From positions 352,001-416,000 of the forward strand of contig OZ251539.1 in NCBI GenBank assembly GCA_965243135.1: 64,000 nt of DNA. The letters are read 5' to 3'. The notes below the pieces were generated by a model. That model searched no databases. It saw only the letters and a program-made list of their open reading frames with translations, and was not told where the DNA came from. The translations under genes were made by a program, and so were the position numbers. Shown one piece after another: positions 1 through 64,000 of this stretch. Origin of the DNA: Alphaproteobacteria bacterium. Its GTDB lineage: Bacteria; Pseudomonadota; Alphaproteobacteria; MPNO01; UBA830. The number at the start of each line of letters is the position of its first letter. Positions within the stretch are counted from its first letter, which is position 1.

Positions 1-1350
1 GCCGTCGACGCGACCGCGCCGGAACGTTCCTGGACCACCGAAACCGCGGTCGTGGAGGTCGCCGGGACGATCAGGTTCGGCGCGCGCCTCACCTGCGTCG
101 TCCGCGGGGAAAGCGAGCCGTTCGTTCCGTCGGTTCCCGGGCCTGTGAAGCAGGTCGTCGACGGATGCGGCGGCGTTCTCGACGGCCGGTCGATCGGCGG
201 AGGGCCCTGGCTCGTCGATACGCCGGAAGAGGCGTTCCGGCTCGTCGAGTTTATGTCCAGTCCCGACCGCCAATGCGACGTTCTCGCCATTTCGACCCGG
301 GGTTCGAGCGACGATCCCGACGCCACCCTGATTCAGGCCCGGTCCGTGTTCGAGCGGACGATCGGAGCCGCTCATGTCGTCGTCGTCACGGCGACGGGCA
401 ACTACGCCCTGACCGAGCTGGTCGGAAAGGAGCTGTCGGTTTTCCGGCAGGCCGTCCGGACGTACAGGCCTGGTTTCGATCCGGAAGGCGCGGCGCCTCG
501 CGAACATCCGCTGGCGCTCGGCATGCGCATAGCGGACTGGCCGGGGGGACCGTCCGGTTTCGAGGATTTCCTCGTGGCCAACTGCCTGCGCGGCACCGTC
601 GACCGGCCGGACCGCGAACGCCTGCTGCCGTCCTATGTCGCGATCAAGCAGGCCGCGCAGAAGTTGCGCAAGAAAACCGCGGCCGCCGGTTCGATAACGG
701 ACTCCGAGCGCGTGGCGGTGCTGGAAAACGAAGAGCTCAGGAGGGACAACCAGGATTACGAAGCCCTGCTCGAGATCGCCGAAGAGGAGCTGAGCCAGGT
801 TCGGGACGAGCGCGACGCCGCGAGAGGCGAAATCTGGCGCCTCAAGAACCGGGTCGAATATCTGGAGCGGCAGGACGTCCGGGGCCCGGTCGCCGAAGAC
901 GAAATACCGGACGCTTTCGACGATCTGGAACGATGGGCGGCCCGGCATCTGGCCGGGAAGGTGACGCTTACCGGTCGCGCGATACGGGCCGCGAAGGATT
1001 CGCCGTTCGAGGATGCGCGCCTCGCTTATCGCGCGCTCCTCATCCTGCGGGACCGCTACGTTCCCATGCGCCGGGAGGGCGGTCTCGATCTCAAGGAGGC
1101 GTACCGAAAGGCGCTGGAGAAGGAAGCGCTTCAGGAGCAGCCGACGTTCGCGGGAACTCGATCCGGGGAGCACGGAGACGTCTATTTCGTCAGGCACCGG
1201 GGGAGAAGGCGGGAACTCGACCTGCACCTGAAAGGAAGCGACTCCCGGGATCCACGTTTCGGCTTTCGCCTGTACTTCTTCTGGGACAACGAGAACGAGG
1301 AGGTCGTCGTGGGGTCGCTTCCGAACCACCTCAAGACGAGAATCACCTGA
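1..1350 (+). CDS. Conserved hypothetical protein (5'-truncated by the window) with a coiled coil and a putative RelE-like C-terminal domain
   Basis: Frame is open from base 1 to the TGA at 1348-1350 and has strong coding bias. A coiled coil (EELRRDNQ...RVEYLE) precedes the C-terminus HLKGSDSRDPRFGFRLYFFWD...VVVGSLPNHL. The RelE-like fold is an inference. Confidence 0.7.
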   Translation, partial: AVDATAPERSWTTETAVVEVAGTIRFGARLTCVVRGESEPFVPSVPGPVKQVVDGCGGVLDGRSIGGGPWLVDTPEEAFRLVEFMSSPDRQCDVLAISTRGSSDDPDATLIQARSVFERTIGAAHVVVVTATGNYALTELVGKELSVFRQAVRTYRPGFDPEGAAPREHPLALGMRIADWPGGPSGFEDFLVANCLRGTVDRPDRERLLPSYVAIKQAAQKLRKKTAAAGSITDSERVAVLENEELRRDNQDYEALLEIAEEELSQVRDERDAARGEIWRLKNRVEYLERQDVRGPVAEDEIPDAFDDLERWAARHLAGKVTLTGRAIRAAKDSPFEDARLAYRALLILRDRYVPMRREGGLDLKEAYRKALEKEALQEQPTFAGTRSGEHGDVYFVRHRGRRRELDLHLKGSDSRDPRFGFRLYFFWDNENEEVVVGSLPNHLKTRIT

Positions 1351-1379
1351 ACGGCGACGGGCCGGGCGTCCCGGATGCA

Positions 1380-1737
1380 GGCTGAACTGTCGGCGACGAC
1401 GGCTTGCGGCTCTGTTTCGACCCCTTGCGCCCGGAGAGCCGGGCGGCGGAGGAACCGGCCGTTCCTTCGACGAGCGCTGCGGAAGATGTACAGACTTTCA
1501 TGCGGCTTCGCGGAAGCCAATTCCTTGCAGGAACTTTCGGTATCCGCCGGAATGTCGGAATGCTGGTCTTCCCATCCCGCCGCCAAGGGCGAACGCATCC
1601 GAGGAAGCGGCGGTCCAAGTCGCGGCGATGGTGGCGGGCGGCCGGAAAAATGATTGTTGGCGGGGCGGTTTCAGCCAACGGTGCTACGGACTCTTCACGA
1701 GACGATCCGGTATGATCGCGCACGAGAGGAACGGCGG
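1380..1737 (+). repeat. Conserved ~350-bp leader of the Sel1-ardC cassette, copy 1 (others at ~10290-10657 and ~18915-19272)
   Basis: Blocks such as gactttcatgcg, ttgcaggaa, ccaagggcgaacgcat and cacgagacgatccg.tatgatcgcgca occur in all three copies. Confidence 0.85.
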
Positions 1738-2760
1738 ATGAAGATTTTACTTTTTCTTGCGCTCGTTTTGGCGGCGTCGGCCGGTTCGGCGACAGGCCAG
1801 GCGTTCGAAGAGTCCCGAGCGGCCTATGATCGCGGCGATTACGCAACGGCTTTACGAGGGTTTCGTCCGCTCGCCGCCCAAGGACACGCTGAGGCTCAGC
1901 TCTTGCTCGGCAGCATGTACGTCCGAGGCCGGGGCGTTGCGAAGGACGCCGCCGAGGCTGCGAAGTGGTTTCGCCGCGCCGCCGAACAGGGAGACGCCGA
2001 CGCTCAGTTCTTGCTCGGCAGCATGTACTTCCAAGGCCGGGGCGTTGCGAAGGACGATGCCGAAGCCGTGAAGTGGTGTCGCCGCGCCGCTGAACAGGGA
2101 AACGCCACGGCTCAGTACATCCTCGGCAGCATGTACGTCCAAGGCCGGGGCGTTGCGAAGGACGATGCCGAAGCCGTGAAGTGGTATCGCCGCGCCGCTG
2201 AACAGGGAAACGCCACGGCTCAGTACTTCCTCGGGGGCATGTATGCCCGCGGCGAGGGCGTTGCTGAGAACGCTGCGGAGGCTGCGACGTGGTATCGCCG
2301 CGCCGCCGAACAGGGAGACGCCGACGCTCAGTTACGCCTCGGGGGCATGTACGCCCGCGGCGAGGGCGTTGCTGAGAACGCTGCGGAGGCTGCGAAGTGG
2401 TATCGCCGCGCCGCCGAACAGGGAGACGCCGACGCTCAGTTACGCCTCGGGGGCATGTACGCCAACGGCGAGGGCGTTGCTGAGAACGCTGCGGAGGCTG
2501 TGAAGTGGTATCGCCGCGCCGCCGAACAGGGAGACGCCCTCGCTCAGTTACACCTCGGGGCCATGTACTACAAGGGCAGCGGCGTTCCCCAGAACTACCT
2601 TCGAGCGCATGTATGGATAAACTTGGCCGCTTCCCGGCTGGCGGGCGTGCAACGCGAGGCTGCTGTCATATTTCGCGATAAAGTTGCGAAGTTGCTGTCG
2701 AAATCGGAACTCGGGCGCGCGCAACGCATGGCGGAAGAGTGGCGGGCCAAGACCGAGTGA
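1738..2760 (+). CDS. Secreted Sel1-like repeat protein, copy 1 (7 repeats)
   Basis: Signal peptide MKILLFLALVLAASAGSA followed by 36-aa repeats AQxxLGxMYxxGxGVxxxxxEAxKWYRRAAEQG. Confidence 0.95.
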   Translation: MKILLFLALVLAASAGSATGQAFEESRAAYDRGDYATALRGFRPLAAQGHAEAQLLLGSMYVRGRGVAKDAAEAAKWFRRAAEQGDADAQFLLGSMYFQGRGVAKDDAEAVKWCRRAAEQGNATAQYILGSMYVQGRGVAKDDAEAVKWYRRAAEQGNATAQYFLGGMYARGEGVAENAAEAATWYRRAAEQGDADAQLRLGGMYARGEGVAENAAEAAKWYRRAAEQGDADAQLRLGGMYANGEGVAENAAEAVKWYRRAAEQGDALAQLHLGAMYYKGSGVPQNYLRAHVWINLAASRLAGVQREAAVIFRDKVAKLLSKSELGRAQRMAEEWRAKTE

Positions 2761-2948
2761 CGGTTGCCGCGGCGCGGACAGAGGTGCGCACGGAACGAAC
2801 GGGTTCGCTGGTTTCGCGAAACCCTGCAGACGCCGCACCCGGAGCGCACGAGTTCCGGCACCCGGCTGCGAACCTTCTTTCTGTCGCCGGAAGAGCGTAG
2901 TAGTTTTCCTCGTCCCGTTCGCGCCGCGGGGCCGGAAAGAAGGAGCCG

Positions 2949-3310
2949 ATGGCGAGAGACATCTACCAGGAGGTCGCCGACACGATCCTGGCCCAGTTCG
3001 AAAAAGGCGTGTGGCCGTGGGAGATCGGCGTCGAGGCGGAGAAGCCGGCCCCGACCCTTCCCCTTCGCCACAACGGCGAACCCTACCGCTAGGCGCAGGA
3101 ACTCGGCGGCAATGTCCGCAAGGGCGAAAAGGGCGTCCTCGGCACCTTCGCCAAGACCTGGGCGAAGAAGGAGCCCGAGACCGGCATTGAGGAGGAGAAG
3201 GAGGTTCCGGTCATGAAGGGCTACACCGTCTTCAACGTCGTCCAGATCGACAGCTTGCCGCAGCGGTACTACGAACGGAAGTCCGAGGAAATGAGTCCGG
3301 CGACTCGGGG
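2949..3310 (+). pseudogene. ardC: ardC remnant (5' part, with internal deletions and a frameshift)
   Basis: MARDIYQEVADTILAQ...MKGYTVFNV...YYERKSEEMSP, nearly identical to 20268-20715 apart from deletions. Confidence 0.9.
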
Positions 3311-3473
3311 CGAGCGGCGGAGATTCTATTTGGCAGGGGCCGGGTATCCGGCAACCTTGAAGGCAATGCCCTTACCGGCCTTCCCGTTTCCTCATTGCCT
3401 GTCGCTTACCGCAAGAAGCCGGTATGTTTGTCCGGCGCATTCGAAAATGGCGCGCGGGATGAGGCTGACAAAA

Positions 3474-4333
3474 TGACAGGCAGGCGGCAAAATGTTCCAA
3501 AAGGTAGCGAAATCCCGACGAAGATCTGGCTGGAGCAGATTGAAATGAAGAAGATAATGTTTGTGGGGCTGGACGGGGAAGGGCCGCCAGATTTCACGGG
3601 AGAATACCTCGAAGAGAAAATCGCTGTCGAAGCGTGCCTCCTTTACGACAAGAGCGTTTGGGGAAGAACAATAGAGACGGCAGTGAAAGAAATGCTCGAA
3701 TCACTGATTCGCGAAGTCGGGTCCGAAGAAGGGATAGGTATCCACTGGTTAGTCGAATATGATGAACAGGATCGACCTCCGAAAAATACGGATCGCAAGA
3801 GCCTCAAGAAACAGATAAAAGCGGTTGTGCGATCAGTGAAATCCGACGGTATGTGGGGACGGGAATTTTCGATCAGAGCACAGGACAAATCGGATGGGAG
3901 GGGCATAACGCTTGTTCCGGTCGGACAGGCGACAAATGAAACGACAATCAGCGGATGGGGCGCAGATACCGGGCAGATTTTGTACGGTGACGAGCTGGGG
4001 ATGCAGATTGGCGCTCTGGTATCGGAAAAGGCTCGAAAAGTGCGCAAGAGCGAGAGGGCGCGAGCATTCGACAGATGGTGGCTCATCCTCGACGATGAAG
4101 TGACCTTTGCAATGGACATACTCTCTCCCGGTAGCGAGCCCGCTTTACTCAAACACATCCGCGAGGCGGAAGGCTTCGAAATGTGGAGCAAAATCGTGCT
4201 GCTGAGCAGAATGCGGGACACGGTGCTTCCCCCGGATTCGCCGCTGTGGTTCAAGCCCCTCTGGGAAGATCCACGATGTCCGCCTCTTCCGGTATCTCCA
4301 TCACCAGCCGAACCATATGTGTTCCGCCTTTAG
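3474..4333 (+). CDS. Hypothetical protein, possible PD-(D/E)xK-like nuclease (start uncertain)
   Basis: Long ORF with lower GC than its flanks; motifs PPDF...IAVEAC and WWLILDDE. Confidence 0.55.
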
Positions 4334-4674
4334 GTTCGGAATGATCGGATGAGCGGCGCTTCGACTTCTCGATCGATCAAGCGAAGGTCGATGCCCGCTC
4401 TCTACGGTCCGTACGCCGCACGCACCAGCGTTCCGCCGGTACGTTTCGGGGCGCCCGACACGGTGCGGAAGGGCGATATGCCCGTCCGTGCGGATTCAAC
4501 GACGGAAGAGAAATGGAACCCCCGCTTCGGATCTTTGGCGTCCGCGAGGGCTACGATTTTGCAGCTGGGAACGGGAAATCGTGTTGTGGAGACCTTCCAT
4601 CGTGCGTTGCCTCTCTTCGGCGCGACGGACATAGAATGCCCTGGCACTGCTGAAACCTGTTGAAATGTTCGGCT

Positions 4675-7600
4675 ATGTCGACGGAATACATCGATCTTGA
4701 CCGGCGATTTCGCGACCTTGACTGCATGTGGAACGAGGATCCGGAATCGCTTCTTGCCGTACTCGATCACGGTTTATTTGCGTATGGCGATGCACGGAGG
4801 CTGATCGGATGGCCGGAACTTCTGGAGCATGACCGGATCGTCTTGCTCGCGGAGTCCGGCGCCGGAAAGACCAGGGAGATGGAAGAGCAGGCGAAGCGTC
4901 TCGCCGGAGACGGCAAGCATGCGTTCTTTCTGACGCTGAACGATCTTGCCCGTGGCGAAGGGCCGATCGACGTTCTCCTTTCTCGGGAAGAGGAAAGGAG
5001 ACTGAAAACGTGGGTGGACGACGGGGCGGCGGCGGCCTGGTTTTTTCTCGACGCGGCGGACGAGATGAAGCTTGCAGGAGGTCAGCTCGACCGGGCGTTG
5101 CTCAGGCTTTCGCGGGATATAGATGTTCGCCGCGCTTGCATCGTCATATCCTGCCGTCCGGGCGACTGGCGACCGGAAACAGATGCGGCGACTGTGCTGA
5201 AACGGCTGCCGGTCGAGAAGCGGGAAACCGCAATCTCCTCGTCGCCTTCGGAAGAAGCGTTCCTCGCTCCCCTTCGGCGCGACGATACGGAAGTTGCCGG
5301 CCGGGAGGAGGCCAGCCTCCAAAACGCCGTGCGAACCGTGACCGTTTTCCCGATGTACCGAGGGCAGATCGAGCGTTTGTCGAAAGTCTGCGGCATCGAG
5401 AACACGGGTCGATTTCTGGAAGAGATCGACCGGCAGGATGCGTGGCATCTGGCGCGCACGCCGCTGGGCCTGAACCATTTGGCCGCCACATGGAAGCGGA
5501 CGAAGGATCTCGGCACGCTGGAGCAGCAGTACGAGGCAAGCGTCGAGGACAGGTTGAGGGAACGGCATCCCGACCGGCCCGACAGCGGAGTCCTCGACGC
5601 CGAACGGTCGCGCCGCGGAGCGGAGAAGCTTGCCTTGGCGCTTGCCCTCACGCGCAAGAACGCCGTTCGCTCGCCGGAACTCAGGGCAGACGGGAATGAA
5701 GGCGACGAAAACGTGCTCGATCCCGCGCAAATCCTCTGTTGGACGGAAGCGGAATGGCGGACGTTGTTGCGGCGGCCTTTGTTCGATCCTGCCGGGTGCG
5801 GGCGCGTTCGCTTCCACCATCTCTCGGTCCAGGACTACCTGGCCGCCCGATGCCTGCGACGACTGCGCGAGAAGGGCCTGTCGCCAAGCGAGCTGCTCCG
5901 CCACTTGTTCGGTCAAGGAGGGGTATTCCCCGCCATGCGCGGCATAGCCGCATGGCTCGCGCTTTGGGACGCTCCGACGCGTATCGAACTGGTTGGGCGC
6001 GAACCGGAGGTCTTGCTTTCGCATGGAGATCCCGAGTCGCTGGATCGGGACGCTCGAGCCGACATCGTGCGGTCGTTCGTCCGCAGGTATGGTCAGGGAG
6101 GATGGCGTGGCCTGAAAATCGATCAGGTTCACCGGTTTGCGCATCCGGACCTTGCGCCCGGGATACGCGAGTGCTGGGGGAACGGGCCGCCCAACGAGGA
6201 GGTCCGGAAGCTCCTGATCGCACTTATTGAAGCGGGTCCGGTCGAAGATTGCGCAGATTTGGCCGATACAGCGGCGCGAAACAAGGGCTGGGATTCTTAC
6301 CATCGTGCCGACGCGATTCGCGCACTGATCGCCTGCGATCGGAAAGACCTCGTTCAGAAGATCGCGGACGAGATGCCGAGGGTGCCGGAAGACTGGCCCG
6401 ACGAAGTCGTGATCGATATCGCCCCGCGTCTGTTTCCGGAATTCATCGCGGCCGACGGATTGACGACTCTGGCAGAGCGGATCGGCGACCAAACGCAGGC
6501 GGTAAACGACTTTGCCTGGAAACTGCAGGAGATTGTCAGGGGCGTTCAACCATGGTCCGGGGCGGCCGTATCCTTGCGCGACGGAATGGCGGATCTCGTC
6601 TGGCGCGGACGCGGCGCTGAACAGGGTGACTGGAACCTCAGGAGCCGGTTCGACTACCTGTCACCGCCGCTTGCGCTCCTGTGCGGACGACAACTGGAAA
6701 CGCTTTCGGGGCGGTGCGCCGCCGGACTGATTCGCGCCTGCGTGATCGCATCCCGTTTCGGCAGGAGCGAGAGGAACGTGAGAGAGTCCGTCGCCATGCT
6801 GAGGGACAGCATCGCTGCAGCGATGCGGTCCGATGTCTTTTGGAGCGAACTGGAAGTCATCGACGAAATCGCTCCGGCCGACGACGACTGGCAGCGATTT
6901 TATCGCGTCGCGCAATACGGGCTCGTTGATTTTCCCGCTGCCTCGGACCGGCAATGGCTATTGGATGCACTGGGAGACGAAAATCGGCCGGAACGGCGCA
7001 CAGTCGCTCTTTATGCCTTGATACGGATCTGGAACCGGCAGGACGCTTCGGAACTCGACGACATGCGAAGGATTATCGGGGAAGACGCCGCTCTCGGCCG
7101 GATTCTGGAAGAGTGCACTGCCCTTCCATCGCCGGAGAAAATCGAAAAAAACAGCAAGCGCGAGCGTGAAATCGCGTTCCTGAAGCAGGAAAACGAACGC
7201 GAGGAAGAACGACAGTTGAAAAAGTGGAGGGAATGGCGGACGAGTCTGCTGGCCGATCCTGACGACGCCTTCTCGCCAGAGAACAGGAACGGGACGCTTT
7301 CCAGAATTTTTTCATGGCTGCACCAATCCAGCGGAAGCGCCAATCGCTGCAATTTCTGGAACGAAGAGGCTTTGACGCAGGCGTTCGGCGCGGCCGTCGC
7401 CCACCGTACGGTGGAGGCGATTCGAGAACGCTGGAGTGACACACGGCCGACGCTCTGGTCCGAGAGACCGGTCGAATCCAGAGACCTGATTTCCGGTGAT
7501 TGGATCATTGGATTGGCGGGAGTCTCGGCCGAGATCGCGAAGGACGGTGCGGCTTCCTTGACGCCCGAGGAAGCATGCACGGCAGCGATATACGCGACCA

Positions 7601-8991
7601 TCAAACTGAACGGCTTTGCGCCTTTTATCGCTGATCTTGTGAAAGCTCGTCCTCTGGAGGTGGAAAAAGTGATCGGCGGCGAAGCGAGCGCCCAGCTCCG
7701 CATGGGCAACGAACACGATCATTTGCCGATCCTTCGGGATCTTGCATACGCCGAACCCCCTCTCAAGCGTCTGTTGGCCCCTCGTTTGCTTGCGGAGATC
7801 ACGACCTGGCCGCATGCCGTTGCAGCAGCGGAAGTTCCGCGACGGGTGGATCATCTCGGTCATTTGCTGCGTATTCTGGCCGACAGCGGGAAGCAACAAG
7901 CGGAAGTCGCGGAGAAATGCGCCGGCCGCTACGAGGCAGATCCCGAGGGCGTTTTTGCGATCACGTGGTTGCGCGGCTTGTTTCAGGTCGACGCGGCCTG
8001 GGGAGCGAAGCTCCTGACGGGATCGCTTTCCGAAGCAGGCAATCCCGCTGTTCGCGAGCGCGGGGTCGAGAGCTTGGCCGCGCTCTTCGGCCAGCCGGAC
8101 GCAGTGGTCTTCAAGACTAAGGATCCGGCCCAACGGGTGGACTCTCTCGAGCGACTCGTCCGGTGCGCTTACGCCTGCGTTCGCCCGGAAGACGACAACG
8201 TCCGCGGCGGAGATACCCCGGCATCGCGCGACGATGCCGAATGGGCGCGGAATTCGCTGCTGTCGATGTTGCTCGATTGCAGCGGGCCAGCGGCGTGGCG
8301 GGCTGTCGAGAGGCTCGCGGACGAGGAAAACTTCGCGGGTATCAGGGATGCCATGCTGTATCGCCGGAGTCTGGCGCTCGACGCCGAGTTCGTCCCGCTC
8401 CCTCCAGAAGCAGTGGTCGACTTGATGACGCGCTTCGAGAGCCGTCCTCAGGACGTAAACAGCCTGATGGATATCTTGTTGGGGCGGTTGGAAGACATCG
8501 ATCATTATCGGAAGCATGGTCGCCACTCTGATCGGCGCAGGTGGCAAAGCGGAAATCAGGAAATCGATATGCAGCTCTGGCTCGCCGAGCGTCTCGAAAA
8601 GGGGGCGAACGGCATCTATGATAGTGTGGTGCGGGAGCCGCAGGACGCCGACAGGAAGCGGCCGGATATCCTGATTTCTGCCGGTGATCTGAACATAGCC
8701 GTCGAGGTGAAGTTCGCGGATCAGCGCAGCCCGAACATGCTTGAACAGGCGCTTCGTGACCAGCTCGTGGGGCGGTATATGAGGCACTCAAGCTGCGCGG
8801 CGGGCTGCTTGCTGCTTACGTACCGCGGAAAGCAGAAATCTTGGCGGCACCCGGACACCGGCGAACGGCTCGAGTTTACGAATGTGGTCGAATTCCTTCG
8901 GGACAGGGCGCGCGCAATCGAAAAGGAGGATGAGCGCGATATCCGCATCGAAGTATTCGGCATCGACCTGACCGATCCGTTGATCGCCTGA
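4675..8991 (+). CDS. Large STAND/NACHT-type NTPase with a C-terminal restriction-endonuclease-like domain (Avs/NLR-like defence candidate)
   Basis: Walker A LLAESGAGKT, Walker B FFLDAADE, winged-helix motif RFHHLSVQDYLAA, long helical region, C-terminal REPQ...RPDI...IAVEVK. Confidence 0.85.
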   Translation: MSTEYIDLDRRFRDLDCMWNEDPESLLAVLDHGLFAYGDARRLIGWPELLEHDRIVLLAESGAGKTREMEEQAKRLAGDGKHAFFLTLNDLARGEGPIDVLLSREEERRLKTWVDDGAAAAWFFLDAADEMKLAGGQLDRALLRLSRDIDVRRACIVISCRPGDWRPETDAATVLKRLPVEKRETAISSSPSEEAFLAPLRRDDTEVAGREEASLQNAVRTVTVFPMYRGQIERLSKVCGIENTGRFLEEIDRQDAWHLARTPLGLNHLAATWKRTKDLGTLEQQYEASVEDRLRERHPDRPDSGVLDAERSRRGAEKLALALALTRKNAVRSPELRADGNEGDENVLDPAQILCWTEAEWRTLLRRPLFDPAGCGRVRFHHLSVQDYLAARCLRRLREKGLSPSELLRHLFGQGGVFPAMRGIAAWLALWDAPTRIELVGREPEVLLSHGDPESLDRDARADIVRSFVRRYGQGGWRGLKIDQVHRFAHPDLAPGIRECWGNGPPNEEVRKLLIALIEAGPVEDCADLADTAARNKGWDSYHRADAIRALIACDRKDLVQKIADEMPRVPEDWPDEVVIDIAPRLFPEFIAADGLTTLAERIGDQTQAVNDFAWKLQEIVRGVQPWSGAAVSLRDGMADLVWRGRGAEQGDWNLRSRFDYLSPPLALLCGRQLETLSGRCAAGLIRACVIASRFGRSERNVRESVAMLRDSIAAAMRSDVFWSELEVIDEIAPADDDWQRFYRVAQYGLVDFPAASDRQWLLDALGDENRPERRTVALYALIRIWNRQDASELDDMRRIIGEDAALGRILEECTALPSPEKIEKNSKREREIAFLKQENEREEERQLKKWREWRTSLLADPDDAFSPENRNGTLSRIFSWLHQSSGSANRCNFWNEEALTQAFGAAVAHRTVEAIRERWSDTRPTLWSERPVESRDLISGDWIIGLAGVSAEIAKDGAASLTPEEACTAAIYATIKLNGFAPFIADLVKARPLEVEKVIGGEASAQLRMGNEHDHLPILRDLAYAEPPLKRLLAPRLLAEITTWPHAVAAAEVPRRVDHLGHLLRILADSGKQQAEVAEKCAGRYEADPEGVFAITWLRGLFQVDAAWGAKLLTGSLSEAGNPAVRERGVESLAALFGQPDAVVFKTKDPAQRVDSLERLVRCAYACVRPEDDNVRGGDTPASRDDAEWARNSLLSMLLDCSGPAAWRAVERLADEENFAGIRDAMLYRRSLALDAEFVPLPPEAVVDLMTRFESRPQDVNSLMDILLGRLEDIDHYRKHGRHSDRRRWQSGNQEIDMQLWLAERLEKGANGIYDSVVREPQDADRKRPDILISAGDLNIAVEVKFADQRSPNMLEQALRDQLVGRYMRHSSCAAGCLLLTYRGKQKSWRHPDTGERLEFTNVVEFLRDRARAIEKEDERDIRIEVFGIDLTDPLIA

Positions 8992-9134
8992 CGGACCATG
9001 CCGCCGCTCGCTTTCCGAGTTCGAAACATTCCGGGGGCATGGCGCGGGCCGCACGCCGCATTCCTGTCGTCCCGAGCATACTACACGGCCCGCCCTGACG
9101 GCCGCGGGTAAAGCCGCCGGGAAAAAGGAAGCGC

Positions 9135-9430
9135 GGCGCGGGACATCTACCAGGAAATCTCCGGACCAATGTCGCTCGCCTCTGGTACGGCGCCTCCGAA
9201 CGCGGCTACGGATGCCCAATTGGACGACTTGCCGCTATGCACAGGAACTCCGCGGCGATGTCTGCAAGGGCGAAAAAGGGCACCCTCGTGACCTTCGCCA
9301 AGAACTGCGCGAAGAGGGATCCGAGGGCGGAATCGAGGAGGAAAAGGAGGTTCCGCCAAGGGCCATAGCGTCTTCAACGTCGCCCGGATCGACGGCTCGT
9401 CGCAGGATCGAGCGAAATCCGCGAGCTCGG
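9135..9430 (+). pseudogene. ardC: Heavily decayed ardC remnant
   Basis: Contains gcgcgggacatctaccagga (ARDIYQE), gcaagggcgaaaaagggc and gaggaggaaaaggaggttccg, all matching the intact ardC. Confidence 0.8.
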
Positions 9431-9746
9431 CGGCGGGGTGAAAGCTGCCGATCCGCCGAATTTTCTGCCCCGCGGCGATTGCCGCCGAAACCAGCTGATC
9501 CGGAGGACGGCAGCCCCTGCGCCAGTCCAACCCTTCCGTCGCCCCCGGCGACCTTGAAGGCAGCCCTCGATCATTGGTCTGCGGCGAGCTCGTTTTCGTA
9601 GCTGGTTCTCGCCGCAGGGAACGCCCGTCTGTCCGGCTGTCGCATAACTTTGCAGGTTTCAGCTTTCGACTTGCAGACGTTCTTCCGGTCTCCGATAAAA
9701 CGATTCGGCAAGCACGGTGGAAACGGGCGTTCCGACAGGAGGAAGA

Positions 9747-10253
9747 TTGCCGGATAGCATGACAGTTGCAGAATTTTTGAAGCTTCACGTCCAAATTGGC
9801 GAGGAACTGCGCTCCCGAGGCGTCGTGCGCAGCGCCAACACTCCTACGGACGACCTTGCGGAATATCTGTTCTGCAACGCTTACGGCGGGAAACGGGCTC
9901 CGAAACGGGGGTACGATGCCGAGGCGGATGACGGCACCCGGTACCAGATCATGGGACGGCGCATTCATCGACGCAACCAGTCTCGCCAGTTGTCGGCCAT
10001 CCGGAATCTGGCGGACGGCCATTTCCAGGTGTTGGCAGCGGTTCTGTTCGATGATTACTTCACAGTGAAACGCGCCGCTCTTGTTCCCCGACCGATCATC
10101 GAGAAGGAGGCCACCTATTACACGAACAGCCACCGCTTCATGCTCCACGATGGCGTGTGGAGTATCAGCGAGGTGACCGATGCGACGCAGCGGATAAAGG
10201 AGGCCGAGCGAACCATGAACAAGCGTGGTTTCGCGCCGGACAACGGCGGGTGA
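9747..10253 (+). CDS. Small PD-(D/E)xK-fold protein (DUF6998-like)
   Basis: RBS aggagg before a TTG; ELRSRGVVRS...DLAEYL...GYDA...RYQIMGRR...RQLS. Confidence 0.7.
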   Translation: MPDSMTVAEFLKLHVQIGEELRSRGVVRSANTPTDDLAEYLFCNAYGGKRAPKRGYDAEADDGTRYQIMGRRIHRRNQSRQLSAIRNLADGHFQVLAAVLFDDYFTVKRAALVPRPIIEKEATYYTNSHRFMLHDGVWSISEVTDATQRIKEAERTMNKRGFAPDNGG

Positions 10254-10657
10254 CCGTCGGGCCGATGCTTGAACGGTCGGCGCGGCGATTGAACTGCCGA
10301 CAATAATCGTCGGCGGCGCTGTTTCTGCCCATTTTTGATCGCGCCCGAGGAGACGGGCGGCGGACGGACGGACCGTTCCTTCGATGAGCGCTGCCGAGGA
10401 TGCCCGGACTTTCATGCGCCTCCTCGGCAATCCGTTGCTTGCAGGAATTTTCCGATATCGTCCGGGGATGCGAAATTCCGGTCGGCGCAGCGAAACCCGC
10501 TTCCAAGGGCGAACGCATTCGAGGAAGCAGCGGTCCAAGCCGTGGCGATGGTGGCGAGCGGCCGGAAAAATGATCGTTGGCGGGGCGGTTTCGGCCAACG
10601 GTGATGCGGACTCTTCACGAGACGATCCGGTATGATCGCGCACGGGAGAAACGGCGG

Positions 10658-11569
10658 ATGAAGATTTTCCTTGTTCTTGCGCTCGTTTTGGCGGCGTCGG
10701 GCGGTTCGGCGACAGTCCGGACGTTCGAAGAGTCTCGGACCGCCCATGAGTGCGGCGATTACGTGACGGCTATACGAACGGTTCGTCCGCTCGCCGAACA
10801 GGGACACGCCGGAGCTCAGTACACCCTCGGGACCATGTACCTTGAGGGCGCGGGTGTTGCACAGAACGATACCGGGGCGGCGAGGTGGCTCCGCCGCGCT
10901 GCCGAACAGGGACACGTCGGAGCTCAGATCCGCCTCATTATGTTCAACATTGGCAATGACGTTGCGGAGAATGACGCCGAGGCCGAGAAGCGGCATCGTC
11001 GCGACGCTGAGCAGGGATTCGCCCTCTCTCAGTTCGCGCTCGGAGTTATGTACTATACTGGCGAGGGCGTTGCGAAGGACGCCACCGAGGCGGCGAAACG
11101 GTACCGCTGCGCCGCCGAACAGGGACACGTCCGAGCTCGGTTTAATCTCGGGATCATGTACCGCCGAGGCGAGGGAGTTGCGAGGGACGACGCCGAGGCG
11201 ATGAAGTGGTTCCACCGCGCCGCCGAACAGGGGGATGCCGACGCTCAGTATAACCTCGGGATCATGTACGGCGTCGGCGAGGGCGTTGCGAAGGACGACG
11301 CCGAGGCGGCGAGGTGGTATCGCCGCGCCGCCGAACGGGGAAACGCCGACGCTCAGTACAACCTCGGGCGCATGTACTACACCGGCGAGGGTGTTCCCCA
11401 GTACTTCCTCCAAGCGCATGCGTGGGCCAATCTAGCGGCTTCCCGGCTGACCGGCGCGAAACGCGAGAAGGCTGTCGAGTTGCGCGACAAAGTTGCGGAA
11501 CTGCTGTCGAAATCGGAACTCGCGCGCGCGCAACGCATGGCGGAAGAGTGGCGGGCCGAGAACGAGTGA
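10658..11569 (+). CDS. Secreted Sel1-like repeat protein, copy 2 (6 repeats, some degenerate)
   Basis: Same signal peptide and C-terminus (LLSKSELARAQRMAEEWRA) as copy 1. Confidence 0.92.
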   Translation: MKIFLVLALVLAASGGSATVRTFEESRTAHECGDYVTAIRTVRPLAEQGHAGAQYTLGTMYLEGAGVAQNDTGAARWLRRAAEQGHVGAQIRLIMFNIGNDVAENDAEAEKRHRRDAEQGFALSQFALGVMYYTGEGVAKDATEAAKRYRCAAEQGHVRARFNLGIMYRRGEGVARDDAEAMKWFHRAAEQGDADAQYNLGIMYGVGEGVAKDDAEAARWYRRAAERGNADAQYNLGRMYYTGEGVPQYFLQAHAWANLAASRLTGAKREKAVELRDKVAELLSKSELARAQRMAEEWRAENE

Positions 11570-11756
11570 CGGTCGCCGCGGCGCGGACAGAAGTCCGCAC
11601 GGAACGAACGGGTTCGCCGGTTTCCCGAAACCCTGCAGACGCCGCGGCCGGAGCGCACGGGCTCCGGCACCCGGCTGCGAACCTTCTTTCTGTCGACGGA
11701 AGAGCGTCGTAGTTTCCCTCGTCCCGTTCGCGCCGCGGGATCGGAAAGAAGGAGCC

Positions 11757-12322
11757 GACGGCGCGATCCTTGACCGATCCCGGCGACTTGATCCGGTGGA
11801 GCGAAGAGATTCGCGCCGTGCCATCGGTCGCTGGCCAGCGCGCGGTCGAGGATTCGTGGTCGACGCCAGCGGCAACGGGGAGGATGCGGTCTGCCTTCTG
11901 ATCAGGAATTCAGAGGGGATGAACGCCCTCGGCAGGGGCGGGCGCATCTGCAGGATCGGCGACGACCTGTTCCGGGCAGGCTGCGAGCAGAGCGCCGGAA
12001 AGGAAGGGACGGAGCGGCGGGCCGGCCTCGACGAGAAGAACGCCGAACGGGTGGAGGCGGCGCAGCGGGCGCCCGGCCGAAGCTGCGGTATTTCGGCGTA
12101 GGCGCGGGAGAGACGAAGTTCGAAGTCGATGCGAAAGTGCAGATTTTCGAGGGCGGCGAGTGGGACGATCATGGCGAGGTGGTCGAAATCCGCAGGCGAG
12201 ACGCCATCGTCCGATGGCGCGCCAGTGGCCTCGTTGCGACGATGCACTGAGCTGAGTTGATCGACTTGATGGTCGCAGAATCGAGATGGGATCTCCAGCA
12301 CCTACGGGAGAATCCCGCGTAG
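11757..12322 (+). pseudogene. ardC: ardC remnant retaining only the C-terminal extension, plus a decayed copy of the small downstream ORF
   Basis: 11780-12101 matches 21308-21644; 12113-12322 matches 21662-21871. Confidence 0.85.
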
Positions 12323-12494
12323 GGCCGACGGTCCTGTTGGTCGGGCATCCCGCCATGTACGGCCGTTTTTGCGCGGACGTTCGTGCAATTCATCGCTTTT
12401 CAAGTCCGACTTGGCGTCGAGCTTGATGTCCACGCGACTGTCGAAGCAAATCGGGGTCGCTTCGGAGGCCGGCGGGCGAGCAGGCATTTTTCCC

Positions 12495-13409
12495 TCAAGG
12501 TGCGTTACCAAGGGTCGGGCGAGTCTCGTCGAGCAACCGGCATATGTCGTCAAGCAACCGTCGGCATATTTCGCACCTCGGTGACTCCCTCTTCTTCGCT
12601 ATATCCGCGGGCGTGTCGCCGGCCAGATTCCGCACGCCGGGATCGGCGGCGGTCAGCAACGCTTCGACTACGGCCGGGCTTAGCCCTTCTGCGGCCGCGA
12701 AGTGGAGCGGGGTCTCGCCGTCCTTGTTTCGTGCGTCAGGATTGCCACCGGACGCCAGGAGGGCTTTGGTCACCTCATCGGAACCTTCTCCGAAATAGCG
12801 GGTGGCTGCCGCCATATGAAGCGGAGTTTCGTCGTCTTCGTCTCGCGCATTCGGATCCGCGCCGCCAGCCAGGAGGGCGTAGAGCATCGTCGGAAAATTT
12901 GCGGCTGCCATATGTATCGCTGTCCAGCCGGCTGCCGTTCGCATACTCGCATCCGCGCCCGAGGCCAGAAGCGCCGAGACAATCGCGGTATCCTCCTGGT
13001 ATTCGACCGCGAGATAGAGCGGGGTACGCTCGTTATTCGGAATGTCGAGTGTAACGTCGGGATCCGCTCCGGCAGCCAGAAGCGCCGAGACGACCTCCGG
13101 CCTCCCGTTGTGCTCCGCGGCCAGATGAAGAGGAGTGTAGCTTTCCTCCATGCGTGCGGTCAGATCCGCGCCAGCGCGCAATAACGCCTCGACGGGCGCG
13201 GCATTTTCGCCGAATGCAGCCGCCCAATGAAGCGGGGTCCAGCCCTCGTTGTCGCGTGCCTCCACGTTTGCGCCGGCCGTCAGGAGGGCTTCGAGCACAG
13301 CCGGATCGCGGGTGTGGGCAGCTGCCCAATGCAGTGGCGCGACGCCCCAGTCATCCGGCCTGCTGGCGTCCGCTCCAGCTACAAGTCGGGTGATCACGTC
13401 GTCATCCAT
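12495..13409 (-). CDS. Ankyrin repeat protein
   Basis: About 7 repeats of GxTPLHxAA...LLxAGADxxAR. Confidence 0.93.
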   Translation of the reverse strand: MDDDVITRLVAGADASRPDDWGVAPLHWAAAHTRDPAVLEALLTAGANVEARDNEGWTPLHWAAAFGENAAPVEALLRAGADLTARMEESYTPLHLAAEHNGRPEVVSALLAAGADPDVTLDIPNNERTPLYLAVEYQEDTAIVSALLASGADASMRTAAGWTAIHMAAANFPTMLYALLAGGADPNARDEDDETPLHMAAATRYFGEGSDEVTKALLASGGNPDARNKDGETPLHFAAAEGLSPAVVEALLTAADPGVRNLAGDTPADIAKKRESPRCEICRRLLDDICRLLDETRPTLGNAP

Positions 13410-13859
13410 TGCTCGCTCTCGCTTCAGCGGTGAACTCCATGCGGCCCGTGCGAATGGAGTGGCTTGGTTCGCTCTTTATCGTGGAAATACCGGAAGGTCA
13501 CGCCGCTCACTGTATAGCGGAGAGCCCGAGCCGGACAAGCGGTCGGACCGACGGGGAACGGTGCTGCCTGCGCAGTGCATTGCGGTGCAACGCCGCGACT
13601 TCCTGCGCAGGTGTTCGGCCGGCGTTCGGGCTGGTGCCAAACTGGATATCGCCGCTCCGTACAGCCGAGCCGCGGCATGGGGCTGGCGTTTCAACTGTCA
13701 AGACGAGGCGTCGCGGACATCGGCGGAGAAGCGCGGTTCGGGCGTGTCGACCACGCCTTGGGCGCGTATCGTCATTGCTATCGGCGGGGAGTTGTTCGGC
13801 TGGATTCGCGAGCTTCGAAGTGCCCGAGGATGATAGCGGGCCAGCGCTCCTGAACGAAT

Positions 13860-14260
13860 CGCCTGCGGGTTCGACGTCGGGCGGCGCCCGTCTTCCAGGC
13901 GCGACCCGGGGTTTGGACTCTCTTGATCAGCGGCCGTGTCGGCTACGAGCGGAAGTTTCCTGCGGCAGGGCAGCAAGAGACCGGATCGCCGGAATTGCCG
14001 CGGCGCAGCTGGATCAGGTCCTGTCCGCCCGCTGCATGCGGGAGCCTCGCTGCCGCTGCGTTGCCCGCCCTGCTCCCGGCAATGGTGGAAAGCGTCAACG
14101 CCGACGGATCGTCGTCGTCGCGACGTTCACGTTCGCCAGCCCGTCGTCCGTGCCGCCGCTCGACGTCACCGTTTGCGTCGCGTTCCAGTTCATTGTCCAG
14201 AAGGTCGGCGACAACGGTGTCAGGTCTTAGCAAAGTCCTTCGGGCGGGAAGGCACGCTTT
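13860..14260 (-). repeat. Decayed segment duplicated at ~16130-16460; probable adhesin/autotransporter passenger remnant
   Basis: Both copies share gactctcttgatcagc, gagcggaagtttcctgcggcagggcagca and atcaggtcctgtccgccc. The minus strand encodes NWNATQTVT...DD, an adhesin-repeat-like motif. Confidence 0.6.
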
Positions 14261-14330
14261 TGTTTGTGGAGACCGCACCAAGTGTTTGAGAAATTGGTTG
14301 CGTCCGAGACGTTTTTTCGAGTTTCCAATA

Positions 14331-14978
14331 TTACCGAGTACGAATTTGTCCAGGTCGACTTGCGGGTCGACCCTGTCGCGAAGCGCGCACTGCATTTCGC
14401 GCTGAGACAATCAAATTGCGTTTGATGGCCTTAACCTCCTTCAGCGCAATCGGCGCACCGTTCATGTACGCCGGGCCGACATTCGCGACGTAGGTATCGA
14501 TTTCGCCGATTTGTTGCTCGGTATCGAGGATTTGTTGCTCGGTATCGAGCCGGAGGTCGATTTCGCGGTAGCGCTCGAAGCGGTAGGCAGGTTTTTCAAC
14601 GCCTTCGCTCTTGTGCATGCATTGCAGTTGCTTCTTGGTAAGGTACAACACGGCGACGCGCACTATCGCGCCCGTTTGACGGACGAGCGTTGCCGCGCCG
14701 TAGCTTGCGATTCTGGCTGCGTAGACGACGTCAAAGTCGTGCAATGTCGCGGCGACCGCCGCGATAGCGGGTTCATGTTTGAATTTGCAAGCCAATTGCT
14801 TGGGTGCACGATTCGAACCGATGGCGAGAATGCGCTTGCGGTCGGGAGCATCGATGATTTCGGCGATTCGGTCGGGGTCTTCGCTCGGTTTGCCGTTCTC
14901 GAATAGAAAACTCTCGTTCGGCGCTTCGTAGGAATAGTCGAGCGCACGCTCGATCTGCTTCCGTTGTTCGTCGTTCAT
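14331..14978 (-). CDS. Hypothetical protein with a gamma-glutamylcyclotransferase-like N-terminal motif (3' end probably frameshifted)
   Basis: ILAIGSNRAPKQLACKF resembles the GGCT hhhYGSN loop; paralogue at 17960-18546. Confidence 0.6.
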   Translation of the reverse strand: MNDEQRKQIERALDYSYEAPNESFLFENGKPSEDPDRIAEIIDAPDRKRILAIGSNRAPKQLACKFKHEPAIAAVAATLHDFDVVYAARIASYGAATLVRQTGAIVRVAVLYLTKKQLQCMHKSEGVEKPAYRFERYREIDLRLDTEQQILDTEQQIGEIDTYVANVGPAYMNGAPIALKEVKAIKRNLIVSARNAVRASRQGRPASRPGQIRTR

Positions 14979-15443
14979 TGTCGAATTCCCGGCTCAGGAC
15001 CACCCGAACTGCGGCCGATGCGCCGGAAGGCTACGGCCTGCCCGCTGCGGGTTCAAGCATCCGGGCGGGCGAGTCTCCGCAACTGCCCGCTACCCGCCAG
15101 CCCGACAACTCCGGAATTCCGTCGCTCGCACCGCCATGACTCGGCCGGCCGATGAACGGCGTTCGAACCTGCTTGAAAGGCACGCTCCGTGCGGGCCTCA
15201 ACGGGGAGCCGTCGGTTCCGCGGACCGGGAGATTCGCGATGCCGTCCGGCGCTTGGCAGCGTGTCGCAGGTGCCGTCGCAGCGTTTCCCGTTGTTGGAGG
15301 CTCGTAAAGCTTTCGAGGCGGCCCACGGCGCCGAAGGTTCCCGTTCCGTCGCGAAGCCGCGCCTTTCGCGGCGGCCGGGAGCGGGTCGCCCGTCCGGGGG
15401 GAGGCGGCCGCCCGGCGCGCGTTGCCGGCCCGCCGCCGGGGTT

Positions 15444-16061
15444 TCAGAAGCGCATCGCGAAGTTGATCCCGCCGTCGAACTCGCCGTTGCCGCTGCCGCG
15501 GGCGGCGTATCCGGCGGAGGCGCGCAACGCGTAGCGGCCGTCCTCCCAGCTGCGCGCGCCGCCGATCCCGAGGCGGACCCCGGTCTTTCGGGCCTCGGCG
15601 GTCTTCAACGCCTCCCGCGAAATCTTCGCCGTCCGCTCCTCCGCGAACTCGCGCGTCGCCTCCACCGAGCCGGACAGCCGCAAGCCGTCCTCCATCTGCG
15701 CCTCGGCTCGCAACCCGGCGCGGCCCGCGAGGCTCCGCGCGTCTTCCACCGACACCCGGGCTCCGCCGCTGCCTATCGTGTCCGTGAAATCCAGAGACAC
15801 GTCCGACCACGCCAGCCCGACGCCGGGCGTCACGGTCAGGCCGTCGCCCATGTCCGTCCGCCGCTCGACCTCGACGCCGAGGGCCAGCCCCAGAGCTTTC
15901 GCGCCGTCCTTCAGAACCGCGTTCCGGCCGGTGGTCAGCTTGACGTCGTACCAGGTCGCCATCGCCTGCGCGTCCATGTGGAAGCCGCCGCCGAAGAACG
16001 CTGTGCCGTGCGCGCCCGCGCCGACCCCGGACAGTTCGATCTCGCCGCCGGAATCCGCCAT
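15444..16061 (-). pseudogene. Autotransporter beta-barrel C-terminal fragment
   Basis: Alternating beta-strands (ATWYDVKL, LTVTPGVGLAWSDV, SLAGRAGLRAE) and terminal ...GGINFAMRF; no signal peptide or passenger in frame. Confidence 0.75.
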
Positions 16062-16474
16062 TTCCGCCGACCGGCGGCGGCTGCCATCGCCCGGGGCGTC
16101 TGGCGCAGCGCCGGGTTCGGCTTTTCGGCTGCGGGCTCGACATCGGGCGGCCCGCGTCTTCCAGGCGCGACCCTGGATCTGGACTCTCTTGATCAGCAGC
16201 CGCGCCCGCTATGAGCGGAAGTTTCCTGCGGCAGGGCAGCAGAAGACCGGGGAATCGCCGCTGCGCAGCTGAATCAGGTCCTGTCCGCCCGACGCGGGAG
16301 CGTCGAGAGCGCCGCCGCTGCGTTGCCCGGCCCGCTCTCGGCAATGTTCGAAAGCGCCAACGCCGACGGTTCGCCGTCGCCGCGACGTTCTCCAGCCCGT
16401 CGTCCCGAAGGCTGGCGACAGCGGCGTCAGGTCTCGACAAAGTCCTTCGAACGGGAAGGGGCTGACACGTTATT

Positions 16475-16800
16475 CCTTTCTTGCGGAATTTGGGAAAGCG
16501 CGATTTTGACTTTCGCGCCTTGCCGTCTCGTTTCTTGCCCCGCCACGCGGTTACGGCTTCGCCGAGATGCGTTATTGCGTGCAAGCCCACGCGCTGGCGC
16601 ACGGCGTGGGACCATGGGTTCGCGCTTCGCCGAGTTGAATCTGCGGGTGAGGTCGCAGGTTCCGCGAAACTCGCCCTTGTCCAATCCTGCCTTGAAGTCG
16701 GCGAGGGCATGGTTGTACGCGTCGCGTGCGAACCCTGCGTGTTCACGTAGCAGAGTTCCTGCTCCTTGTTGGATCCAACAGGTGCGCGCGAACGACGTTG
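16475..16800 (-). pseudogene. tnpB: TnpB (IS200/IS605) N-terminal remnant
   Basis: Across frameshifts reads RAH.LDP..EQE.LLREHAGFARDAYNHALA...AITHLGEA...RFPKFRKKG; the RuvC half is absent. Confidence 0.75.
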
Positions 16801-16857
16801 CGTTGACGCCTGTATCGCCTTGACGAGAGGGGTCTGCGCTGTGCGCAGCGCCTCTTG

Positions 16858-17430
16858 TCAGGCGGTGTTGGGGTTGAGAGCGTCCGGGTCGTTTTCGTCG
16901 AAATGTTCCCACTCGACGAAGTCCGGGTTCGTGGCGAGGTATTCGCGGAACTCCTTGAGCTGCGCGATATAGCCGTCGAAGTCCTGTTCCGGCCGCTTGG
17001 CGTTGAAGGTCTTGAAGTCGGGAAGCTCGAAGGTGGTCATGTTCTTGAGCTTGATGCGCCTGCGAGCGATGGTGTGGGCGAGGAAGACGGCGCCGGGGTC
17101 CATCTCCGAGATGCAGATGCAGGTCATGGTCAGGCGTTCGGCGACGGTCTCGTTAATGTGGAAGGGACGATCGAGGAGGTTGTCCTTGAATTCGCAGGGC
17201 TTGGAGACGTTGATGTCGCGAGGGAAGTTGAGATGCTTGGCGAAGAAGGCGCCGGAAGCGTCGACGACGACGATGTCTTTGTCCTCCTGTGGCCTGACGT
17301 GAAAGAACTCGTCCTTGCGAAACTCGTACGCGGGGTCGTCATGGACCTGCTGGATGGCTTCGATGACGAGATCCGCCAACTCATAGCTGGGCATGTCGAC
17401 GGCCATGTTGACGAGGGTGGGCTGGTTCAT
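16858..17430 (-). CDS. Hypothetical protein (190 aa)
   Basis: ATG after aaggg, strong third-position GC bias, no recognised motif. Confidence 0.75.
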   Translation of the reverse strand: MNQPTLVNMAVDMPSYELADLVIEAIQQVHDDPAYEFRKDEFFHVRPQEDKDIVVVDASGAFFAKHLNFPRDINVSKPCEFKDNLLDRPFHINETVAERLTMTCICISEMDPGAVFLAHTIARRRIKLKNMTTFELPDFKTFNAKRPEQDFDGYIAQLKEFREYLATNPDFVEWEHFDENDPDALNPNTA

Positions 17431-17959
17431 TGCGTGCCCTTTCGGTTGCGCGCGACTTATGGCGTCCGACCGCTGGAGACAGGATCTTCGAGAGGAAGCT
17501 CGGGTTGGCTTCTGGATTGCGGCAGTCGGAAGGGATGAAGTTCCGGTCGGAAGTTGCGTTCGTAGTGTTTCTTGTCGTCGAGCGTGCGCTTGTCTTCGCA
17601 CGCTCTGGCGGGAGCGTTCCAGAATTTCCCCGTGGCCGTGCGCGAAAGCGACCAAACGGCTGCTTTGACCGGCGATCCGTGTTCCTCTTCGCGTATGCAG
17701 GTCGTCCCTATGCGGCGGTGAGCCGCTGCGGCGCGCTGCGGCATCGTAGAGCTTGGAACATACGTTTTTCCCGCCGAGCGTGCAGGGGCGCGCGACCTCC
17801 AGGGACTCGCCGTCGTCCCTCATGCGGGAGACGGGCCGACCGCATACGAGGACGCCTACGACTTCCGTGCCGACGATCGCCTTGTCTATGGAGACTGCAC
17901 CGGGTTTTTGAGGAATTTTTTTCGCCTGTCACGGTTTTTTTGTTGTCCTCGCCAACGCT

Positions 17960-18546
17960 GCCGAGCACGAATTCGTCCAGGTCGACTTGCGGGTCGATCA
18001 TGTCGCGAAGCGCGCACTGCATTTCGCGCTGGGACAATTCATTCAGGTTGCGTTCGACGGCCGTAACCTCCTTCAGCGCAACCTGCGCACCGTCCAGGAA
18101 CGCCGGGCCGACATTCGCGACGTAGGTATCGAGCCGGAGGTCGATTTTGCGGTAGCGCTCGAAGCGGTAGGCAGGTGTTTCGCTGTCGTGCATGCGCTGC
18201 AACTGCCCCTCGACAACACGGCGACGCGCACTATCGCGCCCGGTTCAGGGACGAGCGTCGCCGGTATCGCGCCGTAGCTTGCGATCCTGGCTGCGTAGAC
18301 GACGTCAAAGTCATGCAATGTCGCGGCGACCGCCGCGATAGCGCACTCGTCAGATTTGTCGAATTTGCGAGCCAGTTGCCCGGGTGAACGGTTCGAGCCG
18401 ATGGCGAGAATGCGCTTGCGGTCGGGAGCATTGATGATTTCCCGGCCGGGATCTTCGCTCGGTTCGCCGTTCTCGAAGAGGAAACTCCTGTCTGGCGCTT
18501 CGTAGGGATAGTCGAGCGCAAGAGCGATCTTCTGTGCGTCGTTCAC
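17960..18546 (-). pseudogene. Frameshifted paralogue of 14331-14978 (GGCT-like)
   Basis: High nucleotide identity with a frameshift near 18210; the upstream non-coding region (18545-18760) also matches 14980-15180. Confidence 0.8.
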
Positions 18547-19272
18547 TGTCGAATTCCCGGCTCAGGGCCGCCCGAACTGCGGCCGATGCGCCAGAAGGCT
18601 ACGACCTGCCCGCCGAGGGTTCAAGCATAAGGGCGGGGGAGTCACTGCAACCGCCCGCTACGCGCCGGCCCGACAACTCCGGAATTCCGCCGCTCGCATC
18701 GCCATGACTCGGCGGGTCGGCCGACGAACGGCGTTCGAACTCGCTTGAGAGGCGTCGAACGTTCCGTGCCGCACACGGCTTTCGACAGGATCCGGCTGAA
18801 CGCGGTGACAGGAACATGCCGGTCAACGCCGCTCTGAGTGCTTTTGCGACGCATAGGGTTCTGGAACCGGCCAGCCGAGGAAACGCGAGGGCGGCGGCGG
18901 GTCGGGCCGGAGGTCGGCTGAACTGTCGGCAACATCGGCCGATGGATCCCTTGCGCCTGGAGAGCCGGTCGGCGGATGGACGGACCGTCTCCTCAATGGG
19001 TGGCGATAAGCGATGCGGAAGATCGGGGGACTTTCATGCGGCTCCGCGGAAGCCCGTTCCTTGCAGGAACTTTCGAGATCGGCGGAAAAGTCGGAAGGCT
19101 GGCTGCCCATCGAAACCCGCCACCAAGGGCGAACGCATTCGAGGAAGCAGAGGTTTGCGCCGTGGCGGCGGGCGGCCGAAAAAACGGCCGTTCGCGACGT
19201 TGTTTCGGCCGACGGCGCGGCGGGATCTCCACGAGACGATCCGATATGATCGCGCATACGGGAGAAACATGG

Positions 19273-20079
19273 ATGAAGATATTCCTTGTTCTTGCGCTCG
19301 TTCTGACGGTGTCGGCCGGTTCGGCGACGGCGCAATCGTTCGAAGAGGCTGGGGCGGCCTATGATCGCGGCGATTACGCCACGGCTTTGCGTGGTTTTCG
19401 GCATCTTGCCGACCAGGAACACGCGGAGGCTCAGTTTTTGCTCGGGAGCATGTACCGCCTTGGCGAGGGCGTTGCGGAGGACGCCGCCGAGGCGGTGAAG
19501 TGGTATCGCCGCGCCGCCGAACAGGGAGGTGCCAAGGCTCAGTACGTCCTCGGGGGCATGTACCATCGTGGCGAGGGCGTTGCGGAGAACGCTGCGGAGG
19601 CTGCGAAGTGGTATCGCCGCGCCGCCGAACAGGGAGACGCCGACGCTCAGTACGTCCTCGGGCTCATGTACGGTCTCGGCGAGGGCGTTGCGGAGGATGC
19701 CGCCGAGGAGGCGAAGTGGTATCGCCGCGCCGCCGAACAGGGACACGCCAAGGCTCAGCTCTTCCTCGGGGCCATGTACACCCGCGGCAAGGAGGTTGCG
19801 AAGGACGCCGCCGAGGCGGCGAGGTGGTATCGCCGCGCCGCTGAACAGGGAGACGCCGGAGCTCAGCACTTACTCGGGCTCATGTACTACCAAGGTAGGG
19901 GCGTTCCCCAGAATTACCTTCAAGCGCATATGTGGGCGAATCTGGCCGCTTCCCGACTAACCGGCTCGGTACGCGAGCAGGCTGCCAAATTGCGCGATGG
20001 TCTCGCGAAGTTGCTGTCGAAATCGGAACTCGGACGCGCGCAACGCATGGCGGAAGAGTGGCGGGCCAAGGCCGAGTGA
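19273..20079 (+). CDS. Secreted Sel1-like repeat protein, copy 3 (5 repeats)
   Basis: Signal peptide, Sel1 repeats and shared C-terminus. Confidence 0.95.
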   Translation: MKIFLVLALVLTVSAGSATAQSFEEAGAAYDRGDYATALRGFRHLADQEHAEAQFLLGSMYRLGEGVAEDAAEAVKWYRRAAEQGGAKAQYVLGGMYHRGEGVAENAAEAAKWYRRAAEQGDADAQYVLGLMYGLGEGVAEDAAEEAKWYRRAAEQGHAKAQLFLGAMYTRGKEVAKDAAEAARWYRRAAEQGDAGAQHLLGLMYYQGRGVPQNYLQAHMWANLAASRLTGSVREQAAKLRDGLAKLLSKSELGRAQRMAEEWRAKAE

Positions 20080-20085
20080 CGGTCG

Positions 20086-20249
20086 CCGCGGCGCGGACAG
20101 AAGTCCGCACGGAACGAACGTATCCGCCGGTTTCGCGAAACTCCGCAGACGCCGCGGCCGCAGCGCGCGCGTCCCGGCGACCGGTTGCAAACCTTTTTTC
20201 TGTCGCCGGAAGAGCGTAGTAGTTTCCCTCGTCCCGTTCGCGCCGCGGG
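20086..20249 (+). promoter_or_regulatory. Long inverted-repeat-bounded spacer upstream of ardC (candidate single-stranded promoter; copies at ~2767-2930 and ~11576-11738)
   Basis: CCGCGGCGCGGAC pairs with GTTCGCGCCGCGG about 140 nt downstream in all three copies. Confidence 0.5.
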
Positions 20250-20267
20250 GCCGGAAAGAAGGAGTTG

Positions 20268-21644
20268 ATGGCGAGAGACATCTACCAGGAGGTCACCGAC
20301 ACGATCCTGGCCCAGCTCGAAAAAGGCGTGCGCCCGTGGCAACGGCCGTGGGAGACCGGCGTCGAGGCCGAGAAGCCGGCCCCGACCCTGCCCCTCCGCC
20401 ACAACGGCGAACCCTACCGCGGCACCAACGTCGTTCTCCTCTGGTCCGCCGCCTCCGAGCGCGGCTACGACAAGCCCACCTGGATGACCTACCGTCAGGC
20501 GCAGGAACTCGGCGGCAATGTCCGCAAGGGCGAAAAGGGCGTCCTCGTCACCTTCGCCAAGACCTGGACGAAGACGGAGGTCGATCCCGAGACCGGAATC
20601 GAGGAGGAGAAGGAAGTTCCGGTCATGAAGGGCTACACCGTCTTCAACGTCGCCCAGATCGACAGCCTGCCGCAACAGTACTACGAGCGGAAGTCGGAAG
20701 AGATGAGCCCGGCGGCGCGGATCGAGGGGGCTGAGGCGTGGCTCCAGGCGACCGGCGTGGAACTGCGGCACGGCGGCGACAAGGCGTACTACAGCCCGGC
20801 CGGCGATTACGTGCAGTTGCCGTCCTTCGCGGCGTTCCGGGAGCCGCTCGGCTACTACGCGACGGCGATGCACGAGATCACGCACTGGACGCGGCACCCG
20901 GACCGTCTGGACCGGAATTTCGGGCAGAAGCGCTTCGGCGACAACGGCTACGCGATGGAGGAGCTGACGGCCGAACTGGGTTCCGCCTTCGTCGGCGCCG
21001 AGACGGGGATCGCGCCGGAGGTGCGCGAGGACCACGCGGCCTACATCGGCGCCTGGATGGCGGTGATGAAGGACGACAAGAAGGCCTTCTTCACGGCGGC
21101 GTCGCACGCCGCGAAGGCGGCCGAATTTCTGAGCGGGCTGACCGAGGGTTACCGGCGGACGGAGACCTTGGAGGAAACCCGGGAAGAGACGGTCGTGGTG
21201 CGGGCGCCGCCGCCAGCTCCGCCGTTGGTGACCGCGGAGCCGGCGGTGCAGGGGGAGCTGTTCCGGGGCGTCCCGGCGCGCGCTTTGGCGGGACCGGACG
21301 ACATCGTCCGCGGCGACTTGATCCGGTGGACCGAAGAGGTCCGCTCCGGCCCGTGGCCGTCGGTCGCCGGCCGGCGCGCGGTCGAGGCCGTGGTCGAGGA
21401 TTTCGTGGTCGACGCCGGCGGCGCGGGGGAGGACGCGGTCAGTCTCCTCGTCCGGAATTCCGAAGGGACCGCCGCGCTCGAAGCCGGCGACCGCATCTGC
21501 AGGACCGGCGACGACCTGTTCCGGGCGGGCTGCGAGCGGAGCGCCGGAAAGGAAGGAACGGAGCGGCAGGACGCCCTCGAGGAAAAGAACGCCGAGCGGG
21601 CGGCGCAGCGGGCGCACGCCCGAAGCTACGGCGTGTCGGCGTAG
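20268..21644 (+). CDS. ardC: ArdC-family ssDNA-binding anti-restriction protein (DUF1738 + zincin-like domain) with an extra C-terminal domain
   Basis: DIYQEVTDTILAQLEKGVRPW, YRGTNVVLLW, WMTYRQAQELGGNVRKGEKG, HEITHWT, YAMEELTAELGSAF. Confidence 0.93.
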   Translation: MARDIYQEVTDTILAQLEKGVRPWQRPWETGVEAEKPAPTLPLRHNGEPYRGTNVVLLWSAASERGYDKPTWMTYRQAQELGGNVRKGEKGVLVTFAKTWTKTEVDPETGIEEEKEVPVMKGYTVFNVAQIDSLPQQYYERKSEEMSPAARIEGAEAWLQATGVELRHGGDKAYYSPAGDYVQLPSFAAFREPLGYYATAMHEITHWTRHPDRLDRNFGQKRFGDNGYAMEELTAELGSAFVGAETGIAPEVREDHAAYIGAWMAVMKDDKKAFFTAASHAAKAAEFLSGLTEGYRRTETLEETREETVVVRAPPPAPPLVTAEPAVQGELFRGVPARALAGPDDIVRGDLIRWTEEVRSGPWPSVAGRRAVEAVVEDFVVDAGGAGEDAVSLLVRNSEGTAALEAGDRICRTGDDLFRAGCERSAGKEGTERQDALEEKNAERAAQRAHARSYGVSA

Positions 21645-21661
21645 GCGCGGGAGGGGCGGAA

Positions 21662-21871
21662 ATGAAGCTCGACATCGGGACGAAGGTGCAGATCTTCGAG
21701 GGCGGCGAGTGGGACGACCACGGCGAGGTGGTCGAAATCCGCGGGCATGACGCCGTCGTCCGGTGGCACGCCAGCGGGATGACGGCGGTGTCGTCCTGCG
21801 CAGAGTTGGCGGACCTCGTGGTCGCGGAGTGGAGCTGGGATCCGCAGCACCTGCCGGAGAACCCTGCGTAG
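21662..21871 (+). CDS. Small hypothetical protein (69 aa), SH3/Tudor-like beta pattern
   Basis: RBS ggagg; MKLDIGTKVQI...GEVVEIRGHDAVVRW; a decayed copy is conserved at 12113. Confidence 0.7.
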   Translation: MKLDIGTKVQIFEGGEWDDHGEVVEIRGHDAVVRWHASGMTAVSSCAELADLVVAEWSWDPQHLPENPA

Positions 21872-22054
21872 GGGCGGGCGTCCTCGCAACGCGTGGTCGC
21901 CTCGCCCGGCGGTTTCGGCCGGGCGAAGGGGGTTCTCGGGATGCGGCGGTGTCGCTTGCATGTCAGAACTGCCCGGCGTCAAGGAACGCCCTCAGCCCGT
22001 GCCGACGAGTAAGGGTGCGACATGTCAACGGCCTGCCGCGGCGGTACTGCGACC

Positions 22055-22345
22055 GGAGAAGAGATGATCCCGGCGGTGCCGGGAGCTGAGTCGCGGCTCC
22101 AGGAGACCGGCGCGGAGCCGCGGCACGGCGGTGACAAGGCGTACCGCAGCCTGGCGAGAGATTACGTGCAGCTGCCGTCCTTCGCGGCGTTCCGTGAGGG
22201 CTCGGCTACTACGCGACGGCGATGCCACACACTGTCGCGGCCTGGACCGGAATTTCGGGCAGAAGCGTCTCAACGACGGCTATGTGGTGGAGGAGCTGAC
22301 GGTCGAGCCGGGTTCCGCCTTCGTCGGCGCCGCGACCGGGGAATG
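22055..22345 (+). pseudogene. ardC: ardC remnant (middle part)
   Basis: RHGGDKAY...DYVQLPSFAAFRE...LDRNFGQKR...EELT, matching 20700-21010. Confidence 0.85.
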
Positions 22346-22384
22346 GTTTTCCGCCGCCGCGGGCCGTGCCGAGGCGTTCCGCAG

Positions 22385-22657
22385 TCACTCTTCCTTTACG
22401 GGTTCCACGATCACCCGGCCGCGGCCGCGGCGAACGAGGTAACCTCCTCGCGGAATGCTCAACTTGCCCTGCTCGATCAGCTGCATGATCGCTCCGGCCA
22501 TTACGGCGGCGTTGCGATCTTCGGGAACCGGTTTGCTTTGCTTTGCGATCCACTTCGCGAACGCCTCGTCGGCGATATCGGTCCCGAGGGATTTGCGCAA
22601 CGCCTCAAGCTTGCGAAGGTGGCCTTTCGTGAGTTGGTTTTCGTCAAAACCCGCCAT
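22385..22657 (-). CDS. Small conserved hypothetical protein (90 aa)
   Basis: MAGFDENQLTKGHLRKLEALRKSLG...GYLVRRGRGRVIVE; purine-rich RBS. Confidence 0.75.
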   Translation of the reverse strand: MAGFDENQLTKGHLRKLEALRKSLGTDIADEAFAKWIAKQSKPVPEDRNAAVMAGAIMQLIEQGKLSIPRGGYLVRRGRGRVIVEPVKEE

Positions 22658-22884
22658 CGATCTTCTTTCCGTTGTTGAATTCCGCCAAGCGGAACAGGGA
22701 AGGGAACATAGCCGATGGCTCCCTCGAAAACAACAACCGGATATTCTGACTGCGCCGTTGCGAGGCGACCGTGAGGTCTCTATATCCCTGCTGAGGGAGA
22801 AAACATGCGTGCGACTGAAAATCACCGTGGGGCAGGCCCGACAGCGGTTGGGATCCAAGGGCGCCGAGCGAGTGCGCGTCGCGC

Positions 22885-25354
22885 ATGCGTGGAAGAGGTA
22901 AGCGTCGTCATGGTCTCGTACCAGACGGGGGGGGGGTGCTGTTCGAGTCCATTGAGGCCGTGCTCGCCGCCGACCAACGGGGCGTGGACGAAGTGATTCT
23001 CGTGAACAATGGCAATCCGGATTCGGTGGCCGCTGCGCTGACACGCATGTCGGCCGCAGAACCACGGCTGAAGATCGTTTCCGGTCACGGCAACGTCGGA
23101 TTCGCACGCGGCTGCAATATCGGCGCCGCAGAGAGCAAAGGCCGTTACCTCTTGTTGCTGAACCCTGACTGTCGCCTTGCGACGGCCGCTATTCCCGCGC
23201 TACTGACCGAAGCGTCGAAGCTCGGCGACGACTGGCTGCTCGGGTGCCGCCTGACCGACGCCGCCGGAAGCGAGCAACGCGCAACGCGGCGCGCTCTTCT
23301 CACGCCCCGCACCGCCCTTGTGGAAGCTTTAAGGCTGGATAGATTCGCGCCGTTCCGGCGGTGCCGTCTCAATCTTCATCGGGAACCAGAAATTCCCGCT
23401 AAGGTGGCCGCCCTTTGCAAAAGGCGCGTCGAGATAGCATCGTTACCGAGGGACCAGCCGTCGCGACGCACCTTTCCCGCTTCGGCCTGGCGCCGACATA
23501 GCCTTGACTACCCTGCTTCCCCTGAAAAACCTGCTTTAGCACACTCGGACACGGTGCCGGGTCAGGAGGTGGGAATTCCCACTGCTTTCCGGTGTCCAAA
23601 CGCGATCGTAGAGCGTCTCCCAGTCCTTCAGGAAGTAGTCGAGAAACAATGCCCGCACTTTTTCCCAGAAGTAAATGGGCCGCTTGGCCTTCGTTTGCGC
23701 CTGTTGGAACAGTTTGCAACATCGCTGTTGAATCTGGTCAATCAGGAACGCTAGCATCAACGCGAAGACAGTCGACAGATTGTTGTTACCGTGACCGAAG
23801 TTGTGCTCAGTAGCCTTGGTTCTTCAGGGTGTTGAAAGTTTCGTTTTCGATCTTCCAGCGCGCCCGCCCGGTGCGCATCAACTCCGTTCCCTTCGTCAAT
23901 TGGCAGATCCGTGACCCAGGAGAAACGTTGTTTCTTGCCGTTTGGAAGCTTCTCCCAGTGAAAGTTCACTTTGAGGTCGAAGTGCGTATCGTTCAGAGGC
24001 ACTCCGTACCGGAATTCGTGCCGTATGTTGTCCTCGTCCGTGAACTCCCGGTGCTCCACGGACGGCGCGTTGTTGACCCACAGGAACTTGTGGTCGCCAG
24101 GCTTTGCACCCAGTATGAAACGCATGTCTAACTCCTTGAGAAGATTGACATGCGGTCCATTTGAGGCCAGCCCATCCTCCAACACGATCAACTTCAGGTG
24201 CGGGTGTTCACGACGCACATCTTTCAAAAGCCGTTTCGCTGCGTTCGCAATCATTCTTTTTTGCGCCGTCTCCCTTCAGGATCGGTTCCGGTGCAAACGG
24301 AAAAACCTCCTTCTGTTCCGGGTGCACCAGAACGGCTCCCAACATCTGGTGGTAGTAGGTAATCGTACCGTCGCGGTGATGTTTCTCGCAGCAGTTTTTA
24401 CAGTGCACCTTGTCCGACGAAAAGTATCCCGTTCCTCGAAAGAGCGTAATACCCGTTCAGACAAGTGTATTGTTCCAGCCCCTTGCCTCGTTGCAAAACC
24501 TGGAACATCTTCGTGAAACAACGCCGCAATTGCCGCGGACAGACTTCGTCAAGCCGTTCTCGCATCGCAGAGTCCGACGGCACACGCTTGACGCAAGTTC
24601 GCGAGGTTGTGCCGAACCGCTTCGTCGGCGTGTGCGGCATCGTCGAATTGTAGAAGCGACGCATACTTCATACCGAACACCGCCAAACCCGACATCAGAC
24701 AGTCCGTCTGGTTCAGCCCCCGGCTGGCAATCGGATCTTCGATACGGTCGAAACAAGCTCGCACTTCCTTCAGCAACCCCGGAGCGCTGAGCGTCTTGCG
24801 CATGCCTGGCATTCTGGCCATTTTGGTGCAATCCCGCCTCGCCTTCGGACCACTTTCCAGAGAAAAATGCTCCGCTTGAAGGCAAATAGCCCCGAATCAC
24901 CTCGAAAAGTCCACGAAAAATTTTTTTCCGACCCCATATTTTCCAAGGGTTTTGAGCCTTAGCGGGAATTGCTGATCGGGAACCGCTTCCCAACCGAACC
25001 ACGCGCGTACCTGTCATCAGCGGAGCGTGCATGATGTTGCCGACAAGCACCTACCGTGCCGTGGGCGGGATGGACGAAGGTTATTTTCTGCACGTGGATG
25101 ATCTGGATTTTTGCCTGCGGTTGCATCGGGCGGAGATCCCGGTCTATTTCGCGCCGCATGTGACGGCAGTCCATCACGGAGGCACCAGCCATGCCAATCC
25201 GGTATGGGTGGAATGGTGCAAGACGCGCGGTTTTCTGCGCTATTTCCGGAGGCATTTTTTCGGCCCATGGCTCCTCCCCGTCGCCGTTGCCACGCTGATT
25301 CGGTTCGGGTTGAAGGCGGCGTCGATTTTCGTGCGCCGGCCCCGGCGGACCTGA
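22885..25354 (+). pseudogene. Glycosyltransferase family 2 gene split by an IS (also has a 5' frameshift)
   Basis: VILVNNG, GNVGFARGCN and LLLLNPD lie before the IS; GGMDEGYFLHVDDLDFC lies after it. Confidence 0.88.
23387..24974 (-). mobile_element. Decayed IS (ISNCY-like DDE transposase, multiple frameshifts)
   Basis: 18-bp inverted repeats CAGAAATTCCCGCTAAGG / CCTTAGCGGGAATTGCTG; 9-bp target duplication ATCGGGAAC at 23378-23386 and 24975-24983; fragments DCLMSGLAVF, YYHQML, KKNDCE, EDGL, MMLAFLIDQ. Confidence 0.9.
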
Positions 25355-25416
25355 CGAATGCCCGACAGAGCCGAATCGCCCGGCGCGTCGCCCCAAGCGC
25401 CCCTTGCAGGCGCCCG

Positions 25417-25712
25417 GATGAAACGTACGAGAGGCCGCTGAAAAAGCCGCTCCTCGATTTCGAATCTCCCCGCAAGGTTCTCCGTCCCGAACATCCGTTC
25501 GGACATCTCCGCAGGAACAAGCTCTGGGTTATCCCCGGCGGAGATAGCCTGCCCGTCAGGAGGTGACCCCCGGAAAGAGCTGACGCAAGGCGGCTTTCCG
25601 AAGCAAATCTACGAGCGTCTCCAGAACAACCGGAGGGCTCGTTCGGCTTGCCGCGCAACTGTTGCTGGACGGACATTTCCCACCCTCGCTGCACGACGAT
25701 ATCCTGGCGACG
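25417..25712 (+). pseudogene. Fragment paralogous to the SBD-HNH gene at 49572
   Basis: gagaggccgctgaaaaagc and ctcgttcggcttgccgcgcaactgttgctggacggacatttcc are shared with 49720-49990. Confidence 0.85.
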
Positions 25713-25889
25713 CGCTTCGGGAAAGGGGCGAGTTAAGCGGCTGTAATCGATCTTCTTTCCGTTGTCGGATTCCGTCCTGCGAGCAGTACAAGGAAAGAAT
25801 TATAATCGGCAATTCGTCCGAAAACAATCTTCCGACGACTTGATTGTCATTAACTGACAGTATGAGCGATCCATGCATCATGTCCGGTT

Positions 25890-28121
25890 TGGGCGCTTCA
25901 GAGCAGGGCGGCGCTCTCAACGGTTGGTCGATCAACGGAGCGCCTTGGCTCGTCGATACGTCGGAAAAGGCATCTCGATTCGTTGAGATGAGGCCCGGTT
26001 CTGAGCGCCAAGTTCTCGTCGTTTCGATGCGGGATTCGAGTGACGATCCCGAAGCCATGCCGATTTAGGTCAGGTCCGTGTTCGAGCGGACGGTCAGAAC
26101 CGCCCATGTCGTCGTCACGGCGACGGGAACCTTCGCTCTGACCAGGCTTGATTGGAAAGGAGCCGTCGCTCTTCCGGCAGGCCGTCCGGACCTACAGGAC
26201 GGGTTTCGATCCGAAAGGCGCGGCACCTCGCGAACATCCGTTGCTCGGCGGGTGCATAACGGATTGACCGGGCGGCCCGCGGTTTCGAGGTCGCGGAAAC
26301 TGCCTGCACGGCATTGTCGACCGGCAGGGTCGCGAACGCTTGTTGCCGTCTTAATGTCGCTCTCAAGCAGGCTACGCGGAAATTGCGCAAGAAAACTACG
26401 GCCGCCGTTTCGGTGACGGTTGCCGAGCGTGTGGCGCTGATCCAACGGGAAAACGAAGAGGTCGTCGTGGGGTGCAAATCTATTTTTGTAAAACCTTGTT
26501 TGCTCCGGGAAAGGATTCCCGCCGTCAGGCCGCGATGACGTCCAATGCCTGGTTTTCGTTTGCGGCGTGCGTTCCGGTCATCGCCAGCCGCGTCGAAGCG
26601 GCCCGACGCCGCCCTGAAGGTAAGGACGTTCTGACCGCATGCTCCAGCGCTGGCCCGCCCGTTTCATGCGGTGGTTGACCAGCACCTTGTTGGCGGCCTC
26701 CACGACGCCCGACCCGACCGGGTAACCCTTGGCCTTGAGGTTAGCGTAGCGCCCCCTGTTCTTGCGGAAGAATGCAAGCTCGCGGTCGAGAATCTTGAGC
26801 GCCGTTGCCTTGCCGCGGAGATGGTGAATCGCCCGGACGACCTTGTCGGCACCCTTTTCGTCGTCGCGCAGGATGGCGCGGTACCTGTCGTACCAGTCGG
26901 TCGCGACCGCGTGGTCGGCAACCTCGCTGAGGTGCTCGCACGCATGAAAGAAGTCGACCGCCCGTTCGTCGGGCTGAAGCCCCTCGAGAAACGTCCAGTT
27001 GTCGGGCGCGGCGTCGGCGACGGCGACCAGCGGCAGGTCGGGCCGCACTTTCCGGACGTGGGCGACCTCGGCGGCGAGCTGCGCCTTCAGCGTCGCCTTG
27101 CCGGCTTCCGGCATACGCGCAACGCTCACCGTTCTCAGGCGATTGCCGTCCGCGTCGTGGAAGCTGACAGTCCCGCAGGACGCCTCGCGCCAGCACGCTT
27201 CCCTGTCCCCGTCGGGGCGAAGCGGAACCCCGTCGAGCGAGACGGTGCAGGAAGCCGCTTCGCACCGTTTCCGCCTCGCGGATGTCGTTCCTGGCCGTCC
27301 CCTCCTTCTCGTTCCAGCGCTCGCCCGCCTTCGTCAACAGACGCGCAACTCGACGACGGGTTCATGCCCCGTTTGAGGATTTTGGCTCCGTCCGTCGGCG
27401 TGCAGTGGCACAGAAGCATAAGGGCGCTTTGCGCCGCCGGACCCGTGAGGTACTTGTCGAACAGGCCCAGGCCTTCGTCGACCGGCGAGAACGACGGGCT
27501 TCCCGGCGACCGGCGGACGCAAGAACTTGACCGGACCGAACAGCGTGGGTTTTCGACGTCGCTTTGGTGGACCGGTAGAAGACCCGGCCGTCCCGGCGGA
27601 CCGGGCCGGCGTTCTCGTCCCGATCCTCGACGTGCTTCACCGCGCGACCGAGCCCCCGCTTGCGCAGCCCGACCTCGAAATCGGCGAACGCCTCGGGGCC
27701 CCCTCGTTCGGCCCCTTCGGAAGGCCGCGAAAGACCGGAATGCTTCGACGGCCTCGCCCCCTTTCCCGAGGAAGGTTGCGAACGTTTGCAAAGCCTCGGC
27801 GGTCTCCCGGGAAAAAATCGAAAGGGACAAGCCGGTCGAAAGCTGCGATGCTGGCATGGGAGTGCTCCCGATGTTGTGGTTCGGAACCAACATTATGCCG
27901 CGCGCCTGGAGCATTCCTTTTTTCGTCCTCCGGCTCCGCTGTCGTGACAAAATTCGCGCCGGTTGTCACGAAATCGCTGATTTCGGCCTTGAGGCGCCGC
28001 AGCCAAAACCAGAATAATTATTGAAAATCAACGCACTGCAGGTTTTTCGGTTTTACAATTCTAGACCTGCACCCTCGTCGTGGGTTCGTCTCCGAACCAC
28101 CTCTGGACGAGAACTACCTGA
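25890..28121 (+). pseudogene. Decayed paralogue of the gene at 1-1350, interrupted by an IS
   Basis: PWLVDT, FERT...AHVVVTATG and RKLRKKT are retained; the last codons resume after the IS (ccgaaccacctc..acgagaa..acctga). Confidence 0.85.
26470..28074 (-). mobile_element. Decayed ISKra4/UPF0236-like insertion sequence
   Basis: 26-bp imperfect inverted repeats GGGTGCAAATCTATTTTTGTAAAACC / GGTTTTACAATTCTAGACCTGCACCC; 8-bp duplication TCGTCGTG; motifs VADAAPDNW, DFFHACEHL, GSGVVEAANK...RMKRAGQRW. Confidence 0.88.
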
Positions 28122-28323
28122 ATAACGGCGGCCAGTAGGATGGCGTCCCCTGCGCCGAGGTATCAAGGGAGGTCGGAATGTCCTCGTCCTCGGGGCGTAG
28201 GTCAGATCGCTTCGATTTGGCAGGCCGAGCGATAATCGGACCAGCTGCGCGGACGATGGTCGTACGATAAAATCCACTGCGGCTTGACGACGGAAGACCT
28301 GATTTCCGGAAAAACCTTAGCGA

Positions 28324-28644
28324 TCAATTTTCTCGAATCTCGGTGGAAGAACCGACCACTCCTAATTTGGCAGCTGCTAGTCTGTTTTCATTTTCGCTCC
28401 CAGCAAGAGTCCACCCTTGCTGAAGCTGACGATGCATGTATTGTTTATTGTATAAAAAGGAAACTATGATTTGCCACCATCCAAGTGTAACTATGGTAAA
28501 CAGCAGATGAAGTGCTGCTACGCCCAGCTCGCCGCGAATAAGAGGAACAAACCAACCAAAAAATAAGAATGTCCAGCTGTATCCGTAATATCCAGGTTTG
28601 ATTATGCCGGTTTTCTCGTGCTTTATGATGATCTTAGTCGCCAT
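28324..28644 (-). CDS. Small membrane protein (HrgC/DUF2628-like), low GC
   Basis: GYSWTFLFFGWFVPLIRG...FLYNKQY...GW; RBS aaagga. Confidence 0.75.
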   Translation of the reverse strand: MATKIIIKHEKTGIIKPGYYGYSWTFLFFGWFVPLIRGELGVAALHLLFTIVTLGWWQIIVSFLYNKQYMHRQLQQGWTLAGSENENRLAAAKLGVVGSSTEIREN

Positions 28645-29533
28645 CAGATTATTTCCTTTCTTTCCGCTAACAGGATCTCCAAACACCGAGCAGTGAATAG
28701 CATGAGCACAAATACGACGTAGAGGACACAAATATCTCGCCTATTCGCCTGCGATGCTGGAAATTATCCTCGTTAGTCAATGAATTTGATTGTCCTCGAT
28801 CAACATCGAAGTACACGGCAGACTGCCGATAATCCCTATCGTAGGGCATTATCGGGGTGGACTGGCCAGCGAGTCAAGAGGCTGCGGCGGTGGGACGTTC
28901 ACCGCAGGGAGGCACAGCCCGGTCGCCGCGAAAATCTTCCTCGGAACCGGTCCAACGCTGGGCCATGCCAAACGCTGGCGACGCAATCCCGAAGGCGCGG
29001 TTCGCCTCCAAAGCACGACGTGTGCCCTCCGTGTCGTCCTTCCGTTTCCTAGCCCGGGGCTTCTCCTCAACGATCTCCAGACGCTCGGAAACGTCCGGCC
29101 GGGAAGGCATTGCTAGGCCAACCTGCCTTGGCGGGCGAATAGTGCTTCTTGCCGCGGTGCTGGGTGGAACAGCGTTTCGCCAAACCCCCGATCCGTGACG
29201 GCCGTCCGTTCCGGCGTCAGTCGGCGAAGAATTGTCGTGCGAGTGCCTGGGTCGAGAACGAGTTCGGAGGCACGCCGTTGGAAGATAAATGTGGCTTTGC
29301 AAGGAGCAGGGACACCGGGTCGGAAATGACTACAAGCCGACCGCCGCATCGCTCGTGAGGCTTACGTTCTCGGCAATCAATGTGCGGCAACAAAGGGCTG
29401 GAATGCTGTGCAGCCGCTTGGAAGCAGCCGATCCAGAGATTGGCGTGGTCTGTACACATCGGACACTGTAGCCAGCGTGCGACCGTCCATTGAGTGGCGG
29501 GTCGCGAGCTGAGTAGGTCGGTGTCGGTGCACG

Positions 29534-32500
29534 TCAACCAAGCACGTCCGAAATGATGGCGGCAATTTTTTCGGAGTCGATGCTTCCGTTCGCTTCGTCG
29601 CGCGTAACGATCAGCGTGCCGTTCTCGCCGCTTCCTTCTTCCGGCCGCAAGATGCTGTGGTTTCGGTACCATCCGAGTTTCTCCTCCCACCGGCGGCGGT
29701 AGCCGGGCACATGCAGCATCCCGCAGTGTTCCCAATAGAACGTCAATCCCGATTCCACGTCCTCGATGGTGAAATCCGGATATTTATTAGTGATGCCGCC
29801 ATCGAAGGTGAGCTCCTGTTCGTAGCCGTATTCAAGGCCAGCGTTGGCAAGATGATCCGCGATGATAACCTCGGATTTCGAGCGCACCATTTCGCCGCGA
29901 GCGGTGCGGTGGATCAAATTATTCTCGAAGAAGAGGCCATCGACCTCGACAGGCGACGGCGCGACGAAGAGGTTCGTCAAGCGGCGCGCTGTTTCGGAGC
30001 GGTCGCCCGAGGAATACTTGCGCAGTTCGGCGTGCGGGCCCTGGTGCAGGATGACGATCCGGTTCTTCTGGCGCGTGAGCGCGGTGTAGAGCAGTTCGCG
30101 AGAGAGGAGGCGGCAAGGATTCGGCAACACGAGGATGACGGTGCCGAACTGGCTGCCTTGAGATTTATGGACCGTCAGCGCGTAAGCGAGTTCAAGGACC
30201 GCATTGCTTTCTTCCGCAAAGTCACGATCAGTAAAGTCGTACTTGAAGCCGGGTTGAGAGGAAAACTCGACTTCGAGTTTCCAGCGGAAGTCGGGCTTCC
30301 CTCTCGGTCGAAAATAACCGACGGCCATGCCGATCTCGCCGTTGGCGATATAGGGATCGTCCTTATCCGGGTAAACCTTGCGATGCCCGTTTCGCGGGAT
30401 GCCGGTGTTGACAAGGTTGATGACCTTGTCGCCGTAGACGATTTCCTCGGCTCCCATTGGTCTGGGAATCCTGCGCTGCCATCCTTCCCTGCGTGCGGCA
30501 TCGACCATTGGCTGTCGGAACTGTTTGTGAATGAGCCGATTCAGATCGGGCACGCCATGGGCCGCCGACCGTACCGGCGAGAGGATCTGCCAGCGCTCGG
30601 CCGCCTCGGCCGCACCGATCTTCTCGCCCATTCCGGGGTTGAAGAAACGCAGGCCGTTCCATGGCACGCCGCCGAGCGTGGTGTCGAAGCCCTCGATATC
30701 GTCCGCATTCTTCAGAGGCAGTTCCTTCACCAACACCTCGAGGAGGCGAGAACGCATTTCTTCCGCGGTTTCCCATCGCACGAATTGGATGTGTTGGTCT
30801 TCGTCATTGCTCATTACCTTGTCAAACACATCGTCTTCGCCAGCCGCGACGGGCGAGCCGCTGAACCATTCGGCAAGTCGCAAATCCTCGCGGTTCTCGC
30901 CTGCCTGACGGTAGCGAACGGTCAATTCGGCGTAGCCGGGTCCGACGCGCGGAAACTTTTCGGTGATATTTTCCGGCGCGAGACGCTTGACGATGTCCAC
31001 GAACGGTCGGCCGGCCCCGATCGGGGGAAGCTGGCGTGGGTCGCCAATGAGAATAAGCCGGTGCACGCCTCTAAGCGCCTGGATCAGCGCGGCGAGCATT
31101 TCCTCGGTCAGCATTGACGCCTCGTCGACAATGACCGTACGCGCACCGACGTCGGTCGGTTTATCGGAGAGGCGGTAGCGACCCGTCGCGCCGTCATAGC
31201 GGTGCGGACTCAGGAACTGGGCGATGGTGTAGCCTTTGAGCTTGAGGTCCTTGGCGGATTGCTCCATGCGAACGCGGGCCTTTCCGGTCGGCGCGAGCAG
31301 CAAGACTCCGCTCGCCTCAAGTCCCGGGTGCGAGCAGAGGACCGACAGCAGGGTGGTCTTGCCGGCCCCCGCCGGGCCGATCAGCACGGATAGCCGTGCG
31401 GCCGCGAGTTCTTTCAACGCGGCTTCCTGCTCCGTCCGGCCATGTTCTTTCAGTTCGCCGGGCACTTCAAACGACTGGATCGAAGGGTGCGCGTCAAGGC
31501 ACGACCGCCAATCGGCTTCGACGACCAGGCGCTTGCCCTCGATGCGCTTCTCGATCGCGTTGCGGATAGTTGTCCCCGCCTTCCTGAGCCTGTCCAGTTG
31601 AAGGGCCGGTGCGCCGTCGGCCATGGCGAACTCTTCGACGGCCCCCCTGAAGTCTTCCTTGGCGGCGTTCATCAGGTCCGCATCGACCTGACAAGGCGGC
31701 TGCACGGGAAGCGCACGGATGCCAAGGACCACTTGATCTTGCGGAAGGAGCGTGCTGCCGCCGCTGGCTGCATCTTCTAGAACCTTGAGAACAAACGCAC
31801 GGACCCGGCGGGCGTCCGTTCCGGCATCCAAAGCAGTTGGCGTCGGGAGCGGGTGCCTCTCGCGGACGACCTCGTCCGGGAAGACGCCCCGGTCGACAGT
31901 CCAGACGCTGACGGGATCGGCGGTCAGGCGTGTGAGTTCGTAGAACAGATACGGGTTGGCAAGAAGATCTGCGTCGCTGGCGTCTATTCCGGCATTGGCG
32001 CGCTCTTCCCGGACATAGAGCGTGGTCGCCTGCTCCAGAGCGATCTCGAAGCGGCTCACGAGTTTAAGCAGCGCGCGTCGATCGTCGGGTAATCCGGACC
32101 ACTTGCTGCTGAGCGTTTCGCCGATGCTCCTTGCCAATCGCTCGGGCAGGTGTTTCCCGGGGTCGGCAAACATTTCGGCGACCAACGGCCAGGGATCGGC
32201 GTTGTCGCCGGCCTTGTCGGCGAGGATGCGGGCGACGAAAGTACCGAACTCCAACCCGAACGCCTTCAGCGCCGGGCCGAGCCCGGGGCATGGACCTCGC
32301 GCTTTCCACAGTTCACCGAGCCGCGCATCGATCCATTGCAGGCACCTGTCCCAAGGCCCCGGCAGGATGCTTTCGGCCTTGCGGAGCGATTTGGCACACT
32401 CAAGCAGCGAGGCAATGGCGCCGTCATGACTGACTAATTCCGAGCCGTACGAGAACTCGAGGAGACGGTCGGCGGGCGAGAAAGCGGCGATCTCCGCCGG

Positions 32501-33274
32501 ATCGAACTCCGGGTCATCGGCCGCCTTATCGATGGCCGCATGATACGGTAGCAGGAAGCCATCCGCGAAGTCGGGGCGAATGGAGTGCTGGATCATGCGC
32601 TCCCACAGCATCGCACGCAATTTTCCCTCGAGATCCCTCGTGGCGTAGTCGTACTCCCGTGCGTTGCCGATATCCTTCACGCGCCCGACGCCGATCAGGA
32701 TACGTCCGCCGGGCGAATCCTCCACGAACGGCACCTGCTTGGCGTAGAAGAAGCAGAGCGAGCGCTCTGGTTTGAGATGGCTGGCGAAACAGTCGAGCAG
32801 CGATGTTTGGTTTCGGTACTCCAGAATGAACTTTGTGGGGAATCCCAGATAGGGTTCGCGCTCAAGGTCGACATCGAGCCGGTGGTCTTTGCCAAGGGTC
32901 TCGATCGCTTCGCGAAACATCCAGGCGAAGGGTACGGCGGGCGCAGAGTAGGGCGGATGTCGCAGCGGCGTCCGCTTGAAGTGACCGTGCTTCGTCTCAG
33001 GGCCGCGGTTGTAGGGGTGATCGGCCATGCGAACGTATTCGAAGGGCGCCATGAAAGCGGCGCGCTCAGCAATGCACGATGGCCATTGCTCCTGCGAAAG
33101 ATTCCGGATGCTTTCTCCTGAGACGGAATCCTCCGCGTCGTCGTTCCGGCTTTTCGCAATGCGCTTGAGCTTGAGGCAAGCGCCATTCAGTCGCGGCGCG
33201 GCGCAGACGTTTCCGTCCCATCCGGTATCGTGCCATGGGACGCGGATGGAGATATGTCTCAACGGATAGTCCAT
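29534..33274 (-). CDS. RecD-like SF1B helicase fused to a C-terminal PD-(D/E)xK-like nuclease and a Cys-containing N-terminal domain
   Basis: GPAGAGKTT, VIVDEASM, GDPRQLPPIGAG, AYALTVHKSQGS, LLYTALTR; C-terminal RSKSEVII...YE...YPDFTI...YWEHCG. Confidence 0.9.
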   Translation of the reverse strand: MDYPLRHISIRVPWHDTGWDGNVCAAPRLNGACLKLKRIAKSRNDDAEDSVSGESIRNLSQEQWPSCIAERAAFMAPFEYVRMADHPYNRGPETKHGHFKRTPLRHPPYSAPAVPFAWMFREAIETLGKDHRLDVDLEREPYLGFPTKFILEYRNQTSLLDCFASHLKPERSLCFFYAKQVPFVEDSPGGRILIGVGRVKDIGNAREYDYATRDLEGKLRAMLWERMIQHSIRPDFADGFLLPYHAAIDKAADDPEFDPAEIAAFSPADRLLEFSYGSELVSHDGAIASLLECAKSLRKAESILPGPWDRCLQWIDARLGELWKARGPCPGLGPALKAFGLEFGTFVARILADKAGDNADPWPLVAEMFADPGKHLPERLARSIGETLSSKWSGLPDDRRALLKLVSRFEIALEQATTLYVREERANAGIDASDADLLANPYLFYELTRLTADPVSVWTVDRGVFPDEVVRERHPLPTPTALDAGTDARRVRAFVLKVLEDAASGGSTLLPQDQVVLGIRALPVQPPCQVDADLMNAAKEDFRGAVEEFAMADGAPALQLDRLRKAGTTIRNAIEKRIEGKRLVVEADWRSCLDAHPSIQSFEVPGELKEHGRTEQEAALKELAAARLSVLIGPAGAGKTTLLSVLCSHPGLEASGVLLLAPTGKARVRMEQSAKDLKLKGYTIAQFLSPHRYDGATGRYRLSDKPTDVGARTVIVDEASMLTEEMLAALIQALRGVHRLILIGDPRQLPPIGAGRPFVDIVKRLAPENITEKFPRVGPGYAELTVRYRQAGENREDLRLAEWFSGSPVAAGEDDVFDKVMSNDEDQHIQFVRWETAEEMRSRLLEVLVKELPLKNADDIEGFDTTLGGVPWNGLRFFNPGMGEKIGAAEAAERWQILSPVRSAAHGVPDLNRLIHKQFRQPMVDAARREGWQRRIPRPMGAEEIVYGDKVINLVNTGIPRNGHRKVYPDKDDPYIANGEIGMAVGYFRPRGKPDFRWKLEVEFSSQPGFKYDFTDRDFAEESNAVLELAYALTVHKSQGSQFGTVILVLPNPCRLLSRELLYTALTRQKNRIVILHQGPHAELRKYSSGDRSETARRLTNLFVAPSPVEVDGLFFENNLIHRTARGEMVRSKSEVIIADHLANAGLEYGYEQELTFDGGITNKYPDFTIEDVESGLTFYWEHCGMLHVPGYRRRWEEKLGWYRNHSILRPEEGSGENGTLIVTRDEANGSIDSEKIAAIISDVLG

Positions 33275-33670
33275 TGCCGTTCCGAGCCGTGAGGATCTTC
33301 AAGTCCCTCCGCCAACGCGGCGCAGGAAGCAGTATTCCGTTCGCTATATCAGTGCGCACGGGCCGTCAAGCTCTGCCCCGCAAATTGTGGCGCCGCTCGC
33401 TGCATCCTGCCCCGACGCTGGGGGTTTCCTCGGCCGAACCAGCACGCGAGCATCGGCCGGCAGCAGAATCAAATCCTGATACAGCGGCGCGATAGGATAG
33501 CTCGGCATCGTTCTTCGCCATTGTGCGGTACGATGGCGCGGTCCGGCGGCGGTAGACCGACCGACCGTAGCCAGCGCCAGCGGGCCGCTTCGGCCGGAGC
33601 GGGCGGGTCGCCGGACGACCTTCAACAGCAAGTCCCGGAGAAACCATTGCGCCAGCCGGCGCAATGGTCG

Positions 33671-33882
33671 CCATCGGCCCACGCGCACGCGGGCGGAAAG
33701 GAAGATCTCGTGCGCGCCAACGGTGCCGATCACATCGGCCCACGCGCACGCGGGCGGAAAGCCTCCGCGTTGGCCAGGATCAGGTCCTGGAGCCATCGGC
33801 CCACGCGCACGCGGGCGGAAATCATCCGCCTGGACGGTTGGCCGCCAAACGGCCCATCGGCCCACGCGCGCACGGGCGGAAA
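33671..33882 (-). CRISPR. Orphan CRISPR-like mini-array: four 29-bp repeats and three 32-bp spacers
   Basis: CCATCGGCCCACGCGCACGCGGGCGGAAA starts at 33671, 33732, 33793 and 33854 (exact 61-bp period) with unique spacers. Strand is inferred from the G-U stem and the AT-richer flank on the right. Confidence 0.85.
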
Positions 33883-34421
33883 CAGTGTGATACGGGATCA
33901 CATTATTTTTTCGGGACCGCAACATGCGGTAGGCCCGAGAGGCGAGTCGCGTTTTCATGCCCACTACATATCGAGCAAATTTGCCCGATTACCGGCGGGA
34001 TCAAGGCCAGGGTCCGGGTCCACGAGTACCCCGACCATACCCGCGCCGTTTTCCACGCTTCTGGACGCCTCGCACGCTAACGGACCGATGGGTCTTCGCA
34101 ATGCAAACCAGAAAGCCGTGCAACCGGCTCCGACGCGACCCTCTGGAGCAGAGAGCCGCTTCGTGCCTAACCGCCTCCCCGCAGGCCCGACCATTGGAAC
34201 GGAAACGGCAAGCCGCCAAGGCGAGCCCGAAGTGTTATGATGCTGCAAGTCGAGTACTTACCTGAAAGACATCCCGCCGAGGGCGTTCTTCTACCCCATC
34301 CGAACTCGGGAGATAAGTCGTTATTTGTCCGAAACCGGCAGATAGTCAGTTCCATGTGTCTCAGGAAACGGCTTGCGCCGTTTGTGTTTCGCAAAGCCGC
34401 AAGGCCGACGGAGGTTGCAAC

Positions 34422-36533
34422 ATGAGGATTCGTTCCCGTGAATTACTGCGGCTGGTTGCGATCTTCGTCTCGACGGCAGCGGTCGCAGGGGCGGCGGATC
34501 GGCTTGCTGCCCAGAAACTTGGCGAACCCGCCGCGAAACCCGAAACCGGAATTGCGCTGCCTGACCGCCGCCCGCCGCCGACAACCCAACAGATGCCGGA
34601 CGATGCGGCAGTTGTCGAAATTGAACGCCGCTTCATCGAACTCCAGAACGAAGACATCGAACTTAGGAAGGAAAACAACGAACTCAGGAAGGAAATTCTC
34701 CTGGGCCGCAGCAAATTGGTCGACTGGTGGCTTGCCGCAGTTGCCGTGCTGCTGACCACGTTCGGCGTTATTCTCGCCATTGCCGGTTTTTTCGGTTTCA
34801 GGCGATTTCGCGAAATCGAGAAGGAGGCGAGGGAGAGCGTGAGCGCGGCCGAGCGACAATTCGAAAAGGCTGCGACCCTCGTTGACAACATCAAGACAAC
34901 GAAACAACAGGCCGACTTTATTCTCGGTAGCCTAAAGGAAACTACTTCGGAATTCGTTCGCGACAATCCGGAAAGAGCGGACGAAGTCGCAAGAAGCGTT
35001 CGGGAAAATCCGATGGCGACCTTAGTGGATCGGGCGATCGCAGACGCCATCTCGCTTCAGGGATCGGAAGATTTTGAGGCGGCAATCGAAAAATGGCGAT
35101 CGATTGCCAACCTTTCGGAAGGGACCGATCGAGGCCTCGCGGCGCGGTCGTGGTTTTCCGTCGGATATCTGTGTCAGGAAATTTCCGACACCGAAGCGGC
35201 GATAATGGCCTATGACAGAGCCCTGCAAATGAACCCTGGTTCGGCCGCTGCCTACAACAACCGCGGCAACGCCAATTGCGATCTGGGACTGCACGAAGAG
35301 GCCCTCGCGGATTACGGCGCGGCGATCCGGCTCAGCCCGGACGATGCCGCTGCCTACTACAACCGCGGCGCCGCCAAGAGCGATCTGGGACTGCACGAAG
35401 AGGCCCTCGCGGATTACAGCGAGGCGATCCGGCTCAAGCCGGACTATGCCGAAGCGTACAACAACCGCGGCAACGCCAAGAAAGATCTGGGACTGCACGA
35501 AGAGGCCCTCGCGGATTATAGCGAGGCAATCCGGCTCAAGCCGGACTATGCCGAAGCGTACAGCAACCGCGGCATCGCCAAGAAAGATCTGGGACTGCAC
35601 GAAGAGGCCCTCGCGGATTATAGCGAGGCAATCCGGCTCAAGCCGGACTATGCCGAAGCGTACAGCAACCGCGGCGTCGCCAATTGCGATCTGGGACGGC
35701 ACGAAGAGGCCCTCGCGGATTACGGCGAGGCGATCCGGCTCAAGCCGGACTATGCCGAAGCGTACAACAATCGCGGCAATGCCAAGAGCGATCTGGGACG
35801 GCGCGAAGAGGCCCTCGCGGATTACGGCGAGGCGATCCGGCTCAGGCCGGACTTTGCCGAAGCGTACAACAACCGCGGCATCGCCAGGAGAAATCTGGGA
35901 CAGCACGAGGAGGCCCTCGCGGATTACGGCGAGGCGGTCCGGCTCAAGCCGGACGATGCCGTTGCCTACTGCAACCGAGGCGTCGCCAAGAGCGATCTGG
36001 GACGGCACGAAGAGGCCCTCGCGGATTACGGCGAGGCGATCCGGCTCAAGCCGGACTATGCCGAAGCGTACAACAACCGCGGCAACGCCAAGAAAGATCT
36101 GGGACTGCACGAAGAGGCCCTCGCGGATTACGGCGAGGCGATCCGGCTCAAGCCGGACGATGCCGAAGCGTACAACAACCGCGGCAATGCCAAGAGCGAT
36201 CTGGGACGGCGCGAAGAGGCCCTCGCGGATTACGGCGAGGCGATCCGGCTCAAGCCGGACGATGCCGAAGCGTACAACAACCGAGGCGTCGCCAAGAGCG
36301 ATCTGGGACGGCACGAAGAGGCCATCGCGGATTACGGCGAGGCGGTCCGGCTCAGCCCGGACTTTATCTCTACATATTACAATCGGGGGCGGGCAAATAT
36401 GGAATTGGGACATGCGAGCAAAGCGCGGCAAGACTTCATGACAACGATGGCCTTGGCTCAAGAAAAAGGCGACGAGAAACTTGCCCGTGCCGCGAGAGAA
36501 GCCCTTGGAACATCGCTCGACGAAAACGAATGA
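34422..36533 (+). CDS. Membrane-anchored TPR protein with 11 near-identical 34-aa repeats
   Basis: RBS ggagg; signal-like N-terminus, coiled coil, TM helix WWLAAVAVLL...GFFGF; AEAYxNRGxAxxDLGxHEEALADYxEAIRLKPD repeats of 102 bp. Confidence 0.95.
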   Translation: MRIRSRELLRLVAIFVSTAAVAGAADRLAAQKLGEPAAKPETGIALPDRRPPPTTQQMPDDAAVVEIERRFIELQNEDIELRKENNELRKEILLGRSKLVDWWLAAVAVLLTTFGVILAIAGFFGFRRFREIEKEARESVSAAERQFEKAATLVDNIKTTKQQADFILGSLKETTSEFVRDNPERADEVARSVRENPMATLVDRAIADAISLQGSEDFEAAIEKWRSIANLSEGTDRGLAARSWFSVGYLCQEISDTEAAIMAYDRALQMNPGSAAAYNNRGNANCDLGLHEEALADYGAAIRLSPDDAAAYYNRGAAKSDLGLHEEALADYSEAIRLKPDYAEAYNNRGNAKKDLGLHEEALADYSEAIRLKPDYAEAYSNRGIAKKDLGLHEEALADYSEAIRLKPDYAEAYSNRGVANCDLGRHEEALADYGEAIRLKPDYAEAYNNRGNAKSDLGRREEALADYGEAIRLRPDFAEAYNNRGIARRNLGQHEEALADYGEAVRLKPDDAVAYCNRGVAKSDLGRHEEALADYGEAIRLKPDYAEAYNNRGNAKKDLGLHEEALADYGEAIRLKPDDAEAYNNRGNAKSDLGRREEALADYGEAIRLKPDDAEAYNNRGVAKSDLGRHEEAIADYGEAVRLSPDFISTYYNRGRANMELGHASKARQDFMTTMALAQEKGDEKLARAAREALGTSLDENE

Positions 36534-37560
36534 TGTACACGCCCGGCGCTGCGGATCCCGGCGAGCTTCGGCAGCGGACTCCGAAAACATCCCCCTCTTT
36601 CAATTCAGAAACGCGACGCAAGCGGTCGGAATCATCGGACGCCCGCTCGCGAATGCGCAGCTGCCCGAACAGTTGAAACGCCTGAACGGAAGGCGATGGC
36701 GTTTCGCCGAATGGAGCATGTTCGCTTGAAGAACGAGTGCGAAGTGGCACCCGAAGTTTTGTGCCGCGGAGACGCGGCTCGCCCGAGTGCCGCTGGAGAA
36801 GGAGTGCTCGTGGGTGAATGACGAGAGCTGGGACAGCGGCCCCGCAGCCGGGTGGTCAATCGGGGATCTCGACGGAGCGGAGATCAGTCGCACCGTCGAG
36901 GAGGCGGTCCGCCGCCGACGGCTATCGGATCCGGAGACCCGGGAACCACCCGGCATGCTGCGCGCTCTGGGGCTTCTCGTCGACGATGCCCCGCGGCGCG
37001 CGAGCGTCGTGCTGTTCGGGCGCGCTGAACGCCCGATGATGCCGCGATGCCTGTGCGCTCGCATACGCGGCCGTTCCGAGTATCTGGACGACCGGCGGTT
37101 CAACGGCAACGTCTTCACGCTTCTTGCAAAGGCGGAGCGATTCCTGCTCGATACGCTGCCGATAGCGGGCAGGTTCGAGGCCGGACGATTCGATCGGATC
37201 GACGAGCCGCTGTACCCGCCGCTCGCGACACGCGAGGCTCTCGTGAACGCCTTTTGCCATCAGGACTACGCGATGCGCGGCGGCCTCGTGAACGTGACGG
37301 TCTACGACGACCGCCTGGAGATCGCGTCCTCCGGCAATCTGGCTTCCGGGTCGAGTCCGGGAAAACCGTTCGCGCCGCACGAGCACCTGCCGCCGAACCC
37401 GCGGATCGCCCGCACCTTGCATCTGCGGGGCGTTATCGAGGCGCGCGGAGGCGGAATTCCGAGGATGGCGGAATGGACCTCCTTGGCGGGGCAGCCGCGC
37501 CCGGAATTCGTGGAAAGCGACGATGTCTTGATGGTCCGGTTTCGACGCGGCCGGGCGTAG
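36530..37560 (+). pseudogene. Eroded AlbA_2/RecG-C (HATPase_c_4) type ATP-binding protein, N-terminus decayed
   Basis: YPPLATREALVNAFCHQDY...VYDDRLEIASSG...NPRIA...IEARGGGI...P.F. Confidence 0.75.
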
Positions 37561-37628
37561 TTTCCACCCCACAGGCGCACGCTGCCCCACGGATCCGCAC
37601 GCTCGCGGCGCATTTTCGCGAACATACC

Positions 37629-38112
37629 AAACGCTCATGATCGGAGCCTGCTCGCCCCGTAGCATGTAACTTTGGGGGTGGTTCTCCCGGCCTCGCGCCA
37701 TGCGCCGACATAACCGTTCCGCGTTCGGGCGTCGAGGCGCGAAGACAGGGCTATACGGGGCTGCCCTCAGTGTCACGCTCCTCTCGAACGGCGAGCGCCG
37801 CCGCGAAAAAATCTCGCGGAACGGTTTCGTGTGGCCGGCAGATCAGGGTAGTTACACAACAACAAACGCTCATGATCGGAGCCTGCTCACCCCGTAGCAT
37901 GTAACTTTGGGGGTGGTTCTCCCGGCGTCGCGCCGCTATCATGCGCCCACATAACCGTTCCGCGTTCGGGCGTCGCGGCGTGAAGACAGGGCTATACGGG
38001 GCAGCCCTCAGCGTCACGCTCCTCTCGAACGACCAGCGCCGCCGCGAAAAATCTTCGATTCGCGGAATGGTTTTTTGCGGCCGGCAGCTCGGAGGTAGTT
38101 ACACAGCAAACG
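37629..38112. repeat. Tandem non-coding duplication (units of ~235 and ~244 bp)
   Basis: aaacgctcatgatcggagcctgctc starts at 37629 and 37864; both units end gtagttacaca.c..aaacg. Confidence 0.92.
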
Positions 38113-38219
38113 AAGGTCTTTTTCGGCCGGGCGTCTGGACATCCGGAATTTTTTTGCCCGTCGGGGCATGTCATGATTCTTTCCGCGCCGTGCTAGAAGA
38201 AGGTCAAGGCGGTAACAGA

Positions 38220-39443
38220 ATGGCCAGCATGCTGCTTTCCCGACCGGCTGCCTCTTCGGCCGATCCGCTCCCTGTCGCGGACATCCAGACCGGGCGCGCG
38301 ATCTATCTCGACTACGCCGCGACGACGCCGGTAGATCCTTCCGTCGCCAAGACAATGGCTGGATTCCTCACGGTCGACGGCGATTTCGGCAATCCCGCCT
38401 CGACCACCCACGAATTCGGCCGGGTTGCGGCAGACGCCGTTGAGGATGCCCGCGGGGAAGTCGCGAAGCTGCTTGCGGCAAAGCCTCGGGAAATCGTCTG
38501 GACCTCCGGCGCCACCGAAGCGATCAATCTCGCCATGAAGGGAACCGCGCTTGCCCGCGGGGGCCGCGGCGCGCACATCGTCACATCGGCTCTGGAACAC
38601 AAGGCGGTCCTGGACACGGCGGCCTGGCTCGAATCCCAGGGTTTCGACGTCGACCGCATCCGACCCGGCGGCGGAACGGTCACCGCCGAGAGTCTTGCCG
38701 AGGTCTTGCGACCGGACACCGTCCTCGTATCGCTGATGCACGTCAACAACGAGACCGGAACCGTCACCGATATCGCGGAACTCGGTTCCCTGATTCGGGA
38801 GCACGGAGCTTTGTTTCACGTGGACGCGGTGCAAAGCGCCGCCCGGCTTCCTCTCGACGATATTGCCGCCGCAGCCGATCTGATCTCGATCAGTGCGCAC
38901 AAGATGTACGGGCCAAAGGGAATCGGCGCGCTTCACGTTCGCGGACGCCTCGCCGCCGAACTGGAGCCCCTGATGCACGGAGGCGGACACGAACGCGGAT
39001 TGCGCCCGGGAACGCTCCCGGTGCACCAGATCGTCGGCATGGGGCACGCAGCCCGACTTGCGCTCCAGCGGCGCGATAGCGACACGGAACGCGTCGGCGC
39101 GCTCGATGAGCGGCTCCGCGACCACATCGAACGGATCGAGGGCGCCGAGATCAACGGGAACCCCGATTGGCGCGTCCCCGGCATTCTCAGCGTTCATTTT
39201 CCGGGCGTCGAGGCTGAATCGCTGATGGTCGCGCTCGACAATCTTGCGGTCTCCTCAGGTTCCGCCTGCACGTCGGCCGATGTCGAGCCGTCGCATGTCC
39301 TGCGCTCTCTCGGCTACGACGCCGAACGCGCGCTTTCGTCGGTGCGCATAAGCTTCGGGCGGTTCACGACCGCCCGTGAGATCGACTGCGCCGGAGAACT
39401 GCTTCGGGAAACGGTAACAATCCTTCGGAGAATTGCACGATGA
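38220..39443 (+). CDS. dndA: Cysteine desulfurase (DndA/IscS family)
   Basis: YLDYAATTP, TSGATEA, HVDAVQ, SAHKMYGPKG, SSGSAC; ATGA overlap with dndC. Confidence 0.88.
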   Translation: MASMLLSRPAASSADPLPVADIQTGRAIYLDYAATTPVDPSVAKTMAGFLTVDGDFGNPASTTHEFGRVAADAVEDARGEVAKLLAAKPREIVWTSGATEAINLAMKGTALARGGRGAHIVTSALEHKAVLDTAAWLESQGFDVDRIRPGGGTVTAESLAEVLRPDTVLVSLMHVNNETGTVTDIAELGSLIREHGALFHVDAVQSAARLPLDDIAAAADLISISAHKMYGPKGIGALHVRGRLAAELEPLMHGGGHERGLRPGTLPVHQIVGMGHAARLALQRRDSDTERVGALDERLRDHIERIEGAEINGNPDWRVPGILSVHFPGVEAESLMVALDNLAVSSGSACTSADVEPSHVLRSLGYDAERALSSVRISFGRFTTAREIDCAGELLRETVTILRRIAR

Positions 39444-40615
39444 CCGCCACTCGGGACAATGCCGTCGCGACTCTTCCTGATCGACTGGACGCAATCCTCT
39501 GCACGCTCCGGAAGGAGTACCGGAGGAGGCATCGGCATCCTTGGATCGTCGCTTATTCGGGCGGGAAGGATTCCACTTTGCTGCTGCAATTCGTCTGGGA
39601 AACCGTTGCCGGACTTGCGGAGGCGGAACGCAAGCGGCCGGTGTTCGTCGTCGGAAACGACACGCTCGTGGAATCCCCCCTGGTCATCCGGCACCTCCGG
39701 GACTCGCTGGAGACTGTCGGTGCCGCCGCCGAGCGCGAGGGCCTTCCGCTCGAAACCGAAATCACCGAGCCATGCATCGACCAGACTTTCTGGGTCAACG
39801 TCATTGGCCGCGGGTACATCCCTCCGACCAGGAACTTCCGCTGGTGCACCGACAGGATGAAGATCGTACCGACCAACCGGTTGCTGGAACAGGTGGTCCG
39901 TGAAACCGGAGGAGCGATTCTCCTGATCGGCAGCCGCAGGGCCGAGTCGGACAACCGCAAGCGGGCGATGGACCGCCGGAAAGTTTCCGCCCTGCGCATG
40001 AACCCGCACAGCTCCGTCGCCGGATGCAGGATGTTCGCTCCGCTCGCGGACCTCTCCGACGACGATGTGTGGATGACGCTGATGCAACGCAAACCGCCGT
40101 GGGGCGGGACGCATCGACGGTTGATCACGCTCTACAGGAACGCGGGCGGCGGGGAATGCCCTCTGGTGATGACGAAAGAACAGGCTCCGTCCTGCGGAAC
40201 CTCTTCGCCGCGTTTCGGCTGCTGGACCTGCACCGTCGTAACCAAGGACCGCAGCCTCCGCGGGCTGATCGAATCCGGACATGCGGAGGCGGCGAAGATG
40301 GAGGCTCTCGGAGATTTCCGGGAGTGGCTGGTCGAGACTCGCGAGAACAATGCGAACCGGCTGCCGGTCCGGAGGAACGGGAACGCGAAGCGGCGGGCCG
40401 ATGGATCGACGGTCTTCGGCCCGTTCAGGCTGGAAGTCCGGAAGGAAATTTTGAAACGCTTGCGCGATCTTGAAACGGAAATCGGGGAAGATCTCATCCT
40501 TCCTGCGGAAGTCGAATGCATCGAAGACATGTGGTGGCGCGACGAAATCCGCGAGAACGCGCGACAGGCTCTCGACCGGCGCATGTTCGCCGACGCCGAG
40601 GAAGTCGCCGCATGA
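39440..40615 (+). CDS. dndC: DNA phosphorothioation sulfurtransferase DndC (PAPS reductase family)
   Basis: PWIVAYSGGKDS, DTLVESP, FWVNVIGRGYIPP..FRWCTDRMKI, CG.S.RFGCWTCTVV.KD.SL. Confidence 0.9.
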   Translation: MTATRDNAVATLPDRLDAILCTLRKEYRRRHRHPWIVAYSGGKDSTLLLQFVWETVAGLAEAERKRPVFVVGNDTLVESPLVIRHLRDSLETVGAAAEREGLPLETEITEPCIDQTFWVNVIGRGYIPPTRNFRWCTDRMKIVPTNRLLEQVVRETGGAILLIGSRRAESDNRKRAMDRRKVSALRMNPHSSVAGCRMFAPLADLSDDDVWMTLMQRKPPWGGTHRRLITLYRNAGGGECPLVMTKEQAPSCGTSSPRFGCWTCTVVTKDRSLRGLIESGHAEAAKMEALGDFREWLVETRENNANRLPVRRNGNAKRRADGSTVFGPFRLEVRKEILKRLRDLETEIGEDLILPAEVECIEDMWWRDEIRENARQALDRRMFADAEEVAA

Positions 40616-42381
40616 TCAGGGTTACCTCTAAGGTTTCGCTCATTTCCGAGGTGCTGGACTCGGGGCGGCTCGAGGTTCCGTGGCATCAGCGTTACTACGA
40701 CTGGAAGGAGGAGCAGGTCGGCGATCTGCTCTTCGACCTCAGGGACGCCGTGGGCGCCGGCAAGTCGTGCTACTTCCTCGGGTCGATCATGTTGGTCAAG
40801 ATGCCCGGCGGAAGACTGCGGCGGATCAACGACGGCCAGCAGCGCCTGATCACGCTGTCCCTGATCGTCGCCGCGCTTTGCCGCCGGTTCGCACGGAGGC
40901 AGCCTCGCGACGGGAAACGGGAAATGCTCGGGCTGCGTGTGCTGTTCGAACGCTCGCCGAACGAGACCTCCCAGCTGGCGCAGGCGTCGAGATACACGCC
41001 GCGGATTGAACCGCCGAGAAACGACAAGTCGCGCTACGTCCAAGTCATTCGCGGGCACGACATCGGGACGAACGGTCTCCTCACCGCCGCGTGGAGCGTG
41101 ATCGAAATCTTCGTCGACGTGATGAGCACGGCGGACGCCGAGGCGTTCTTCGACTTTCTCATGCAGAAGGTGGAAGTGTCCGTTCTGGACATACCGGCGG
41201 ACGTCGACGCGAATTCCGTCTTCGAGGCGCTGAACGCGCGCGGCAAGCCGCTCGACGACGTCGATCTGATACGGAACCGGCTGTATTCGTATTTCTCGGG
41301 GCCGGAGGAATCGACCCGCCGCGAGACGGTTCACGAGAACCTGGAACGCACCCTCGTGATCGGCCGCCTCGCCAGCAAGGTGCAGGAGTATTTCCGCTGC
41401 TACCTGCAGTGCCGTTACGGCTATCTGCAAAAGGCGCGGTTCTACCGGGACGCGCGCAACAACATTGAAAAAGCGATCGGTTCGCAAAATGCGGCTGATT
41501 ACATCTTTGAGCTCGTCGAAGGGCTGGGGAGAGAGGAGGGGATCGAGCTGTTCCGGACGATCACCTCCACGCGTCCCAACCCGAACTTCGAGAAGCTTTT
41601 GCCGACGGCCTCCGCGAAACGCGGACCGACCGTTCTGTTGGGAGAACTGCAGGGCTACAAGGTGTCGCATCCGTTGGTGTTCGCGTTGCTGCATCGCTTC
41701 ATCGACGGAAACGACCGGAATGCCAAGCGGCGAATCTGGCAGGCGGCGCTGCGCAGCCTGAAAAACCTGTCGTCGTTCGTGATGCGCACTGCCTTTGCCG
41801 CGCCGAAATTCGAGCCGTCCAAGTTCGAAGCCGCTTTCGCGAACATGGCGAAGAGCGTGTTCGAGGGCGACGACTTCCAGTCTCTCGACATCCTCGACGA
41901 TCTTGAGGCGAACGACGAATACAGCGTCATGAACGATGCGAACTTCGTCCGGCGCATGACCGATATCGAGTTCCGCGACGCGAAGAAGGCAAGGCGTTAC
42001 CTGTTCGGCATCAACGCCAGAAACCAGCCGGGGTCGGGGGTGCTGAGAGAAGACCGCTGCAGCCTGGAGCATGTGCTGCCGCAGTCCGAAGACCACTGGG
42101 TGGGATGGCCGGAATTCGGCGATCCGGAACGTTGGGTTCACCGGGCCGGCAACATGGTCGTGGTCGCGGACAAGGAGAACAGGCCGGGTGCCGACTACAA
42201 TCGGGATTACGCCGCGAAGAAGCGGGTCTTTGCCGGCAGCGCGTTGCTCATGCCGCGCGAGGTGGCGGAAGCCTGCGAAGAATGGACGTCCGAGGTGGTG
42301 GAGCGGCGTTCTGCGGAGCTGGCGAAAGAAGCCGCAGAAACCTGGCAGTTCGTGAACAACCAGGGGCATAGAAGGAAATGA
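40612..42381 (+). CDS. DUF262 + DUF1524 protein (GmrSD/SspE-like NTPase-HNH nuclease)
   Basis: VPWHQRYYDW, YFLGSI, NDGQQRLIT, VFEALNARGKPL, SLEHVLPQ...GNMV...N; ATGA overlap with dndC. Confidence 0.88.
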   Translation: MIRVTSKVSLISEVLDSGRLEVPWHQRYYDWKEEQVGDLLFDLRDAVGAGKSCYFLGSIMLVKMPGGRLRRINDGQQRLITLSLIVAALCRRFARRQPRDGKREMLGLRVLFERSPNETSQLAQASRYTPRIEPPRNDKSRYVQVIRGHDIGTNGLLTAAWSVIEIFVDVMSTADAEAFFDFLMQKVEVSVLDIPADVDANSVFEALNARGKPLDDVDLIRNRLYSYFSGPEESTRRETVHENLERTLVIGRLASKVQEYFRCYLQCRYGYLQKARFYRDARNNIEKAIGSQNAADYIFELVEGLGREEGIELFRTITSTRPNPNFEKLLPTASAKRGPTVLLGELQGYKVSHPLVFALLHRFIDGNDRNAKRRIWQAALRSLKNLSSFVMRTAFAAPKFEPSKFEAAFANMAKSVFEGDDFQSLDILDDLEANDEYSVMNDANFVRRMTDIEFRDAKKARRYLFGINARNQPGSGVLREDRCSLEHVLPQSEDHWVGWPEFGDPERWVHRAGNMVVVADKENRPGADYNRDYAAKKRVFAGSALLMPREVAEACEEWTSEVVERRSAELAKEAAETWQFVNNQGHRRK

Positions 42382-42509
42382 TCGGGCGCGGCAGGCGGTG
42401 TTGACGGCCGAGCCGCAGTTTCGGATTTGCAGAGATCGCCAAAAACTGGTTTCTTGGACGGAAGCGGGCAAGTAAGGTGCGGCCCGCTAATCCCGAAAGG
42501 AAGGACACT

Positions 42510-43037
42510 ATGAGAAACAAGTGCATGATCGAGGCTGCCCTGATTGCGGCGTTCGTTCTTGGAGCGTGCAATCATCAGTATCGTCCCAAGGTGATACCTG
42601 TCACGACACAGTTCGATCCTCATGAGGTTAGTTATATCAACGACGTGGGGGATAATGAGATAAAAGGGCAAGCGTTTTTGAGGCAGAAAGGTGGTGGGAT
42701 AGTTACATGCGCTGGGTTCGAAGTCTACCTTATTCCAAGAGGGGCTTATTCGAAGGAAAGGTTTTTTATTATCTACGGGACAACGGAAAGGGTCGCGCAT
42801 GCGCAATTGAGAAGGAGTAGCGTTCCAAGTGACCCAGAACCTATGTACTTGCAAATGGTAAAATCTACCAAGTGCGACGCACAAGGTGATTTTACTTTCT
42901 CTGGTGTAGCTGACGGTAGTTATTTTGTCGCAACGACCGTGTATTGGCAGGTGGGTAAAATTGAGCAGGGATTCCGACTGATGTCGCCGGTTACAGTTAA
43001 GGGTGAAGAAACAAGGGCTCTCATCATCTCTATTTGA
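42510..43037 (+). CDS. Putative lipoprotein, low GC
   Basis: Lipobox LGAC; IKGQAFLRQKGG...CDAQGDFTFSGV...YFV. Confidence 0.8.
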   Translation: MRNKCMIEAALIAAFVLGACNHQYRPKVIPVTTQFDPHEVSYINDVGDNEIKGQAFLRQKGGGIVTCAGFEVYLIPRGAYSKERFFIIYGTTERVAHAQLRRSSVPSDPEPMYLQMVKSTKCDAQGDFTFSGVADGSYFVATTVYWQVGKIEQGFRLMSPVTVKGEETRALIISI

Positions 43038-43330
43038 GGGGATTTCCAAGCAGGTTATTGAGAAACGGGCCTCATAGCGAGGCGCGGCCGCTTTCGTTCA
43101 TCTTGTTCCTCGCGTCATCGCCTGCCGGATGGGTTTTCCTTATTCATCGTTTCCGGTCATGGTGCTTCCACAGAGCTGATGCCGGGGCCGGGGATTTATC
43201 CTGGACACCGACATACCGAAGTCGTACGGCTTGATCAGGGAACAACGGGTCGGCGCTAACCGCGAAAATTGGACAGATGATTGACGGGATTGATAGGATG
43301 TGAATGGCAAGAGATTTCGGGGAAGGAAAT

Positions 43331-45013
43331 ATGCGACGGTTTCGTTTTTCCGCGATGGTGCCGTTTGCGGCGGCAGCGGTGCTGTCTGCTGCGACCTCCG
43401 TCAATGCGATAGTCGATAGTGAAAACGAACTTTGGAGCGCCGTGCGGATATCGGGCAATCCCGATACCGCCCAGCGGTCGCCTGCCGTGGGCGCGAACCC
43501 GAACGTTCCGCAAAGCGCTGGCCGAACCGCGGTTCGTCTGGCGTCCGATACGACTTCGCCAGCGGTGCGGCCGGGCGGCGGCGCACCGGAACGCAAGGCC
43601 GATGTTGCGAACGGAAAAGGCGAAACTTCTCTCCGCCTCGTGGCCGAAGCGCATCGATCCTCCGCTGGCTTGCTATGGAGTGCCGCTCGGACGCCGGGCA
43701 ATCTGGAAATCGTCCGCCGGCTGCTTGCCTCGGGCGTGAATCCGAACATTCCGGACGATGCGGGCCGAACAGCGGTTCATCGGGCAGCGAGCGGCGGCGG
43801 TCCTCGGATACTCGCTGCGCTGCTTCGCGCGGGCGGCAAACCGAACGTTCGTGATCGCGACGGCAACGCGCCGTTGCACATCGCCATCAAGGCGGGCGGG
43901 AGCGAAGGCAAAGTCGAGGCCGTCGAGGCGCTTCTGGCGGCCGGAGCGGATCCATGCCTCAAGGATGCAACGGGGCTGACACCGTACCGCATGGCCGCGG
44001 ACGGCGGCCCCATCCGCCGCGCTCTTGGCCGGGCCGGGGGCAACGAGTGGACGTGCGGGAGAAACGGAAAGCGCACCATGCGGGTTGCGGCTCGCACCAA
44101 CGTGAGGTCGGGACCGGGACCGCACCACGCCAGGATCGGAACGCTAGACGCTGGCTACGAGGTCAAGGTGGCGGGGAAAATCGGTGACTGGTTGCGCATT
44201 GAGATGCCGGGCGGAGAAGGATATGTCCGCGTCGAGCGGATGATCGATACGGCGTTCGTCGCCAGCCTTGAGCCGAAATGCGATGGATTTTCCCACGAGT
44301 GCTTGGATTGCGGGCTCTTGCCTGACAGGCCCGCATGCCGGATCTGCCGGGACTTCCCCGTTTGCTGGAGACAGCTCTCCAATCGTCCGGAATGCTATCT
44401 GCTGGTTCCCAATAATGATGGTCGCAATCGGTCCCTGAATTGGTCGGGATCCTGTTCCGGCGGCGTCGCCAACGGCCAAGGGAAGCTATCGTCGTCACGG
44501 AACTCGATTGTAGAGACCGGAATGCTCGTGGGCGGCAAGAAACATGGACCATGGATCGGTGAATTTTTGAGTTCTTTTTCCTCGGCACTAGATTTTGCTA
44601 CCTATGTGGACGGAAAGAGAGATGGGCTGTGGATCAGCAGGTCCAAGCTCAGGATAGGCAAGAGCAACGAGGTGAGCACGAATATTAGCGCCTATGTGAA
44701 CGGCAAGGAAGATGGAAAATCATCGTTCAGTGTGAGAAATGGTGGTGCCTCCATGGGCGCTTATGTAAACGGCAAGAGGCACGGACAATGGGTCGATGTA
44801 TCCAACTCCCTCGTCACCGTAGGCGCCTATGTAAACGGCAAGAGGCACGGACGATGGGTTGAACTGTTTGGATTAAGCCGACCCGGCGGAGTAGTCTCGA
44901 CAGGTGTCTATGTGGACGGTCGGAAGCACGGACGATGGAAGAGACGCTCGATCACGACCTGCGAAATCGTCGAATACGAATCGGGCTGGTTTGCAAGAAA
45001 AAGAAAATGCTGA
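43331..45013 (+). CDS. Secreted mosaic protein: ankyrin repeats + bacterial SH3 + Cys-rich segment + MORN-like repeats
   Basis: GRTAVHRAA, GNAPLHIA; TNVRSGPG...DWLRI...GYV; repeated YVNGKRHGxW. Confidence 0.85.
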   Translation: MRRFRFSAMVPFAAAAVLSAATSVNAIVDSENELWSAVRISGNPDTAQRSPAVGANPNVPQSAGRTAVRLASDTTSPAVRPGGGAPERKADVANGKGETSLRLVAEAHRSSAGLLWSAARTPGNLEIVRRLLASGVNPNIPDDAGRTAVHRAASGGGPRILAALLRAGGKPNVRDRDGNAPLHIAIKAGGSEGKVEAVEALLAAGADPCLKDATGLTPYRMAADGGPIRRALGRAGGNEWTCGRNGKRTMRVAARTNVRSGPGPHHARIGTLDAGYEVKVAGKIGDWLRIEMPGGEGYVRVERMIDTAFVASLEPKCDGFSHECLDCGLLPDRPACRICRDFPVCWRQLSNRPECYLLVPNNDGRNRSLNWSGSCSGGVANGQGKLSSSRNSIVETGMLVGGKKHGPWIGEFLSSFSSALDFATYVDGKRDGLWISRSKLRIGKSNEVSTNISAYVNGKEDGKSSFSVRNGGASMGAYVNGKRHGQWVDVSNSLVTVGAYVNGKRHGRWVELFGLSRPGGVVSTGVYVDGRKHGRWKRRSITTCEIVEYESGWFARKRKC

Positions 45014-45393
45014 CAGAGGTTCCCGGATCCGCATGGTCCGGCGTCTGCCGTCGTCGGCGGTCGAGCTTTCGGAAGCGGAACGGATAGCGCGAGGTTTGCA
45101 GGGATGCGCATCGCAGCCAGAGACGAAACAAGGGCATTGCGCCGCGACGTTCGCGCTCAATGTGAAACCGTGCGTCGGCGCGCCTTTCAGGCACCGTTAG
45201 CGCGTTCGGGCAACCTCTCGGCGATCTCCCCGCTTTCGGGCGGCCGGTTGCGGTCTTTTGATCGGGAGGCCCCGGACCTGTTCGCTTGCTGCACGGTGAA
45301 TTCCGTCCGAATCGGAGCGAGACGCTCCGTCATCGTTCCTGCTGGCTTCCCTGGGCGTTTGAGAGAGAGAAAGGTTTCCTGGATATCTCTCGG

Positions 45394-46776
45394 ATGACCG
45401 ACTCGAGCGACGCTTTGCAGTTGCGCCATCGCGCCGAAAAACGGCTCGGGGTGCCGGCCTCATTGCACGACTACCAGTGGGAAGGCGTCTCCTTTCTGTA
45501 CCGGTCCCGCTCCGCGCTTCTCGCCGACGAGATGGGCCTCGGGAAGACGGTGCAGACTTCGGTTGCGCTCGCGCTTCTCCTCAACGGACGAAGCGGCGTC
45601 GGCCGCGTCCTGATCGTCGCGCCGGCGTCCCTGACGACGAACTGGATGGACGAACTCGAAACCTGGGCGCCCACCATCGCCGCCCGGCGCATGCAGGGAA
45701 ACGCCCGCGCCCGCGAGGCGTTCTACCTGCTCCCGATCCCGGTCCTCGTCGGATCCTACGAGCAGATCCGGCAAGACGGCCTTGACCGTATCCCGGCCAA
45801 CACCTTCGACCTCGTCGTCCTCGACGAGGCACAACGGATCAAGAACAGGAACTCCGCCACGGCGCTGGCCTGCCGGCTGCTGCCGCGGACGCGTTCTTGG
45901 GCGCTTTCGGCCACCCCGCTCGAGAACGACCCCAGCGACGTGGTCTCGATCCTGAGTTTTCTCGATCCGGAAATCAGACCCGGCGAATCCCCGTTTCGCC
46001 TGCGCGCCCGTCTCGACGCGATGATGCTGCGACGGCGCAAGCTTGAGGTCCGGGCCGAGTTGCCGCCGGTCATCCTTCAGGATCTCAGGCTCGATCTCTC
46101 CGGGGTTCAGCGCAATGCCTATGACGAGCTGTGGGAAAAGCGCGCGGAGACGATCAGAGAAGGAGCGGAGGGCGGCGACCCCGGCGCGGCCATACTCGGC
46201 CTGATCACGCGACTCAAGATGGTCTGCAATTTCGTCGAGGATGCCTCTTCCAAATTCGAGGCGCTCGAGGTGATCGCCGAAGGGGCGGGGAAGTCCGGCA
46301 GGATTCTCGTGTTCTCGCAGTTCGTGAGAACGCTGCAGTGGGCTTCCGACCGGTTGAAGCTTCCACACGGATTTCTTACGGGGGCGATGACGCCCGCCGA
46401 AAGGCAGGCGGCCATCGACGAATTCAGGCACGGGCCGGCGCCGAGAGTCCTTTTGGTATCCCTCCGCGCCGGCGGCGTGGGCCTCAATCTGGGCGAGGCC
46501 ACCCATGTGGTCCTCTTCGACAGGTGGTGGAACCCGGCCGTCGAGAACCAGGCGATCTACCGCGCGCACCGCTTCGACCGCGAAGAGCCGTTGCATGTCG
46601 TCCGATTTCTGGCTACGGATACGATCGAAGAGCGCATCTCTGAGATCCTGGAGCAAAAGGAGCTTCTGTTCGACGAGGTCGTGGAGACGGCCGGGGCCGA
46701 AGCGCGGCGCTTTACCCGCAATGAATTGATCCGTATTCTTGAGATCTCGAATCTCTTTCCGGCGTCGGAGGCGTAA
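45394..46776 (+). CDS. Stand-alone SNF2-family ATPase/helicase
   Basis: LLADEMGLGKT, VLDEAQRIKN, SATPLEN, LVFSQF, GGVGLNL, DRWWNPAVENQA..RAHR. Confidence 0.93.
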   Translation: MTDSSDALQLRHRAEKRLGVPASLHDYQWEGVSFLYRSRSALLADEMGLGKTVQTSVALALLLNGRSGVGRVLIVAPASLTTNWMDELETWAPTIAARRMQGNARAREAFYLLPIPVLVGSYEQIRQDGLDRIPANTFDLVVLDEAQRIKNRNSATALACRLLPRTRSWALSATPLENDPSDVVSILSFLDPEIRPGESPFRLRARLDAMMLRRRKLEVRAELPPVILQDLRLDLSGVQRNAYDELWEKRAETIREGAEGGDPGAAILGLITRLKMVCNFVEDASSKFEALEVIAEGAGKSGRILVFSQFVRTLQWASDRLKLPHGFLTGAMTPAERQAAIDEFRHGPAPRVLLVSLRAGGVGLNLGEATHVVLFDRWWNPAVENQAIYRAHRFDREEPLHVVRFLATDTIEERISEILEQKELLFDEVVETAGAEARRFTRNELIRILEISNLFPASEA

Positions 46777-46779
46777 GTC

Positions 46780-47607
46780 ATGGCGAAGATCGTCGCATAC
46801 AGGGAAATACCGCTCGACAGCTTGACCATAGGCAAGGGACAAGCGGGTACGCATACGGAGTCGCGCATCAAGGAGCTCGATGAACTGGCCGAGAGCATTA
46901 AGGTGCAGGGTTTGCTGCAACCGATTGTCGTCTGCGAGGCACGGGAAGCCGGAAAATGGGAAATTCTTGCCGGTCAGCGGCGTTTCCTCGCGCACAGGCA
47001 TCTGAAAAGGGAGACGATATCCGCTGCGGTTCTCGACGGCCGCATCGACCCGACCGACGCGAAGGCCATTTCGGTCACCGAGAACCTGGTAAGGCTTCAG
47101 CTTTCCGGGAAGGAACTAACGGACAGTATCCGGGTTCTGTACAATAGGTACGCAAGCGTAAGAGCAGTGGCGGAGGCGACCGGCATTCCCCAAGCGAAAA
47201 TCAGACGCTACCTGAAATCCGACCGGCTCATTCCTGAGTTGAAGAGAATGGTCGACGATAACGAAATCGATATCAACGCTGCCTTGGATGCCCAAGACGC
47301 TGCCGACGACGACGGACAACCGGATCCCGACGTCGCCGTTAAGTTGGCGTGGGAAATGAAGCCGATGACGAACGTGCAGCGGCGGAAGCTCGCCGATAAG
47401 CGCAGGGAAAATCCGGAGAAGCCGATCGACGACGTTATCGAGGAAGCGAAGACCGGGGTGAAAGTGATCCAGGTCGTCGCGACAGTGACGCAGACAACGC
47501 ACAGCGCCATCCGGAGATACGCGAGAGAAGAAAAAACCAACCAGGATGAGGCTGTGGTCGCCCTTATCGAAGAGGCGTTGACCGGCCACGGTCTCTTGGA
47601 ACAGTAG
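46780..47607 (+). CDS. ParB/Srx N-terminal domain protein with HTH
   Basis: LAESIKVQGLLQPIVV, ILAGQRRFLA, ENLVR; no parA neighbour. Confidence 0.88.
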   Translation: MAKIVAYREIPLDSLTIGKGQAGTHTESRIKELDELAESIKVQGLLQPIVVCEAREAGKWEILAGQRRFLAHRHLKRETISAAVLDGRIDPTDAKAISVTENLVRLQLSGKELTDSIRVLYNRYASVRAVAEATGIPQAKIRRYLKSDRLIPELKRMVDDNEIDINAALDAQDAADDDGQPDPDVAVKLAWEMKPMTNVQRRKLADKRRENPEKPIDDVIEEAKTGVKVIQVVATVTQTTHSAIRRYAREEKTNQDEAVVALIEEALTGHGLLEQ

Positions 47608-48333
47608 ATGCTGCCGGGACTGAACGCGCTCGAGCTCGGGCGCCTTCGGCTGTCGGTCGGGTACGGGACGCACAAGAAGGGGCGCCCGTTATCCCCGGCC
47701 GAGGTCGGCCAACTGCTTCGCCAAGCCCGCAGCGCCGGAGTCACTCTCAAGGATTGCGCGAAAGCGATCCAGCTGAACGGGACGGGCCATATCGGCCGTT
47801 TTCTTCGCATTCTGGAATTGCCCCAGGACGTCCTTCACCTGGTGGATTGGGGGCATCCCGGCGACGGCGTCGCGTTTTCCTGCGCCGTGGAAATGACAAG
47901 TCTGGAGAACGACGACGACAAGCGTGCCGTCGCCCGATCGATTCTTGCCCATGGTCTGGAAAGCAAGGAGGTTCGTCAGGTTGCGCAACTCCGAAAACGT
48001 TCCGGGCGTTTCATCGGCGAATGCGTTGAAGAGATCCTAGGCATGCGTCCGACGGTCGAGAAGCGTTATGTCTTCATCGGGGTGGTCACTGAAGAAAGCC
48101 TTGCAAATGCTCTCGGCGAGCTCACGCAGCGCGAACGGGATGCGATTTTGGATTCCGGTATCGAACGGCTTGAGCTTTCCGGCGGCTCCGGCCGGCTCGG
48201 GCAAAGATTTTTCACCCTTGTCGGCGATGACCGGTTCGGGGCCTCGATGGAGCGCATCGGCAAGGACAACATTGAGACGATGCTTCTGGCGCAGATTGGC
48301 GAGGCGATCGACGATGCCGCCGCCCATTGTTGA
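47608..48333 (+). CDS. Hypothetical protein with a ParB-C/HTH-like helical segment
   Basis: Starts immediately after the previous stop; LSPAEVG...CAKAI...IGRFLRILELPQDV resembles the ParB HTH region. Confidence 0.7.
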   Translation: MLPGLNALELGRLRLSVGYGTHKKGRPLSPAEVGQLLRQARSAGVTLKDCAKAIQLNGTGHIGRFLRILELPQDVLHLVDWGHPGDGVAFSCAVEMTSLENDDDKRAVARSILAHGLESKEVRQVAQLRKRSGRFIGECVEEILGMRPTVEKRYVFIGVVTEESLANALGELTQRERDAILDSGIERLELSGGSGRLGQRFFTLVGDDRFGASMERIGKDNIETMLLAQIGEAIDDAAAHC

Positions 48334-49348
48334 CGTGTTCGCCAGCGGAACTGTTCGCCTCGGTTCGAAGGTCGTGTGCGACGGATACGCGGAGGGATAT
48401 CCGTTCAGGGTTCAGACGCATGTGCACGAAGACCACATGTCGGAATTCAACAGGAGCAAAGGCGAGCAGGACTTTCTGCTGAGTCCCGAGACGCATGAAC
48501 TGTTGATTGCGGAGCGCAATGCGGACCTCGAATATCGCGACAATTTCATCCGGGTCGCGCGCGGCGCCGAGCGGGAACTCGACGACGGTTCAAGGCTCTC
48601 GCTCGTTGCGTCCAACCACATGCTCGGAGCTTGCCAAGTGGCTCTGGAACTCCCCGACGGAATGCGGATCGGCTATTCCAGCGACTTCGGATGGCCGCTC
48701 GACGAAGTCATCGCGGTGGACGAGCTTGTGGTCGACAGCACATATGGCAGCCCCCGGAGAAGCGTGCGTGGTTATACCCAGGACGAAGCCGAAGCGAGCC
48801 TTTTCGAGATCGTTCACGAACGCCTTCGACATGGCTCCGTGCATATCCATGCCTATTCGGGAACGATCGAGCGGGTTCTGTCCGTTCTCGGAGATAACGT
48901 TGGCGTTCCCATCGTGGCCTCCCGGCAACTGATCCAGAGAGTCGAGGTATATCAGAAGCATGGATTCGCGCCGGGAAGCCTGGAGGAGCTCCGGTCGGAC
49001 GAGGCCCGGCGCGCGATAGCGCACGGCTCCTATGTCCGGCTTTATTCGAAGGGCGACGGCTTCGGCAACGAGCGCCTGGAAGGCACGACGATCACCTGCA
49101 GCGCCTATATGGTGGACACCCGCAACCCGTTGATGATTTTTTCGGACCGGTCCTACAGAGTCGCATTGTCCAACCATGCGGATTTCGAGGAAACGCTCGC
49201 TTACGTCGAAGCGACCGGCGCCAAGCGGGTCGTTACGGACAACACGCGGAGTCATGGCTGCGAACTCGCCATAGCCATCAATGAGCGGCTCGACGACGTG
49301 CGGGCCGTTCCGTCCAGCAACTGTCCGGCTTCTTCCCGGAATACGTGA
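48314..49348 (+). CDS. MBL-fold, beta-CASP-like nuclease
   Basis: THVHEDH, NHMLGA, GYSSDF, VDSTYG, LSNHADF. Confidence 0.85.
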   Translation: MPPPIVDVFASGTVRLGSKVVCDGYAEGYPFRVQTHVHEDHMSEFNRSKGEQDFLLSPETHELLIAERNADLEYRDNFIRVARGAERELDDGSRLSLVASNHMLGACQVALELPDGMRIGYSSDFGWPLDEVIAVDELVVDSTYGSPRRSVRGYTQDEAEASLFEIVHERLRHGSVHIHAYSGTIERVLSVLGDNVGVPIVASRQLIQRVEVYQKHGFAPGSLEELRSDEARRAIAHGSYVRLYSKGDGFGNERLEGTTITCSAYMVDTRNPLMIFSDRSYRVALSNHADFEETLAYVEATGAKRVVTDNTRSHGCELAIAINERLDDVRAVPSSNCPASSRNT

Positions 49349-49571
49349 CGGGTTCCCCGAGATCGCTGTCTGCTGCGATGCGGACGTTCCCATGGGCACC
49401 CGGAAAACGGATCCTGGCAACGAACCGGCCGCCGGCACCGATGGCCGGTCTTCCAGCTACAGGTGAAAATTGGAAGATTTACCGGGTGGGTCGGGCGAAT
49501 TGTTCCGTTCGCGGCAACGGGAGCGATGCAAAACTGACCCCCAGGTCCAGACGGAACGAAGGAGGCAATTC

Positions 49572-50450
49572 ATGGACGACGATTTTCTCGACCGGATCGA
49601 GCGCATCAACGTTCTGCAGACCAAGAAATACCGTGCGCCTCACAAACCGCTGTTGCTTCTTCTCGCCCTCGGTCGCGTTTGGGCCGGGGAACCCCGGCTT
49701 GCGCCTTATGAAACGTTCGAGAGGCCGCTGAAAAAGCTGCTCCTTGATTTCGGACCTCCCCGCAAGGTTCTCCACCCCGAATATCCGTTCGGACATCTTC
49801 TTGCGGACGATCTCTGGCATATTCCCGGCAGCCGCCGTCTACCCACCAGGAAGGGCTCGATTCCCCGGAAAGAGCTGATCCGGACGCAAGGTGGCTTTCC
49901 AAAGCAATTCTACGCGCTTCTCCATAACGACCGGAGGCTCGTTCGGCTTGCCGCGCAACTGTTGCTGGACGGACATTTCCCGCCCTCGCTGCACGACGAC
50001 ATCCTGGCGGCGGCGGGCATGGGATCGATGTTGCGCACGGCCGAGGGTCTGGAAGAAGATCGGGAGTTCAAGGCGAACATCTTTCAGGCCTACGATCGGC
50101 GCTGCGCCATATGCGGCCTCGATCTCCGGATAAATGACAAGCCTGTCGATCTGGACGCGGCGCATATCAGGTGGCGCGCCCAGTGCGGTCCCAACTGCAC
50201 CTCGAACGGGCTTGCGTTGTGCACGCTTCACCACAAGGCTTTCGACAGGGGCGCGCTCGGCCTCAAGCCCGACCGCGGCGGTTACGCGGTGATGGTGTCG
50301 AACCACGTCGCCGGGCGAACCCGGCAGCGGTTTCAGCGTCTTCAAAACAAACAGGTCATTCGTCCCGTAAGCGATACCGATGCGCCGGATCCCGGTTTCG
50401 TAGGTTGGCACCGCCGAGAGGTTTTTCGCTCTCCGGATCTGGGTAGTTGA
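49572..50450 (+). CDS. SBD-HNH phosphorothioate-DNA-binding restriction endonuclease
   Basis: RBS ggagg; RAPHKPLLLL and YPFGHL..D.LW (sulfur-binding-domain-like); CAICG...AAHI...NGLALCTLHHKAFD. Confidence 0.8.
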   Translation: MDDDFLDRIERINVLQTKKYRAPHKPLLLLLALGRVWAGEPRLAPYETFERPLKKLLLDFGPPRKVLHPEYPFGHLLADDLWHIPGSRRLPTRKGSIPRKELIRTQGGFPKQFYALLHNDRRLVRLAAQLLLDGHFPPSLHDDILAAAGMGSMLRTAEGLEEDREFKANIFQAYDRRCAICGLDLRINDKPVDLDAAHIRWRAQCGPNCTSNGLALCTLHHKAFDRGALGLKPDRGGYAVMVSNHVAGRTRQRFQRLQNKQVIRPVSDTDAPDPGFVGWHRREVFRSPDLGS

Positions 50451-50755
50451 CAGCTTCCATGACCGCCGGCGGTCATCGCCCTCCGAAATGGCCGGAGGTT
50501 CTTTTGCCTTTCCCGGACCGACGACCTGTTGCCTGCGGTTTCAGGCTATCGAGCGACGACTGCACCCGGCGGTCGCCAACCCCGCCGCCGCCCGGAGCAA
50601 AGCGGAGGCCGCGCCCAGGACTTGGTGTGGAAATCAGCGTACCAAGTGCTTGATCCGAATCGGCAGGTAGCGATGATGAAGCGGTTCGGAGTCGATCGAT
50701 ACTCGGGCGGTCTCGGCATCGAGCGCGCTAAAGCAACGGGGAAGGGATCCTGGCG

Positions 50756-51694
50756 GTGTCCGTCCGACTTCAGGAAAGTTTCGAGTGGGACCAGAGGAAC
50801 GAACCGTCCCGCGATGACTACGCGCCCGCGCCCGCCCGCACGAACGCATTCCGTTCGATCGGGGAGGACGACGGTCCCGTGGACTCTCTTTCGCAGTCTC
50901 TTCTCGTTCACGGGCACGCGGTGGACGCGCTGGATCTCGTTCCCGAGGAGAGCGTCCAGACCGTGGTCACGTCGCCCCCTTACTGGTCTCTGCGGGACTA
51001 CGAAGTGGACCGGCAGATCGGCAGGGACGATTCTCTCGAGGAGTACGTTTCCGGTATCGTCGACACCTTCGCGAAGGTTCGGAGGGTTCTCGCGGCGGAC
51101 GGCACCGTCTGGCTGAACGTCGGAGACTCGTACACGTCCGGGAACCGGACGTACCGGGCCCCCGACCGTAAGAATCGGGCGCGGGCCATGGCCGTGCGTC
51201 CGCCGACGCCGGAAGGGTTGAAGCCGAAGGATTTGATCGGCGTTCCCTGGCGTCTGGCGCTGGCTCTGCAGGAAGACGGCTGGTGGCTGCGCTCCGAAGT
51301 GGTTTGGTGCAAGCCGAACGCGCATCCGGAGTCCGTTCGAGACCGCCCGACGAAGGCTCACGAGACCGTGTTCCTCCTGTCGAAGAACCAGAACTACTAT
51401 TACGACGAAGAGGCCGTGCGGGGGCCGAACGGCCGGCGCTTGCGGACGATCTGGGAAATTGCCACCGAACCGCGAAAGCGGCCCAACGGCGAAGACCACC
51501 CTGCGGTCATGCCGATGGCGTTGGCTCGGCGTTGCCTCCGCATGACGAGCCGGGCCGGCGACTTCGTTCTGGATCCGTATGCCGGTTCCGGCACGACGCT
51601 GCTTGCGGCCCAGAGCATGGATCGGCGGTGGGTCGGCGTTGAGCTGAAAGAGAAATACGTGAGGTTGATCGAACGCAGGCTCCGCGGGCCATGA
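50756..51694 (+). CDS. Beta-class N4-cytosine DNA methyltransferase
   Basis: VTSPPYW precedes VLDPYAGSGTT; KPKDLIGVPWRLA. Confidence 0.9.
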   Translation: MSVRLQESFEWDQRNEPSRDDYAPAPARTNAFRSIGEDDGPVDSLSQSLLVHGHAVDALDLVPEESVQTVVTSPPYWSLRDYEVDRQIGRDDSLEEYVSGIVDTFAKVRRVLAADGTVWLNVGDSYTSGNRTYRAPDRKNRARAMAVRPPTPEGLKPKDLIGVPWRLALALQEDGWWLRSEVVWCKPNAHPESVRDRPTKAHETVFLLSKNQNYYYDEEAVRGPNGRRLRTIWEIATEPRKRPNGEDHPAVMPMALARRCLRMTSRAGDFVLDPYAGSGTTLLAAQSMDRRWVGVELKEKYVRLIERRLRGP

Positions 51695-52452
51695 CGCTCG
51701 CCGAACTGAAGGAGCGTCTGGAATCGCTGTCTCCCACGGCGACCCGTTTCGTCGCGAGAATGGTGGACTCCCTCTCGTCCCCGCCTGCGGTTCGGTTGAG
51801 CGATTCGGAGACGTGGCTCACGGCCGTCGCGGAGTGGGTCGAGTATTTCGGGCTGGCGCTGTCCGTACACCACGGCACGACTACCGAGCCGCTCGCGCAA
51901 AAGGGTTTCGAAGCCGTGTTCAGGAACGCCTGCGAAGCCGTCGAATGGGACGTCGGGGAGCCGGCTTCGGAAACGCAGAGATTTCTCGACCTCACCTTGC
52001 GACGCGGAGATCTGCCCGAACAGAAGCTGTCGCTGAAGTCTACGGCCGCGAAGAATATTTCCCGGTCGACGGCGCATATTTCCAAGCTCACCGAGGCCGC
52101 GTGGGTGCAGGACATGCGCACCGTCCGAGAACGTCGCGACCGCACCCTCGAACTGTTCCGGGCCTACGCCGAGGCCGTGGACGCAATAATGATGCTGCGC
52201 GCCTTCCGCAAGGGAAAGGAAATCCCCGTTCGATACCAACTGCTGGAGATCCCGACTGCGATTTTTCGGTCGCTACAAGACGCCCCCGTAGCGGCCTTCA
52301 ACGCCGACGGGCCCACCATCGATTGCGCCTATGGAGGGTCGCCGGCTGCAGCGCGCGTGTCGCTCGACCGGTCTGACGCGAAGATCACGGTCAAGCAAAT
52401 CCGGCTTTCGGTCTGTACCGTGCATGCCGAATGGCAAATGACCGGAACCTGA
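51691..52452 (+). CDS. Type II restriction endonuclease, SmaI-like
   Basis: ATGA-coupled to the MTase; FG..L..HH, D.....SLKSTAAKNIS...HISK..E, YQLLEIP and C.VH..W recall R.SmaI (from memory). Confidence 0.75.
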   Translation: MTLAELKERLESLSPTATRFVARMVDSLSSPPAVRLSDSETWLTAVAEWVEYFGLALSVHHGTTTEPLAQKGFEAVFRNACEAVEWDVGEPASETQRFLDLTLRRGDLPEQKLSLKSTAAKNISRSTAHISKLTEAAWVQDMRTVRERRDRTLELFRAYAEAVDAIMMLRAFRKGKEIPVRYQLLEIPTAIFRSLQDAPVAAFNADGPTIDCAYGGSPAAARVSLDRSDAKITVKQIRLSVCTVHAEWQMTGT

Positions 52453-52590
52453 GATAGTCACTGCTGCATGGCGACTTCGTCGAGGTTGGGCCGAATCGGC
52501 GCGTGCGCGTCGGCGCAGTCCTGATCGTCGGCGTTTTCCGGCTTTCTGGAACGGGCCGGAACGATCCGGCAAATTTGTCGCGACAGTTCA

Positions 52591-53550
52591 TTGCCTGAGG
52601 ACGAACGCATCGTGAGTGATTCCCGTTACCGTCGCGCCCCGTCGGAGGAGTTTCGGAAACTCCTTGAAAACGAGTTTGCATGTCTTCCCACCTTGGACGG
52701 GCGGCAGATGCTCGGCGTTGATCTGAACGTTCATCTGCGCCGTGACGATGAACTTCACGTCTATTGCGGCCGCACGCGACTTGTCAAAGTCCGCTGGAGG
52801 AACACGGTTCGACAGATCCACGTCGACGCTCACTCGTCATACAAGAGGCAGCCGTGCGCAGGCAGCTTGTTCAACTCATGGAATCCGGGCGATTCGCATG
52901 AATTCACGAAGGCTCTGCATGCATACCTCGACGAGGTCGTTGTTGGCGGCCAGCAAGTGCAGGGCGAGGGCGAACTGCAGTTTCGATGGTCGCGCGTGGT
53001 TGATCCATGGATCCCCTTCGATCGGGAGGCCGAGCTCGAATCCGGCCTCGTTTTGACCCCGAAAGCCCGAGCCAGGCTTCGAAACGCGGAAAAAGAGCTT
53101 TCCGGCCGAATTAAACGCGACGCGGACGAGTGGAGAACTCGGAAGTCGAACTCCGGGCGAAGCGGCAAAATCGACCAGCTGGCGGTCGATCCGAATGGTC
53201 ATCTGGTGCTCGTCGAACTGAAGAATGTCGAGAGAAGCAACAGTTCTTCCTACTATGCGCCGTTCCAACTACTTCGTTACGTCTGGGAATGGCATTGCGC
53301 CCTGGACAGCGCGTACGAAGAGCTGAACAAGATGATCGAGGCGCGAAAAAAACTGAACCTTACGTTGCGCGAAGCATCCCGCATCAAGGGCGGTCTGAGA
53401 GCCGCCGTTTGCTTCGGGGCCGATCGGCGAAGTTGCGAAATCCGGCGGCGCTATTGCATCGTGCTCGAAATCGCCAACCGCCATCTCCCGGACGGCGTTC
53501 CGCCAATCGAAACATGGGCGTTCGAGGGCAGTAGGCCTGTGCGGCTTTAG
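52591..53550 (+). CDS. Hypothetical PD-(D/E)xK (NucS-like) nuclease
   Basis: KIDQLAVDPNGHLVLVELK...QLLRY. Confidence 0.7.
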   Translation: MPEDERIVSDSRYRRAPSEEFRKLLENEFACLPTLDGRQMLGVDLNVHLRRDDELHVYCGRTRLVKVRWRNTVRQIHVDAHSSYKRQPCAGSLFNSWNPGDSHEFTKALHAYLDEVVVGGQQVQGEGELQFRWSRVVDPWIPFDREAELESGLVLTPKARARLRNAEKELSGRIKRDADEWRTRKSNSGRSGKIDQLAVDPNGHLVLVELKNVERSNSSSYYAPFQLLRYVWEWHCALDSAYEELNKMIEARKKLNLTLREASRIKGGLRAAVCFGADRRSCEIRRRYCIVLEIANRHLPDGVPPIETWAFEGSRPVRL

Positions 53551-53973
53551 GCAAGGGTTGCGGCGTTGCGGAAACGGTTTCAGAAGGATGGCGGACGGCG
53601 GCGAATTCGGAGCTCGCGGCGTGGCGGCCGATGCGCGAGGTGAACCAGCAAGACGTCGGTCGAGGAAGAACGGCAAACGGAGGTCGCCATGCCAACGGCG
53701 CGTGTGCGGCGACGCCGTGAGCGCGAGAATTTCGCCGACGGCTTCATGCGGGCCGGCGCGAGCGGCCGCTATCCGCAGGTCGCTTTTTTCATACTCGCCG
53801 AAGGAACGAGCGCAAACCCGGTACGATTCGCAACCCTCTCTGCGCGGATTGGTTTCCTGACGGCATTCGCCCGGCGAGTCGTGAGCTCGTCTCTTTCATT
53901 TCCGGGCGAACGCCGGAACCCATAACGGAATCCGCACGGCAGGTTCCGGCAACGCTTGACGGATGAGCATCGC

Positions 53974-56900
53974 ATGAAGATTTCAGGCATCGATTTTCCT
54001 TCTGCGCTGATGGCCGCGCTCCGCGACGGCCGGTTGGTCGTTTTTGCCGGGGCGGGCGTCTCAAGGGGAGAACCGGCCCTGCTTCCGAACTTCGAGGAAC
54101 TGGTGGAGGAAGTGGCACGAGGGACCGGCAAGAAGCCGAAGGACGACGAGACGGAAGACCGCTTTCTGGGACGGCTTCTGCAAGACGGCGTTAAGGTCCA
54201 CGACCGTGTCGTTCGGATCCTGAAAGGGAACGGCAGAACGCCCGCGCCCACCGATCTGCATCGCGATTTACTTCGGCTTTATCCAGATCCTGGATCGGTG
54301 CGGGTCGTCACCACCAATTTCGATCTACTGTTCGAGCGTGCTGCCGAAACGGTCTTCGAGCAGCCGCCGACGGCCTATACGGCACCGGCGCTGCCCCTTG
54401 GGCGGGAGTTCGACGGAATTATCCACGTTCATGGATCGCTTGACCGGACCGGAAGCATGGTGCTGACGGACGAAGACTTCGGACGCGCCTATCTCGTCGA
54501 TGGATGGGCGCGCCGCTTTCTCGTCGAGATGTTCACCACGTTCACGGTCCTCTTCGTCGGATACGGTCATAACGACACGATCATCAATTATCTTGCGAGA
54601 TCCCTGCCGGGCGGCGGCGGTGACAAACGTTTTGCGCTTGTGTCCAAATGCGAGGATACGGTGCGCTGGCGTCACCTCGGAATCGAACCGGTCACCTATC
54701 CGCCGGACGACGGCCGCGCCGCTTTGCGCGGCGGGGTTGGTCGGCTGGCGGACTACAGCCGTCGCGGCCTTCTGGACTGGCGGCGAGAGATATCTGAGCT
54801 TGCCCAAAAGGGACCGCACGGTCTCGGCGTCGAGGACACGGATATCCTCGACGATGCGCTGTCCGACCGGGCGAAGGCCGGATTTTTCGTACAGGCCGTA
54901 AAATCCCCCGACTGGATCGAGTGGCTCGACAGCCGAAACCATCTGGCTTTTCTCTTCGGCGACAGCGATTGGGGAGAACGCGAGGGTATCATCGCCCGCT
55001 GGCTTGCAAACCAATTCGTTCACGAACATCCGGACCGCGTCCTCGCTCTTGTCGCCGGTCAACATATGCATCCGAAGATGCATCCGAATTTCTGGTTCGA
55101 ATTGGGAAGGAACATAGGAGATGGCGAAAGAACTCTCGATCCCGAGGCGCTCGCCCGCTGGGTAACGCTGCTTCTTGCCAAAGCTCCGGAGAAACCCGAG
55201 AGGCATGTCTGGCTATGTCTGGGAGAGCGCTGCGCGGAAACCGGATTGACCGATAGCCTCATCGAAATTTTCGCCGCCATAGCGGCTCCACGGCTCGCGG
55301 TTCTGAGTACCTGGTTCGATGGCAACAACGGGAAGATGTTGTCCTTGGTCGAAGCTGGGCCTTCGGTCGATCACTACGTGATCAGCGAATTTTGGAAAAA
55401 GTCGCTGAAACCCAATATTGAGCAAGTGCCGGAAAGTTTGCTCGCTGTCGCTGTCGAACACTTGATGTCGCAACACCGGCTGCTGGTCGCCTGGCGGCAT
55501 GCAGACAGGTCTTGGAGCACGACGTCGATGAACCGCCATGCGATCGAACCCCACGAAGACGACGAATATCCCGAGAACATCGACGTCGTGATCGATGCCG
55601 CGCGGGATTGCCTGGAGTGGCTTGAAGGCCGTCGGCCGGAGGCGGCGTCGCATTGGCGCGAACGGCTCGCCGGATCGGAGGCGCCTGTCCTGCGGAGGCT
55701 GGCCGTGCATGCTCTGTCGGAACGCACGGTTTCTGACCCGAACGGAAAGATCGATTGGTTCCTGGCTCATCTGGATCTTCAGGACGAGGCGGCCGGGCGG
55801 GAGATTTCGCGATTGGTGAAACTGGCATATCCCGAAGCCGACCGAGATCGAAGGCGGGCGGTCATTGAGGCAGTGTGCGATTGCCGTTTTCCGGGAGACC
55901 CCGAGGAAGCGGAACGACGCGCCGCCGACTATCGTTATTGGTGGTTTCGCTTTCTTGTCGACGCGGCGCCGGACTGCGATCTGGCTAGCGAAGCGCTGGG
56001 GCAGTTGCTGAAACAGTATCCGGAACTTTCCGGCCGGCGAGAAACTGGAACCGGTTTGAAACCCGTCCCGACCGCCGCGAAATTGCTGGCGAGCCCGGCC
56101 GTCGAATGGACCGACGAACTGTCCTCCATCTACCCGGCGGCGGGAGCGAGCCAGGGTCGGCGCGCCGAAAGCGTCGAGCAGGCGGTCAGGCAGAATGCGG
56201 ACTGGGGCCTCGATCTGGCGGATGCGTTGGAGAGAAGCGAAAACTGGAACCCCGCTCTGTGGGAAGCTCTCCTGAACGCTTGGAGGGACGCGAAACCCGA
56301 CGACGGAGAATGCCGGAAGATTCTCGCGCATCTACGACAGCCGGAGTTGCAGCAGGGGCACGCGGTCGCGATCGCCCGGTTTTTGCCGGATTTGGCAAGG
56401 GACGACCGCATATCGGATCCGTCGCTGAACGTGGCGAAGGGGATCGCTGGCGCTCTATGGCGAGACTTCGACAGGGGCAGTCCGGCCGTCAGAATTCACA
56501 AGGATTGGCTGATGACCGCCATCAATTGCACTCCTGGATTGATCGCCGAATTCTGGCTGCAGGTGCTGTCCCGCTGGAGGAAACGCCAGGATTCCGTACC
56601 AGCCGCCCTTGGTGGCGTGTACGAAAAAGCGTTGTCAGACATTGTGGAGGATCGGTCGGATGCCGGGACGCTTGGAAAAACGGTGCTGGCGAGCCAGCTG
56701 GCTTTTCTTTTGGCGGTCGACGAAGACTGGACAAAAGAACGGTTGCTTCCGCTGTTTACCGATAATCGGCATCCGGAAGACAGGGACGCGGTTTGGGACG
56801 GTTTTCTCGTCCGGTTGCGTTTCACGCCCCGGCTGGCGGAACTGACCGAAGACGCATTTCTGAATGCCGTTGAACGCGTCGATACCGGGTTTTCCGCCCG

Positions 56901-57453
56901 GCGCAGGAATTTCATCCGAGGCTACGTCATTCAGTTGGCGTATTTCTCGGACGACCCGTCGAAAAATTGGATTCCGAAGTTTTTCGACCACGCCGGCAAG
57001 GGCGCGCGAAGCGGTTTCGCTACGCATGTCGGCCTTGAGCTCCACAAAATGAACGAGGCCCGGCAGGAAGAATGGTGGGACCGGTGGTTGGGCGAATACT
57101 GGAGAGGCCGCCTGGACGGCAAGCCGAAGCAGCTGGACGACGGCGAAATCGGTTGCATGCTCAAATGGTTGCCTGGTCTGGCTTCCGTGTTTCCGAAAGC
57201 GGTCGACTTGGCGATCGAGATGCCGCCTGTCGAACTGAAACGAAGCATGATCGTCTACGAAATCGATCAATCCGACTTGTGGAAGCGTTACCCGGATGCG
57301 GTGGCCAAGTTATTGTTGCATTTGCGGCAGTCTGGCTCCCCTGGTTACATTTGGTACAGGGGCAAGGAACTTGTCGCCAAACTCCTCGAAATGAACATCC
57401 CGTCCCATCTCGCAGACAAGCTTCGGGAGCTTGACGCCGAAGCGGGCTGGTAA
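53974..57453 (+). CDS. SIR2-domain protein with long helical C-terminus (DSR1/DUF4020-like defence sirtuin)
   Basis: VVFAGAGVS, VTTNFD, HVHGS, LFVGYGHND, then about 900 aa of helical sequence. Confidence 0.85.
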   Translation: MKISGIDFPSALMAALRDGRLVVFAGAGVSRGEPALLPNFEELVEEVARGTGKKPKDDETEDRFLGRLLQDGVKVHDRVVRILKGNGRTPAPTDLHRDLLRLYPDPGSVRVVTTNFDLLFERAAETVFEQPPTAYTAPALPLGREFDGIIHVHGSLDRTGSMVLTDEDFGRAYLVDGWARRFLVEMFTTFTVLFVGYGHNDTIINYLARSLPGGGGDKRFALVSKCEDTVRWRHLGIEPVTYPPDDGRAALRGGVGRLADYSRRGLLDWRREISELAQKGPHGLGVEDTDILDDALSDRAKAGFFVQAVKSPDWIEWLDSRNHLAFLFGDSDWGEREGIIARWLANQFVHEHPDRVLALVAGQHMHPKMHPNFWFELGRNIGDGERTLDPEALARWVTLLLAKAPEKPERHVWLCLGERCAETGLTDSLIEIFAAIAAPRLAVLSTWFDGNNGKMLSLVEAGPSVDHYVISEFWKKSLKPNIEQVPESLLAVAVEHLMSQHRLLVAWRHADRSWSTTSMNRHAIEPHEDDEYPENIDVVIDAARDCLEWLEGRRPEAASHWRERLAGSEAPVLRRLAVHALSERTVSDPNGKIDWFLAHLDLQDEAAGREISRLVKLAYPEADRDRRRAVIEAVCDCRFPGDPEEAERRAADYRYWWFRFLVDAAPDCDLASEALGQLLKQYPELSGRRETGTGLKPVPTAAKLLASPAVEWTDELSSIYPAAGASQGRRAESVEQAVRQNADWGLDLADALERSENWNPALWEALLNAWRDAKPDDGECRKILAHLRQPELQQGHAVAIARFLPDLARDDRISDPSLNVAKGIAGALWRDFDRGSPAVRIHKDWLMTAINCTPGLIAEFWLQVLSRWRKRQDSVPAALGGVYEKALSDIVEDRSDAGTLGKTVLASQLAFLLAVDEDWTKERLLPLFTDNRHPEDRDAVWDGFLVRLRFTPRLAELTEDAFLNAVERVDTGFSARRRNFIRGYVIQLAYFSDDPSKNWIPKFFDHAGKGARSGFATHVGLELHKMNEARQEEWWDRWLGEYWRGRLDGKPKQLDDGEIGCMLKWLPGLASVFPKAVDLAIEMPPVELKRSMIVYEIDQSDLWKRYPDAVAKLLLHLRQSGSPGYIWYRGKELVAKLLEMNIPSHLADKLRELDAEAGW

Positions 57454-57776
57454 CGCGATGAAATTCGAGGCGCGGCGCTTCAAGCATGGCAAGACCAAAC
57501 GGAAACGCCTTCCTTCCGGGCGCGGATCATACTTCCTTGATTATTTTGCACCTGAAACTGCCGATTATCGTGACTGCTCACAGTTGCACAACAAATGCTT
57601 GCATCAACGGAGGCCGCCATGCACGAGCGCTAGGCAGTGGATGACGGAGGAAGGCGACGGACTTGACGAACACCAGCGAAATGCCAACATGAACCGGATG
57701 GGACAATCCTCCGTCGGCGGCGGTCGAACGAGAGGTAGGCTGACGATACAGGATGACAGGCGTGACCCTCGGAGAA

Positions 57777-58508
57777 ATGAAGAAACCGCGTTACGTTATC
57801 GCCGCCGCGTTCTTGGTCATGGTAACGGTCGGCACGGTCGCCGACATCTTCTACGGCTTCCGGCCGGTGATCGAAAACGCCCGGGCGCAGGCCATGGAAC
57901 GGCGGCCGTCCGCCACGCCACCTGCCGTGAAGACGCTGCAAGACCTATATGCAGAGCTGCAGCAGTTCAAGGACGATCCAGAGTTTCGCCGAGTCGGGTA
58001 TGGGCGATGCTGCAAGTACTTCCAATGGATGCAGCGGGTAGAAGCGTTGCAGGGGCAGGCCAGCCCCAAGGAGTTCATGGATGGCTTCGGCATTCTCCCA
58101 AGAGAGCTGGTGCAGCTGGGATGGGAATACTTCGGAGGGCATGAAGAAAGCGCACAATACTGGGAAAAGCAGATTGCCGGGGCGAGAAACCCAGTATCAA
58201 GCCTGCCAAAAGTCGACCGAGCCGAAGAAGATGGCCTGATCGGATCATGGACGACGACGAGCTTGTTCAGGGGGAAACGAACAGATTTCGTGATGCACAG
58301 GGAGGACGGACAGATCATTCTCACCTCAAGCTACCACGATGGGTCATCGAGAAAGCAGGTGCTCGATGAGATCGAGCCGCAAGCAGGACAGCTCCGACGA
58401 TTCCGGGAGAGAGACGGCGAGTGGAACGAAACTATGGTCATCCTCAAGGACGGAGGACTCGGCATGTACGATACCGACGGGCTCATCTTCCGAGCCGACC
58501 GGCAGTAA
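57777..58508 (+). CDS. Hypothetical exported or membrane-anchored protein
   Basis: N-terminal hydrophobic helix; coding bias. Confidence 0.7.
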   Translation: MKKPRYVIAAAFLVMVTVGTVADIFYGFRPVIENARAQAMERRPSATPPAVKTLQDLYAELQQFKDDPEFRRVGYGRCCKYFQWMQRVEALQGQASPKEFMDGFGILPRELVQLGWEYFGGHEESAQYWEKQIAGARNPVSSLPKVDRAEEDGLIGSWTTTSLFRGKRTDFVMHREDGQIILTSSYHDGSSRKQVLDEIEPQAGQLRRFRERDGEWNETMVILKDGGLGMYDTDGLIFRADRQ

Positions 58509-59045
58509 GCTTCAGAAGGAGATGCGCGGGCTTTCATCAGATCCTTGCACAGCCACGGCATGCCGTTGTTCCTTGGCACTCGGTAGATTTGAACGTAGGC
58601 CTTGAAGTAGCCGTAGCCCTGCCAAGCGGTCCCCGGGCAACGGCTCGCGTTTGGAGAATTAGAAGCCTGCGGGCCGCTCTGCGACGACCACGAAGGTCTG
58701 GACATCGAGGTTTTCGGGCGGTGCCCTACTTTTGACCATGACTCGTTCGGCGAGGTAGAGCACCGCGATTTCATCTGCCCCCGTCAACTCCGAGAATCGC
58801 CTGAACAATGGCAAGCTACCGTCTCGGCGGTCGGCTGATCTGACGGGAACGTCGTCCGGTGGCTTTGTTTCAACTTCGACCTTCCCCGGTCCTTGTCGCT
58901 GTTCCGCCTGCCGGAGCCAGCACCTCCTTGGTCTGGAAGCGTTCTAAATCTGGACGTATCGTCTGTTACTGACACCGCCATTCGGCCTGTCTTGACAACG
59001 CCGCCTGGTCGGGTCAGCATTCTCATCGTCTGTTGGCGGGGTACG

Positions 59046-59864
59046 ATGAAAGTGTTCGACCTGACTCCGATCATCCGCGGAGCGATCGCGGCTGGATTTT
59101 TGCTTGCGATTTCCGAAGCCTCTGCCCAAACCGAGGATTCTAGTAAGGCCAATGGTGCGGCGTCCGAGTCGCCTCAGGTCACCGAGGCATTCTGGCGGCT
59201 TGACCGGCTTGCAGCGGAACTCGAAAAACGGCGGCGCAAGTTGATCGGCAACCGCCGTTCTCTTTCTGCCGACGGGAGAACTGCAACGCCGCCGCCAACT
59301 CTTCCTCGGTCGGCGGTTTCGCCGCAAGCGGCCTCGGGCGTTCCCTCGGGCACGCCTCTCTCCGCTCCCGCAAACCTGTCGCAGGCCGGGATTTTCCGAG
59401 GCGCGCCGCGGTGCGATGCTCGCGAACTGCTTGCGAAGAAGGTGGAGACTCACCTTCGCATCAACAAGGAGCACGGCAGGCTCATCAACAGGGTGAACGA
59501 AAAGCTCGTTCGGTACCGAATGCGTGTTCTGGACATCGAACGCGTGTGCAAGGAACGGTTGCAGAAGGACATCGAGTCCGATATTGCGCGGCTCGAAAGG
59601 CTCGATCTCGAAACGCAACGGCGGGCGGTCGGCGAGGCCGTGGCATGTTTCGATGCCCTGCGCAGGGCTACCGAAAGCGAGGCCTCCGCAACGCGATCGA
59701 CCATTCGGATACAGCGTCTCGTCGCGGAAAGGGCGCGGCTCGACAAGCTGAGCAAGCACACGATGGAACTTGAACGGGCGTTGGAGCGCGGCGTGAGCAA
59801 GAGGAAACGGCTCATGCTGGAACTGACGGAATTTCAGCAGGAGATCCGGAGTGCATGCAGCTGA
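59046..59864 (+). CDS. Exported coiled-coil protein
   Basis: Signal-like N-terminus, Pro/Ser linker, heptad-rich C-terminal half with spaced Cys. Confidence 0.75.
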   Translation: MKVFDLTPIIRGAIAAGFLLAISEASAQTEDSSKANGAASESPQVTEAFWRLDRLAAELEKRRRKLIGNRRSLSADGRTATPPPTLPRSAVSPQAASGVPSGTPLSAPANLSQAGIFRGAPRCDARELLAKKVETHLRINKEHGRLINRVNEKLVRYRMRVLDIERVCKERLQKDIESDIARLERLDLETQRRAVGEAVACFDALRRATESEASATRSTIRIQRLVAERARLDKLSKHTMELERALERGVSKRKRLMLELTEFQQEIRSACS

Positions 59865-59865
59865 C

Positions 59866-60531
59866 ATGGGGCGTCTTGGGCGGCGCGAGGGAGGACCGGG
59901 GCTGGCCTTCCGGGTCTTCCTCGTTCTCGCGATCTGCGTCGCGGGGTGGGCTGCTGCAGCGGCGCAGGAGAACGCGGTCAATCGGGAGAGCATCGACGAA
60001 AGTTTCTCGGAAATCACGAAACTGCTCACCGAGTTGGACGGCGCCACTGCATCCGCCCAAAGCGCACTGGAAAACGTGAAGAACATGGACATCGAAAAAC
60101 GCCGCGTGGCGACCGACAAGCTCTTCGAAAACCTTAAGCGGGAAATCAACAAGGTGCTTGACGGTTTTTCTCCGAACAGCGTCCTCGTGGACAATCTGGA
60201 GGGAGCCAACGCCAGGATGATCGTTCTGAAGAGATGGTTGGAACGCCAGCCTCCGGACTATCCTCGGCGCGACCAGCTCATCATCGAAGTCGACGGCACG
60301 ATCAAGAGGTATGGCGAACTCGGCCGGTCGATTCAATCCGGTCGGCGGCAAGCGCAGAACGCGTTGCGCGAGCTCGCGCGCACGCAATTCTATCTGGAAA
60401 TCGAATCGATGGTGACCTCAGCCTCGCACAGCGTGAAAATGACCGAAAATCTCGTCAGTACGCTGCGAAAACTCAGCACCAAGGTAAGCGAGCTGGCGAA
60501 GCAGAAGACCCCTCGCGCAGTTCCGAACTGA
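59866..60531 (+). CDS. Exported coiled-coil protein
   Basis: Signal peptide ending AAAAA-Q; all-helical; starts 1 nt after the previous stop. Confidence 0.78.
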   Translation: MGRLGRREGGPGLAFRVFLVLAICVAGWAAAAAQENAVNRESIDESFSEITKLLTELDGATASAQSALENVKNMDIEKRRVATDKLFENLKREINKVLDGFSPNSVLVDNLEGANARMIVLKRWLERQPPDYPRRDQLIIEVDGTIKRYGELGRSIQSGRRQAQNALRELARTQFYLEIESMVTSASHSVKMTENLVSTLRKLSTKVSELAKQKTPRAVPN

Positions 60532-60557
60532 CCTCGACCCCGGGAAAGGATCCAAAA

Positions 60558-61208
60558 ATGATAACTCTCGCCGCCGCTGCCGTGGCTTTTCTCATGGCCT
60601 TCGCCCCACTGACCGCGAAAGCCCAGACCGGCGGTTCGGTTGCGAACGATGCCGTGGACGGGAAACAACCAAGCGTTGCCCGCTTGCTCGGTGACGTGGG
60701 CGAGGTCGCTGACCGGCTTACCAAGAACATGGCCGACGTGCAGGAGGCCCTTGCCAAGTCCGTGAAGAGCCGCGACGAAGGAACAAAGCTTTTGGAGCAG
60801 GTGAAGGCGGCCGTGGAATCCGTCCACGGCAGCCTGGCGAAAGAAAGCGGCATCTGGACCGAACTGACCAAGGCGATTCAGGTTTGGGACGATAACCGCA
60901 CGGCCGCGCTCGAAAAGGCGGAGACCAACCCTGCCTTCGACGAAATTGCCGAGCAATGGGGGGCGAGGATCGAGCAAGCCGGTTCGTTGCGCGAGCAGAT
61001 CCTCACTCAGCGAGCGGAGGCCAAGGCGTTGCTTGACCGGATTCTGTCGGACCGCGAGCTCGTACTGGCCTACTATGACCTGGAACAGGCTGATCGCGCT
61101 TTGGAGGCCTTGCAGATGGTCAGCAAGGAATTGAGCGTCATGAACGATTCCATGCAGAAGATTGTCGATCAGGTGCAGATGGTTGCCGCTCCGGCGGTTG
61201 CCCAATAG
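60558..61208 (+). CDS. Exported coiled-coil protein
   Basis: RBS aagga; signal peptide ending AKA-Q; all-helical. Confidence 0.8.
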   Translation: MITLAAAAVAFLMAFAPLTAKAQTGGSVANDAVDGKQPSVARLLGDVGEVADRLTKNMADVQEALAKSVKSRDEGTKLLEQVKAAVESVHGSLAKESGIWTELTKAIQVWDDNRTAALEKAETNPAFDEIAEQWGARIEQAGSLREQILTQRAEAKALLDRILSDRELVLAYYDLEQADRALEALQMVSKELSVMNDSMQKIVDQVQMVAAPAVAQ

Positions 61209-61290
61209 AACGAACGAGACGGATCGCTTCCTCCGGATGCCCGAGGCCCGGTTCCGGCGGACGATGCCCGGCGGTCCTTCGCATTGGCGC

Positions 61291-61653
61291 ATGGCTTCGG
61301 CTGCATGGTTGATCGCGGGTATCGGTCTGACGTTTTCCCTGGCGGTTATGGCGGATCCCGCGATGCCGCCGCCAACCCGCGGTTTGCCGATGGGCGACGC
61401 TGCGGCTTCCGTCGCGGCGAGCCTCGAAAAGGTCGATCTCCTGCTCTCGGAGATCGAGGCGCGTATTGGCAGCGCGCGCCGTCAGGCGCAGAACCTGCTT
61501 GACCGCGCCGACGCCGCTCAAGACCCTGACGAGCAGTCGCGCTTGGAGGAACTGCACGGGAGGTTCACGGCGGTAGCGGAGAGGCTTGAGGATCAGAGGT
61601 CGCGATTGCAGGAAACGCGCGAAGAACTGATCGCCGCCGGAATGCGCCCGTGA
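61291..61653 (+). CDS. Small exported coiled-coil protein
   Basis: Signal-like segment followed by a helical hairpin; GTGA overlap with the next gene. Confidence 0.7.
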   Translation: MASAAWLIAGIGLTFSLAVMADPAMPPPTRGLPMGDAAASVAASLEKVDLLLSEIEARIGSARRQAQNLLDRADAAQDPDEQSRLEELHGRFTAVAERLEDQRSRLQETREELIAAGMRP

Positions 61654-62423
61654 CCCCGAACCCCGGGGCGGCGGCGGAAATCGCCTTTGCTCATTTCGCT
61701 CGCAACGCGGCGCGCCGCCATGTGATGCCGCCCCTTATCCTGTCTGTCGCAGTTTCGACGGCGGCCGTCGCCACGTTTCTGTCGGCGCATGGAGAGATCC
61801 CGCCTTTCGCCGACCGCTTCATCGGAAATGAATTCAGCCGCGTCATGGCGATCCTGTTTCTGGCGGCGGTGTTTTACGGAGCGTTGCAGTTCGCAGGCCT
61901 TGCGTTGGATCGGAAGCGGCTGCGGTCACTCGAACGTCCGTCGGACGGCGGTTGCTGGTTTGCCGTGTTCGCCGGACGTCCGTCCCGTCGACCTTCCCTC
62001 GAGGCCGACTGGGCGCGCGCGATGCCGAACGCCGCGGAGGATGTTGCCGACCGGTTCAGGTATCAGCTGGAGCGGTACTCCGATAACGGCCTGTTGCCGC
62101 TGCGCTTTGCAGTCTGGGTGTTGCCGCTGCTGGGTTTCATCGGCACTGTGGTCGGGGTCGCGCGGGCCATCGTCGGGCTGGAAACGGTCATCGCAACCGG
62201 CAGCCGTTCGACCGATGGCCTGCTGACCGTGCTTGGCGGACTGCAGTTCGCCTTCGATACGACGCTGCTCGGCCTTGCGGCCGTCATCCCGGTTATGCTC
62301 ATGCAGATGTTCCTGGAAAGCAGGGGGAGCGATCTCGCCGAGGAAGGGTACCGCGGCGTACTGGCTTTCTTCGCGCAGGCGACGCTGCCGTCCGAGGGAC
62401 GGAGCGCAACGGTTCGGCGATGA
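61650..62423 (+). CDS. MotA/TolQ/ExbB proton channel family protein
   Basis: LPLLGFIGTVVG...GLQFAFDTTLLGL. Confidence 0.9.
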   Translation: MTPNPGAAAEIAFAHFARNAARRHVMPPLILSVAVSTAAVATFLSAHGEIPPFADRFIGNEFSRVMAILFLAAVFYGALQFAGLALDRKRLRSLERPSDGGCWFAVFAGRPSRRPSLEADWARAMPNAAEDVADRFRYQLERYSDNGLLPLRFAVWVLPLLGFIGTVVGVARAIVGLETVIATGSRSTDGLLTVLGGLQFAFDTTLLGLAAVIPVMLMQMFLESRGSDLAEEGYRGVLAFFAQATLPSEGRSATVRR

Positions 62424-62914
62424 GCGTCGCGGAAACTGGCGGCCGGATCCGTTTCGGGGCGCGGCGCCGCGGCGGGCGCATGGGCGCGGTCGTAAGCCTT
62501 CTCCCTTTTCTCGATATCGTTTTCGGCATGATCGGCGTCTTCATCGTCGTCTTCGCGCTTCAGAATATTGTCGAGGACGGTGCGCCGCCGAGCGTAGACA
62601 GCATCGTGACTTGCGTTGAAGAAGGTCGCCTGACCGCTTACTGGCCGGGCGGAGAGATCGCAGGCGTTTCCACGTCCGATCGCAGCTTCGAACTTCTGCG
62701 GAGCCTGGCGGAAGACGGCCGGCCTTTTCGCAGCCTCATTCTCGCGGTTGGTCCGGAATGCGCCCGCCAAGCGTTCATGGAGGGCTTTGAACGGTATCTG
62801 CAGGCTGCGGTACGAGACGAACGGCGGCCCGTCGGACTGCTGCTTGAGCTTTACCCTGTCGGCGGTGCGGCCGGGGCGGCGGCGTTGCTCGAGGAGTGGC
62901 GCGGCGAGCGATGA
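62420..62914 (+). CDS. ExbD/TolR-like single-TM protein
   Basis: LLPFLDIVFGMIGVFIVVF (Asp within the TM helix); ATGA overlap. Confidence 0.7.
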   Translation: MSVAETGGRIRFGARRRGGRMGAVVSLLPFLDIVFGMIGVFIVVFALQNIVEDGAPPSVDSIVTCVEEGRLTAYWPGGEIAGVSTSDRSFELLRSLAEDGRPFRSLILAVGPECARQAFMEGFERYLQAAVRDERRPVGLLLELYPVGGAAGAAALLEEWRGER

Positions 62915-63537
62915 AAACGTTCGACGCGAGCTTTCTCGATGTTGCGACCAACGCGCTGGCGATCGTGGTCATCGTGACCATGTTCGCCTTGTTGACGGTC
63001 AAGCCCGAGACCGGAACCGTCCGCGATCCGCGCTTTGCGGAGGACGAAGGCCTGAAACTGCGCACGCAGTTGCAGCTGCCGGAACGCCCGTTCCACGACT
63101 ACTATTTCGTGTTCGACGGACGGATCGTTAGATGGGAACAGGAACGTTACGTCGAACGGTTGATCGCGGACGGCCTGCGCGATGCGATCGATCTGCCCGG
63201 CGGCAAGCTGCGCGTGAGCGCCGTGCTGGAGCCTCGCGATCCGGATTCCTTTACGGCGAGTTTCTTTCCCGACTTTTCGGCAATGAGGTCGCGCGGGATC
63301 GAGATAACGCCGGGCACCGTGGATGTCCTCTCGGCGCAAATCTCGCATCGCCAGAAAGAGCGCGGGTTGGCTCCAAATTTCGTCGTCTATTCCTCGGGGA
63401 TGGAGGCCTTCGCGACGCTTTACCGCAAGCTGCGAAACGAGCCGATCTGGCTCCGTTGGTTTCTGTGGACGGAAGACGAACCGCTCAGGATCGAGCGAAG
63501 GGTCAAGCACTTTGCTCGTTACGAGTACGATTTTTAG
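62911..63537 (+). CDS. Second ExbD/TolR-like single-TM protein
   Basis: SFLDVATNALAIVVIVTMF; ATGA overlap. Confidence 0.65.
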   Translation: MKTFDASFLDVATNALAIVVIVTMFALLTVKPETGTVRDPRFAEDEGLKLRTQLQLPERPFHDYYFVFDGRIVRWEQERYVERLIADGLRDAIDLPGGKLRVSAVLEPRDPDSFTASFFPDFSAMRSRGIEITPGTVDVLSAQISHRQKERGLAPNFVVYSSGMEAFATLYRKLRNEPIWLRWFLWTEDEPLRIERRVKHFARYEYDF

Positions 63538-63541
63538 CACG

Positions 63542-64000
63542 ATGCAGAGCGTTGCCGGAACCCGGATGGTTGCATCTGCCTTGATGCTGGGGCTGATGCT
63601 TTTCATCGGCATAATCGTCTTCCGTCCGCCGGACGCTTCATGCGCGGACGACGCGGCGCAGGCCGCATCCGGGAACGACACCGACCTTCAAGTCGCGCTT
63701 GATGCCTGGACGAGAATGTGGGCCGAGTTCGACAAGGAAGGCCTTTCGGCGCTGGATCCGAACTTGCGCGTCGCGGGCGCCCGTTTCGCTGGCGACACGT
63801 GCGGGATGCGATATCGCCGCCTTTATCGTGGCGTTGATCACGCGATACGCGAACAACTGGCGATCGCCGCGTTCGCCAACGATCCCGATACGAAGCAGCG
63901 CATCCTGCGGCAATCGCTGTCGGAATCGTCCAACGCGCAGATCCGGGCGCGCATTGCCGTCGAACTGGCCAGAGTTGCGGCGCGGCGCGGCGATTCGGTC
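63542..64000 (+). CDS. Membrane-anchored hypothetical protein, 3'-truncated by the window
   Basis: ATG 4 nt after the previous stop; TM segment ALMLGLMLFIGIIVF; frame open to the end. Confidence 0.65.
   Translation, partial: MQSVAGTRMVASALMLGLMLFIGIIVFRPPDASCADDAAQAASGNDTDLQVALDAWTRMWAEFDKEGLSALDPNLRVAGARFAGDTCGMRYRRLYRGVDHAIREQLAIAAFANDPDTKQRILRQSLSESSNAQIRARIAVELARVAARRGDSV

Follow-up and report, generated by a model that had tools for sequence, protein, structure and literature searches.

Introduction

When type I-E Cas1-Cas2 integrates spacers off-target, at non-canonical sites, new arrays reportedly arise, known as neo-CRISPR loci. Loci from off-target integration are cited in three sources (bioRxiv 10.1101/148544, PMC7054753, PMC11788318), and according to the first of these the published cases come from over-expressed Cas1-Cas2 in E. 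coli, natural examples being circumstantial only. In the published loci, 28 bp of non-CRISPR DNA is duplicated around a 33-nt insert in cells with a I-E adaptation module; multi-unit arrays can form when insertion is repeated, and the spacers are largely the cell's own DNA.

Arrays remote from cas genes are also comparable. According to Bernheim et al. 2019 (PMC7145637), in which 74% repeat identity serves for typing, distant arrays often match Cas systems in trans, and an isolated I-F array of P. aeruginosa is described as active 1.3 Mb from the cas genes (PMC13142298). Type IV CRISPR-Cas loci with DinG or RecD-like helicases combine a short array with an SF1/SF2 helicase nearby. We analysed a mini-array in a 64-kb stretch of alphaproteobacterial DNA (the window), which resembles each of these systems in some respects and which is probably a natural neo-CRISPR, the product of off-target integration by I-E Cas1-Cas2.

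Results

The mini-array and its flanks

A repeat search and direct reading of the window located an invariant 28-nt core, CATCGGCCCACGCGCACGCGGGCGGAAA on the plus strand, four times between 33672 and 33882, with two substitutions in the fourth copy of the repeat (Table 1). The core-to-core spacing is exactly 61 nt in all three intervals, and the three inserts are 33 nt each and mutually unrelated. The four repeats at a 61-bp period that the original prediction described are thus a real CRISPR-style mini-array, having four 28-nt repeats, three unique 33-nt spacers and a constant period; the 29-bp repeat and 32-bp spacer given there denote the same array with one semi-conserved flanking base added to the core. 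A protein repeat can be excluded, as 61 is not divisible by 3. The lengths are those of type I-E arrays (28/29-nt repeat, 32/33-nt spacer), and the period equals the 61 nt of the resident I-E array.

Table 1. Features of the mini-array and its surroundings, in window coordinates
Feature	Position	Strand	Remarks
ISKra4-like insertion sequence	26581-28075	minus	brackets the helicase's other side; 6 further partial copies in the genome
PDC-S68 protein, 1246 aa	29534-33274	minus	neighbour; not part of the array's mechanism
Unique intergenic stretch, 397 nt	33275-33671		helicase start to array
GC-rich hairpin, 11 bp	33643-33668	minus	just outside repeat 1, with TTTCTCC after it on the minus strand; weak terminator candidate (read by eye)
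Repeat 1	33672-33699		28-nt core equals the consensus
Spacer, 33 nt	33700-33732		32/33 match to its source, the own Zn-dehydrogenase gene (genome 1905075-1905107)
Repeat 2	33733-33760		core identical
Spacer, 33 nt	33761-33793		source not found
Repeat 3	33794-33821		core identical
Spacer, 33 nt	33822-33854		source not found
Repeat 4	33855-33882		variant, 2 substitutions; end repeat, high-coordinate side
6-bp hairpin TGTGAT/ATCACA	33886-33911	plus	just outside repeat 4; followed by TTATTTTTT; weak terminator candidate (read by eye)
ISNCY-like IS, 3' end remnant	34001-34208	plus	13 other partial matches in the genome, 73-86% identity

On the minus strand the repeat folds as had been proposed, into a 7-bp stem with one G-U pair and a 4-nt loop, and pairing is retained in the variant fourth copy by way of wobbles. 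The minus-strand fold has an energy of -14.2 kcal/mol (z -1.97), equalled by 9 of 200 shuffles; because the plus-strand fold is almost as stable (-12.4 kcal/mol), folding does not discriminate between the strands. The hairpin begins at position 6, as in the resident I-E repeat, with a stem of 7 bp compared with 6 and a tail of 5-6 nt compared with 8 nt. A good 7-bp hairpin at the I-E position is a counterpoint to a neo-CRISPR origin, as a true diverged I-E repeat would show the same. A terminator scan called neither of the flanking hairpins, and local alignment of both array flanks with the canonical I-E leader gave scores within those of shuffles, indicating no relatedness to the leader. Two cues, the PAM side (see below) and the degenerate end repeat, suggest an orientation away from the helicase gene. 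The helicase had been placed about 400 bp downstream on the same strand; the distance is right (397 nt), but the common strand is unproven, and both of these cues point in the opposite direction.

The resident type I-E system

A Pfam search (E <= 1e-5) of 120 window ORFs with 130 aa or more detected no Cas family, and neither did PADLOC in 30 ORFs around the array. The description of the locus as Cas-less is correct for the 64-kb window, but the genome has a complete type I-E operon 4.9 Mb away. Its Cas1e reaches 301 bits (cut-off 215.6) and its Cas2e 95 bits; Cas2e, Cas5e, Cas7e, Cse2 and Cas3 all exceed their cut-offs. The reading frames of Cas1e and Cas2e are open, and the same genome thus holds a matching adaptation module. 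The canonical I-E array has 78 repeats in a 28+33 geometry, with a period of 61 in 75 of 77 intervals, and the genome's two other arrays have periods of 66 and 74-81. The duplicated unit of 28 nt and the insert of 33 nt in the mini-array are exactly the lengths of the canonical array, and the I-E adaptation module is most likely the maker of the mini-array. The mini-array repeat itself is identical to the resident one at 13-14 of 28 positions (46-50%), well below the 74% typing threshold, which leaves it outside the I-E repeat family by that measure.

The neighbouring helicase

The 1246-aa ORF is real, and its protein matches the PADLOC PDC-S68 model (PDLC05065) from end to end (E = 0, 1596 bits; protein 1-1244 of 1246, model 1-1218 of 1221), making it a member of PDC-S68, a catalogued, untested single-gene defence candidate. 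An N-terminal region of 600 aa without a Pfam match is followed by a RecD2-like SF1 helicase core, and the C-terminal 162 aa again gave no Pfam match. An AlphaFold model of the C-terminus built from 6 sequences (pLDDT 77.6) gave weak Foldseek matches (best E 1.3e-3, TM about 0.4), of which the top-ranked are mostly restriction-endonuclease-like nucleases; judged from this model, the C-terminus is probably restriction-endonuclease-like. Of the proposed helicase-nuclease, the RecD-like helicase part is borne out by the core, and the nuclease part is plausible from these weak matches. The surroundings are a mobile defence island, in which Pfam and PADLOC identified ArdC, DndA/DndC-like genes, GmrSD, a restriction-modification pair and a Dsr1-like SIR2.

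The original prediction had offered the mini-array as a guide array for this helicase-nuclease, which would then be a new RNA-guided effector. Its adjacency, with 397 nt from array to gene start, and the 600-aa N-terminal region without a Pfam match agree with that idea, but the homologous loci do not. Using a script that detects the array at its own locus, we surveyed ten such loci (nine in other genomes and a 48%-identical paralog in the same genome), and at 0 of 10 were there CRISPR-like repeats within about 5-6 kb on either side. Nor did any of the ten contain a 28-mer that differs from the repeat at 8 positions or fewer. Moreover, the PDC-S68 family is catalogued as a single gene, eleven sibling arrays (described below) adjoin unrelated genes, and the PAM side and end repeat suggest an array directed away from the gene. 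A guide function for the helicase is therefore hardly credible. A type IV, or helicase-associated, CRISPR was considered and rejected: the window has no csf or Cas genes, none of the ten helicase-homologue loci has an array, and the type IV RecD model matches the generic core of the helicase only, at residues 614-763 (150 of 763 positions). The short array and the SF1/SF2 helicase nearby are like those of type IV loci; unlike in those loci, the window is devoid of csf and cas genes, the helicase is PDC-S68 end to end and its homologues lack arrays.

Sibling loci with the same geometry

We scanned the genome, with its three big arrays masked, for 28-mers that recur with at most 2 mismatches at distances (d) of 45-90 nt. 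Twelve loci were found at d = 61, compared with 0 at d = 46, 47, 49, 50, 53, 55-59 and 62, and 0-5 at all other distances that are not multiples of 3. Each 61-nt locus has a different repeat and unique 33-nt inserts, and a GCGCGCG-type core is common to the repeats. In the best register the sibling repeats are identical to the canonical one at 14-17 of 28 positions (25 of 28 at one locus); 0.16% of genome positions reach at least 16 of 28.

Four sibling loci have empty sites: those at 2.99 Mb, 2.74 Mb and 2.21 Mb, and a high-copy element at 0.97/1.91 Mb. The 2.99-Mb unit aligns with a paralogous transposase copy with a gap of exactly 61 nt, and in all five other copies matched by both flanks the flanks meet over the 28-mer and the insert is absent. 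The 28-mer of the 2.74-Mb array occurs as a single copy in a paralogous YhgA/Rpn-like (Transposase_31) gene, the alignment of the 2.21-Mb locus with its paralog has gaps of 116 and 1 nt (122, or 2 x 61, expected), and in the high-copy element the spacers at one and the same 28-bp site differ among 2 or 3 copies. The 2.74-Mb array has 11 repeats and lies in coding DNA, and the genome's own DNA accounts for at least 4 of its 9 unique spacers. It shares with the mini-array the genome, the 28+33 geometry and the proposed maker; the mini-array differs in being intergenic, in having 4 repeats and in being without a paralogous empty site.

Origin of the spacers and the PAM

The matching of spacers that had been proposed gave no source in the phage and plasmid collections and mapped one of the three spacers, that at 33700-33732, to the organism's own chromosome, with a single mismatch at position 24. 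In the plus orientation AA stands before the source, whose first base is G, giving AAG; this would place the PAM on the low-coordinate side of the mini-array, an argument that rests on one case at this locus because one of three spacers was mapped. The source dehydrogenase gene has 68-73% DNA identity in four same-genus genomes, and it follows that the spacer was taken in this lineage. The other two spacers have no source in the own genome, in 25 family genomes or in the phage and plasmid collections. Genome-wide, 13 of the 26 unique spacers in the mini-arrays have a counterpart in the own genome (identical at 30 or more of 33 positions), compared with 2 of 77 spacers in the canonical array (Fisher p = 7.6e-8). 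The mapped protospacers of the mini-arrays are preceded by AA in 5 of 14 cases and by AT in 2 (background frequency of A[A/T] 0.0795; binomial p = 4e-5), the remaining 7 having neither AA nor AT on either side. Self-derived spacers, at this locus and in the mini-arrays as a whole, with an AA or AT flank at 7 of the 14 mapped protospacers, are what a neo-CRISPR would contain.

These data also bear on the proposal that a distant Cascade uses the mini-array in trans, that is, that whatever its origin it is a working satellite array whose transcript is processed by the resident Cas6e and serves the resident Cascade-Cas3. A complete I-E interference module in the genome, the hairpin start at position 6, and the precedents of distant arrays matching Cas systems in trans and of the active P. 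aeruginosa array count for this proposal; so does the fact that, read on the minus strand, the self-matching spacer has its PAM at the wrong end, a state shared with the canonical array's two surviving self-matching spacers. On the other hand, repeat identity is low, the stem is 7 bp instead of 6 and the tail 5-6 nt instead of 8, and read on the plus strand the spacer would target the own chromosome behind AAG, a situation expected to be lethal with an active array. Self-derived spacers make up half of those in the mini-arrays and 2.6% of those in the canonical one, from which it can be argued that the mini-arrays escape selection by interference. In the cited cases (PMC7145637; PMC13142298, for CRISPR3 of P. 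aeruginosa), distant arrays likewise lie far from cas, with a Cas system of fitting length class, but their repeats are nearly identical to those of the cas-adjacent array, and in Pseudomonas the leader is too; here the identity is 46-50% and the flanks are unlike the leader. A working satellite array is thus quite improbable. What stands of the proposal is the complete I-E system 4.9 Mb away with the same geometry; use of the mini-array by Cascade for interference is doubtful, given the 32/33 self-match with AAG and the diverged repeat, and the mini-array would be without working guide RNAs for interference.

Distribution of the repeat and strain variation

The genome-wide and MAG search advocated earlier found no array of this repeat elsewhere and none beside a cas operon, at the stringency of the patterns used. 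None of 25 other family genomes has an array with the repeat, 185,579 species genomes gave 30 single chance matches and metagenome contigs 11 single matches, in neither case an array, and the Rfam CRISPR-DR family was not matched; neither in the own genome nor in these searches did the repeat accompany cas genes. Plasmids gave no array-type match for the mini-array; the resident I-E array matches 64 plasmid records, the top ones listed being matches at several places. No empty site was found for the mini-array, the left flank being unique in the genome and the locus missing from the 25 other family genomes. The locus does vary between strains: in a contig of run X6, which belongs to another study, 33699 is connected to 33855 by 33 different letters, a version with two repeats and one different spacer. 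This difference could reflect differential spacer loss instead of new insertion. Among the sequencing runs listed as containing the sequence, none is catalogued as RNA.

The ISNCY-like element breaks off at a distance of 118 nt from the array, and for this reason neighbouring cas genes could have been deleted. The mini-array would then be the orphan of a horizontally acquired I-E-like locus in the defence island, with cas lost by IS-mediated deletion and the repeat diverged. The ISKra4-like element beyond the helicase, the mobile character of the island and the CRISPR-like repeat fold agree with such an origin. A self-matching spacer, too, is a classic companion of decayed CRISPR systems. Against this, the repeat as an array is absent from all other genomes and metagenome contigs searched and shares 13-14 of 28 positions with the resident I-E repeat. 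The IS junction, bridged by a related-strain record (33956-34118), is common to both strains, yet their spacer contents differ. Finally, eleven more 28+33 loci have unrelated repeats, some with proven empty sites, and separate decay cannot explain them. We consider decay of an acquired locus unlikely.

Discussion

We favour a natural neo-CRISPR as the probable nature of the mini-array, with Cas1e-Cas2e, on the sequence data, as the presumed agent of insertion. The resident Cas1e-Cas2e would put prespacers of 33 nt into 28 bp of ordinary intergenic DNA with a loose likeness to the true repeat, namely a GC-rich palindromic core. Every insertion would duplicate the target 28 bp, and recurrent insertion at one end, probably polar from the low-coordinate side, would yield four repeats and three spacers. 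The mini-array locus itself would thus have originated by off-target insertion, and its target site would lie between the PDC-S68 helicase gene and the IS remnant by chance.

A I-E adaptation module is present, as in published neo-CRISPR, and the 28-bp duplication around a 33-nt insert, the recurrence of insertion and the spacers drawn largely from own DNA appear to be shared as well. Unlike the published cases, the events here would be natural and fixed in the genome; several loci have paralogous empty sites, and the mini-array locus varies between strains. The mini-array is probably one of about eleven independent loci of this kind in a single genome, with up to 11 repeats.

A short CRISPR-like array in a defence island

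The window covers bases 352001-416000 of a 6.10-Mb genome assembled as one contig. In it, four copies of a 28-nt core, CATCGGCCCACGCGCACGCGGGCGGAAA on the plus strand, recur at a period of exactly 61 nt and enclose three mutually unrelated 33-nt inserts, and the fourth copy carries two substitutions. The array described in the original prediction is thereby confirmed; its count of 29-nt repeats and 32-nt spacers reflects partial conservation of the base on either side of the core. A coding repeat was considered as the source of this mini-array and excluded, since 61 is not a multiple of three. The repeat forms a hairpin on both strands (−14.2 kcal/mol, z −1.97 on the minus strand; −12.4 kcal/mol, z −1.54 on the plus strand). 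The earlier statement that no cas gene lies within the 64 kb holds for the window: no Cas family was found by Pfam among its 120 ORFs with a length of 130 aa or more, or by PADLOC among the 30 ORFs surrounding the mini-array. A promoter scan around the array found no promoter-like site, neither flanking hairpin qualified in a terminator scan, and neither flank showed homology above shuffles to the leader of the canonical array, the genome's own type I-E array. Rfam returned only a chance match to a microRNA model, below threshold, and no CRISPR-DR match.

The array and the neighbouring helicase gene form a segment bracketed by two insertion sequence elements (see table), and the window is a defence island. 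Its row of DndA/SspA-like, DndC-like and nuclease genes resembles a compact defence module of the phosphorothioation type, and the presence of ArdC hints at a conjugative element. The ISNCY-like remnant beside the mini-array sustains one rather improbable alternative, namely that neighbouring cas genes were deleted and the mini-array was left behind.

Coordinates of the mini-array, its surroundings and related loci
Feature	Frame	Coordinates	Remark
Mini-array repeats	window	starts 33672, 33733, 33794, 33855	core as read on the plus strand
Helicase ORF, 1246 aa	window	29534-33274 (minus)	397 nt from mini-array to ORF start
ISKra4-like element	window	26.6-28.1 kb	one bracket of helicase-array segment
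ISNCY-like element, 208-nt 3' remnant	window	34001-34208	other bracket of helicase-array segment
TPR gene adjoining mini-array, and its upstream	window	34040-36530	83-84% identical paralog at genome 1272618-1275408
DndA/SspA-like cysteine desulfurase, DndC-like PAPS-reductase-fold protein, GmrSD/HEC-06-type nuclease	window	37941-42378	in a row
SNF2 helicase adjoining ParB-N protein; HNH protein; N6/N4 methyltransferase with SmaI-like endonuclease; 1165-aa Dsr1-like SIR2 protein; ArdC (ArdcN + zincin peptidase)	window	45286-47604, 49470-52449, 53956-57450, 20265-21641	island content of the four stretches
Source of second spacer of 2.51-Mb mini-array	window	10269-10301	exact, 33/33
Dehydrogenase-matching spacer	window	33700-33732	genome 1905075-1905107, 32/33
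Further 61-nt-period loci	genome	973350, 1912721/1922849, 2208564, 2510624, 2545732, 2742314, 2992257, 4477870, 4812992, 5621021	
Second PDC-S68 gene	genome	2603904-2607611	48% identical to the window's
Self-matching canonical spacer	genome	5304541-5304573	33/33 at 4133743
Self-matching canonical spacer	genome	5304663-5304695	30/33 at 5244039
Two-copy ~35-37-nt repeats around unique inserts	genome	1915579	period 67
	genome	2822592, 3444837	period 76
	genome	5486219	period 77
	genome	5962733	period 81

A private repeat in a genome with a complete type I-E system

The mini-array repeat is private to one locus in the genomes and metagenome contigs searched. It occurs nowhere else in its own genome and in none of 25 other genomes of the family, all of which also lack the helicase-array segment. 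A degenerate pattern of the repeat gave 30 single matches among 185,579 species genomes, none with a second copy nearby, and an exact 21-mer of it gave 11 single matches and no array in metagenome contigs.

The genome itself is not Cas-less. Matches to Cas1 models were found at 5.264, 5.283 and 5.308 Mb and to Cas7e and Cas6e at 5.31 Mb, and the operon at 5.307-5.316 Mb encodes Cas3, Cse1, Cse2, Cas7e, Cas5e, Cas6e, Cas1e and Cas2e, with Cas6e and Cse1 slightly below the NCBIfam cut-offs and above those of Pfam. The canonical type I-E array repeats a 28-nt core 78 times, with a period of 61 nt; in two other arrays the repeats measure 36 and 37 nt and the periods are 66 and 74-81 nt. The original prediction had also proposed that the mini-array is used in trans by a distant Cascade, which we consider possible but unlikely: the complete I-E operon that such use calls for is present, but the mini-array repeat is identical to the resident I-E repeat at only 13-14 of 28 positions. 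Isolated arrays acting in trans are well known (PMC7145637; PMC13142298), and in the cases described there the repeats match the resident system, whereas that of the mini-array does not.

28+33 units recur across the chromosome

We scanned the genome, with the three big arrays masked, for 28-mers repeated with at most two mismatches, covering each spacing between 45 and 90 nt. Twelve loci were found at 61 nt, none at 46, 47, 49, 50, 53, 55-59 or 62 nt, and between zero and five at the other non-multiples of three; multiples of three gave matches from coding repeats. The twelve are the mini-array and eleven further loci, of which the 1.91- and 1.92-Mb units are an identical duplicated segment. 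Each locus has 2 to 11 repeats, unique 33-nt inserts and a repeat of its own, with a GCGCGCG-type core in common. These repeats are identical to the I-E repeat at 14-17 of 28 positions in the best register and strand (at least 16/28 is reached at 0.16% of genome positions), and the repeat of the 4.81-Mb locus is near-canonical (25/28). This genome-wide tally is the decisive result for the origin of the mini-array, which would be a product of the same process as its sibling 28+33 loci. Elsewhere in the genome, repeats of about 35-37 nt occur in pairs that enclose unique inserts; their periods match those of the two arrays that are not of type I-E, and each pair may be a scar left by one spacer insertion of those systems.

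Paralogous sequences provided empty sites for several sibling loci. The 2.99-Mb unit lies inside a DDE_Tnp_1_4 transposase gene that has several copies, and alignment with a paralog shows a gap of exactly 61 nt. Both flanks match five other copies, and in every one of these they join over the 28-mer with no insert. The 28-mer of the 2.74-Mb array is present as a single copy inside a paralogous Transposase_31 (YhgA/Rpn-like) gene. Alignment of the 2.21-Mb locus with its paralog gave gaps of 116 and 1 nt, where two units predict 122. The 0.97- and 1.91-Mb units occupy one 28-bp site of a high-copy element and hold different spacers.

Self-derived spacers and strain variation

One mini-array spacer matches the inside of a zinc-dehydrogenase gene of the same genome, and orthologues in four genomes of the genus are only 68-73% identical in DNA, so this spacer was taken in this lineage. 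On the plus strand AA precedes the source, whose first base is G; this corresponds to the AAG arrangement of E. coli type I-E, in which the G becomes part of the array. With the mini-array as query, plasmid and phage searches yielded nothing beyond short matches at chance level (best E 0.06 and 0.2, respectively). Across the mini-arrays of the genome, 13 of 26 unique spacers match the genome itself at 30/33 or better, compared with 2 of 77 canonical spacers (Fisher p = 7.6e-8). Fourteen sources could be mapped, one of them at 29/33; five are preceded by AA and two by AT (background 0.0795, binomial p = 4e-5), and the remaining seven have no AA or AT flank on either side. Six of the fourteen lie at 4.45-4.94 Mb (8% of the chromosome), a region that is not the terminus by GC skew (origin ~5.16 Mb, terminus ~1.65 Mb).

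In the canonical array, the leader-facing end base of the 33-nt unit is A in only 2 of 78 units and the other end is near background. In both self-matching canonical spacers the AA+G is on the side away from the leader, as would fit a flipped insertion, and the canonical PAM is based on these two matches and the end-base statistics. The 4.85-kb canonical array gave nothing usable against phages and hit 64 plasmid records, among which the top matches listed were multi-place or near-full-length, of the array-versus-array type. We infer that correctly oriented self-spacers would have been removed from the canonical array by interference, so that flipped ones alone survive, and that the mini-arrays are free to keep self-spacers because they do not supply interference.

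The locus also varies between strains. Six sequencing runs were listed as holding it, none of them recorded as RNA. Contigs of X6, a metagenome sequencing run from another study, join 33699 to 33855 via 33 different letters, giving two repeats and one other spacer; their flanks differ from the window at a few positions, and one contig spans the insertion sequence junction at 34001. The X6 spacer has no match in the genome of the window at up to three mismatches. The different spacer indicates that the strains have come to differ in spacer content after their split, through either gain or differential loss.

Alignment of the repeat, fold energy and flanking hairpins gave near-equal results for either strand of the mini-array. 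The plus strand is favoured by the AAG on the low-coordinate side, the degenerate repeat at the high-coordinate end, and a small hairpin followed by a T-run beyond repeat 4; the minus strand is favoured by a stem with G-U instead of A-C, an 11-bp hairpin beyond repeat 1, and an AT-rich far side. We consider it reasonably likely that the array is read on the plus strand, in which case it is divergent from the helicase gene.

The neighbouring helicase is unlinked to arrays

The full length of the helicase is matched by PDC-S68, a PADLOC model (E = 0, 1596 bits). The PDC families are presented by Payne et al. as 145 untested 'phage defence candidates' (bioRxiv 10.1101/2024.01.29.577857); a literature search by the name PDC-S68 gave no match, and the listing is presumably in the supplements of that preprint. 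The core is RecD2-like; Pfam gave no significant match for the 600 aa at the N-terminus or the 162 aa at the C-terminus. An AlphaFold model of the C-terminus built from six sequences (pLDDT 77.6) gave only weak matches in Foldseek (best E 1.3e-3), the top-ranked being mostly restriction-endonuclease-like nucleases (Bax1, R2 endonuclease domain, McrC, XisH, Hjc); a nuclease fold of this kind at the C-terminus is a lead rather than proof.

Homologues, either full-length or split, turned up in 9 other genomes when 401 genomes from the phylum and 401 from the class were searched, and the genome of the window has a 48%-identical paralog. We examined 15-18 kb around each of the ten with a script that detects the mini-array at its own locus. 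None of the ten loci contained a CRISPR-like repeat, or a 28-mer within eight mismatches of the mini-array repeat. The proposal that the mini-array is a guide array for an RNA-guided helicase-nuclease, which had led to the question of whether helicase homologues have similar arrays, is therefore rejected; PDC-S68 is catalogued as a candidate that stands alone, and at the ten homologous loci it is unlinked to arrays.

Origin and significance of the mini-array

We regard it as probable that off-target integration of spacers by the type I-E adaptation machinery, the best-supported explanation, produced the mini-array. The birth of new arrays by off-target integration (neo-CRISPR) has been demonstrated in E. 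coli cells that over-produce Cas1-Cas2 (cited in bioRxiv 10.1101/148544; PMC7054753; PMC11788318), and natural cases are described as circumstantial in the first of these reports (bioRxiv 10.1101/148544). Unlike the E. coli arrays, those found here are natural, with about eleven examples in one complete genome. A bolder reading, which we hold to be improbable, is that the I-E integrase keeps seeding arrays across the chromosome and that a few, such as the mini-array, are perhaps already transcribed and used by Cascade. If so, that use could be defence or the silencing of the cell's own genes, such as the matched dehydrogenase, and there would be a natural route from an integration scar to a working satellite array.

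A short orphan array should not be taken as the guide store of an adjacent large gene. The origin of new CRISPR arrays is an old open question, and a natural, multi-locus, internally controlled case of off-target integration is of fair interest to it. Examples in the genome range from single scars up to arrays with 4 and 11 repeats, and its internal controls are the empty paralogous sites, the canonical array of the same system and the strain variation at the mini-array. One organism thus makes it possible to measure which sites a native integrase prefers, how often arrays are born and when a scar turns into an array that can be used.

Follow-up and report, generated by a model that had tools for sequence, protein, structure and literature searches.

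A short DndC predicted to bind a DUF262/DUF1524 protein: the front half of a putative phosphorothioation-type defence module

Three intact, translationally coupled genes (by ORF calls) occupy positions 38220-42381 of the window, the 64,000-nucleotide stretch analysed here (genome positions 352001-416000 of an Alphaproteobacteria bacterium). With a probability that we put at roughly 55%, they make up the first half of a putative phosphorothioation (PT)-type defence module that is horizontally mobile and comprises several further genes. With the same probability, the invariant core of that module would be a short DndC (C) bound to a DndI/HEC-06-like DUF262/DUF1524 protein (G), usually with its own cysteine desulfurase (A) upstream. 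The best reading is a putative DndD/E-independent phosphorothioation-type defence system, one that would set a DndI-like nuclease beside a DNA-sulfur enzyme while lacking the DndD and DndE partners thought obligatory. Under this reading, surveys keyed on dndCD have overlooked the module.

Results

Frames and junctions are as the first-pass annotation had described them: three intact genes joined by two ATGA overlaps, at 39440-39443 (A/C) and 40612-40615 (C/G), the middle gene encoding a compact DndC whose length is confirmed (Table 1). Profiles of DndD, DndE, DGQHR/DndB, SspB and SspC have zero matches within the window, all of their matches lying outside it, just as that annotation had held. 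No DndFGH was named among 40 large window ORFs by a scan with general Pfam rather than dedicated DndFGH models, and PF08747 has no match in the genome.

Table 1. Features of the module and its surroundings in the window.
Feature	Position	Strand	Basis
A: IscS/DndA/SspA-type cysteine desulfurase, 407 aa	38220..39443 (ORF stop-to-stop from 37941; length counted from ATG 38220)	+	Aminotran_5 8e-78
C: short DndC, PP-loop sulfurtransferase, 391 aa	39440..40615	+	TIGR03183; ATGA overlap at each end
G: DUF262 (DGQQR NTPase) + DUF1524 (His-Me nuclease), 589 aa	40612..42381 (ORF from 40516; length counted from ATG 40612)	+	GmrSD_N, GmrSD_C
Insertion splitting the module: lipoprotein-like ORF + ankyrin/SH3 protein	42382..45393	.	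Collinearity with L008
Lipoprotein-like ORF in insertion	42477-43037 (likely ATG 42510)		Lipobox-like N-terminus read from sequence
Ankyrin/SH3 protein in insertion	43304-45013		Ank + SH3 domains
SNF2-family helicase core	45394..46776 (ORF from 45286, likely ATG 45394)	+	SNF2-rel_dom 1.4e-44, Helicase_C 3e-20
ParB_N + HTH protein, 275 aa	46780..47607	+	ParB_N 9e-14; TIGR00180 63.9 bits (cut-off 58.45)
y241: conserved 241-aa protein, weak ParB-HTH likeness	47608..48333	+	HTH_ParB E 0.004, under cut-off
x340: MBL-fold, beta-CASP-like putative nuclease, ~340 aa	48314..49348 (ORF from 48068)	+	TIGR04122, Atlas
Accessory PT-DNA-binding HNH restriction endonuclease, 326 aa	49470..50450	+	NCBIfam NF045808 267.3 bits (cut-off 180)

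The A protein matches SspA (1e-144) and DndA (2e-142) in PADLOC, and the NCBIfam models of IscS (472.7 bits) and DndA (403.8 bits), in both cases under the equivalog cut-off. C scores 338.9 bits against the NCBIfam DndC model TIGR03183 (cut-off 290.4), with coverage limited to positions 10-338 of the 447 in the profile. A canonical DndC of 498 aa aligns with it over canonical residues 57-417 (38% identity), and some 80-110 C-terminal residues of the canonical protein are missing from C. Forty sequences all retain the SGGKDS motif (40-45) and Cys136, 240, 252, 261 and 264; all five cysteines are held in common with a canonical DndC, and C likely carries a [4Fe-4S] cluster. Its AF2 model (pLDDT 74.8) matches the folds of TtuA, NcsA, LarE and APS reductase at E ~6e-6.

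The annotated DndC nearest to C (49.6% identity) lies on a Mesorhizobium plasmid and adjoins DndD and DndE. The 13 sampled module rows of a 63-row FastTree form one clade with intermixed phyla (99 SH-like support), which also includes one context-less representative, P0020; C groups among mostly short DndC sequences, three of them adjoining DndD-type genes in plasmids. Judged by sequence, short length is a trait of the clade; DndC genes that adjoin DndD/DndE/Pbe genes on a Mesorhizobium plasmid share it, and shortness alone is therefore uninformative on DndD/E independence.

G matches GmrSD_N (7e-24) and GmrSD_C (5.5e-17). Its best PADLOC family is HEC-06 (2e-66 to 3e-60, full length), with weaker matches to 'Orf5' (1.5e-47) and SspE (1e-14). 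Searched against the PDB, the G family profile finds first DndI (9jfl, 5.9e-28) and then SspE (6.4e-17), so that PT sensors are its best solved relatives; the AF2 model (pLDDT 91.8) has DndI as its best fold match (TM 0.63). Across 50 sequences there is no variation at DGQQR (74-78), H487, N514 or N530. PADLOC, PDB profile and modelled fold all place G closer to HEC-06 and DndI than to SspE, which tells against the original description of the locus as an Ssp hybrid.

A model of the C-G complex scores 0.76, the best of three controls 0.00. Of 157 solved complexes, 116 attain the mark used for this score, as do 2 of 215 mismatched pairs, counts that are only approximate here because our own alignments were used. 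At least 84% of contacts are common to the model runs, and the partner pLDDT is at least 82. Since the PDB, searched both by sequence and by profile, returned no relative of C, a pass from a remembered complex is unlikely. The model supports C-G binding, and this predicted contact fits the suggestion that the DUF262 protein is both partner and effector.

Conservation was examined in the best 80 related loci, all from MAGs, whose record titles carry at least 11 phylum-level labels. The C-G pair is kept in 74 and A-C-G in 60; an A homologue stands immediately 5' of C in 65. In 21 of 67 loci, 4 bp are shared by the putative C stop and G start, and no gap between the two exceeds 92 bp; G is split in four of the 80 loci and absent from six. 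Because C-G adjacency and the A-C-G order recur this often, the arrangement is far beyond chance, and the survey of the trio proposed in the first-pass annotation comes out in its favour.

The same loci do not sustain the claim of a minimal three-gene module. Genes of a block comprising an SNF2 helicase, a ParB-like protein, a 241-aa HTH protein and an MBL-fold nuclease are present in 50 of 80 loci; 23 hold a DndB-like DGQHR gene instead (21 of these with a small GIY-YIG-like gene), and 7 have neither. One or other block is thus found in 73 loci, and the window itself holds the SNF2-ParB-HTH-MBL block at 45394-49348, beyond a 2.9-kb insertion. Taken by sequence and gene order, a larger conserved module, common to uncultured bacteria of many phyla, has the trio as its front half. 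Counted singly, SNF2 homologues lie 3' of G in 47 loci, often abutting or overlapping the G stop, with ParB-like homologues in 47, y241 homologues in 48 and x340 homologues, whose alignment begins near residue 84 of the long ORF, in 46. The block is inverted yet still linked in L020 and L036; in L072, A-C-G is followed by PbeC-like, FtsK-like and AAA genes. Three PT-associated families recur by the core: DndB/DGQHR (23/80), the putative methyltransferase TIGR04096 (9/80) and the PT-DNA-binding endonuclease (6/80). All-against-all clustering of ORFs within ~7 kb yielded no conserved ABC ATPase.

In the window, the SNF2 gene matches ZorD and DpdE-like families in PADLOC (~1e-57), and the y241 ATG immediately follows the ParB TAG. 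The x340 protein matches the ligase-associated exonuclease model TIGR04122 at 8e-14, under its cut-off, has an Atlas feature score of 0.97 to MBL fold and RMMBL clusters, and shows an HxHxDH-type motif in translation; the accessory endonuclease matches HNH_2 (2e-11). Window positions 38297-42335 and 45430-49314 are collinear with 5858-9920 and 10131-14035 of the related locus L008. The gap between the blocks is 211 bp there and ~3.1 kb in the window, and the inserted DNA is lower in GC content (0.58) than the genome (0.65).

Across loci assigned by their record titles to at least 11 phylum-level groups, C retains 61-78% identity. In a search of 40 relatives of the own genome, by comparison, C matched only a canonical DndC in one (44% identity) and gave a marginal 56-residue match in a second (E 5.4e-4). 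Together with the intermixed tree, this fits a horizontally mobile module, spread by horizontal gene transfer.

Forty of the 80 loci were chosen because their records are chromosome-level, and their genomes, whose completeness is not reported, were searched for DndD, DndE and SspB. DndD exceeds its cut-off in two and 23 have no match at E<=1e-3, although TIGR03185 may overlook CxC-clade ATPases; DndE is matched in three, SspB in 11, and 26 have neither DndE nor SspB. These counts support independence of the trio from DndD/E in most carrier genomes, in line with its first description as lacking dndDE. The possibility that dndDE lie elsewhere in the own genome is borne out only in part. DndD profile matches occur at 323881, 2395980, 4724750 and 5450683, DndE matches at 324636 and 5428691, DGQHR matches at 320599-321801 and 3064084, and SspB and SspC matches at 4.08 Mb, in an ssp cluster (sspA/BCD, with sspC split) 3.7 Mb from the trio. 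The truncated dndD and the two orphan dndE copies result from a 4.5-kb deletion that reduced a separate, classical dnd cluster to a remnant. Since most other carrier genomes are without DndD/E, the trio does not depend on these remnants; for this strain, the orphan dndE copies and the ssp cluster make help in trans possible.

Discussion

On the DndD/E-independent reading, A would draw sulfur from cysteine and hand it to C. As a PP-loop ATP pyrophosphatase whose cysteines could hold a [4Fe-4S] cluster, C would activate the DNA backbone phosphate and insert the sulfur. G would dock on the C-terminal helix of C, supplying the role played elsewhere by DndD/DndE or SspB/SspC, with NTP-driven DNA engagement through its DGQQR domain and nicking through its His-Me domain. 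Like DndI and SspE, it may read the PT mark, spare self and attack unmarked DNA. The downstream block would serve restriction or regulation as a back end that differs between loci and can be exchanged: SNF2 helicase, ParB-like, HTH and MBL nuclease in the window, GIY-YIG plus DndB-like, or Pbe-like, at other loci.

Precedent from both experiment and genome comparison weighs against this reading: in the portions of the sources consulted, dndA, C, D and E are essential (PMC8569181) and DndD/CxC plus DndE form an obligate pair (PMC10853773). It is conceivable, if unlikely, that the C-G core alone cannot modify DNA, that the downstream genes (SNF2 ATPase and ParB-like in the window) are the true DndD/DndE analogues, and that the working unit is the whole seven-gene set with G merely its restriction nuclease. 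A dedicated ATPase is common to all characterised PT pathways of the Dnd, Ssp and BREX-4 kinds, as far as the consulted parts of PMC12707154 and PMC12914056 go; moreover, the four genes lie 3' of G in 46-48 of 80 loci, their frames often abutting or overlapping, and stay linked despite inversion. However, the 23 loci with a DndB-like gene have a block without a P-loop ATPase, seven have neither block, and G, which the model puts on C, is the sole constant partner of C.

A reading to which we give similarly little weight makes G a self-sufficient HEC-06/GmrSD-type (type IV-like) restriction enzyme merely embedded beside A-C, the latter inert or reliant on partners elsewhere, such as the orphan DndE or Ssp of the own genome. 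HEC-06, to which G has its best PADLOC match (full length), protects on its own in the part of the report consulted (bioRxiv 10.1101/2024.01.29.577857), so G may need no partner; nesting of defence genes within one another is common, and two dndE copies and sspA/BCD are at hand. Such embedding sits poorly with C-G adjacency in 74 of 80 loci over many phyla, with the 4-bp overlap present at 21 of 67, with the predicted complex, with the 26 of 40 carrier genomes without DndE and SspB, and with the invariant catalytic residues of C.

That A-C carries out some other sulfur or adenylation chemistry, such as thiolating a base, an RNA or a nucleotide, with G responding to that product and not to backbone PT, seems quite improbable. 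The modelled fold of C is nearest to tRNA thiolases and other PP-loop sulfurtransferases (TtuA, NcsA, LarE), its C-terminus is short, and DndD/E are missing, but C lies above the DndC equivalog cut-off with all five canonical cysteines, groups with DndC sequences that include neighbours of DndD-type genes, and has DNA-acting, PT-associated neighbours. Finally, decay of a dndACDE-pbe type cluster into a functionless leftover, which the 4.5-kb deletion and split sspC of the own genome, the insertion and the four split G genes might suggest, is very improbable, as three intact genes, the same architecture in 60 of 80 loci of many phyla and invariant active-site residues require purifying selection.

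Comparison with known systems

In SspABCD-SspE, too, a DUF262/DUF1524 PT sensor goes with a cysteine desulfurase and an enzyme of the PAPS-reductase family, but C matches SspD weakly (5e-6 in PADLOC), G matches SspE at only 1e-14, and the locus is without SspB and SspC. TdpABC, credited to An et al. (2025, Nat Chem Biol), is another compact PT system, compared here by description only. Restriction in Tdp is attributed to TdpAB, a translocase-nuclease and not a DUF262/DUF1524 protein. In the part of PMC12914056 consulted, PT synthesis by tdpABC needs tdpC only, a precedent for sulfur insertion with no DndD/E-type partners. The same portion describes BREX type 4, in which BrxP, also of the PAPS-reductase family, and a host desulfurase yield PT outside Dnd/Ssp clusters; there the ATPase BrxC is still required and BrxP has a DUF4007 fusion, and C matches BrxP at just 2e-9 (PADLOC).

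G has the DGQQR and EH..P nuclease motifs required for defence by the PADLOC candidate HEC-06, which, in the consulted part of bioRxiv 10.1101/2024.01.29.577857, was tested stand-alone and occurs embedded in Hma systems, whereas G is operonic with DndC and a desulfurase. DndCDEA-PbeABCD (PMC6459918) and similar plasmid clusters share the short DndC clade and the co-directional cysteine desulfurase-dndC pair. The Mesorhizobium cluster of the nearest annotated DndC runs cysteine desulfurase, dndC, AAA ATPase, DndE, small protein, AAA ATPase and FtsK-like; the window lacks DndD, DndE and Pbe genes, and G occupies the DndD/DndE place.

IscS-DndBCDE-DndI of Salmonella Cerro 87 (PMC11662687, PDB 9JFL) has the same combination of cysteine desulfurase, DndC and ~590-aa DUF262/DUF1524 protein. 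DndI carries DGQQR and the His-Me motif and is the best solved relative of G by profile and fold, albeit with just 17-18% identity in the structural alignment; its reported PT sensor Tyr25 aligns with His25 in G, which counts against PT sensing. The window locus differs in having no DndB, DndD or DndE, in the translational coupling of G to C and in the predicted binding between the two.

The operon and its surroundings

Three intact genes, with ATGA at both the A/C and the C/G junction, occupy window positions 38220-42381, just as the first-pass annotation had described. They encode a cysteine desulfurase (A), a short DndC (C) and a DUF262/DUF1524 protein (G), and together are referred to here as the trio. 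The same annotation had reported the window to be free of DndD, DndE, DndB (DGQHR) and SspB/SspC, and profile searches with DndD, DndE, DGQHR, SspB and SspC place no match there. A supplies the linked cysteine desulfurase that is a feature of Dnd systems: it matches the PADLOC models of SspA (1e-144) and DndA (2e-142), and scores under the NCBIfam equivalog cut-offs of IscS and DndA (403.8 against 480 for DndA). C scores 338.9 bits on the NCBIfam DndC model TIGR03183 (cut-off 290.4), spanning only positions 10-338 of the 447 in the profile. Scans for promoters and terminators did not rise above chance, with 3 promoter-like sites where 2.9 were expected and 18 terminator-like sites where 14.4 were.

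Features of the window, with the number of 80 related loci in which the module genes were found
Feature	Coordinates	Strand	Length (aa)	Description	Loci (of 80)
A	38220-39443		407	cysteine desulfurase, class-V aminotransferase fold; intact	65
C	39440-40615		391	DndC; intact	80
G	40612-42381		589	GmrSD_N (DUF262) + GmrSD_C (DUF1524); intact	74 (split in 4)
Insertion	42382-45393			lipoprotein-like ORF and ankyrin/SH3 gene	
SNF2 helicase	about 45394-46776				47
ParB-like protein	46780-47607			ParB_N/HTH protein	47
y241	47608-48333		241		48
x340	about 48314-49348		about 340	MBL-fold protein	46
Type II R-M pair	50756-52452		312; 253	N6_N4 methyltransferase overlapping SmaI-family endonuclease	
SIR2 protein	53956-57453		1165	SIR2_2 N-terminal, DUF4020 C-terminal; probably another defence gene	
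Helicase upstream of A	29534-33274	-	1246	UvrD/AAA_30-type	
TPR protein upstream of A	34356-36533	+	725		
Protein directly upstream of A	36787-37560	+	257	HATPase_c_4	
Repeat-protein and ArdC genes	1654-2760; 10577-11569; 12495-13409 (-); 18976-20079; 20265-21644			Sel1-repeat and ankyrin-repeat ('eukaryote-like') proteins, ArdC antirestriction/metallopeptidase gene	

Downstream of the trio stands a block of four genes (SNF2 helicase, ParB-like, y241 and x340), the last of which resembles ligase-associated beta-CASP exonucleases and has no match in the plasmid collection. DNA collinearity with four related loci (L008, L012, L014 and L009) reveals a 2.9-kb insertion of lower GC content (0.58) between G and the SNF2 gene, which breaks an otherwise contiguous operon. 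In the ankyrin/SH3 protein that it carries, units of the YV.GK.HG type recur in the C-terminal portion.

Directly 3' of the module lies a gene for a 326-aa HNH protein, which scores 267 bits (cut-off 180) on the NCBIfam family "phosphorothioated DNA-binding restriction endonuclease"; its homologues adjoin the module in only 6 of the 80 loci, which rules it out as a core member. None of the three genes upstream of A is conserved beside the module in those loci. The Sel1/ankyrin-repeat and ArdC genes suit a mobile island in a host-associated bacterium.

Conservation of the module

A search with C, limited to one genome per species, gave 569 relatives, from which the best 80 loci (L007-L086, 61-78% identity) were taken; their ORFs were searched with the window proteins and then clustered all against all. 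These best 80 of 569 loci all belong to MAGs, in whose record titles 11 or more phylum-level groups appear.

The trio had been proposed as a minimal three-gene operon lacking dndBDE and sspBC. Its conservation is borne out, A, C and G occurring together in 60 of the 80 loci; its minimality is not, for genes of the SNF2/ParB/y241/x340 block are present in 50 loci, and in 23 a DndB-like DGQHR protein (99.9 bits on Pfam DndB, 87.8 bits on TIGR03187) stands in place of the four-gene block, with a small GIY-YIG-like gene adjoining it in 21. Seven loci have neither block, and at least two of these end soon after C or G. Genes for PbeC-like, FtsK-like and AAA proteins follow G in one locus (L072), and in nine a putative methyltransferase of the PT-associated family TIGR04096 (445-538 bits; PT, phosphorothioate) lies nearby. 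Two related loci are missing G: in L063 the place between C and the DndB-like gene is taken by a 560-aa protein (L063:8109-9791) in which an N6_N4 methyltransferase is joined to an Mrr-like nuclease domain, and in L060 the DndB-like gene directly follows C.

C is a member of the DndC family

DndC proteins are PP-loop ATP pyrophosphatases that conserve a set of cysteines; the SGGKDS motif and five cysteines of C are invariant. It aligns with residues 57-417 of a 498-aa canonical DndC (38% identity), the PP-loop and all five cysteines being kept, and that canonical protein itself adjoins DndD and DndE. The AF2 model of C (pLDDT 74.8) resembles PP-loop, Fe-S sulfurtransferases; sequence searches of the PDB, using either the single sequence or a 40-row profile, found nothing related to it.

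The family around C is large, with 414 clusters of a 50%-identity representative library matching at E<=1e-30 over many lengths. In a FastTree phylogeny of 63 rows, built from one in three of the module rows and from those of library proteins P0004-P0059 that have 340 aa or more, the 13 sampled module rows form one clade together with a single context-less representative, P0020 (SH-like support 99). This clade, in which phyla are mixed, falls among mostly short DndC sequences, and the long canonical ones lie elsewhere in the tree.

It might be supposed that the shortness of C marks independence from DndD and DndE. This is ruled out because short DndC genes also adjoin DndD-type genes: the closest annotated relative, a 355-aa DndC (49.6% identity), comes from a Mesorhizobium plasmid, where DndD, DndE and Pbe-like genes share its cluster, and in plasmids of Burkholderia and Aureimonas dndC is accompanied by a small protein and by DndD-like and FtsK-like genes (gene contexts were examined in three plasmid records). 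The PLSDB plasmid collection holds 2435 records with a DndC-like protein; all are below 60% identity to C, and we therefore place no PLSDB member in its clade. Of these records 1813 are typed as conjugative, mostly from Escherichia, Salmonella and Klebsiella.

DndD, DndE and Ssp proteins in carrier genomes

Forty of the 80 loci lie on chromosome-level records, and for these the whole genomes were searched. The DndD profile, which may miss CxC-clade ATPases, matches 17 of the 40 at E<=1e-3 and none of the other 23; only two matches pass the cut-off, against a background of weak matches in 10 of 14 control genomes. One of these two lies in a canonical dndCDE cluster apart from the module (L087); the second is L072's PbeC-like gene. 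DndE is present in three carrier genomes and SspB in 11, and 26 have neither. The window locus has neither a DndD/CxC ATPase with its DndC nor a DndE with a DndD. The claim that the trio occurs without DndD/E is upheld for most carrier genomes, and since chromosome-level assemblies of many phyla show this same architecture, we consider the absence real.

G resembles DndI and is predicted to bind C

Among PADLOC models G matches HEC-06 best (2e-66), followed by 'Orf5' (1.5e-47) and SspE (1e-14); of the HEC-06 models, PDLC04155 gives 2.2e-66 and PDLC04157 2.7e-60, the latter over essentially the full length (residues 4-579 of 589). Against the PDB, a profile of the G family finds DndI first (5.9e-28) and SspE next (6.4e-17), and the AF2 model (pLDDT 91.8) has DndI as its best fold (TM 0.63), then SspE, then BrxU. 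The architecture is that of DndI: about 590 aa, with an N-terminal DUF262 domain bearing DGQQR and a C-terminal DUF1524 His-Me motif. DGQQR, H487, N514 and N530 are invariant. In a phmmer alignment, by sequence alone, the PT-sensing tyrosine of DndI (Y25), which sits in a hydrophobic patch of that protein, falls opposite His25 of G, beside a near-invariant Trp24.

That G might be the SspE of a distant ssp cluster is ruled out, SspB being missing from 29 of the 40 carrier genomes and G being nearer to DndI and HEC-06; C matches the PADLOC SspD at only 5e-6.

A model of the C-G complex scored 0.76, compared with 0.00 for the best of three controls. Of 157 solved complexes 116 attain the mark for such models, as do 2 of 215 mismatched pairs, figures that apply only roughly since self-made alignments were used. 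At least 84% of contacts agree between runs, and partner pLDDT is at least 82. The predicted interface is formed on the side of C by residues 105-115, 143-155, 314-318 and 354-391, and on the side of G by residues 97, 126-170, 246-250, 308-329 and 360-376. The model supports binding of C to G without demonstrating it.

Other PT loci and the origin of the module

The first-pass annotation had named dndD and dndE elsewhere in the genome, or their recent deletion, as evidence against its reading. For this genome that is borne out in part, by a dndD fragment and two orphan dndE copies (324636 and 5428691). The fragment is part of a classical dnd cluster remnant 66 kb upstream of the trio (L001 and L097; G000:C1:~320500-325100, in the coordinates of this genome), in which a DGQHR gene is followed by minus-strand dndA fragments fused to what is left of dndD (a C-terminal stretch of 320 aa, the genome's only strong DndD match), and then by dndE. 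A genome of the same genus (G044) has an intact dndA/dndBCDE at the collinear place (L096), which indicates that about 4.5 kb between dndA and dndD were deleted in the present genome.

The second orphan dndE sits without dndD in a partial duplicate of the island (L106, G000:C1:5420000-5438000) and shares 88% identity with the 324.6-kb copy. The duplicate also holds a piece of the ankyrin gene (89%) and the MTase/SmaI-like pair, 97% identical to window 50578-52558. A 1.6-kb repeat there, probably an IS element, has many copies in the genome, one at about window 26611-28074.

An ssp cluster (L105, G000:C1:4080249-4088199) comprises a divergent sspA, sspB, sspC in two frames and an intact sspD, which brings the PT-related loci of this genome to three. 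The sspC frames are of 743 and 421 aa, reflecting a frameshift or an assembly error, and a PbeA/helicase-like gene follows sspD.

Among 40 relatives searched with C, the only matches were the canonical DndC of G044 (44% identity) and a marginal 56-residue stretch in a second relative, G079 (E 5.4e-4). On this basis we conclude that the module was acquired horizontally.

Discussion

The trio is real, conserved and as yet undescribed as a system. Our literature search found no paper presenting the module as one, although the supplements of PMC10853773, outside that search, may list the architecture. In the extracts of earlier surveys, PT systems are defined by adjacent dndCD (PMC6459918, PMC8569181), by a DndD/CxC-DndE core regarded as an obligate pair whose absence is ascribed to poor assemblies (PMC10853773), or by a P-loop NTPase beside DndC, as required of candidate neighbourhoods in PMC12914056. 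Extracts of that last paper note DUF262 as a neighbour of dndC, and in its supplementary neighbourhood tables DUF262 is named twelve times in file 4 and twice in file 5, and DUF1524 three times in file 4; a few DUF262/DUF1524 neighbours have therefore been tabulated already.

The likeliest interpretation is a PT-type system for modification and restriction that would work without DndD/E and have the predicted DndC-G complex as its basis. A fuller reading, to which we give slightly less than an even chance (roughly 45%), is that a DndC-G holoenzyme writes and reads DNA PT without DndD/DndE, SspB/SspC or BrxC, with G acting as DNA-targeting NTPase, modification nickase and self/non-self nuclease. 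Alongside Dnd, Ssp, Tdp and BREX-4 it would then rank as a fifth PT pathway. Its back ends would be exchangeable (SNF2-ParB-HTH-MBL nuclease, GIY-YIG-DndB or Pbe-like), and horizontal transfer would have carried it into uncultured bacteria of 11 or more phyla. The carriers are apparently sponge symbionts, to judge from taxon names in record titles, two of which recur in the abstracts of notes on sponge genomes.

Should the module prove to make PT, it would join Tdp as a second way of sulfurating the backbone that needs no ABC ATPase-DndE scanner (extracts of PMC12914056 report PT synthesis by tdpC alone), and the DUF262/DUF1524 family would gain a modification role beside restriction. It would also account for the remark, in an extract of PMC5099237, that sponge metagenomes show an enrichment of the Dnd system "though not functionally complete", and for the dndA, dndC and "dndB-like" DUF262/DUF1524 genes of sponge Thaumarchaeota that appear in extracts of PMC6790972 and PMC7848895.

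Three known systems invite comparison. In SspABCD-SspE, the SspB nickase, the SspC ATPase and SspD occur together with an adjacent SspE, an arrangement that the window locus lacks. HEC-06 is a stand-alone defence gene, as the extract of its preprint has it (bioRxiv 10.1101/2024.01.29.577857), whereas G is operonic with C in the 74 loci that carry it. DndI, according to extracts of PMC11662687, is a PT-sensing nuclease acting with IscS-DndBCDE; it is genomically coupled to dndBCDE, whereas G is coupled to dndA-dndC only.
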